Notes under the pieces: model-generated
Database searches by the model: none
What the model was told of the DNA's origin: nothing
The model's input: the letters and a program-made list of their open reading frames with translations, nothing else
Source of the DNA: Candidatus Methylomirabilis oxygeniifera
GTDB lineage: Bacteria > Methylomirabilota > Methylomirabilia > Methylomirabilales > Methylomirabilaceae
Length of the DNA stretch: 32,000 nt
Direction: 5' to 3'
NCBI GenBank assembly: GCA_000091165.1
Contig: FP565575.1
Span: forward strand, 1,290,001-1,322,000
Shown: positions 1 to 32,000 of the stretch, one piece after another
Layout of the letters: each line of letters starts with the position of its first letter
Position numbering within the stretch: position 1 is the first letter of the stretch
Made by a program: the position numbers and the translations under genes

Positions 1-1177
1 TGCCTTTCATGATCGTTGGCTCAATATAATAGCCGCCAGACAAACCACCGCCTATGGCAGCAATGTCACCACCTACTAACACTTCGGCGCCTTCATTTCT
101 GCCGATTTCGATATAACGTAAAATTTTATCGAATTGCTGTTTGGAGGCTTGTGCGCCGACCATCGTTTCGGTATCCAAAGGATTGCCGCGTGTTATTTGT
201 TTGGCACGCGCTATCACCTTGGCGATAAACGCATCATAGATCGATTCTTGAATGAGCAAGCGTGAGGGGCAGGTACACACTTCGCCTTGATTGAAAAAGG
301 CCAATACCGCACCTTCCACGCATTTGCTGACAAACGCATCTTCTTGATCTAAGACATCCTCGAAATAGAGATTGGGCGATTTACCGCCCAGTTCAACCGT
401 GGAAGGAATAATGTTTTCCGCCGCGCATTTCAGGATATGCGAGCCTACAGGCGTGGAACCGGTGAACGCTATTTTTGCAATCCGCTTGCTGGTGGCCAAT
501 GCCTGCCCCGCTTCCGCGCCATAGCCGTTCACGATATTGACAACGCCCGGCGGTAATAAGTCGCCGATTAATTCCATCATGACCAAAATTGATGCAGGGG
601 TTTGTTCGGCGGGCTTCATCACCACACAGTTACCCGCCGCCAGGGCAGGGGCGAGTTTCCAGCACGCCATCAATAACGGAAAATTCCAGGGAATGATCTG
701 CCCAACGACACCGAGCGGCTCGTGAAAATGATACGCCACCGTGTGTTCGTCAATTTCGCCAATGGAGCCTTCCTGGGCACGAATACAGCCGGCGAAATAG
801 CGAAAGTGGTCTACTGCCAACGGTACGTCCGCCGCCAATGTTTCACGGATGGGCTTACCGTTGTCCCACGTTTCGGCAATCGCTAATGTTTCAAGATTCG
901 CTTCGATATGGTCAGCAATTTTTAACAGGATATTTGATCTAGCGGTGACTGAAGTTTTACCCCACGCGTCTTTAGCGGCATGCGCCGCATCCAATGCCAT
1001 ATCTATGTCTTCCGCCGAAGAACGAGGTATTTCACAGAATTTCTCCCCGGTTACAGGGCTTAGGTTATCAAAGTACTGGCCTGTAACGGGAGCGACCCAG
1101 TTGCCGCCGATAAAATTACCATAACGTGGTTTGAAGTGGATTTTGCTATCCGGTTGGTTTGGGGCGATATAACGCAT
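1..1177 (-). CDS. NAD(P)+-dependent aldehyde dehydrogenase (AldB/ExaC-like); the C-terminal ~110 aa lie beyond the window edge
   Basis: Absent from the ORF track because its stop lies left of position 1. The minus-strand ATG is at 1177-1175, 5 nt after GAGGAG (revcomp of 1183-1188). My translation is [73 protein letters not shown]... I read the catalytic-Glu motif VELGGKSPN (~371-400) and the catalytic-Cys motif [13 protein letters not shown] (~250-300) directly. The frame appears open to position 1: I translated only stretches directly, and no minus-strand ORF is listed here. GC is about 50%, against about 60% elsewhere. Confidence 0.9.
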
Positions 1178-1279
1178 TGTTTCTCCTCGATAGATTAGGT
1201 GGAAGCAGCCTGATTATTCTATCACCACGTTCTTGATCGAAAAGTATGAAGATGCCATTGCGATGTATTTTAGGGGTGA

Positions 1280-1307
1280 ATTATAAAGCCTATCGTGTGA
1301 GAGCTAA
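1280..1307 (-). promoter_or_regulatory. Candidate sigma70 promoter for the aldehyde dehydrogenase gene
   Basis: On the minus strand: TTAGCT (revcomp of 1302-1307), a 16-nt spacer, then a perfect TATAAT (revcomp of 1280-1285). It lies about 95 nt upstream of the ATG at 1177 in an AT-rich spacer. The -35 matches only 3/6. Confidence 0.3.
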
Positions 1308-1311
1308 CCGG

Positions 1312-1346
1312 CGTAAAAAAGTTGAGCGAAACGCCGCTTTGGCTCG
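1312..1346 (-). terminator. Weak intrinsic terminator candidate downstream of the CaCA exchanger gene
   Basis: Minus-strand RNA reads GAGCCAAAGCGGCGUUUCGCUC followed by AACUUUUUUA. The stem is short (4-5 bp, AGCG/CGCU or GAGC/GCUC) but is followed by a U6 tract. It sits 20-50 nt after the TAA at 1365. Confidence 0.3.
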
Positions 1347-1364
1347 TCCGTGTTGAGCCAATTG

Positions 1365-2294
1365 TTAGGCCGCTTGCCGCTGAAGAATAGTAGCGAGGTA
1401 GGCAGCATATAGCACCAGCAGCAATATACCCCGTCTTCGTTCAATGAAGCCTGTGCGCGTAGGGTAAGTGAACACCAAGGCCACGAGACCAAATACCAAT
1501 GCAATAGTTACCTCACGCCACGCAACAGTAATGGGATGGATAGTCGCCGCGACTGCGACAATAAAAATGCCATTGAAGATATTGCTGCCAAGAATTGTTC
1601 CCAGGCCAACCTCGTCGTGTCCGCGAAGCTTGGCAATGACTGTTGTCGCAAGTTCTGGCACGGACGTACCCACCGCGACAACAGTTGCCCCAATAATGAA
1701 TTCATCGATACCAAAGGCAATGGCGATGCCTTTTGCTCCCGCCACAATGAGATTTCCGGCAGCAATAAGAAAGGCAAGGCCGACGACACACGAAAGAACA
1801 ACCAGCCACCCTCGATGTTCCCCAAGAACCTTCTCTGCGGCACTCCGTTGTTTTCGAGCCTCGATAATCGCCGCCACAAGCCAAGCGAGAAACATACTCA
1901 ACATCAGTAAACCGTCGATTCTCGAAAGCTCGCCATCCAGAAACAGAACACCCGTGATAATGGGGATCAACAACGCCACAGGAAAATCCCTCTTTACGCT
2001 GTCACGAGGACTTTGGATTCCGGAAATTACCAAGGCAAGCGCGAGAATCAGAGCAACGTTTACCACATTACTGCCAAGGGCGTCGCCAAGGGCGATTTGG
2101 GGTTTTCCCGCCATGGCAGCATTTATGGAGACTGACAATTCCGGGCTTGATGTGGCGAATGCGGCGACAGTTGCGCCGATAATGCCCGGAGAAATCCGCG
2201 CCCAATGAGCGAGGCCGACCGCACCGCGAACAAAAAGGTCGCCGCCGATACCGGCACATGCAAGACCAAAAATGAAAGCCGTATAATCGTTCAC
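1365..2294 (-). CDS. CaCA-family Na+/Ca2+ (K+-dependent type, YrbG-like) exchanger
   Basis: 309-aa polytopic ORF with a GTG start preceded by GAGG. It carries two alpha-repeat signatures, GATVAAFATSSPEL...GDALGSNVVN and GATVVAVGTSVPEL...GTILGSNIFN, typical of the CaCA/YrbG family. Codon usage is rich in T-ending codons (CTT, ATT, GTT), unlike the rest of the window. Confidence 0.88.
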   Translation of the reverse strand: MNDYTAFIFGLACAGIGGDLFVRGAVGLAHWARISPGIIGATVAAFATSSPELSVSINAAMAGKPQIALGDALGSNVVNVALILALALVISGIQSPRDSVKRDFPVALLIPIITGVLFLDGELSRIDGLLMLSMFLAWLVAAIIEARKQRSAAEKVLGEHRGWLVVLSCVVGLAFLIAAGNLIVAGAKGIAIAFGIDEFIIGATVVAVGTSVPELATTVIAKLRGHDEVGLGTILGSNIFNGIFIVAVAATIHPITVAWREVTIALVFGLVALVFTYPTRTGFIERRRGILLLVLYAAYLATILQRQAA

Positions 2295-2392
2295 TGCAAC
2301 CTCAATTATTTTACCAGCCTAACGCCGGACGTTAGGGGAGGCCGAGAACGAGAGTGGAGCGGGCACTGTAAGCCTTAGCCTGGACGCTTTGG

Positions 2393-3742
2393 TTAATCGG
2401 AGCGTCCCGCTGACGGTAGTGGCTTTGGAAGCAGCCAGAACAGGAGCAGGCTCCCTATCACTGCGCTCAATGCCGACCCAGACAGAATCCCCACCTTCGC
2501 GGCGTTGAGCAACACACCCTCCAACGCCAAGCTTGCAATGAATAGGGCCATTGTGAAACCAATGCCTGCCAGTATGCCGCCCGCTGCAAGGATGCTCCAG
2601 TTCACACCCGCTGGCAGCCTGGCAATACCCACACGCACCGCCAGCCAACTAAAGCTCACGATTCCTATAGGCTTGCCGACTCCTAAGCCTACCATAACCG
2701 CCACCGCAACAGGTTCACGAAAGTCCGTAACGTTGATCGATACCCCAGCATTTGCCAAAGCAAAGAGGGGCATGATCACAAAGCTCACCCACGGGTGCAG
2801 CGCGGTCTCAAGCCGTTCAAGGGGAGATAAAATCTCTCGTGCCGCCACCTGGATATCACGCAACGCCGCGTGGTTCTTCCCCTCATTACTCCAGCGTTCC
2901 CCTTCAACATACGCAGTAAACTGCTGGACGATCGCGTGCAGGCGGCCCGCGCTGACCCACACATGGGCCGGTGTGAGCAGACCCAAGATCACGCCGGCAA
3001 TCGTGGCATGGACCCCGGATGCATGGAACGCCAACCAGATCACTACCCCAACGATGCAATAGATCGGGACACTACGCACCCCAAGGCGGGCCATCCCTCT
3101 CACGACACCAAGACCCAGCAAGCCCAAGAAAAGCGCAGCGATGTTGATGTGGCTCGTATAGCCGATAGCGATGACCAGGATTGCGCCGATGTCGTCAGCG
3201 ATCGCGAGCGACAGGAGGACAATGCGCAAGCCCTGCGGGACTCGTGTCCCCAAGATCGCCAGACAACCAACGACAAAAGCGATGTCGGTCGCCATGGGAA
3301 TACCCCAGCCGTGCTCGCCGGGCTGTCCGAGCTGGCCCGCGAGATAGAGACTAGCCGGTACGACCATGCCGCCCGCCGCTGCAATGATGGGGAGCGCGGC
3401 CGTTCGCAGGTCTCTGAGTTCCCCAAGCACTAATTCGCGTTTGACCTCTAAGCCAACCACAAAAAAGAAAATCGCCATGAGACCGTCGTTGATCCAATGC
3501 TTTAAGGAGTGGTTCAACTCAAAAGCGCCAAGCGTGAAACCGAGTGGAGTCTTCCACAGGCTCAGAAAGGCATCTGCAAAAGACGAATTGGCGAGGCCGA
3601 GCGCAATACATGTCACGAACAGCAGGAGAATCCCACTGGCTGCCTCGATACGTAAAAAGCGCGCGAGCGGCTCGATGATACGATCGACCGGTTTCGCAGG
3701 CAGGCGAGCCAGTTCGTTAGAATGTTGAGGTTGTTGCAGCAT
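2393..3742 (-). CDS. nhaA: Na+/H+ antiporter NhaA
   Basis: 449-aa ORF with an ATG start. NhaA signature stretches are present: GIPMATDIAFVVGCLAILG and LSLAIADDIGAILVIAIGYT (the paired Asp of the ion site). The protein is polytopic throughout. Confidence 0.92.
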   Translation of the reverse strand: MLQQPQHSNELARLPAKPVDRIIEPLARFLRIEAASGILLLFVTCIALGLANSSFADAFLSLWKTPLGFTLGAFELNHSLKHWINDGLMAIFFFVVGLEVKRELVLGELRDLRTAALPIIAAAGGMVVPASLYLAGQLGQPGEHGWGIPMATDIAFVVGCLAILGTRVPQGLRIVLLSLAIADDIGAILVIAIGYTSHINIAALFLGLLGLGVVRGMARLGVRSVPIYCIVGVVIWLAFHASGVHATIAGVILGLLTPAHVWVSAGRLHAIVQQFTAYVEGERWSNEGKNHAALRDIQVAAREILSPLERLETALHPWVSFVIMPLFALANAGVSINVTDFREPVAVAVMVGLGVGKPIGIVSFSWLAVRVGIARLPAGVNWSILAAGGILAGIGFTMALFIASLALEGVLLNAAKVGILSGSALSAVIGSLLLFWLLPKPLPSAGRSD

Positions 3743-3824
3743 ATGGCACCCCTACATCTGATTCGGTTTCTGCGAAGTCGACATTCGCGGCAAGCAGGTT
3801 CGAGCCGGCCGCGCGGGATACGCG

Positions 3825-4247
3825 CTACTCCTGCTGAATCGAACTCAGATAGTCAGTGAGGGCTCGTGAGTGCAGCAGTGAAATGTAGCCCGGGTAGTCT
3901 TCACGTTGACGCTCGGTCTCGAACACCGCTCCCCAGACAGGCATCTCCCTCGTACCATGCTCAGCTACTGCTCGCCTACCGTCGATGATGTGCATCACAT
4001 AGCTCTCATCAAATCGCCCGCCGCGACGCTTTGTGATCAGTCGAAGGTTGGATGGGGGTCGTCGTAAGGATGCTGCCAACGAACCGTTTCCGTCTCCGGA
4101 CTCACCGTGACACGAGGCGCAGTGCCGACGATAGAGGGCCTGTCCGGTAGGCGGCTCCGGAGTGCTACGGCACGAGACGAGCATCGGACTGACAGCGAAC
4201 GCGAGGACGGCAGCTCTCATAGCGATTCTAGTTAGCTTATCGACCAT
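3825..4247 (-). CDS. Monoheme c-type cytochrome, predicted lipoprotein
   Basis: I prefer the internal ATG at 4247 (AGGAAGG RBS 7 nt upstream) to the 193-aa track ORF, which overlaps the upstream gene. The N-terminus MVDKLTRIAMRAAVLAFAVSPMLVSC ends in the lipobox LVSC. It has a single CASCH heme-binding motif and a distal Met candidate in REMPVWG. Confidence 0.8.
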   Translation of the reverse strand: MVDKLTRIAMRAAVLAFAVSPMLVSCRSTPEPPTGQALYRRHCASCHGESGDGNGSLAASLRRPPSNLRLITKRRGGRFDESYVMHIIDGRRAVAEHGTREMPVWGAVFETERQREDYPGYISLLHSRALTDYLSSIQQE

Positions 4248-4273
4248 TTCAAACCTTCCTTTGCGACGTCCAA

Positions 4274-4480
4274 TCAAGCAACGACTGAGATTTTCACCGG
4301 CTCTGTGAGCGCCTCTCCGACAAGGTGCCGGCTCCACAGCCCGCTCATCGTGACAGCCAGGCACCCCATGACCAAGAGGAATGTTTCCAGCTCCTCCTCC
4401 ACCCAACGGACGGAGAAAGGCAACACCAGGACAAGCCCCATGATCAGCCCCAGTCCGATGATTATGGTGATCTCTGACAT
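4274..4480 (-). pseudogene. 68-aa ORF resembling only the N-terminus of a DUF1646-family (predicted cation transporter) protein; a truncated remnant that may still be translated
   Basis: The sequence is MSEITIIIGLGLIMGLVLVLPFSVRWVEEELETFLLVMGCLAVTMSGLW... From memory it matches the N-terminal pattern of DUF1646 proteins (..VLPF..K.VE.NLE.FLF.MG..). Full-length members are about 350 aa as far as I recall. Here the ORF stops at 4274 and the cytochrome c gene starts 26 nt later. It has a good RBS (GGAGG 9 nt before the ATG at 4480). The family assignment rests on recollection and is not verified. Confidence 0.45.
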
Positions 4481-4513
4481 CGTCTTTTGCCTCCAGGCTT
4501 GCGGTCGCAGGCG

Positions 4514-4554
4514 AATAAAATAAAAAGCCGCCTCCGCTTCACGCGGATGGCGGC
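4514..4554 (-). terminator. Intrinsic terminator forming the 3' part of leader element copy 1
   Basis: Minus-strand RNA reads GCCGCCAUCCGC-GUGAA-GCGGAGGCGGC (11 bp with one bulged A) followed by UUUUUAUUUUAUU. It lies about 35 nt upstream of the ATG at 4480, inside a 5' leader rather than after a gene. Confidence 0.8.
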
Positions 4555-4602
4555 CCGACCACCCTCTCTCCTCCGGAAATAGGTAATCGCTATCTCCGGA
4601 CC
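4514..4602 (-). promoter_or_regulatory. Structured 5' leader element, copy 1 (candidate riboswitch or transcription attenuator)
   Basis: Minus-strand RNA reads GGUCCGGAGAUAGCGAUUACCUAUUUCCGGAGGAGAGAGGGUGGUCGGGCCGCCAUCCGCGUGAAGCGGAGGCGGCUUUUUAUUUU. It has an 11-bp hairpin (UCCGGAGAUAG/CUAUUUCCGGA), a purine-rich linker and a terminator. A possible antiterminator, GGGUGG-UCGGGCCG-CCAUCC, overlaps the terminator 5' arm. A second copy is at 20206-20292, with a 37-nt identical core (4543-4579 equals 20233-20269). Confidence 0.6.
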
Positions 4603-4626
4603 TCTTAGAATAAATCCGTTACGTTT

Positions 4627-4656
4627 TTTATATCATGGAAATGAGTGTGGTGACCA
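4627..4656 (-). promoter_or_regulatory. Candidate sigma70 promoter (extended -10) for the leader and cation operon
   Basis: On the minus strand: TGGTCA (revcomp of 4651-4656), an 18-nt spacer, then TGaTATAAA (the -10 TATAAA is revcomp of 4627-4632, preceded by TG). The predicted start is about 20 nt upstream of the leader hairpin. Confidence 0.35.
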
Positions 4657-4717
4657 GCAAAACTCCTACCATGTTGCAGGGGTTGGCGCGGAGCCGATTG
4701 ACCTTGCCATGCTCCAG

Positions 4718-5497
4718 TTAACAGGCTGTACCCATCCATCGGAGAAGTGCAATCACTTCCTTCACGTCCCGCACGTAATAGTGGGCCTTTGAGCCCGCAT
4801 AGGCGCCAACCTGTATCGTGATGCCCTCGGGCAGCGCCCCGAATGCACCTCCATCCGTGTGATCGTCACCGATGTAAATCGGCAGGACTGAGCGTCGGTG
4901 AATTTCCTTCATCAACCACAGCGCGGCATGACCTTTTATCCAGTTGAGCCTGGGACAGAGTTCGATAATCTTCCTTCCGAAAAGGACTGTCAGTTCCGAA
5001 GAACGAACAAGGGGAAGTATTTCGCACACGAATCTCCCTATGAGATGCCTCTCCAGTTCGGTAGACAATAACCGGTAATGCAGGCTGACTGAAAGGCCTT
5101 TGTCCTCGACGAGCACGCCAGGGATATCTGCCACTACACTGACGAGCTGCGACCGAATACGGGCGACGGTTTCCTGAAAAGACCGCGGCACGATTACCTT
5201 GGCCTGCCGACCAACTTGCCACATCTCCCATCCGTGATTGCCGATATAGATCAGGTTTCGCACCCCCACCCGCCGTCGCAGCTCGTTGATCGGTCGTTCG
5301 CTGATCACGGCAACTGTGATTCGAGGATGGTGTGAGAGCGCCCGGAGCACCGACCGTATCGAAGCGGGAAGCGTCGCCTGCTCCGGGGTGGGAGCGATCC
5401 GCATCAGTGTGCCGTCGTAATCCAGGAGCAGCAAGGTGTGACTACTGCTCACTATTTCTGCCGCAACCCGCGGCCACTGGGACCAGAGCTGTTCCAT
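4718..5497 (-). CDS. otsB: Trehalose-6-phosphate phosphatase (HAD-IIB)
   Basis: 259-aa ORF. HAD motif I is LLLDYDGTL, and IYIGNHG and IYIGDDHTDGGAF (motif IV) are present. The layout is typical of OtsB. No otsA is present in the window. Confidence 0.8.
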   Translation of the reverse strand: MEQLWSQWPRVAAEIVSSSHTLLLLDYDGTLMRIAPTPEQATLPASIRSVLRALSHHPRITVAVISERPINELRRRVGVRNLIYIGNHGWEMWQVGRQAKVIVPRSFQETVARIRSQLVSVVADIPGVLVEDKGLSVSLHYRLLSTELERHLIGRFVCEILPLVRSSELTVLFGRKIIELCPRLNWIKGHAALWLMKEIHRRSVLPIYIGDDHTDGGAFGALPEGITIQVGAYAGSKAHYYVRDVKEVIALLRWMGTAC

Positions 5498-5542
5498 TTG
5501 GGCTTAGGGGGCCAGGCCATTGACTTCCACCCGAACCACGGA

Positions 5543-6211
5543 TCAGAACCTCCTCCCAGTTCGGCGCGAGCCCTCGATCGCGACTCGGACAAGCTGACTG
5601 CGTGTCCGTACGCCGGTCTTTTGAAACAAATGCTGCAGCGTCGCCTTCACTGCGCCCTCCGTGACTCCGAGTCTGGCAGCGGTTTCCTTATTCGTGAGGC
5701 CCTCAAATACAGCCTGAAGCACCTGTTCCTCTCGTTCGGTGAGGCGCTTGTGACCCTCTTGGTCCTCAGGCTGATTAACCGCATCGGCGATGAGTTGGAT
5801 GACTCTCTCATCGACCCATACCACTCCACTCACGACCAGCCGAATCGCGTTGACGAGGGCGTCGGGCGGACTGTGCTTGAGAAAGATACCCGATGCGCCG
5901 AGCTTCAATGCAATTGAGGATTCCGCCGCGCTCATCCCCGCAGTGACCATTAAGATTTTCCCGGAATAGCCTCCCCCGCGAGCTGCTGAGATAAGTTGAC
6001 TTCCGTGATCCTCTCCGAGATCGAAGTCCAGCAATACAACATCAACGGGTCCCCGGCTCAGGATCTCAATCGCCTCGGCTGAGGTACCGCAGACGCCTAC
6101 TATTTCGAAATCGGGCTCCGATTGCAGAAGCCGGCTCAAGCCCTCTCGAAAGAGGATGTGATCGTCAAGCAACAGCACCCGTATTCGCTTCATGTCAGCC
6201 TGTACTTCCAT
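5543..6211 (-). CDS. NarL/FixJ-family response regulator (REC + LuxR-type HTH)
   Basis: The receiver domain reads MKRIRVLLLDDHILFREGL...VVLLDFDLGEDHG. The C-terminal HTH reads LTEREEQVLQAVFEGLTNKETAARLGVTEGAVKATLQHLFQKTGVRTRSQLV. An alternative start at 6193 (MKRIRV) is equally plausible. The gene overlaps or abuts the kinase stop at 6195. Confidence 0.9.
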   Translation of the reverse strand: MEVQADMKRIRVLLLDDHILFREGLSRLLQSEPDFEIVGVCGTSAEAIEILSRGPVDVVLLDFDLGEDHGSQLISAARGGGYSGKILMVTAGMSAAESSIALKLGASGIFLKHSPPDALVNAIRLVVSGVVWVDERVIQLIADAVNQPEDQEGHKRLTEREEQVLQAVFEGLTNKETAARLGVTEGAVKATLQHLFQKTGVRTRSQLVRVAIEGSRRTGRRF

Positions 6212-7628
6212 AATTCGTCTCAGTAGAACCGGCTACTGCCAGGTCAATGACAAAGGAGCACCCTGGTACCGTTGGATCGTACCGGAGATCCCCGCGAAAC
6301 GATCGCACGAGCGCTCGAGAGAGAAATAAACCGAGGCCCGTTGACTCGGCACCTGCTTGAAACGGTCGAAACAGCGTGTCGGCCGAACCGATCCCAGGGC
6401 CCGTGTCGGTCACCCGGATGGCCACGCGGCCTTCCCCGACAGAGACGGAGATAGCGATTCGCCTCACGCCGGCGCGCTCCAAGGCTCGCTCGGCGTTCTT
6501 TGTCAGGTTCAGCAGGGCCTGCAATAAGAGGTGACGATCGGCCCACACCGAAGGAAGTCCTTCAGGGATCTCCCAGTGCACTGTAATGCCGGCCTCCTCG
6601 CAGGACGACTCCAGGACGATCCGCAAACTGTCGAACAACTCAACGAGGTCGGCCCCGTCGATCTGGGCAGTCCTTGTTCCGCTTGTACTGTGTTTGAGCT
6701 CCAATGAGGCGATCTTATTCAGCGTCTCTACCAGCGAGCCCAGAGCTTCGAAATCCTTATTCGCCACCAGCCGCCCGCTCCGAGCGAGGTTCTCGTAGAG
6801 AACGGCGATCGCGCTACACACGTTTCGGATTTCATGCGAGACTGCTCCGACAACGACTCGTGAACCCGCCAGGAGGTGCTCAAAACTCGACTCCTCGCGT
6901 TCCCTCAACTCTTCCGAAAGATCGACGATCAAGGCGGCCAGGCGGGGCCCTGCCGCGGTCGCGTAGGTTGAGAAGAAGACACGAGCCGGGAAGATGCTGC
7001 CGTCTTCTCGCGACCCACGGCATTGCATTTCGGTCCGAAAGGTCTGACGTGTGGTCTCAACAGACGGGACCGAGCCCAAGGCCGCAACATAACGGCTGAT
7101 ATTTCTCCCAGGCAGGTCTCCATTCGGCGCTCCGAACAGGCGGTGCGCCGATGAATTTGCCTGAAGAATTGCGCCGTCGCCGGCCATGGTCAGGATTGCA
7201 ACGGGGCTGCTGTCGATGAGAAATGCTAACTGCTCCTCCGCTTGGCGCCGAGCCACGACTTCCTGTTCGATCCGCTGGACGTGTTCCATCTCCCCTCGGC
7301 GGCTCCTGATCACCTCATGAACGAACAACCCCGCCCCTGTCAATGCGGCGAAAGCCGAAACGTCGCTGAGCAGTCCAACGCTGAGAGCAGTAGGAAAAGG
7401 GTCAAAGAGATCGGAGAGCACCGTGCAAAGAACCGCCGTCAGCGCGATCGCCCCGCGCGGCAGCACACTAGCCGCCAGCATCACGGGAAACACATACAGG
7501 AACCCGAACGAGACATTAACGGCCACACGCCAATCGATGACGGCGACGGCTCCAATGACAATTACCGCACAGGTCAGTACGATAGGTCTTCTGGCGACGA
7601 ACGGAGCAAAAATCATGACCCGGTCCAC
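6195..7628 (-). CDS. Membrane-bound PAS sensor histidine kinase
   Basis: 477 aa with a GTG start, GGAGGAGG 9 nt upstream. It has an N-terminal multi-TM region with no large periplasmic loop and a PAS-like segment (LAFLIDSSPVAILTMAGDGAILQAN...). The H-box is VVGAVSHEIRNVCSAI. The HATPase_c N/G boxes are LLNLTKNAERA, DTGPGI and GLGLFLSRALV. Confidence 0.88.
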   Translation of the reverse strand: MDRVMIFAPFVARRPIVLTCAVIVIGAVAVIDWRVAVNVSFGFLYVFPVMLAASVLPRGAIALTAVLCTVLSDLFDPFPTALSVGLLSDVSAFAALTGAGLFVHEVIRSRRGEMEHVQRIEQEVVARRQAEEQLAFLIDSSPVAILTMAGDGAILQANSSAHRLFGAPNGDLPGRNISRYVAALGSVPSVETTRQTFRTEMQCRGSREDGSIFPARVFFSTYATAAGPRLAALIVDLSEELREREESSFEHLLAGSRVVVGAVSHEIRNVCSAIAVLYENLARSGRLVANKDFEALGSLVETLNKIASLELKHSTSGTRTAQIDGADLVELFDSLRIVLESSCEEAGITVHWEIPEGLPSVWADRHLLLQALLNLTKNAERALERAGVRRIAISVSVGEGRVAIRVTDTGPGIGSADTLFRPFQAGAESTGLGLFLSRALVRSFRGDLRYDPTVPGCSFVIDLAVAGSTETNYGSTG

Positions 7629-7745
7629 CTCGGCGCACCTCCTCCATATGTTAAAAGCAGTTCCTCCCAGCCCGAAATCGCGACGTTTAACATTGGCGCA
7701 CTGTGGCCTTCACTATTCATTTAGCACCTCCGACCTTTGCCCGCC

Positions 7746-7780
7746 AGCTATCTTTCGGTTCAGTGGAAGCTATCTTTCGG
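7746..7780. repeat. Exact 13-bp direct repeat AGCTATCTTTCGG x2, 22-bp periodicity; candidate regulator-binding site
   Basis: Positions 7746-7758 and 7768-7780 are identical and separated by 9 bp, which is two helical turns start to start. The pair lies 120-150 bp upstream of the kinase start (7628) inside a 370-bp non-coding gap. Confidence 0.45.
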
Positions 7781-7997
7781 ATGGGCCGGAGCACACGCGA
7801 CGTGCAGTGGATGGGTCGTTTCTCTGGGTGTGGGGACCCGACCCTCTCAGGTGACGGACTTTGCGTGGGGTCGGATGTCACGAGGGATTCTCGATGGCGG
7901 GAAGTAGCGGCCTGTTACAGCGTTCGCCTGCCGATCACTTCGTCTTCGCGGAGGGCTTCGGGAACGGTGGCGGGAAGTCAGGTACGATCAAGCACGG

Positions 7998-9077
7998 CTA
8001 CCCCGAATCCGAAGGAACATCAATCGGGGAACCGGACCGGTGGTCCCAGTCGGGTCTTATCCCAATTCTAAGCCCAGTCGCTCGATCGAAAAACCTCATC
8101 GCTTGTTCCTCGATGGCGAATTCGTAACGTCGGTCCTGCAGGAAGGTAACCGTACTATCCGAGGGAATCCTGGCCAGGACATGGGCATTTCCGAACTTCT
8201 CCTCTAAACAGCCGTAAACAATTCGCTCGGCCCCCAGATACTCCACTCGCGTCAGGTTGAGCTGAAAGGACGCCAGCTTACCTTGTCCTCTATAGACCTC
8301 CTTCGGAAAAAGATGCTCGGGACGAAGGCCGATGACAACATCCCCATGCTCAACCAGATTCATGGGAGGCGATCCCAGAAAGCCGGCCACAAAGGTATCA
8401 GCCGGCTCGTCGTAGATCTCTTGAGGCGTACCAAGCTGCCTGACCCTCCCTGCATGCATCAAAGCCATCCGGTCTGCAAGCCCCATGGCCTCCATCTGGT
8501 CATGGGTGACATAGAGGGTAGTGGTCCCGATCCGCCGTTGCAACAGCAGAAGCTCCTCTCGAGCTGCGGTCCGAAGTTTTGCATCAAGGTTGGAGAGGGG
8601 CTCATCGAGGAGAAACACCGCCGGCTCTCGCACCAACGCTCTGGCTAAGGCCACTCGTTGCCGCTCGCCTCCGGACAGTTCACGGGGCCTCCGATTAAGC
8701 AGGTCCTCGATCCCGAACATAGCGGCCGCCCACTCTACTTTCTTCTGGATAGCCTCCCGCCCCATTCCCTGGACCTCGAGAGGAAAGGCGATGTTTTTGA
8801 AGACCGTCATATGGGGGTAGAGGGCATAGCTCTGGAAGACCATGGCTACCTGCCTCGCCTGTGGTGGAAGATCGTTCGCCACCCGTCCTCCTATTCGCAC
8901 CTCCCCACACGTGGGTTGCTCTATGCCGGCAACGATTCGAAGAAGCGTGGACTTTCCGCACCCCGATGGCCCCAGGAGGACAAAGAATTCCCCGTCATTG
9001 ACGAGAAGGTCCACGCCATCCACGGCCCGAACTGCTCCGAACTGTTTTGTGACCCCCTTGATTTCAACCGTTGCCAT
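7998..9077 (-). CDS. Sugar ABC transporter ATP-binding subunit (MalK/UgpC/MsmX type)
   Basis: 359 aa. Walker A is GPSGCGKST, the ABC signature is LSGGERQRVALARAL and Walker B is VFLLDEPLSNLD. It has a C-terminal regulatory (TOBE-like) domain. Confidence 0.93.
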   Translation of the reverse strand: MATVEIKGVTKQFGAVRAVDGVDLLVNDGEFFVLLGPSGCGKSTLLRIVAGIEQPTCGEVRIGGRVANDLPPQARQVAMVFQSYALYPHMTVFKNIAFPLEVQGMGREAIQKKVEWAAAMFGIEDLLNRRPRELSGGERQRVALARALVREPAVFLLDEPLSNLDAKLRTAAREELLLLQRRIGTTTLYVTHDQMEAMGLADRMALMHAGRVRQLGTPQEIYDEPADTFVAGFLGSPPMNLVEHGDVVIGLRPEHLFPKEVYRGQGKLASFQLNLTRVEYLGAERIVYGCLEEKFGNAHVLARIPSDSTVTFLQDRRYEFAIEEQAMRFFDRATGLRIGIRPDWDHRSGSPIDVPSDSG

Positions 9078-9115
9078 ACCCTACTCACCCAATACTGTGA
9101 GCCTGTTTCTCAATT

Positions 9116-9952
9116 CTACCCCTTCACTGAACCGGCCGTGAGACCGGAAACAATACGGCGTTGGAAGAAGAGGACGAGAAGGATCAATGGCGTGGTGACA
9201 ACGATCGTGGCGGCCGCCATCTCTCCCCAGGGAACCTCGTGGAGGCCCGGAAAGAGGGCGATGGCCACAGGGATCGTCCGCATCGCCTCACTTGAGGTGA
9301 AGGTCAGCGCATAGAGGAATTCATTCCAGGCAAAGATAAAGACCAGTATGGCGGCGGTCCCGATCCCCGGCGCCGCGAGGGGGAGGAAGATCCGAACGAA
9401 GACCTGAAACGGTGTGCAACCGTCTACCAGAGCCGCCAGGTACAGCTCGTCGGGGATCTCCCTGAAGACGCTCCACAGGATCCAGATGGCAAGGGGGAGG
9501 GCAAAGGTGGTATAGGGGACAACGAGCCCGGCGTAGGTATCCCGCAATCCCAGGGTTCGGATGATCAGATAGAGGGGACTCACCGCGGCAATAGGAGGGA
9601 ACATGGAGATGGAAAGGACCATGAAGAGTAGGAGGTTTCTTCCTCGGAACTGAAGCTTGGCAATGGCGAACGCAGCAAGGGAGCCGATGGAGAGGCAGGA
9701 CACGGTGGTCAGGGAGGCAACAATCACACTGTTCAGGATAAATCGACCGAATGGGCGGTCTTGAAAGATAGCGAGGTAATGATCGAGGACCGGCCTTGTC
9801 GGAAAGAGCGGCGGCAGACTACTGATCTCGGACGTGGGTTTAAGCGATGTGAGCAGTTGCCACAGGAAGGGTAAGAGGCAGAAGGTAGCCAACCCTGTTA
9901 AGAGGGCCCAAAAGATCGACCGTCTTGCGACCCGCTTTGTCCGGCTACCCAT
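9116..9952 (-). CDS. Sugar ABC transporter permease (MalG-like)
   Basis: 278-aa polytopic ORF with a binding-protein-dependent transport EAA-type loop (LYLAALVDGCTPFQVFVRIFLPL). It overlaps the upstream permease gene by 8 nt. Confidence 0.9.
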   Translation of the reverse strand: MGSRTKRVARRSIFWALLTGLATFCLLPFLWQLLTSLKPTSEISSLPPLFPTRPVLDHYLAIFQDRPFGRFILNSVIVASLTTVSCLSIGSLAAFAIAKLQFRGRNLLLFMVLSISMFPPIAAVSPLYLIIRTLGLRDTYAGLVVPYTTFALPLAIWILWSVFREIPDELYLAALVDGCTPFQVFVRIFLPLAAPGIGTAAILVFIFAWNEFLYALTFTSSEAMRTIPVAIALFPGLHEVPWGEMAAATIVVTTPLILLVLFFQRRIVSGLTAGSVKG

Positions 9953-10820
9953 GATGCTGCCTCCTCAAGAGGAGGATGCACAGAGTGCTGATGAGCAGGA
10001 CGGTGAGAAACGTCGCCACGGCCACCGTAGAGCCGTAGCCGAACTGAAGGGTCTGGAAAAGGAGCTTGTAGGCGTAGAGGCTTAATGTCTCGGTGGTGTT
10101 GGCCGGTCCGCCTCCCGTCAGTACATAGACCAGATCGAAGAGCCGGAAGGCATCGAGCGTTCTGAAGAGGAGGGCGATCAGGATAAAGGGCAACAGAAGA
10201 GGAAAGGTGATCCGCCGGAAGATCTGCCACCGGCTTGCGCCGTCAACTCTCGCCGCCTCATACACCTCCTCAGGAATCATCTGGAGGCCGGCCAACAGGA
10301 TGAGGGCCGCAAAGGGACTGGTCTTCCAGACGTCGGCCAGGATGAGCGAATGCATGGCCAGGACGCGATCCCCAAGCCAATTGAGTGGGGAGGACAGCAA
10401 GCCTGTCTGCTGCAGAAGGTAATTCAGCAGGCCGAAGTCGGGGTTCAAGATCCATTCCCACATCCTGGCCGAGACCACGGTGGGGATAGCCCAGGGGATG
10501 AGCACGACAGCCCTGAACAAGCCCCGTCCTCGAAAAGACCCATGAAGGAGTATGGCCAGGAGAAGACCGACAGTCAGCTCCAGGGAGACGGAGAGTAGGG
10601 AGAAGTATGCGGTATTCAGGAAGCTCTGCCAAAAGCGAGGGTCTTGGATGAGAAAGCGGTAGTTGTCGAGACCCACGAAGTACGAGATGCCGAACACAGG
10701 CATCCTCCGATCGAGACTGATCCTGAAGGCATTCAGGATCGGGAAGATGGCCACAGCCCCGATCAACAGGCAGGCCGGCAGAATCATAAGCAAGGCCGGC
10801 CTGATCTCGTCCTTTCTCAT
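9945..10820 (-). CDS. Sugar ABC transporter permease (MalF/UgpA-like)
   Basis: 291-aa polytopic ORF with the EAA loop EVYEAARVDGASRWQIFRRITFPLL. It overlaps the binding-protein gene stop by 4 nt (ATGA-type). Confidence 0.9.
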   Translation of the reverse strand: MRKDEIRPALLMILPACLLIGAVAIFPILNAFRISLDRRMPVFGISYFVGLDNYRFLIQDPRFWQSFLNTAYFSLLSVSLELTVGLLLAILLHGSFRGRGLFRAVVLIPWAIPTVVSARMWEWILNPDFGLLNYLLQQTGLLSSPLNWLGDRVLAMHSLILADVWKTSPFAALILLAGLQMIPEEVYEAARVDGASRWQIFRRITFPLLLPFILIALLFRTLDAFRLFDLVYVLTGGGPANTTETLSLYAYKLLFQTLQFGYGSTVAVATFLTVLLISTLCILLLRRQHHG

Positions 10821-12112
10821 TCCACCTCCAGCTTCAAGATGTGCTCGATGAGTCGGGAGGCGTCCTCCAGAGCCCGCTCAGGCGGTTTCACCCCCATGAT
10901 GGCCGCGCTCAGCTCCGGTTGGAGGAGTTGGGAGATCATGAGGTAGAAGGGAGTGACAGGCCTGGGACGCGCCCGGCGCATCGCCTCGTACAGAGGCGGG
11001 ATAAAGGGGTTCGCCATTTTGAGCTCTGCATCGTGATAGAGGGGATCACGCGCCGGTGGAAACCCGAGCTCGATTGCCAGAACCTTCTGAGCGGCCTGAC
11101 TGGTCAGGAACTCGACGAGTCTCCGGGCGGGGTCCGGACGTGTTGAGAAACGGTTGACCCCGAGCAACCAGCCGCCCAGTGTCGGAGCACTTTGATACCC
11201 CTCAAAGGAAGGGAGCGGGGCAATGCCGACCCTCCCTCGTACCTTGGAACCTTTATGCCCGTATAGCGCCAAGGCGTAGGGCCAGTTCCGCATGAAAATC
11301 GCTCGGCCGGCTCCGAAGAGGTGACGGGTCGCCTCCTCATCCGCCGATGTCACAAGGGGCGGAGAGACTTTGTTGACAGCAATGAGGTCATGCATCAACT
11401 GGAGAGCCTCAACAGCCTGCTTATCCCGAAGGGCCGACCGGCGCCCATCCAGAACACTACCCCCATTTCCGTGGATGAACTCCAGAGCGACACAGATCAA
11501 CCCTTCATATTGCTTCCCCTGCCAGACGAACCCCTTCAGATCAGGATCCTGTTCCCCTTCCAGGATGGCCCTCGCCTGTCGGGACAGCTCCTTGAAGGTT
11601 CGGGGAGGCGCGAATCCATACTTCGAGAGCAAGTCCTTTCGGAAGTAGAGGATTCCAGCGTTCGCGAACCAGGGGACAGCATAGATTTGATCTTTATAGG
11701 TTGCGGCTTCAACAGGGCCTGGCAGAAACTCCGCTAATCCCTTGACCCCTAATCCCGGCGTGAGATCCAGGAGCCACCCCGCTCTGGCGAACTCCTGGAT
11801 CCAGATGACGTCCAGCGCAAACACGTCAAAGGCCGCGGACTTGCCCTCGAGGGCTGTCACGTAGAACTGATGCTGCTGGTCCGTAGAGGTGGGGAGGACC
11901 TCCTCGATCACCTTAACCCCAGGGTTCTGCCGCTCAAACGCCTCGATCAGCCCGGAAAGGGCTTCAGGAGATGGGACCTTAAAATGGGCGAACACGATCC
12001 TCGCTCCGCCCTCTACGTCCGTCATGCCCCCTTCCCTGGCGCACCCGGCAAGGATGGAGAGGACAATGATGAAGAACGCTCCACATCCCGGCCTAGAGAT
12101 GGGAGATCTCAT
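10817..12112 (-). CDS. Extracellular solute-binding lipoprotein of the sugar ABC transporter (family 1)
   Basis: I prefer the internal ATG at 12112 (GGAGGAG RBS) to the 467-aa track ORF. The N-terminus MRSPISRPGCGAFFIIVLSILAGC has the lipobox LAGC. The rest has the length and composition of a family-1 sugar-binding protein. Substrate specificity cannot be read from the sequence. Confidence 0.82.
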   Translation of the reverse strand: MRSPISRPGCGAFFIIVLSILAGCAREGGMTDVEGGARIVFAHFKVPSPEALSGLIEAFERQNPGVKVIEEVLPTSTDQQHQFYVTALEGKSAAFDVFALDVIWIQEFARAGWLLDLTPGLGVKGLAEFLPGPVEAATYKDQIYAVPWFANAGILYFRKDLLSKYGFAPPRTFKELSRQARAILEGEQDPDLKGFVWQGKQYEGLICVALEFIHGNGGSVLDGRRSALRDKQAVEALQLMHDLIAVNKVSPPLVTSADEEATRHLFGAGRAIFMRNWPYALALYGHKGSKVRGRVGIAPLPSFEGYQSAPTLGGWLLGVNRFSTRPDPARRLVEFLTSQAAQKVLAIELGFPPARDPLYHDAELKMANPFIPPLYEAMRRARPRPVTPFYLMISQLLQPELSAAIMGVKPPERALEDASRLIEHILKLEVE

Positions 12113-12800
12113 CCTTCTCCTCCTGATCCTTCTCGCTGCGGAGGCGGCGTTCGAGCAGTTCCCTGGCCAGGTCCCTCCCGCCCAGGCCAAAGGCCAGCGC
12201 CAGGGCGAGCACGACGCCACCGAAGGCGATCGAGAAGGCCGCCACCACCATCTCTTTGGCGATCCCTAATTGGGTGAGGACCGTCGCCGCAGTGAAGATC
12301 AGGACGCCCCACCGAATCAGGGTGGCGATGAAGTGTGCCCCCCGAAGTTGAGCATTGACGGCCGCAATCAGGGCCCCTTGGGCCAAAAAGATGGCGAGCA
12401 GCCATCCGGCCCAGAGGAGGAGAAGGGCGGTCAGGAGTTGGGGTAAGAAGTCCAGAGCGCCTGTGGTAATTCGAGTGGCCGCCGGCAGGTTCAAGGCGTC
12501 GATCCCCATGAAGGTAAACACAAGAAAGACGGCCCAGAAGCTCAGGCGGCCGACAAGGTAGGAGCAGGGTCGTCTCACCCCTGCCTTGGTCAGAGACTGG
12601 CTCAACCCCCATCGCTCACAGAGCGGATCGAACTTTACAGCCAACAGGATCCGGTGGAGGAGACTTTTCACGATCCACCCCGCCACGAGGCCGATGACGA
12701 CGAGAGTCAGCATAGCCAGGATGTTGGGCAGAAAGAGGGTCAGCCGCTGACCGGTATTTCGAACGGCATCGAGTATCGCCTCTTGCCATAGCTCATTCAT
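12093..12800 (-). CDS. Membrane protein with conserved TM-helix repeats (MscS N-terminal-like); lacks an MscS beta-domain
   Basis: 235 aa. It has repeated segments of the type FLPNILAMLTLVVIGLVAGWIVK / DFLPQLLTALLLLWAGWLLAIFLAQ / ATLIRWGVLIFTAATVLTQLGI and an acidic C-terminal tail (EKDQEEKDEISHL). The pattern matches what I recall of the 'conserved TM helix' repeat found in mechanosensitive-channel relatives. Confidence 0.6.
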   Translation of the reverse strand: MNELWQEAILDAVRNTGQRLTLFLPNILAMLTLVVIGLVAGWIVKSLLHRILLAVKFDPLCERWGLSQSLTKAGVRRPCSYLVGRLSFWAVFLVFTFMGIDALNLPAATRITTGALDFLPQLLTALLLLWAGWLLAIFLAQGALIAAVNAQLRGAHFIATLIRWGVLIFTAATVLTQLGIAKEMVVAAFSIAFGGVVLALALAFGLGGRDLARELLERRLRSEKDQEEKDEISHL

Positions 12801-12804
12801 GGTT

Positions 12805-14058
12805 TTACCTCCAACGCGCCACCAGATACGGCTTCATCGCTTCGAACCGTTCAGCCATCGTTTCGATGACCCCTTCGACCTGCTGATGACCGCTCTCTTG
12901 CGTCTCCAGGACGAAAGAGGCGGTTCTGCCGAGGTAGAGCGGGGTCAGGGCCTTGAGCAGATGCTCAAGATGCATGACCCGATGATGGTAGGCCAGCGCG
13001 AAATCGTACACGACAGCGACCCAGACATCCATCGGAAACCGGAACTCCTCCGTCTCCAATGGAGCGATGACCAGCAGTTCGGCCAAGGTCTCCGGGGCCA
13101 GAATGATCTCCCAGATAGGTAATAGGTCGCGAACGCCCTGCTCAAAGGCGCTCACCATCCGTTCTACGTTCACCGAGACATGCTCCACTTCCACCTCGCG
13201 TGACGGTCCGAAGATGGGGACAGGATTCGATCCTTGCGTCGCCTGCCACACGCCCTGGTACTCCTCCATGAGGCTGAAAAGGGAGCCCACCACCTGCACC
13301 AGCATCCCGGCGAGATGCTGCCCCGGATCTTTGTGCTCGTGAATCTTGGCCCCGAGGAACGCCTGGCAGATCCGGTATCGCTCGGCGGCCGCGGTGACCG
13401 TCATCCAGATATCGATCCCGAAACGGGCCACATCGGTCTCCCATACCTGCTTGGTGAGATACAGGGCGGCCAGCTTCCCTGAAAAGCCGAAGTCGCCACC
13501 GATAGGCTGTCGAATCTGTTGGCCATACAGGGTCCTGGTCAAGGGGTAGACAATACTGTTCGTAATGGTCCCGTCGTACTTGTGCCGATGGTACAGCGGC
13601 GCCACATAATCGAACCCCTCCTCGTAGACGGGTCGGATCAGTCGATCCACCCACTCGGGCGAAATAGAGCGAAGGTCCGAGTCGACGACCGCACAGGCTT
13701 GCACCTGCAGCGCTTCGGCAATCTTGAAGATTGTTCGAAAGGCGCTCCCCTTGCCGGGAATCCCATGATAGGGCGTGATGATCTTGTGGATGGGAGGCAC
13801 GGGATGTTGAACCAGCAGGAGGGAGGGGTCTTCAAGAGCAGCCTCAACAACCTGTGAGGTCCCGTCCTGAGAGCCTCCATCGGAGTTGACAATGACGGAT
13901 CGAGCGCGCGGAAAGTACATGGCGAGTCCGGAGGCAACGGTCTTGACCACGTCCCCGATCGTGGCAGCGTTGTTGTAGCTCGGGATTCCGATCAGGATGT
14001 CGGCCTTCCTGATCTCGTGCAGCCTTTCCAACACGGGTTCATAGAGGAACTGTTCCAC
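12805..14058 (-). CDS. GT-A fold glycosyltransferase (GT2/GT78-like); candidate second glycosylation step or single-step glycosylglycerate synthase
   Basis: The track ORF (517 aa) overlaps the upstream phosphatase gene. There is no ATG near the junction, so I propose GTG at 14058 (GAGGA 9 nt upstream); the start is uncertain. The N-terminal nucleotide-sugar fold reads ILIGIPSYNNAATIGDVV...IVNSDGGSQDGT and the DXD motif is AVVDSDLRSI. A long helical C-terminal domain (about 180 aa) is arranged like what I recall of the Rhodothermus mannosylglycerate synthase architecture. Confidence 0.7.
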   Translation of the reverse strand: MEQFLYEPVLERLHEIRKADILIGIPSYNNAATIGDVVKTVASGLAMYFPRARSVIVNSDGGSQDGTSQVVEAALEDPSLLLVQHPVPPIHKIITPYHGIPGKGSAFRTIFKIAEALQVQACAVVDSDLRSISPEWVDRLIRPVYEEGFDYVAPLYHRHKYDGTITNSIVYPLTRTLYGQQIRQPIGGDFGFSGKLAALYLTKQVWETDVARFGIDIWMTVTAAAERYRICQAFLGAKIHEHKDPGQHLAGMLVQVVGSLFSLMEEYQGVWQATQGSNPVPIFGPSREVEVEHVSVNVERMVSAFEQGVRDLLPIWEIILAPETLAELLVIAPLETEEFRFPMDVWVAVVYDFALAYHHRVMHLEHLLKALTPLYLGRTASFVLETQESGHQQVEGVIETMAERFEAMKPYLVARWR

Positions 14059-14063
14059 CTTCT

Positions 14064-14906
14064 TCAGTCCTCGCGGACGAGCAGCTCCAAGACGGCCGTT
14101 CGCCAGCCGTACGGCCCGATCCCCTGGGCACGGATGAGATTGGGGATCCTGACCGTCTGGTCGTACTTCCCGTCGATCCGTTGGACGAGGATGGGGATAT
14201 CTACAGCCTGAAGCATGGGAAGGTCGTTGTGGCTGTCCCCAATACCTACCGTACGCACCCTTCCAGAGGCCTGCCGAAAAAGCTCGGTCAACGTTGAGAC
14301 CGCTCTCCCCTTGTCGTTGCACCCGGTGAGGTGGTCGAACCTCCCTCCCCGCATACACAGGAAACCCCGCTCCCTCAAAAGCGCTTTCATCCGTTCCGCT
14401 TCTTCTTCCGACTCATCGACAAAGAAGGGTTCGTCGTACTCCCGCTCCTTGGCCAGGCATGCCTTCTTCAAAGGAAGTCCGGTGAGCCGAGCTACTTCTT
14501 CCGCGCTCAGATCCGAAAAGCCCACGGCCTTGACGCCGCTATCCTTCCTTGCCATTTTCAAAGCTGCGACCAGTTGGGAGTAAGGACTACCAGTCTCAAT
14601 AACGTAGTACCCGGCGATCTTTCTCTGGTAAGGATAGGCAAAGGCGAAATACCCTTTAGGAATAAAGGCAGCACCGCCGTTCTCCACAACAAACGGGTGG
14701 CGGTTGTTGAGGGCACGGCGATAGCACTCCACTTCCGCCCTCGTCTTACTCGTACAAAGAACGAGAGGGATCCCTCTCCGCTCGACCTCTTGCAGGGCTT
14801 CCTGGGCCGGATCGAAACTGTACGTCTTATGGTCCAGCAACGTCCCATCCAGATCGGTAAAGATGAGAAGGGGGGGGCTCTGCTCCGGACTATGCGTTAT
14901 CAGCAT
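14064..14906 (-). CDS. Mannosyl/glucosyl-3-phosphoglycerate phosphatase (MPGP/YedP family, HAD-IIB)
   Basis: 280 aa. Motif I is LIFTDLDGTLLD. VLCTSKTRAE, REYDEPF and GIGDSHNDLPML (motif IV) are present, which is the characteristic YedP/MpgP layout. It overlaps the synthase gene by 17 nt. Confidence 0.85.
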   Translation of the reverse strand: MLITHSPEQSPPLLIFTDLDGTLLDHKTYSFDPAQEALQEVERRGIPLVLCTSKTRAEVECYRRALNNRHPFVVENGGAAFIPKGYFAFAYPYQRKIAGYYVIETGSPYSQLVAALKMARKDSGVKAVGFSDLSAEEVARLTGLPLKKACLAKEREYDEPFFVDESEEEAERMKALLRERGFLCMRGGRFDHLTGCNDKGRAVSTLTELFRQASGRVRTVGIGDSHNDLPMLQAVDIPILVQRIDGKYDQTVRIPNLIRAQGIGPYGWRTAVLELLVRED

Positions 14907-16098
14907 CCACCGCCTCCCGAAGCCGGATCAAGAAATCGGGGACCGCTGCCAGGACACGGTTCCAGTTCGGGATCAAAGGGAGACCCAGCGGATCGGCCAG
15001 GAACGTCTCAATCGCCAACTGGATGGCCTTCGCGAAGGCCTCGACGGCCTGCCCTTCCTGATGTTGGTCGTATACCAGCCGGTTGATATACGCGTCATTC
15101 TGGTAGCGGCTCAGCATATCGCGGGCTGTTCTAATATAGGTGATCGGCAGGGTCTTCAGGAGCCCATCGGACAGGAGGGTGCCCTCTTCAGCCAATGTCC
15201 TCAGGATGCTCTTTGTGATATCAATCGCCATCCGCGTCAGACCCTTGGTCGGATCGGTCGCGGACAGATCCTGATGCTTGTGTTCATAGGTATCGGCAAG
15301 GTCGACCTGACAGACCCTGCCTACGGCACAGTTCCGGTAGACCTGGGCCAGCACCCCGACCTCCAGTCCCCAATCCCACGGAATCCTGTTCACCCGGGCA
15401 AGATCGGCAATCATGGCGAATTCTCCGGCTAATGGGTATCTGAAGCTATCGAGGTAGGTCAAGAACGGTTGCGGGCCCAAAATCCGCTGGAGAGCACGGA
15501 TGAGGGGTACCACCAGGAGCCTGACGGCCCGCCCGTGCAGTCGATCGGTTACCCGGCTGTAGTAGCCTTTTGCAAACTCGAACGCCAATCGCGGATTTGC
15601 CACCGGATAACAGAGTCTGGCAAGCAGCTCTCGATGGTAGGTCAAGATGTCGCAATCGTGCAGGGCGATGACGTCGCTTTGGCCACGGGCCAGGACGTAG
15701 CCGAATGTCATCCACGCCGACCTCCCCTTGCCGTCAGGTCCCGCCGAGATACCGCGTTCCTCCAGCAGTTGGTAGAGGGCCTGGATCCTGGGCCCGTCGT
15801 TCCAGAGCAGGAGCGGCGCTTGCGGAAGAGGCGCAAAGAACGCCTTGGCCCGCAGGAACTCCTCTTCGCCGGCCCGTCCAAGACCAACGACGATCTCTCG
15901 CAGATACCGGACCTGGGCCAGTTCATCGACAATCCTGGGTAGCGCCTCCCCCTCCAGTTCAGAGTAGAGGCATGGCAGCACCAAGGCGATAGGTCGATAC
16001 AGCAGCGTTTCTTCCAGCTCCTTCTCAAGCTGCTCCAGGTTTGGTTTGCCGAGTCGATGGAGCGTCGTAATCACACCTGTCTGATGGAAGTCACTCAT
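14890..16098 (-). CDS. gpgS: GT81 glucosyl-3-phosphoglycerate synthase (mannosyl donor not excluded)
   Basis: I prefer the internal ATG at 16098 (GGAGGAAATCGG upstream) to the 436-aa track ORF. The N-terminus reads MSDFHQTGVITTLHRL. The motifs GKGRSAW, IALHDCDI, HGRAVRLLVVPLIRAL, PLAGEFAM, WGLEVGVL and YEHKHQDL parallel the conserved blocks I recall from mycobacterial and other GT81 GpgS enzymes. Confidence 0.8.
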   Translation of the reverse strand: MSDFHQTGVITTLHRLGKPNLEQLEKELEETLLYRPIALVLPCLYSELEGEALPRIVDELAQVRYLREIVVGLGRAGEEEFLRAKAFFAPLPQAPLLLWNDGPRIQALYQLLEERGISAGPDGKGRSAWMTFGYVLARGQSDVIALHDCDILTYHRELLARLCYPVANPRLAFEFAKGYYSRVTDRLHGRAVRLLVVPLIRALQRILGPQPFLTYLDSFRYPLAGEFAMIADLARVNRIPWDWGLEVGVLAQVYRNCAVGRVCQVDLADTYEHKHQDLSATDPTKGLTRMAIDITKSILRTLAEEGTLLSDGLLKTLPITYIRTARDMLSRYQNDAYINRLVYDQHQEGQAVEAFAKAIQLAIETFLADPLGLPLIPNWNRVLAAVPDFLIRLREAVDADNA

Positions 16099-16123
16099 CC
16101 GATTTCCTCCAATTAAACCATCG

Positions 16124-16519
16124 TTACGCTTCGCCGACCTTCTGCTCGATGGCCTTCTTGACCATCTGGACGAGAACCAACATCCCGAAAGGTTTCGCAA
16201 GATAGGCTGTCGCCCCCTTCCCCATGGCTTCCACGCACGTCTCCCGGTCGCCGAAGGCGGTGATGAGGATGACCTGAGCCTCGGGCTGGAGGCGCTTGAT
16301 CTCAGGGAGGATCTCCAGTCCGCTCATGTCGGTCATGATCTTGTCGAGGACGATCACGTCATATGAGGTTCCTCGAATCTCAACAAGCGCCTCTGATCCA
16401 TTCGCAGCCTGAGTGATGCGAAACCCTTCCCTGGTAAGGACGTCCTCAAGAAGCCGGCGCATCTCCTGATCGTCATCCACCACCAGGACCTTCGGCTCGT
16501 ACAATTCGTATAGGTCCAT
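16124..16519 (-). CDS. Stand-alone CheY-like receiver (response regulator without an output domain)
   Basis: I prefer the ATG at 16519 (AGGAGG 8 nt upstream). The 131-aa protein reads KVLVVDDDQEMRRLL...DVIVLDKIMTDMSG...ILITAFGD...AYLAKPF. It has all the receiver hallmarks (acidic pair, phospho-acceptor Asp, T/K). No HTH or enzymatic domain follows. Confidence 0.88.
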   Translation of the reverse strand: MDLYELYEPKVLVVDDDQEMRRLLEDVLTREGFRITQAANGSEALVEIRGTSYDVIVLDKIMTDMSGLEILPEIKRLQPEAQVILITAFGDRETCVEAMGKGATAYLAKPFGMLVLVQMVKKAIEQKVGEA

Positions 16520-16583
16520 TGACCGAACCTCCTGTTGCGCAATAGCCGCTCTCTTTCCATGCATGCTCACACTCGGTTCACAC

Positions 16584-17876
16584 TCACCATGCCACTGCGA
16601 CCCTGATATCACGAACATTGATGCCGGTTGAGCCTGTCACAATTGCATCTCCGAGCCGCTCGAAGAATCCATTGGAGTCGGATGCGTCGCGGGCCTTCGA
16701 TACGTTCAGTCCGGCTGCCAGGGACCTGCTGAGTGTCGTGCCGTCTGCGAACGCCCCTGCCGCAGTCGAGTTTCCGTCGATCCCATCAGTCCCTGCGCTG
16801 AGCACGGCTATCCGTTTGCCTGCAATGATCTCTACACATTCTAAGGCGAATGCCTGATTTCGACCACCTCGTCCACGACCCAGTACCGGAGAGACCAGTT
16901 CGCCGCCGGATATGACCGCAACAGGTTTTCCAGTAAGACCATTGACTTCATCCTCAGCTCGCTGAGTCAGCGTCCTGGCGGCATCACGCGCAGTGGTATC
17001 GTCCGACATCTCGACTACGACAGGCTTCCAATCAGACTGTTCAGCGAACCTTACTGCCGCCGTGACGGCATCATCGTTGTCCAGAAGCTTGTGCCAACGT
17101 GCCGGCCGAAAGGCCGGATGGTCGGATTTCGGTGTTTCCGGTACGACGCCACCCCGGATGAGTGCCTTGATGGAGTCCGGGAGTACCGATATCAACTTAT
17201 GTCTTCGGATGAGCATCTCCATATCCTGAATGGTGGAATCATCCGGCATCGACGGCCCCGACGCTACGGAGGAAGGATAACCGCGGGGCACATCGGAGAT
17301 GTACAGCGTCAGTTGCTGCGCCGGCGCAGCAGCGACAGCGAGCTTTCCGCCCTTCACTTTGGAAAGGTGCTTCCTGATCGTGTTGGTCTCGAGGATGGTC
17401 AACTCCCCTGAAATCAGGGTCCGGTTCATCTCCACCAGGTCAACGAGAGTAATAGTATCGCAGATCGGCAGCTCGAAGCAGGCCGACCCACCGCCGGAAA
17501 CCAGGAAGATCACCGAATCATTACCGGTCATTCCATTCATCATGGTTAAGGCAGTCCTGGCGGCAGCCATGCTCTCGGTATTCGGCATCGGGTGCCCGCC
17601 TTCGAAGGTCTGAAATCGAGGATGACTCCAGCCGTTGAGCACAGGACCGGCCAATACACCGGCAAATGGGGTAATGTCGGATCGCCTGATAAGTTCCTCC
17701 GCCATATCGGGTGCGCTCTTCCCGATCGCAACGACATAAATCCTGCCTCGGGTATGACGTACAAGACCGACCATATCCTCCAACGGACAACGATCGAATG
17801 CGCGACCGATATCGCAGCAATCCAGAACAGATCCGAACAGATCAAGAAGTGTGGACTCAGCCGTTGCACAATCCAT
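16584..17876 (-). CDS. Glycerate 2-kinase / hydroxypyruvate-reductase-like protein (DUF4147 + MOFRL family)
   Basis: 430 aa. The blocks YVVAIGKSA, FEGGHPMP, VIFLVSGGGSACFE, IRKHLSKVKGGKLA, VISGGELVS and LSAGTDGIDGNSTAAGA are typical of MOFRL glycerate kinases (TtuD/GckA type). Confidence 0.82.
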   Translation of the reverse strand: MDCATAESTLLDLFGSVLDCCDIGRAFDRCPLEDMVGLVRHTRGRIYVVAIGKSAPDMAEELIRRSDITPFAGVLAGPVLNGWSHPRFQTFEGGHPMPNTESMAAARTALTMMNGMTGNDSVIFLVSGGGSACFELPICDTITLVDLVEMNRTLISGELTILETNTIRKHLSKVKGGKLAVAAAPAQQLTLYISDVPRGYPSSVASGPSMPDDSTIQDMEMLIRRHKLISVLPDSIKALIRGGVVPETPKSDHPAFRPARWHKLLDNDDAVTAAVRFAEQSDWKPVVVEMSDDTTARDAARTLTQRAEDEVNGLTGKPVAVISGGELVSPVLGRGRGGRNQAFALECVEIIAGKRIAVLSAGTDGIDGNSTAAGAFADGTTLSRSLAAGLNVSKARDASDSNGFFERLGDAIVTGSTGINVRDIRVAVAW

Positions 17877-17955
17877 CGCGGTACCTCGCCTTCTCTCCTA
17901 TGCGGCATCAGTGCGCCGCGTAAGATCCCCGGCCGTGGGAACCCGCAGGCATCAG

Positions 17956-19413
17956 CTACGGGCCGTATACCGGAAAGATGATCAGGAAGGTCGTCCCAAC
18001 ACCCGGCTCGCTCTTCACCTCGATGGTTCCCCCGTGATCCTTCACGATCCCGTAGACCACTGAGAGCCCCAGGCCGGTCCCCTTCCCGACTTTCTTGGTC
18101 GTAAAGAATGGGTCGAAGACTCGGGGGAGGCTTTCAGGAGGGATGCCGCATCCGGTATCTTCTACACGCACCTCAATCAGGGCCTCATGGGCCTCAGCAG
18201 CTACCCGTACATCCCCGCCGTCGGGCATGGCGTCAAGGGCATTGAGCAGGAGATTGACGAAGACCTGCTGAAGTAAGTCGGGATCGGCAGCAACACTGGG
18301 AAGGTCTGCGGAAAGCTTCAGTTCAACACGGATCCCTCCCATGGTCAGTTCGTGGTCCAGCAATGCCACGACATTCGAAAGGATGTTCGGCAGTGACGTG
18401 GGGGCGATGTGGGGTGGGTGGACTCTGGCGTACCCGAGGAGCTGCTCGACGGTTCGCCTGATCCGCCCGATCTGCCCAACAATGATCTGCAGGCTCTTTG
18501 ATCTGCGATCACCCCCCGAAAGCTCCGGGAGCAGATACTCCGCCCTTCCGGAGATGATATTCAGAGGCGTCCCGATCTCGTGAGCCAAACCGGCGGCAAG
18601 CCGTCCCACCGCCGCCAGCTTTTCGGAATGCTGGAGTTGCCGTTCCAGATCAAGCTTCTTGACTGTCTCCTCCAGGATCTGGCCCCTGGCCCGTTCCAGG
18701 TTTTCCGTCATCCGATTGAACTCCGCCGCCAATCGGCCCAATTCATCCCTCCGCGTAATCGGGATCCGCCGATCCAACTCCCCAGCTCCAATGGCGGCGG
18801 CTCCCTCAATCAGTGTTTGAATAGGCTTGGAGATATTTCGCTTCGTGAGGTACCAGAACGCCGTGGCGATCGCCACCATGATGGCAATTCCGGCTAAGAT
18901 GATCTCGTCCCGGCGGCGTCGATACGCTCCCTCGATCTGCGAGGTCAGGTACACGATCTCGATGACGGCAGGACCTCTGTTGATCAGTCGGATCGGGCGC
19001 AGGTAGTGGAGGGTCTGCTCCCCTTTCAACGTATCAAAGAAGCTCTTCGGCTTTTTCTGCCGGATAGCCTCTTGGAACTCCATCCTGGTCGGCGTCATCT
19101 CGATTCCTTCCTGATCTCCTCCAACAAGAGAAGTACCGTCGGCCTGAAAGAGTGTCACGCGAGCGACTCCGGCGTATCCCTTCGCCTCCTCGAAAAGCTC
19201 TTGAACGTCCTCCCACTGGTCGCGCCGGACGGCGTTCCGGACGGCCACCTCCAATGTCCTCGCCATCACCCGAATCTCCCGCTCGCGCTGCTCGATCAGC
19301 GCGCTCCGCTCCGCACTCAACTGCCGATACAGATACAGACTCGTCACGATCGCCACTGCAATCGTCAGGGAGGCAACAAGCTTTGTCCCGATTTTCATGG
19401 AAAACCGCTTCAC
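17956..19413 (-). CDS. Sensor histidine kinase with periplasmic sensor domain, HAMP, HisKA and HATPase_c
   Basis: 485 aa. TM1 is LVASLTIAVAIVTSLYL, followed by an extracytoplasmic domain of about 150 aa and TM2 (ILAGIAIMVAIATAFWYL). HAMP reads PIQTLIEGAAAIGAGELDRRIP...LAAEFNRM and the H-box is LAAGLAHEIGTPLN. The G-boxes are EDTGCGI and GTGLGLSVV. The start is ambiguous (GTG at 19413 or ATG at 19398) and neither has a strong RBS. Confidence 0.88.
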   Translation of the reverse strand: MKRFSMKIGTKLVASLTIAVAIVTSLYLYRQLSAERSALIEQREREIRVMARTLEVAVRNAVRRDQWEDVQELFEEAKGYAGVARVTLFQADGTSLVGGDQEGIEMTPTRMEFQEAIRQKKPKSFFDTLKGEQTLHYLRPIRLINRGPAVIEIVYLTSQIEGAYRRRRDEIILAGIAIMVAIATAFWYLTKRNISKPIQTLIEGAAAIGAGELDRRIPITRRDELGRLAAEFNRMTENLERARGQILEETVKKLDLERQLQHSEKLAAVGRLAAGLAHEIGTPLNIISGRAEYLLPELSGGDRRSKSLQIIVGQIGRIRRTVEQLLGYARVHPPHIAPTSLPNILSNVVALLDHELTMGGIRVELKLSADLPSVAADPDLLQQVFVNLLLNALDAMPDGGDVRVAAEAHEALIEVRVEDTGCGIPPESLPRVFDPFFTTKKVGKGTGLGLSVVYGIVKDHGGTIEVKSEPGVGTTFLIIFPVYGP

Positions 19414-19569
19414 ACTTCGAGGGCTGCCGCCATCTATTGTTTGTCCGACTGAAATAGTGTTTCGATCATTCGTTCACCTTCACTCTTCTCGAACCGCTCA
19501 GTGGCTTTTTCGCTGAACCTGTATAAGTAAATGCTTTTCAGCTTGGCATCTGAAACCCGAGCACGCTTG

Positions 19570-20136
19570 TTAATGCCTATGCTCTCCAGCGGTCAGACTC
19601 TTCATGTAAGCCACCAGATCGATGAGCTGCTGGACCGTCATGGAGTCGTTGTAGCTTGGCATCTTTGATGTGCCATCAGCGCCGAGATACTCTTCTCGTT
19701 CAGTCTTGTGGTGCTTGATCCGCCAGGCTGCGGAGGCATTCGGGTCGATCATCGTCTCGGCGAAATACTCCGCGGAGTGCATCGCCCCCATCCCCGAGAG
19801 GGCAGGCCCCACATCCCCCTGTTCGGCTTCGGCTGCGGGAAAGTCCTCACCAACAACCTCATGGCACTTGAAGCATTCAAGGTCGACGAAGACTTGCCGT
19901 CCCGCGTGATGATCTCCATCCGGGATGGTAAATCGCCACCGCGGAGGGATGGCCAGGCGGGGCTGCGGCTTGACCAGGCGTTCCTGTGGCATGAACTCAG
20001 GCGGAGGTCCCACCAGTCGATGACGGTGATGTCCCCCCTCCCTAGGAGGTACATCACTCCACCCATTTAGGACCGAGACAAGCAGAAGACTACACGTCAG
20101 AACAGCTCCCCTGACCACGCTCCCAATTATCCTCAA
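19570..20136 (-). CDS. Monoheme c-type cytochrome, His-rich, with an N-terminal signal or anchor
   Basis: I prefer the TTG start at 20136 (AAGGAG 7 nt upstream) because the track ORF start would lie inside the leader terminator. The N-terminus is LRIIGSVVRGAVLTCSLLLVSVL. It has the heme motif CFKCH and the distal Met in SKMPSY. Several His clusters are present (GGHHRHR, GDHHAG, KHHK, and the C-terminal GEHRH). Confidence 0.75.
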   Translation of the reverse strand: MRIIGSVVRGAVLTCSLLLVSVLNGWSDVPPREGGHHRHRLVGPPPEFMPQERLVKPQPRLAIPPRWRFTIPDGDHHAGRQVFVDLECFKCHEVVGEDFPAAEAEQGDVGPALSGMGAMHSAEYFAETMIDPNASAAWRIKHHKTEREEYLGADGTSKMPSYNDSMTVQQLIDLVAYMKSLTAGEHRH

Positions 20137-20205
20137 CGTTTCGCTCCTTTCGGCTCTCGACAATATCTCCTTGTTTTCAGTCTCCGTACGAACGCATGTG
20201 TAAGG

Positions 20206-20244
20206 AAATAAAAAAGCCGCCATCCGCTTGTCGCGGATGGCGGC
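20206..20244 (-). terminator. Intrinsic terminator forming the 3' part of leader element copy 2
   Basis: Minus-strand RNA reads GCCGCCAUCCGC-GACAA-GCGGAUGGCGGC (a perfect 12-bp stem) followed by UUUUUUAUUU. It lies about 70 nt upstream of the TTG start at 20136. Confidence 0.85.
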
Positions 20245-20292
20245 CCGACCACCCTCTCTCCTCCGGAAACGCATGATTGCCGTCTCCGGACC
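20206..20292 (-). promoter_or_regulatory. Structured 5' leader element, copy 2 (candidate riboswitch or transcription attenuator)
   Basis: Minus-strand RNA reads GGUCCGGAGACGGCAAUCAUGCGUUUCCGGAGGAGAGAGGGUGGUCGGGCCGCCAUCCGCGACAAGCGGAUGGCGGCUUUUUUAUUU. The architecture is the same as copy 1. Relative to copy 1, two hairpin base pairs are changed in a compensatory way (U-A to C-G and A-U to G-C). Confidence 0.6.
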
Positions 20293-20372
20293 CTGGGAAG
20301 AGTTCTGCTACATTGTTGCGTTATCGGTTTCGCGTCAACATAACGCGATCCATCGAGCAATTCTCATATTGA

Positions 20373-20400
20373 TTTTTAGCCACAACTCCTCGGAAGTCAA
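20373..20400 (-). promoter_or_regulatory. Candidate sigma70 promoter upstream of leader copy 2
   Basis: On the minus strand: TTGACT (revcomp of 20395-20400), a 16-nt spacer, then TAAAAA(T) (revcomp of 20373-20378). It lies about 80 nt upstream of the leader hairpin. A second, weaker candidate (TTGACG-17-CAATGT) lies closer. Confidence 0.3.
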
Positions 20401-20532
20401 CGCAAAAGTTAGGAATCGAACCGCTACGCCGACGTGATGGCCCATACGGGGAGCGCCTTGCAGGCGACGGTGTAGAGGGGGATCCTCACAATCACGGCGT
20501 ACTCTCGTGTGCTGCACACTCGCCCATCAGTC

Positions 20533-22692
20533 CTACCGATCCACCGGAAAGAGCGCTCGAAGGACCCCACCGTACCGATCCAGGCCAAGGAGACCCGATT
20601 CGAGGCAGACGCAAATACCCGGCGCCACCAGAAAACGGCTGTCCTTGCCGTACGCGGCCAGACGCGTATCGATCCAGCGGTCGAGCGCCGACGCGGTGAT
20701 CCCGTCATCGAGTCTCGCCCGCAGCTCTCCGAGGAAGCGTGTCGCAAAGTCGATCCGATTCTCCACGGAGACGAGCTGCGACAGGGCCAGCGCCTGCCCG
20801 GGTAGCCGCACACCGATAGTGTCAAGCAGGTAGTCCACCATCTGTCGCGTCGCGTCCGCCGCCCTCCGATTTATCTCCGGACGGCCCTCAGCTCCAACTG
20901 TACCGCCGGCCTCAACGTAGATCTTTAACTTGGGCTCGGTGCCGGATGGCCGTACCGTCACCTTCAGCCCATGTTCGAAATAGAACGTCATGACGTTACG
21001 GGAGGCGCGATCGGTGCCGGATTTGATCGGGCCATAGACGCATTCATCCCAGTAGTCGACTGCGCGCTCGAGGCCGCAGCCAGCGATGGCGGACGGCTGT
21101 TTCTGTCGTAGGGCCGCCATCATCGCGTCGATACGCTGCAGGCCTGTCACACCCTCCATGATCAGCGAGTAGACCCCCTGCGTCACGTAGCCGTAGCGGT
21201 CGTAGAGGCGATCGAGCTCATCCTGAAGTGTCTTGCCCTCGCGTTTAAGCCTCGCGATGTACTCGGCGAGCAACAGGGCCCCGCCGGCCGCATCCTTGTC
21301 GCGAAGCTCCGGCGTCACGAGCACCCCATGGCTCTCCTCGGCGGCACACAGAAAGTCGTCACACGTAGCCGTTACGTCGCCATAGCGTCCAGTGCGGTCC
21401 ACCGCCTCAAGGACCTCGGCGATGTATTTGAAGCCGACCGATAGTTCGCCGATCATCGCGACCCCATGCGCCCGCGCGATAGCCGTCATCAGCTCGGTGG
21501 TCACGCAGGTCTTCACCACAAAGGGGTGAGCGGGCATCTCGTTTCGCAATACGCGGCCTTCGATGATCGACGCGGTCAGGAGCGCCGCGATCTCGTTGCC
21601 GGTCAGAAACCTGTCGCCCTGCGCTGAGGAGACCACGACGCCGAGTCGATCGGCGTCCGGATCGGTGGCGAACGCCGCATCCGCACCCAGGCGGCGCGCC
21701 TCGGCTGCGGCCATTTCCAGCGCCTCCGGAAGCTCGGGATTCGGAATGCGGTATTTGACGTCGGGAAACTCACCGTCGTAGTCGGCCTGGCTCGGCACCA
21801 GCGCCACGCGAAAGCCGGCCTTGACCAGCACGTCGTAGACGGTTCGTCGTCCTGTGCCGTTGAGCGGGCTGTAGACGATAAAGGCGTCGCGGGCGTCGCG
21901 CACGATCGATCGCGCCAGGCTCGCATCGAGGTAGGCCTCGTGCTCGGAAGGCCCCCACCATCTGACCAGATTCTGCTGCACGGCCCGCTCAAACGGCATC
22001 TCCCGCACCTGCTGTACGGCCTGGACGGCCTCGGCCATCTCTTCATCGTGCGGCGCGATCGGTTGCCCCCCATACTCGGTATAAAACTTCGTGCCGTTAT
22101 CGTCGGGATGATTGTGGGAGGCAGAGATATTCAGACCGCCGGAGGCGCCGAGATGACGGATGGCAAACGACAGCTCCGGCGTCGAGAGCAGCAGATCGTC
22201 ACCGGGAACCGTCCAGACGATGATCCCATTACCGGCATAGACCTCCGCGGCGAGTCGCGCAAAATCGCGCGAGCGCATCCCGATCAGCGGATTGGGCAGC
22301 GACGGATCGTAGCACCCGCGAAGATCCTTGAAGATTCGACAGTCAAAGGCCACGACGACCGAGAGCGGCTCGCCGCCTTGGCGCTTACGCAGGTAATCGA
22401 CGTGGCCCTGCACCGCTGTGGCCACCGTATACGGGTTGATGCGGTTGATGCCGATGCCGACCGGACCGCGCCGTCCGCCGGTACCAAAGGGGATCACCCG
22501 GTAGAACGAGTCGAGCAGAACGTTCCACTGCCTGCGCTCGATCAGGCCCGCAAGCTGCGACCGGTATGGCGCAAACGCTGCCCCCTCTAACCATATCCGA
22601 AGATGCTCGATCGCCCCGGCGCGAAGCTGCGCCGGCACATCCAGATCGGCAAATCCCGCCTCTATCTCCTTCTCCCACTGCGATTTCATCAC
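20533..22692 (-). CDS. Alpha-D-phosphohexomutase (PgcA-like phosphoglucomutase/phosphomannomutase) with a C-terminal extension
   Basis: 719 aa. The N-terminal block is PFGTGGRRGPVG. The phosphoserine loop is NISASHNHPDDNGTKFY, the metal loop is ATDPDADRLG, the sugar loop is AAEESHG and the phosphate loop is RPSGTEPKLKIY. About 120 aa follow the last conserved loop. Confidence 0.88.
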   Translation of the reverse strand: MMKSQWEKEIEAGFADLDVPAQLRAGAIEHLRIWLEGAAFAPYRSQLAGLIERRQWNVLLDSFYRVIPFGTGGRRGPVGIGINRINPYTVATAVQGHVDYLRKRQGGEPLSVVVAFDCRIFKDLRGCYDPSLPNPLIGMRSRDFARLAAEVYAGNGIIVWTVPGDDLLLSTPELSFAIRHLGASGGLNISASHNHPDDNGTKFYTEYGGQPIAPHDEEMAEAVQAVQQVREMPFERAVQQNLVRWWGPSEHEAYLDASLARSIVRDARDAFIVYSPLNGTGRRTVYDVLVKAGFRVALVPSQADYDGEFPDVKYRIPNPELPEALEMAAAEARRLGADAAFATDPDADRLGVVVSSAQGDRFLTGNEIAALLTASIIEGRVLRNEMPAHPFVVKTCVTTELMTAIARAHGVAMIGELSVGFKYIAEVLEAVDRTGRYGDVTATCDDFLCAAEESHGVLVTPELRDKDAAGGALLLAEYIARLKREGKTLQDELDRLYDRYGYVTQGVYSLIMEGVTGLQRIDAMMAALRQKQPSAIAGCGLERAVDYWDECVYGPIKSGTDRASRNVMTFYFEHGLKVTVRPSGTEPKLKIYVEAGGTVGAEGRPEINRRAADATRQMVDYLLDTIGVRLPGQALALSQLVSVENRIDFATRFLGELRARLDDGITASALDRWIDTRLAAYGKDSRFLVAPGICVCLESGLLGLDRYGGVLRALFPVDR

Positions 22693-22807
22693 TCAAACCC
22701 CTCCTCGACGCGCCTCAAACAGATCGAATACAGGCGGAATAGCTCGAACGTGGATGGTTGAGAACGACGGTGATCCGGAAAGCTCGTATAGTCAAGCAGC
22801 GAGTGAA

Positions 22808-22881
22808 TGGCTGGGGGGCAAGGATTCGAACCTCGATAAGCAGATCCAGAGTCTGCCGTCCTACCATTGGACGACCCCCCA
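22808..22881 (-). tRNA. tRNA-Gln (anticodon CUG), CCA encoded
   Basis: I folded the minus-strand 74-mer UGGGGGGUCGUCCAAUGGUAGGACGGCAGACUCUGGAUCUGCUUAUCGAGGUUCGAAUCCUUGCCCCCCAGCCA by hand. The acceptor stem is 7 bp with U1-A72 and G73, the bacterial tRNA-Gln identity features. D stem is GUCC/GGAC. The anticodon stem is GCAGA/UCUGC with loop CUCUGGA. T stem is CGAGG/CCUUG with loop UUCGAAU. Confidence 0.93.
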
Positions 22882-22919
22882 CCAAAAATGAACGTCCAAA
22901 GGGAGAGGGCCTTTGGACG
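22882..22919 (-). terminator. Strong hairpin with U-tract between greA and tRNA-Gln
   Basis: Minus-strand RNA reads CGUCCAAAGG-CCCUCUC-CCUUUGGACG (a perfect 10-bp stem at 22893-22919) followed by UUCAUUUUUGG. This runs directly into tRNA position 1 at 22881. Confidence 0.6.
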
Positions 22920-22924
22920 GTCAG

Positions 22925-22953
22925 AATATGATGGAACAGCCGGGAAAAGTCAA
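22925..22953 (-). promoter_or_regulatory. Candidate sigma70 promoter overlapping the greA stop
   Basis: On the minus strand: TTGACT (revcomp of 22948-22953), a 17-nt spacer, then CATATT (revcomp of 22925-22930). It would drive tRNA-Gln, but it lies upstream of the terminator-like hairpin, so its role is uncertain. Confidence 0.3.
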
Positions 22954-23450
22954 GGTGAAAAAGAGGGAGCGTTGCCCTGTAAGTTCTCATGCAACGTCTG
23001 AAGCTTCATCATTTCGAAGGCCTTGGTCCCACCCGGCGTATTCATCACGACTCGATCGCCGGCCTGCTTGCCGATGAGGCTCCGCCCGATCGGGGAGGCC
23101 ACCGAAATCCAGCCACGGGCGCTGTCCATCAGCTCGGGAAAGACCAGGGTGTAGACGGTTTCCTCGCCGCTGTCCTCGTCTATGAGATGGACGGTGCTGC
23201 CCAGGGCAACGCGGTCCTTTGGGATCTGTCTCAGATCGATCTTGCTGATCTCCGCAATCCGTTGTTGCAGAAAGGCCATCCGAGCCTTGACAAAGCCCTG
23301 CCGGTCTTTGATGGTTTCGTACTCGCCGTTTTCTCGCAGATCACCTAACTCCCTGGCAGCCTGGATCTTCTTTGGGAGATCCTGCCTGAACTCTCGATCG
23401 AGTTTGTTGAACTCTTGCCGAAGGTCATCAAGCAATGCCTCAATCTTCAT
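22950..23450 (-). CDS. greA: Transcription elongation factor GreA family
   Basis: I prefer the ATG at 23450 (AGGAGG RBS), which overlaps the gltX stop as ATGA. The coiled-coil N-domain carries the acidic tip ARELGDLRENGEYETIKDRQ. The C-terminal FKBP-like domain reads VALGSTVHLID...VASPIGRSLIGKQAGDRVVMNTPGG. Confidence 0.88.
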   Translation of the reverse strand: MKIEALLDDLRQEFNKLDREFRQDLPKKIQAARELGDLRENGEYETIKDRQGFVKARMAFLQQRIAEISKIDLRQIPKDRVALGSTVHLIDEDSGEETVYTLVFPELMDSARGWISVASPIGRSLIGKQAGDRVVMNTPGGTKAFEMMKLQTLHENLQGNAPSFSP

Positions 23451-24892
23451 CCTACCTCCTCCAGTGCTTCTTCTACCCGACGATACACCGCCTCCCATCC
23501 CATCAACTCCATAATCGGAAAGATGGGGGGACTGACGGTTTTTCCCGACAGCGCAACCCTGAACGGCTGGGCCAGGTCGACCAGCTTCAGACCAAGGGCC
23601 GCCGCCCTCATTCGGAACAGCGACTCCAGAGTTGCCGCAGTAAGGGTTGGTAAGGCCTCGATCTCCGGTAAGAGCGCGCGGATCCTGGCCTTCGCCTCTC
23701 CCGACAGAATCTTCTGAGCCACAGCCTTATCGCGATCGATCTTGCCGTCGAAGACAAACCTGGACGATGACGCCAGCTCCGTCAGGGTCCTGGCCCGCTC
23801 CTGAAAGAGGCAGGCTACCTGATGCAACCAGGTCTCGTCTCTACCGACCAACTCTTCGTGACTCACGCCGGCCGCCTCCCAGAAAGGTCTGAGCAACGCC
23901 GTCAGCCGGTGTGGATCGGTACGCTTGATGTACTGGCCGTTCAGCCATTCGAGCTTGACCGGATCAAAGATCGCCGGGGTCGTGCCCACCTTCTCGATGC
24001 TGAAGTGTCTGGTCAACTCTTCCTGACTAAAGATCTCCTGGTCGCCATGAGACCAACCCAGTCGCGCCAGGTAGTTCACTACCGCCTCAGGCAGATAGCC
24101 CATCTGTTGATAGGCCAAGACCGACGTCGCGCCATGCCGCTTTGAGAGACGGGAACGATCGGGCCCCAGGATCATCGGGATATGAGCAAAGTGAGCGGTG
24201 GGGAGATCCAGCGCCCGGTAGAGGGCAATCTGACGCGGCGTATTGGAAATGTGGTCGTCACCCCTGATAACGTGCGTAATGCCCATCAGTACGTCATCGA
24301 CAACAACCGCGAAGTTGTACGTCGGCATCCCGTCGGAGCGAAGGAGGATAAAGTCGTCCAGATCGCTATACTCAAAGCGGATAGGGCCGTGAACGAGATC
24401 GGCAATCTCGATGCTCCCCTCCTCCTGGACCAGCAGGCGGACGGCGGCGCCTTTTCCACCCACTCCCGCTAAGTCGTTACCTCGCACACGGCAGCGGCCG
24501 TCGTACTTCGGCGAGGTGCCGGCCGCCAGCGCCGCCTTGCGCCGCGCGTCAAGCTCTTCCGGCGTGCAGGTACAGTAATACGCCTTCCCCTCATCCAGTA
24601 GCCGCTGCGCATAGTCCTGGTACAGCTTCAGGCGTTCGGCCTGTCGGTATGGCCCAGCCGGTCCTCCTACCTCTGGACCCTCGTCCCAGTCCAGCCCCAG
24701 CCAGCGGAGCGCTTCAAGGATTGTCGTCGTCGATTCATCCGTAGACCGTTCGGCGTCGGTATCTTCAATTCGAAGGATGAAGTCTCCGTTCTCATGGCGG
24801 GCGAACAGCCAGTTATAGAGGGCGGTTCTGGCCCCTCCGACGTGCAAATAGCCTGTTGGGCTTGGTGCAAATCTGACCCTGACCCTAGACAC
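23447..24892 (-). CDS. gltX: Glutamyl-tRNA synthetase
   Basis: 481 aa. It reads RVRFAPSPTGYLHVGGARTALYNWLFAR (HIGH-type motif HVGG), IEDTD, and RLSKRHG (KMSKS-type). The anticodon-binding C-domain is full length. Confidence 0.95.
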   Translation of the reverse strand: MSRVRVRFAPSPTGYLHVGGARTALYNWLFARHENGDFILRIEDTDAERSTDESTTTILEALRWLGLDWDEGPEVGGPAGPYRQAERLKLYQDYAQRLLDEGKAYYCTCTPEELDARRKAALAAGTSPKYDGRCRVRGNDLAGVGGKGAAVRLLVQEEGSIEIADLVHGPIRFEYSDLDDFILLRSDGMPTYNFAVVVDDVLMGITHVIRGDDHISNTPRQIALYRALDLPTAHFAHIPMILGPDRSRLSKRHGATSVLAYQQMGYLPEAVVNYLARLGWSHGDQEIFSQEELTRHFSIEKVGTTPAIFDPVKLEWLNGQYIKRTDPHRLTALLRPFWEAAGVSHEELVGRDETWLHQVACLFQERARTLTELASSSRFVFDGKIDRDKAVAQKILSGEAKARIRALLPEIEALPTLTAATLESLFRMRAAALGLKLVDLAQPFRVALSGKTVSPPIFPIMELMGWEAVYRRVEEALEEVG

Positions 24893-24903
24893 GACAATCC
24901 GTC

Positions 24904-25083
24904 CTATGGCTTCGACGACGGCCCAGCTTCCGCCTCGTCGATCAGCATAACGGGAATATCGTCCCGGATCGGATACCGCCGCCCGCAGGCGGTACAGACG
25001 ATCCTGACAGCCGGCTCGTCCAGCACCACCTCGGCCTTGCAGGCTGGACAGGCCAGGATTTCCAACAATTCCTTATCAATCAT
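24904..25083 (-). CDS. Trm112/YcaR (UPF0434) family small zinc-ribbon protein
   Basis: I prefer the ATG at 25083 (AAGGAG 6 nt upstream). The 59-aa protein is MIDKELLEILACPACKAEVVLDEPAVRIVCTACGRRYPIRDDIPVMLIDEA, with two CxxC pairs and the IPVML motif. Confidence 0.85.
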   Translation of the reverse strand: MIDKELLEILACPACKAEVVLDEPAVRIVCTACGRRYPIRDDIPVMLIDEAEAGPSSKP

Positions 25084-25166
25084 CTGCACTCCTTCTTTAC
25101 TCCCCATGTTAGGCCCTTATTTCCCCTCACTCTCATCGACCAGGCGACACCACTTACCTGCGGCTG

Positions 25167-25172
25167 ATTATA
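25167..25172 (-). promoter_or_regulatory. Candidate -10 box (perfect TATAAT) for the trm112-gltX-greA unit
   Basis: The minus strand reads TATAAT (revcomp of 25167-25172), about 80 nt upstream of the ATG at 25083. No convincing -35 is visible. Confidence 0.25.
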
Positions 25173-25256
25173 CACCAGAACATTGATTGGAACAGTATTC
25201 AGCTCCGGCGCCCAAGAATAAAGTTAGGAATCGTCATTGATCAGAAAATCTCCCGG

Positions 25257-25344
25257 GTCATTGCGAGGGAGCAAAGCGACCGAAGCAATCTCGCAGTGCA
25301 ACTACGATGAGATTGCCACGCTTCCTTCGGTCGCTCGCAATGAC
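25257..25344. repeat. 88-nt imperfect palindromic extragenic element (cattgcgag...ctcgcaatg type)
   Basis: There are three nested arms: GTCATTGCGAG/CTCGCAATGAC (11 bp, 25257-25267 with 25334-25344), GCGACCGAAG/CTTCCTTCGGTCGC, and CAATCTC/GAGATTG. It starts 10 nt after the rimI stop. I recall this palindrome class as a multi-copy repeat in various environmental bacterial genomes. Only one copy occurs in this window. Confidence 0.6.
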
Positions 25345-25354
25345 GGATACATAA

Positions 25355-25852
25355 TCACAGCGGCTGCCGGCGCATCACGATGGCATCTTCGCGCGGATGT
25401 TCGTAGTAGTTGCGGCGGCGGCCGATCGGCTGAAAGCCATAACACTTGTATAGCGCAGCAGCCGCCTCGTTCGATGCCCTTACTTCCAGATAGCCTACCG
25501 TGACACTCCTGGCATACGCTCGAACAAGCATCGCGTCCAGCAGTTGCGAGGCGATCCCACGACCTCGATAGCCTGGGTGTACGGCAAGATTATTGATATG
25601 TAACTCCCCGCTGACAATCCACGCGCACAAGAAACCCACGATTCGCTCTCCCGCACCGTCGTCCACTCGTGCCACAAGTGATTCGGCGATCTGCGTGGAG
25701 TTCAGTTCGTACACAAACATCTCCTCGGTCCACGGTTCGGCAAACGAGAGGCTCTCAATAACCAGGACCTCCGGCAGGTCTGCCCTCCGCATCGAATCGC
25801 ACGTAACTTCGAGTCTCGTCTTGTTCATCGTCATTGTACGGACCTGCGTCAA
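25355..25852 (-). CDS. rimI: Ribosomal-protein-alanine N-acetyltransferase (GNAT)
   Basis: The GNAT core reads IVGFLCAWIVSGELHINNLAVHPGYRGRGIASQLLDAML...LEVRASNEAAAALYKCYGF...YYEHPREDAIVM. It follows tsaB as in the canonical tsaB-rimI pair. The true start may be a downstream Met (MRRADLPEVL). Confidence 0.85.
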   Translation of the reverse strand: MTQVRTMTMNKTRLEVTCDSMRRADLPEVLVIESLSFAEPWTEEMFVYELNSTQIAESLVARVDDGAGERIVGFLCAWIVSGELHINNLAVHPGYRGRGIASQLLDAMLVRAYARSVTVGYLEVRASNEAAAALYKCYGFQPIGRRRNYYEHPREDAIVMRRQPL

Positions 25853-25856
25853 GGCG

Positions 25857-26561
25857 CTACGAAGTCACTGGGACGACTCTGTCAAGGCGTCGCAACTCCG
25901 CCTCGGACGGCCGCAGGTACTTGGGGGCCAAGTGTGCAAGATCCTCCCGATGGCCTTGCAGGAGGCGGCGGCGGCCGAGTTCTGCCACAGCAGCAGCGCG
26001 TCCTCCACACCCGGCAAGAGGGGGGAAGAGCGCCAACTCTTTCAGTTGAGATTGCACCAGACCTTCGTAGGATACCAGCCCGTCGCCCAGGAAGACGGTC
26101 GGCTCCTGGATCTGGCTGAACAGTCTCTCCGGCGCCACAGCCGTATCGTCCGTCAGGCGGATCAGCCGATCCTCTTCACAGCGAAACAGGGCACAGTAGA
26201 GTTCGCCTTTCCTGGCATCGAGGGTAGGACAGATCTGGTACGCGCAGAACGGCAGCGTCCATGCCATAGCTTCAAGGGTCGACACGCCGACAAGCGGTTG
26301 ACCTCCCGCAATCGCCAGGCCTTTGGCGGTGCTCAGCCCGATTCGCAAGCCTGTGAACGAGCCCGGACCGACAGCCACGGCGAGGCCTTCGACTTGGGGT
26401 AATGTGATCCCAGCATCCTGCAAGGCTCGATCGATTAATGGCAGCAGTCGCTCGCTGTAGGTCGCCTTGACATTCAGCGTATAGTCGCAAACCACTCCCT
26501 GCCCGGATACAAGGGCCACCCCGCCCCGCAGTGTCGACGTGTCGATCCCCATCACCAGCAT
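25857..26561 (-). CDS. tsaB: tRNA t6A37 biosynthesis protein TsaB (YeaZ)
   Basis: 234 aa. It reads MGIDTSTLRGGVALV...IAVAVGPGSFTGLRIGLSTAKGLA, a YeaZ/ASKHA fold signature. Confidence 0.88.
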   Translation of the reverse strand: MLVMGIDTSTLRGGVALVSGQGVVCDYTLNVKATYSERLLPLIDRALQDAGITLPQVEGLAVAVGPGSFTGLRIGLSTAKGLAIAGGQPLVGVSTLEAMAWTLPFCAYQICPTLDARKGELYCALFRCEEDRLIRLTDDTAVAPERLFSQIQEPTVFLGDGLVSYEGLVQSQLKELALFPPLAGCGGRAAAVAELGRRRLLQGHREDLAHLAPKYLRPSEAELRRLDRVVPVTS

Positions 26562-26613
26562 AATAATTTGACGATACTACAGACGGCATCTTCCGGCAAG
26601 GGCCTCAGCACAA

Positions 26614-27873
26614 TCAGATACCGGCACAAGAGACGTCCGCGACTATTCCTCCAGCCTGACTGGTCGGTCCTCCGGCTCGGACACGCAGCAGCAGGATGAG
26701 ACCGATGAGAAAAAACAATCCGACAGCAAGAATCGCCGCGCGCTGATTGCCTGCCATGGCGTACGATACTGCGCCAAAGACGAGAGGCCCGAGTATGGAC
26801 GCGGTCTTTCCGCAGAGGGCATAGCAACCGAAGAACTCCCCCTCTCGCCCCTTCGGGATGAGGCTGGCCATGAAGGTTCGACTCGCGGCCTGGATGGCGC
26901 CGAGACCGGACCCAGCGACGGCGGCAACGAGGTAAAACTGCCGTTGCGCCTCGACAAAATAGGCGGCGATCACCACACCGATCCAGAGAACCAACATGCA
27001 GAGCACAACGACCTTCGGCCCAAAGCGATCGGTGGGCTTTCCCCACAGGAAGGCTCCGACCAATGCTGTCGCCTGAACAAGGAGATACAGGCCGATCAAC
27101 TGCGCCATCCCAAAGCCAAGCGTCCTGGCCGCAAAGATCGAGGAGAAGAAGATGACCGTATTGACACCATCCTCGTACAACAGATAGGCGCCGAGAAAAC
27201 GCCGCAATTCGCGAAACGTGAGAACGTCCCTGACCGTCCGTGCGGTGCCAAGAATACTCTCGCGAACCACTTCAATAATCCCGACCCGGCCGCGCCGATC
27301 CTCCGGAAGGATCAGGAAGGCTGGGAGGGCAAAAAGTCCGAAGAGCGCTGCCGTTGAGAGAAAGCACCAGCCGAGGGCGCCTACCCTGACAAATGGGAGG
27401 GCTACGAGAAGCGCGACGATTGAGCCGGCGTAGCCGACCGCAAAGCCGTAGGCTGAGACGCGCCCCTGCCACTGCCGCGAGGCGATGTCCGGGAGATAGG
27501 CGTTATAGAAGACCAGCGCCCCTTCAAAGCCCACCATACCGAGGACGCCAAGCGCAAATCCCCGGAGAACCATCCCCTGCTCTACGGTCGCCATCAATGC
27601 GGTGGCACCGACGCTCAGGTAGGTGGCGGCACCGAAGACGCGCTTGCGGATTCCGGCCCGGTCGGCAATACCTCCCAGGATGGGGGAGATCAGCGCCACA
27701 ATGGCCATCGACATAGAGATCAGTCGTCCCCACCACAGATCGCCCTCCCCATGGACGTTGCCGACAACCACCTGGGCATAATAGGTCGCATAGATGGTTG
27801 CCGCGATGACCGCAGCAAAGGATGAGTTCGCAAAATCATACAGGGTCCAAGCGATTACCTGACGGCGATTCAT
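26614..27873 (-). CDS. MFS transporter (UMF1 / Atg22-like family)
   Basis: 419 aa with about 12 TM segments. The N-terminus IAWTLYDFANSSFAAVI is characteristic of the UMF1/Atg22-like MFS group. Its start overlaps the tsaE stop by 4 nt. Confidence 0.8.
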   Translation of the reverse strand: MNRRQVIAWTLYDFANSSFAAVIAATIYATYYAQVVVGNVHGEGDLWWGRLISMSMAIVALISPILGGIADRAGIRKRVFGAATYLSVGATALMATVEQGMVLRGFALGVLGMVGFEGALVFYNAYLPDIASRQWQGRVSAYGFAVGYAGSIVALLVALPFVRVGALGWCFLSTAALFGLFALPAFLILPEDRRGRVGIIEVVRESILGTARTVRDVLTFRELRRFLGAYLLYEDGVNTVIFFSSIFAARTLGFGMAQLIGLYLLVQATALVGAFLWGKPTDRFGPKVVVLCMLVLWIGVVIAAYFVEAQRQFYLVAAVAGSGLGAIQAASRTFMASLIPKGREGEFFGCYALCGKTASILGPLVFGAVSYAMAGNQRAAILAVGLFFLIGLILLLRVRAGGPTSQAGGIVADVSCAGI

Positions 27874-28376
27874 CGGGCCAGTGTCACATCACGCATCAGC
27901 TCACGAACCAACTTCACGTATCGATCACCGATCGGAACGATCTCGATCTCCCGCGTATCCGGTCCGGTATGCCGAAGTCTGAACGTCAGTATCTCCTTCG
28001 GCAAGTACCCCCATCCATGCTCAGCCCACTCGATCGCCGTCACACCATCTCGCTGCAGATACTCATCCAGCCCTAAATTGAGAAAGGCCTCGGGGGTCTC
28101 GATACGGTAGAGATCGATATGGTACAGGGGAAGACGGCCACGGTGGCAGTGTATGATGGTGAAGGTCGGACTGCTCACGTACGTCGCCGGGTCAATCTCG
28201 AGCCCACACGCTAATCCTCCGACAAAGAGGGTTTTGCCGGCCCCCAGCTCACCGATGAGCGCGATCACGTCGCCCACATCTGCGAGCCTGCCCACCGCTT
28301 CCCCCAGCGCGCGTGTCTGCTCCGGCGAGGCGGAGTGATACGTGGTCACTTTCTTTTGCTCAAACAAGCCAGTCAT
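27870..28376 (-). CDS. tsaE: tRNA t6A37 biosynthesis ATPase TsaE (YjeE)
   Basis: 168 aa. The P-loop is LIGELGAGKTLFVGGL, and SPTFTIIHCH and LYHIDLYR are present, which are the hallmark YjeE blocks. Confidence 0.88.
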   Translation of the reverse strand: MTGLFEQKKVTTYHSASPEQTRALGEAVGRLADVGDVIALIGELGAGKTLFVGGLACGLEIDPATYVSSPTFTIIHCHRGRLPLYHIDLYRIETPEAFLNLGLDEYLQRDGVTAIEWAEHGWGYLPKEILTFRLRHTGPDTREIEIVPIGDRYVKLVRELMRDVTLAR

Positions 28377-28381
28377 TGTCC

Positions 28382-28471
28382 GGAAAGCCCCTCGACCGAG
28401 CCCCCCCTTGCCCCCCCTTTACAAAAGGGGGGTGTGGGGGGTTTTCCCGGAGGTGAAAGGTCCGGGCTTTC
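28382..28471. repeat. G/C-tract palindromic extragenic element, copy 1
   Basis: The core is at 28401-28441: CCCCCC-ttg-CCCCCC(C)TTT-aca-AAAGGGGGG-tgt-GGGGGG. The outer arms GAAAGCCC (28383-28390) and GGGCTTTC (28464-28471) enclose it. It fills the whole nnr-tsaE spacer. Confidence 0.65.
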
Positions 28472-30071
28472 ATGCCCGTGGATGAACCTCCCGCTTCTGA
28501 GCTGGATCATGGGATTTCAGTTGTCGAATGGCCTCCGGGATCTGCGCCATCAGATCGGAAGCCACCATCGCCTCCTGGCCGACCGCCTCGGCCGCCAGAT
28601 CCCCGGCCACGCCGTGCAGGTAGACTGCGGCCTTCGCCGCCATATCGGCATCCACGCCCTGGGCGAGGAGACCGGCGATCAGCCCCGTCAATACGTCACC
28701 GGTTCCGCCCGTCGCCATCCCCGCGTTCCCGGTCATGTTGATTGCTACGCGACCCTCCGGAGTCGCAATCAGGGTACGGGCGCCCTTCAATACCAGGTAC
28801 ACACCGAAGCTCGTCGCGACCTTCTGCGCAATCGGGATCCGGTTCCTGACTATCTCATCACGGTCGATGCCGAGCAAACGGGCAAGCTCTCCGGGATGGG
28901 GGGTGAGGATCGGCGGAAGCGCAAGATTACGCAACACTTCCAGATTCGGTCCAAGCGCGTTGATTCCATCGGCATCGACCACGATTTGCGCCTTAACGGT
29001 ATTCAAGACGGCTCGGACCAGCTCAGCGGTCTCAGGATGAATCGAGAGCCCCGGACCGATCGCCACCACTCGTTTGCCCTTCACCAGCTCCAAAACCCTG
29101 TCCAGGGCGGCAAAGGCCACCGTCCGCTCCCCGGTCTCAGGGAGCGGTTCAGTCATGACTTCCGTGAGCTTCGCCTCCATTGCGTCATTCAGGCTCTCCG
29201 GCAACGCCAGCGTAACTAACCCCGCGCCGATTCGGAGCGTCGAGAACGCGCACATCGCCGCCGCGCCGGTCTTACCAGGCGAGCCCGCCACGACCAACGC
29301 GTGACCATAGGTCCCTTTGTGGGCATTCGGGTCGCGTCGCGGAAGCGCGTCGACAACGTCCCTGGTCTCCACAAGCGACACATCAAGGATCGGATCGATG
29401 AGCAGCGGCCTCGGCAGACCGATATCCACCGTCACGACCCGACCGGCATATGAGGCCGCCGGATACAGGATCACACACCGCTTGGGCAGGCCGAAGGTGA
29501 CGGTGAGGTTCGCGTTAATGCTCGGTCCAGGAATGTTCCCTTCATCACTATTCAGGCCGGATGGGATATCGAGGGCCACAATCGGTCTGCCGGCTTGGTT
29601 GAGCAGTTCAATGGCTTCGACGAAAAGGTCTTTCGCGGGCCCGGTCGTCCCGGTTCCCAGGATGGCATCCACGACGACATCGGCGTCTTCGATTGCGCTT
29701 CTTCTCGCCTCAAGCGCCTGGCCGGTCGTCACTTCATAGATCGGTACGCCGCATTTTTGAATAATGTCGAGATTCGTCCTGGCGTCCCCTTTCACATCCG
29801 CCTGGCGAGCCAGCAGCAATACCGTGACCGCGATCTCGCGGTTGAAAAGGTGGCGGGCTACGACGAACCCATCGCCGCCGTTGTTGCCCTTGCCGCAGAC
29901 AATGACGACACGGCATTGGCGCAGGTGCGGAAACGCGCGCTCCAGCTCCAGTACCGCCTGAAGTCCAGCGTTCTCCATCAACAGCAGCGACGGGATACCG
30001 TACTCCTCCGTCGCCCGTCGATCGAGCTCGCGCATCTGAGTCGCCGTCACCACGTTTACGGCCATCGCCAC
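28470..30071 (-). CDS. nnr: Bifunctional NAD(P)H-hydrate repair enzyme Nnr (epimerase + ADP-dependent dehydratase, YjeF)
   Basis: 533 aa. The N-terminal YjeF_N domain reads LMENAG...VVIVCGKGNNGGDGFVVARHL...DAILGTG. The C-terminal carbohydrate-kinase-like domain reads KGTYGHALVVAGSPGKTGAAAM...GNAGMATGGTGDVLTG. Confidence 0.92.
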   Translation of the reverse strand: MAMAVNVVTATQMRELDRRATEEYGIPSLLLMENAGLQAVLELERAFPHLRQCRVVIVCGKGNNGGDGFVVARHLFNREIAVTVLLLARQADVKGDARTNLDIIQKCGVPIYEVTTGQALEARRSAIEDADVVVDAILGTGTTGPAKDLFVEAIELLNQAGRPIVALDIPSGLNSDEGNIPGPSINANLTVTFGLPKRCVILYPAASYAGRVVTVDIGLPRPLLIDPILDVSLVETRDVVDALPRRDPNAHKGTYGHALVVAGSPGKTGAAAMCAFSTLRIGAGLVTLALPESLNDAMEAKLTEVMTEPLPETGERTVAFAALDRVLELVKGKRVVAIGPGLSIHPETAELVRAVLNTVKAQIVVDADGINALGPNLEVLRNLALPPILTPHPGELARLLGIDRDEIVRNRIPIAQKVATSFGVYLVLKGARTLIATPEGRVAINMTGNAGMATGGTGDVLTGLIAGLLAQGVDADMAAKAAVYLHGVAGDLAAEAVGQEAMVASDLMAQIPEAIRQLKSHDPAQKREVHPRA

Positions 30072-30089
30072 CTCCTCGCCACGCGCATC

Positions 30090-30473
30090 CTATCTGCCGT
30101 CAGTGGCTACAACACAGGCCATCGCATAATCGCCATCATGCGTAAGCGTGACAAGCATCTGCGTGATCCCCAGGCAGGCCGCAACGTCCCGGGCACGACC
30201 CGAAAGGACGACGCTCGACGGCTCACGCCCGCCCCCAACGATCTCCACATCCTGCCACACCACCCCCTGCCCCCATCCTGTACGAAGCGCCTTAAAGGCC
30301 GCCTCCTTCGCCGCAAAACGGGCCGCGAGGTGACGCCCTGGCGATCGATAGTGTCTCAAGCGCGCCTGTTCCGCCCCGGTAAAAAGGCGATTCAGCAGGC
30401 GAGCGCCGTGACGTGTGGCGGCCTGCTCAAATCGACTGATCTGAACCAGGTCAATTCCGATCCCGATCACCAT
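30090..30473 (-). CDS. acpS: Holo-[acyl-carrier-protein] synthase
   Basis: I prefer the ATG at 30473. The 127-aa protein reads MVIGIGIDLVQISRF...FAAKEAAFKAL...SLTHDGDYAMA, the canonical AcpS blocks. Confidence 0.9.
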   Translation of the reverse strand: MVIGIGIDLVQISRFEQAATRHGARLLNRLFTGAEQARLRHYRSPGRHLAARFAAKEAAFKALRTGWGQGVVWQDVEIVGGGREPSSVVLSGRARDVAACLGITQMLVTLTHDGDYAMACVVATDGR

Positions 30474-30486
30474 CTCGCACCCACGA

Positions 30487-30530
30487 AATCCCCCCAACCC
30501 CCCTTTGGTAAAGGGGGACCAGGGAGGATT
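30487..30530. repeat. G/C-tract palindromic extragenic element, copy 2
   Basis: AAT-CCCCCC-aa-CCCCCCTTT-ggt-AAAGGGGG-acca-GGGAGG-ATT. The design is the same as at 28401-28441 and it fills the pdxJ-acpS spacer. Confidence 0.65.
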
Positions 30531-31259
30531 TTACCTCGCACGGTCCGCGCCCATGGCTGCCAGCATCTCGCGGATCGCTCGCTCCATGCCTACAAGAACA
30601 GCCCTCGCGATAATACTGTGCCCAATGCTCAACTCCTCCACCTCCGGGATCGCTGCGATCGACCCGACATTGCGATAGTCCAGACCATGCCCGGCATTAA
30701 TCCGAAGATCCAACTCCCTTCCCGCTGTCACCGACTGAATGAGACGGGTCAACTCCGACTCCTGGGCCTTACGACCCTTTGCCTCCGCATACGATCCGGT
30801 GTGAAGCTCGACGAAGTCGGCACCGGCGCGTGCAGCAGCCGCTACCTGGTGGTGTTCCGGGTCGATAAAGAGACTGACCGCGATGCCGCCCTCACGCAAG
30901 CGGCGTACGGCCCGGCCCACGTCATCGATGTGTCCGTGGACATCCAGCCCGCCTTCAGTGGTCAGCTCCTCACGTCGCTCCGGGACGAGCGTCGCCATCT
31001 CCGGCTTCAGTGCCAGGGCGATCTCGATCATCTCTTCCGTGACGGCCATCTCCAGGTTCAGCTTCGTCTTGACCAGCCGCCGGAGGAGTTCAACATCCCG
31101 ATCCTGGATATGTCGTCGGTCCTCACGCAGGTGCACAGTGATTCCGGATGCGCCGGCCGATTCGGCAAACAGCGCCGCCTGTACCGGATCAGGCTCCACA
31201 CCCCGTCTTGACTGCCTAATCGTCGCGATATGATCGACGTTCACACATAACCCAACCAT
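30531..31259 (-). CDS. pdxJ: Pyridoxine 5'-phosphate synthase
   Basis: I prefer the ATG at 31259 (GAGGTG 6 nt upstream). The sequence reads [26 protein letters not shown]...[12 protein letters not shown]...VELHTGSYA...INAGHGL...[11 protein letters not shown], the canonical PdxJ blocks. Confidence 0.93.
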
Positions 31260-31505
31260 CGCTCGCACCTCATACTTCGTACCCCACACCTCAAAACCGG
31301 GTCCAGGGTCTAGGGTTTAGGGTAGGAAAGCAACAGGGTGTGGGCGGAGGCGTGCGACGCGTCGTCGTCGGCAGGCGCAGCATGGACAGCGTAGCCTGCC
31401 GGCGCCGATTCGAGCCGGACATGGACGTCCGGCGAGATTAAGCGGAGCACGTCGCCGTCCATACCATAACACCACACACCTCATACTCCACACCTCGCAC
31501 CTCTT

Positions 31506-32000
31506 TTAGCCAAGCTCTTTCTCGATCGCCAGTGCGATCTCTCGGGCCAGTCGCTCGATTTTCGCCGACTCCTCACCCTCTACCATGATGCGGGCCACCG
31601 GCTCCGTACCGGACAGGCGCACCAGGATCCGTCCTCTGCCTCCCATACTCGTCTCCGCCGATCGAATCGCCTCCTGCACCCGTGGAAGCTCCTCAACGAC
31701 AGCTCTACGTCGGACCGGGGCGTTGATCAATACTTGAGGGTACGAGGTCATACATGCCTTGAGCTCCGAAAGCGGCTTCCCGCACCGCTGCATGGTTGCC
31801 AGCACCTGCAAGGCGGTCACGAGCCCGTCGCCGGTGGTATGATGTTCCAGGAAGATGATATGCCCGGACTGCTCACCCCCCAGCATGTATCGCTCGGCTA
31901 ACATCTTCTCCAACACGTACCGATCGCCTACCGCGGTTCGAACGATCTTGATTCCCGCCTCCTGCATCGCGAGATCCAAACCGATATTGCTCATCACAGT
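31506..32000 (-). CDS. glmM: Phosphoglucosamine mutase, C-terminal ~164 aa (5' part beyond the window edge)
   Basis: The sequence reads MSNIGLDLAM...VGDRYVLEKM...LGGEQSGHIIF...TTGDGLVTALQVL...VRLSGTEPVARIMVEG, which are GlmM domain III/IV blocks. The frame is open to position 32000. Confidence 0.9.
   Translation of the reverse strand, partial: TVMSNIGLDLAMQEAGIKIVRTAVGDRYVLEKMLAERYMLGGEQSGHIIFLEHHTTGDGLVTALQVLATMQRCGKPLSELKACMTSYPQVLINAPVRRRAVVEELPRVQEAIRSAETSMGGRGRILVRLSGTEPVARIMVEGEESAKIERLAREIALAIEKELG

Follow-up and report, generated by a model that had tools for sequence, protein, structure and literature searches.

In 2017 the nhaA-I motif was put forward as a candidate cis-regulatory element related to sodium; it precedes Na+/H+ antiporter genes and, in rare cases, DUF1646 or other genes (PMC5737381). 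White et al. (2022, PMC9646797) showed typical members to act as ON switches selective for Li+, and named them Li+-I riboswitches. Amongst the gene associations of nhaA-I RNAs, nhaA accounts for 356 of 944, and otsA (16), glycosyltransferase (5), DUF1646 (4) and mscS (3) genes are also represented (PMC9646797). White et al. left open whether the members linked to osmotic stress sense Li+ or Na+ (PMC9646797). Rare members with an intrinsic terminator were reported only from Deltaproteobacteria, before hypothetical genes, and in that 2022 survey of RefSeq genomes terminator platforms were found only with Na+-responsive variants (PMC9646797).

The terminator-type 'hypo' RNA of Desulfobulbus propionicus is Na+-responsive and was named Na+-II; the design gives cation-dependent read-through in single-round transcription (PMC9646797). 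At construct position 54 the RNA carries C instead of the U found in most nhaA-I RNAs, and its C54U mutant (M4) responds to Li+, Na+ and NH4+ (PMC9646797). The D. propionicus sequence reads GGGGUCCAGAAAC...GUUUCUGGAGGUUUUCUUGUUAGCCGGGCCGCUAAC, and the terminator behind it uses GGCCGCUAAC a second time (PMC9646797, oligonucleotide table); this sequence places position 54 at the final nucleotide of the P2 5′ arm, which is Rfam model position 42. The three validated Li+-I RNAs have G-C as their basal P1 pair (GGGUGC...GCAGG), and D. propionicus has C-G. The nhaA-I family includes the validated Li+-I riboswitches and their Na+-II variants, and the element class discussed below, its mechanism and most of its gene associations have already been published.

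Two nhaA-I aptamers in the window

The window analysed here is a 32-kb stretch of Methylomirabilis DNA, which was scanned as a whole against all 4227 Rfam families at their gathering thresholds. Three matches were obtained: one tRNA and two nhaA-I aptamers (RF03057), both on the minus strand. Copy 1 (4545..4603) scored 44.2 bits and copy 2 (20235..20293) scored 52.0 bits, against a gathering score of 37, and both matches span model positions 1-55 of 55, with window-wide E-values of 8.7e-6 and 1.1e-7, respectively. An original prediction, made from the letters of the window, had placed two minus-strand elements here, with extents that lie within 1-3 nt of ours, and had read them as a cation-responsive riboswitch with a terminator platform. 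The scores of both copies above the RF03057 gathering threshold support that reading. Of the Rfam models that it proposed for checking, nhaA-I was positive for both copies, and the DUF1646 motif (Na+-I) matched neither leader, even at E<=10. Its fallback of a new class gives way to a known Rfam family. When both leaders were scanned permissively (4227 families, E<=10), nhaA-I was the only family to match over the aptamers; weak matches to CRISPR-DR37, BcKCsr2, P17 and IS102 fell on the terminator hairpin only, and these families were rejected.

Both aptamers have the layout of the family: P1 flanked by GGGU and AGG, a 7-bp P2, the loop CGGGCC and the loop-adjacent GGU/GCC, with the deviation that copy 1 has AGGU in place of the GGGU consensus. 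In copy 1, AGGU is followed by P1 (4599-4573), AGG (4572-4570), a linker (4569-4565), the P2 5′ arm (4564-4558), the loop CGGGCC (4557-4552) and the P2 3′ arm (4551-4545). The corresponding parts of copy 2 are GGGU, P1 (20289-20263), AGG (20262-20260), the linker (20259-20255), the P2 5′ arm (20254-20248), the loop CGGGCC (20247-20242) and the P2 3′ arm (20241-20235). J1/2 is AGG plus AGAGA in both copies, and P2 pairs GGGUGGU with GCCAUCC over 7 bp, closed by the 6-nt loop. The 'invariant purine-rich linker' of the earlier reading is present, but is better parsed as the J1/2 linker plus the P2 5′ arm. In the alignment to the model, the highly conserved positions of P2 and its loop all agree with the RF03057 consensus in both copies.

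The P1 helix of copy 1 consists of 10 contiguous pairs, and that of copy 2 of 9 pairs and a bulge. Two of the P1 pairs differ between the copies by compensatory change (U-A to C-G and A-U to G-C), and the loops differ as well, as first described. Pairwise alignment showed a 38-nt stretch, UUUCCGGAGGAGAGAGGGUGGUCGGGCCGCCAUCCGCG, to be identical between the copies (4579-4542 and 20269-20232), with unrelated flanks; the identical core had been noticed before, at a length of 37 nt that falls one short. The core GGTCGGGCCGCC occurs twice within the 32-kb window, both times in a 5′ leader.

Each aptamer runs into a GC-rich intrinsic terminator hairpin with a U-tract, again as originally read. The copy 1 terminator (stem 4554-4527, U-tract 4526-4517, minus strand) has the stem GCCGCCAUCCGC GUGAA GCGGAGGCGGC with one bulged A, and RNAfold gave it -22.2 kcal/mol. 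A simple terminator scan missed this hairpin because of the bulged A, although it is visible with RNAfold. The copy 2 terminator (20244-20216, U-tract 20215-20206, minus strand; -27.1 kcal/mol) has a perfect 12-bp stem. The terminator scan, which counted 14 pairs in it, 10 of them G-C, ranked it as the top terminator-like hairpin within 19 kb. The U-tracts are UUUUUAUUUU in copy 1 and UUUUUUAUUU in copy 2. Taken together, aptamer, terminator and U-tract extend over 4603-4517 (copy 1, AGGUCCGGAGAUAGCGAUUACCUAUUUCCGGAGGAGAGAGGGUGGUCGGGCCGCCAUCCGCGUGAAGCGGAGGCGGCUUUUUAUUUU) and 20293-20206 (copy 2, GGGUCCGGAGACGGCAAUCAUGCGUUUCCGGAGGAGAGAGGGUGGUCGGGCCGCCAUCCGCGACAAGCGGAUGGCGGCUUUUUUAUUU) on the minus strand. 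The folding z-scores of the whole elements were -4.6 and -5.0, and none of 200 shuffled sequences was equally stable.

The terminator overlaps the aptamer. In both copies it begins at aptamer nucleotide 50 of 59, and its 5′ arm is built from three nucleotides of the P2 loop plus the entire P2 3′ arm. The minimum-free-energy fold of the full leader consists of P1 and the terminator. The original prediction had proposed that GGGUGG pairs with CCAUCC in competition with the terminator. The mutual exclusion is right in substance, but the pairing is not a separate antiterminator: it is P2 of the aptamer itself.

Both copies lie inside 5′ leaders, before start codons with a ribosome-binding site (RBS), in agreement with their first placement. 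The distance from the end of the U-tract to the start codon is 36 nt in copy 1 (ATG 4480, RBS GGAGG 4494-4490) and 69 nt in copy 2 (TTG 20136, RBS AGGAG 20148-20144). The preceding gene ends 115 nt (copy 1) and 240 nt (copy 2) 5′ of the aptamer; a trehalose-phosphatase gene lies just upstream of copy 1. A promoter-like element, TTGCTG-17 nt-CATGAT (4632..4660, minus strand), can be read directly from the sequence ahead of copy 1 and would set the transcription start approximately 20-25 nt before the aptamer. This element scores under the threshold of a consensus scan; its TTGCTGGTCA...hexamer layout is kept in Methylomirabilis tolerans, and the L132 population has TTGCTG-17-TATGGT. For copy 2, the candidate site TTGACT-17-AAAAAT (20372..20400, minus strand) is a consensus match only (9/12), approximately 79 nt ahead of the aptamer.

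Genes downstream of the two elements

The first ORF after copy 1 (4274..4480, minus strand) encodes a 68 aa N-terminal stump of a DUF1646 protein (PF07854), annotated as CBE68590.1, which aligns to profile positions 4-59 of 347 only (E 5.5e-14). We take this stump to be a decaying remnant, because M. tolerans keeps only DNA matching approximately its last 16 codons. It is followed on the same strand by genes for a cytochrome c lipoprotein (4247-3825; PF13442/PF00034), the Na+(Li+)/H+ antiporter NhaA (3742-2393; PF06965, E 1e-141) and a Na+/Ca2+ exchanger family protein (2294-1365; PF01699). The gene order agrees with the calls in the public assembly, and NhaA, the cytochrome c and the DUF1646 stump have sequences identical to CBE68588-CBE68590 of Candidatus Methylomirabilis oxyfera/oxygeniifera (NC10). 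The stump, nhaA and the exchanger had been recognized at the outset; the cytochrome c gene between the stump and nhaA adds to that list.

Copy 2 precedes a longer series of minus-strand genes, identified with Pfam and NCBIfam models. A cytochrome c gene with a TTG start (20136-19570) is followed by genes for a HAMP histidine kinase (19413-17956), a DUF4147/MOFRL glycerate kinase-like protein (17876-16584), a receiver-only response regulator (16618-16124), a glucosyl-3-phosphoglycerate synthase-like protein (GpgS; 16098-14890) and a mannosyl/glucosyl-3-phosphoglycerate phosphatase that scores above the TIGR02461 cutoff (14906-14064). Behind the phosphatase lie genes for a GT2 glycosyltransferase, an MscS-like protein and a sugar ABC transporter. 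These genes all point the same way and are separated by short gaps; the gap ahead of the histidine kinase gene is 156 nt. The terminator scan revealed no terminator-like hairpin between these genes comparable to the riboswitch terminators, and read-through from copy 2 probably reaches the glucosylglycerate-synthesis genes. The two elements are thus each located in the 5′ leader of a cation-transporter gene or of one of the minor gene classes listed for nhaA-I.

We considered a recent segmental duplication that included the cytochrome c gene, and rejected it: the cytochromes downstream of copies 1 and 2 have no detectable sequence similarity, and the flanks of the elements do not align.

Relatives within Methylomirabilis

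Loci from the genus were retrieved via NhaA orthologues. In M. tolerans, aptamer and terminator stand directly before cyt c-NhaA-Na_Ca_ex, and in the L132 population the riboswitch precedes Na_Ca_ex-cyt c-NhaA. IS fragments follow the riboswitch in Methylomirabilis limnetica, where cyt c-NhaA lies approximately 2 kb further on. Two Na_Ca_ex-NhaA loci (L129 and L131) gave no nhaA-I match at the gathering threshold. The TetR-cyt c-MscS-OtsA cluster of L132 has no upstream riboswitch, unlike L140 and L143, so the switch is not universal in the genus.

When metagenomes were scanned with the core and the start of the terminator, nine further Methylomirabilis-like loci were found. The riboswitch precedes cyt c-NhaA in two of the nine, a copy-2-type cytochrome c gene plus an MscS gene in one, and genes for TetR, a small protein and a copy-2-type cytochrome c in another two; in three, the contig ends before any downstream gene. 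In the remaining locus (L139), the riboswitch is followed by OtsB and then by clear orthologues of the kinase, the glycerate kinase-like protein and GpgS of the window, which supports control of the kinase-GpgS cluster by copy 2. Judging by the genes that follow them, several Methylomirabilis copies appear to link ion export with the making of compatible solutes, with mechanosensitive channels and with a two-component system.

Across 13 Methylomirabilis sequences, the aptamer cells are paired in 98.2% of cases, versus 41-63% with slid partners. Two P1 pairs have changed on both sides, and P2 is invariant. The terminator is kept in all copies, with 99.3% of cells holding; its changes are one-sided only, and the bulged A is present in 10 of the 13 sequences.

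Relatives in other phyla

Species-representative genomes were scanned with the pattern GGTCC...GGAGG...GGYCGGGCCGCC, which returned at least 120 stretches. Among the matches listed, approximately 100 of 120 were chance matches in GC-rich genomes, and 19 elements scored above the RF03057 gathering score, all with U at model position 42 (U42). These 19 elements, again among the matches listed, come from Nitrospirae, Omnitrophota, Elusimicrobia, Planctomycetales, Verrucomicrobiota, Acidobacteriota and one deltaproteobacterium. Overlapping terminators follow the Nitrospirae, Omnitrophota, Planctomycetales and deltaproteobacterial elements and several of those from Elusimicrobia, whereas none of the Verrucomicrobiota elements among the matches listed has one.

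Among the same listed matches, the genes downstream encode OtsA-type GT20 enzymes with an N-terminal sensor-like region, GpgS-like proteins (in five Verrucomicrobiota), MscS, Band 7 proteins, Na+/H+ exchangers, a Na_Ca_ex protein, a CitMHS_2 transporter and an Rnf/Nqr subunit. The taxonomic and gene tallies come from a biased sample and speak to occurrence, not frequency. It should also be noted that the pattern itself required the C-G basal pair, and that the link to osmolyte genes is drawn from that sample, without a matched control.

Covariation was seen in P1 pairs 3-8 and P2 pairs 1-3 over 28 sequences from several phyla. These pair counts were made on segments anchored to GGGU, AGG and CGGGCC, because MAFFT misaligned the P1 3′ arms of the cross-phylum set. 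The homologue search that the original prediction had suggested has yielded further aptamers both in the genus and in other phyla, with covariation in P1.

These relatives bear on the idea that the elements sense no ligand at all, being a REP-like terminator repeat, a recent DNA duplication or an attenuator that depends on a protein or sRNA. The 38-nt identity between the copies could suggest duplication, and the covariation within the genus is modest, with two pairs changed on both sides and P2 unvarying. The flanks are unrelated, however, and the downstream cytochrome c genes share no detectable similarity. A REP-like repeat, the outcome that was to have overturned the first reading, is contradicted by the presence of just two copies, each in a 5′ leader, within the 32 kb, and by conserved counterparts before the same cyt c-NhaA and HK-GlyK-GpgS gene sets in relatives. 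Nothing in the evidence calls for a protein- or sRNA-dependent attenuator, which had been held in reserve as a further fallback. Moreover, the aptamer scores above the Rfam threshold in seven other groups, with P1 covarying and with or without a terminator, and the nhaA-I family has been validated biochemically. We consider it very improbable that the elements are not sensors.

Proposed mechanism

Both elements very likely belong to the nhaA-I riboswitch family and act by ON logic. The direction of the switch is drawn by analogy with the D. propionicus experiments. In the absence of ligand, the far more stable terminator would form and transcription would stop in the leader. A bound monovalent alkali cation would hold P2 and its loop in the aptamer fold, such that the terminator could not nucleate and RNA polymerase would read into the genes. 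Copy 1 would then switch on the genes for the cytochrome c, NhaA and the Na+/Ca2+ exchanger. Copy 2 would switch on those for the cytochrome c and the two-component system, and its effect would probably extend to the glucosylglycerate-synthesis genes further downstream.

The identity of the cation

The nucleotides that separate Li+-I from Na+-II RNAs give a mixed signature. Model position 42 is U in both copies and in all 13 Methylomirabilis sequences (GGUCGGGCC). The G-C basal P1 pair of the Li+-I consensus (GGGUGC...GCAGG) and the U that follows AGG there are absent: both copies have a C-G pair (GGUCC...GGAGG) and A after AGG. As in Na+-II, an nhaA-I-type aptamer is followed by an intrinsic terminator that overlaps P2, but the equivalent of D. 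propionicus C54 (model position 42) is U.

Our preferred reading, to which we assign a probability of roughly 0.55-0.6, is that both elements are nhaA-I ON switches for which the physiological signal is intracellular Na+ (salt stress), probably with a cross-response to Li+. We infer Na+ as the ligand from context. Terminator platforms in the 2022 survey were confined to Na+-responsive variants, the C-G basal P1 pair is shared with D. propionicus, and the D. propionicus C54U mutant, which carries the same U as the window copies, kept its response to Na+. The replacement of the conserved U after AGG by A points to a Na+ or a broad response. The genes predicted to be controlled are those of osmoadaptation: NhaA, the CaCA exchanger and GpgS with its phosphatase, joined by OtsB and MscS in relatives. 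Elsewhere, among the matches listed, relatives with the C-G pair precede OtsA, GpgS, MscS, Band 7, Na+/H+ exchanger and Rnf/Nqr genes. Against Na+, most Li+-I RNAs have U at model position 42 and Na+-II has not, and copy 1 would control nhaA, the signature Li+-I association. Against the reading as a whole, the promoters are only consensus-like. A search of the literature on salt-stress expression in Methylomirabilis found no transcriptome.

It is possible, if rather doubtful, that the copies are canonical Li+-I riboswitches that select Li+ over Na+, in which case the operons, chiefly through NhaA, would serve lithium detoxification, with a terminator in place of RBS occlusion. This alternative is favoured by U42 and by a core that matches the conserved GGUCGGGCCGCC perfectly; nhaA is the commonest Li+-I association (356/944), and otsA, glycosyltransferase, mscS and DUF1646 genes are also among the listed nhaA-I associations. 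However, most of the genes that would be controlled concern osmolyte synthesis, mechanosensitive channels and signalling, an odd set for a trace toxic ion, and White et al. allow Na+ sensing by such members. Both the basal P1 pair and the A after AGG depart from the three validated Li+-I RNAs, and U in the D. propionicus scaffold gave a broad response, not a Li+-specific one.

That last result also bears on whether the aptamers sense other monovalent cations, or several without discrimination (NH4+, ionic strength), as D. propionicus M4 does. M4 (C54U) responded to Li+, Na+ and NH4+, and it shares U42, the terminator and the basal C-G pair with the window copies. On the other hand, M4 is an engineered RNA, the natural members studied so far are selective, and there are no ammonium-related genes among those controlled. 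We regard such indiscriminate sensing as improbable.

Returning to Na+ as the signal, we tentatively suggest that the Methylomirabilis elements and their relatives in Nitrospirae, Omnitrophota, Elusimicrobia and Planctomycetales may form a specificity subgroup of nhaA-I, in which Na+ or ionic stress is sensed without C54 and the riboswitch acts as a master switch of osmoadaptation; we hold this wider proposal to be somewhat less probable than not. The marks of the subgroup would be a C-G basal P1 pair, U42 and usually a terminator, and its regulon would comprise ion extrusion, trehalose and glucosylglycerate synthesis, MscS channels and a two-component system. Were the subgroup real, Na+ sensing by this fold would be widespread outside Proteobacteria.

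Comparison with known systems

Nitrite-dependent methane oxidisers are freshwater organisms and are of interest for wastewater treatment. The putative Methylomirabilis regulon offers a testable model of salt adaptation for them. The combination of the Li+-I signature nucleotide with an architecture and gene context resembling Na+-II makes the window copies good natural test cases for Li+/Na+ selectivity within one fold.

The DUF1646 motif (Na+-I; White et al. 2022, PMC9337991) resembles the window elements in its two-hairpin layout, in a terminator that competes with P2, in acting as an ON switch and in controlling DUF1646, Na+ transport and osmolyte genes. It differs in conserved sequence, for example in the P2 loop of Clostridium acetobutylicum 66 kefB. 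We also looked to the lower P1 of Na+-I for hints of Na+ selectivity, and dropped the comparison because the 66 kefB sequence is too different.

With the Li+-I riboswitches, the window copies share the two-hairpin aptamer, the 5′ GGGU, the AGG after P1, the 7-bp P2, the loop CGGGCC and U42. They also share the location of copy 1 in the 5′ leader before nhaA, the proposed ON-switch logic and the minor associations with DUF1646, trehalose, glycosyltransferase and mscS genes. Unlike most Li+-I members, which are thought to control the RBS, the window copies have an intrinsic terminator; their basal P1 pair is C-G and not G-C, and A replaces the conserved U after AGG. Copy 2 further departs from Li+-I in preceding a cytochrome c gene and a two-component system. 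Whereas the nhaA-I RNAs of 2022 came from Alpha-, Beta-, Gamma- and Deltaproteobacteria, the host of the window belongs to NC10.

The Na+-II RNA of D. propionicus has the same type of aptamer, the same basal C-G P1 pair (GGGUCC...GGAGG) and a terminator whose 5′ arm likewise takes up part of the P2 loop and the P2 3′ arm. The window copies differ from it in having U where Na+-II has C, and in lying before annotated ion-transport and osmolyte genes, in contrast to the hypothetical genes that follow Na+-II in Deltaproteobacteria. Relative to the 2022 description, terminator-type nhaA-I elements are extended beyond Deltaproteobacteria to NC10, Nitrospirae, Omnitrophota, Elusimicrobia and Planctomycetales, and the putative Methylomirabilis regulon, whose first genes encode cytochromes c and a two-component system, is new. 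Both the occurrence in NC10 and other phyla and this putative regulon are extensions of a known riboswitch class, and not a new system.

Genes downstream and upstream of the two riboswitches

The first intact gene after each of the two minus-strand nhaA-I riboswitches, designated copy 1 and copy 2, encodes a small periplasmic c-type cytochrome (3825-4247 and 19570-20136, respectively, both on the minus strand). The two cytochromes are unrelated to each other. The pairing of cytochrome c with NhaA is kept across Methylomirabilis, and small c-type cytochromes also occur at the related loci L127, L132, L135, L136, L142 and L143.

Behind copy 1, a 68 aa DUF1646 ORF (4274-4480, minus strand) has its own RBS and ends 27 nt ahead of the cytochrome c gene. 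The ORF is an N-terminal stump, covering only positions 4-59 of the 347-position DUF1646 profile. At the corresponding M. tolerans locus (L127, 3430-3490), the stump is reduced to DNA matching approximately the last 16 codons, and no remnant of it was found in the other relatives compared. It seems that the copy 1 riboswitch originally stood before a full-length DUF1646 gene, which was later lost.

Copy 2 is preceded by a phosphoglucomutase-family gene of 719 aa (20533-22692). A tRNA-Gln (CUG) gene (22808-22881, minus strand) sits between this gene and a GreA-like gene (22950-23498), just upstream of which a class I tRNA synthetase gene of the Glu/Gln type is located (23447-24892).

A different arrangement was observed in M. 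limnetica (L124, 1104-1720), where pieces of a transposase gene of the ISAZ013 type come directly behind the riboswitch and terminator. Band 7 and CBM48 genes then lie between the riboswitch and the cytochrome c-NhaA pair, which are ~2 kb apart, and a P-type cation ATPase gene stands behind the pair in place of the Na+/Ca2+ exchanger.

Terminator stems

In 10 of the 13 aligned Methylomirabilis terminators, the U partner for the A of the 3' arm of P2, the second aptamer stem, is missing (alignment column 73), leaving a bulged A. The copy 1 terminator (4527-4554, minus strand) carries this bulge, whereas the copy 2 terminator stem is perfect; the switching threshold may be tuned differently between operons.

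Compatible-solute genes and gene partners in other phyla

The window contains a co-directional compatible-solute island on the minus strand (4718-5497, 7998-12220 and 12093-16098), encoding GpgS-like, mannosyl/glucosyl-3-phosphoglycerate phosphatase, GT2 glycosyltransferase, MscS-like, sugar ABC transporter and trehalose-phosphatase proteins. This gene content suggests that M. oxyfera synthesises glucosylglycerate-type osmolytes and trehalose.

Elsewhere, the riboswitch is followed by genes for OtsA-type GT20 enzymes; this was seen in Elusimicrobia, in a deltaproteobacterium and in a Nitrospirae MAG (L054, L060, L094, L123, L103 and L006). These enzymes have an N-terminal extension of ~270 aa with a transmembrane start, and one of them gave a weak sCache_3_2 match, which suggests a sensor-fused trehalose-6-phosphate synthase. 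On an Omnitrophota contig (L091), two nhaA-I riboswitches lie at a distance of 1.2 kb from each other, and both have a terminator of their own; the first (2468-2518) stands ahead of an MscS gene and the second (3727-3778) ahead of Band 7/SPFH genes. In Planctomycetales (L117, 3178-3885), a terminator-type nhaA-I riboswitch lies immediately 5' of an Rnf/Nqr membrane-subunit gene, an association with Na+ bioenergetics.

In at least five Verrucomicrobiota genomes (L059, L062, L071, L113 and L115), an nhaA-I aptamer, in all cases without a terminator, is positioned 44-100 nt ahead of a GpgS-like gene whose product begins M[ST]DFFQTGA. As this gene is homologous to that at 14890-16098 in the M. oxyfera island, the link between the riboswitch and glucosylglycerate recurs across phyla.
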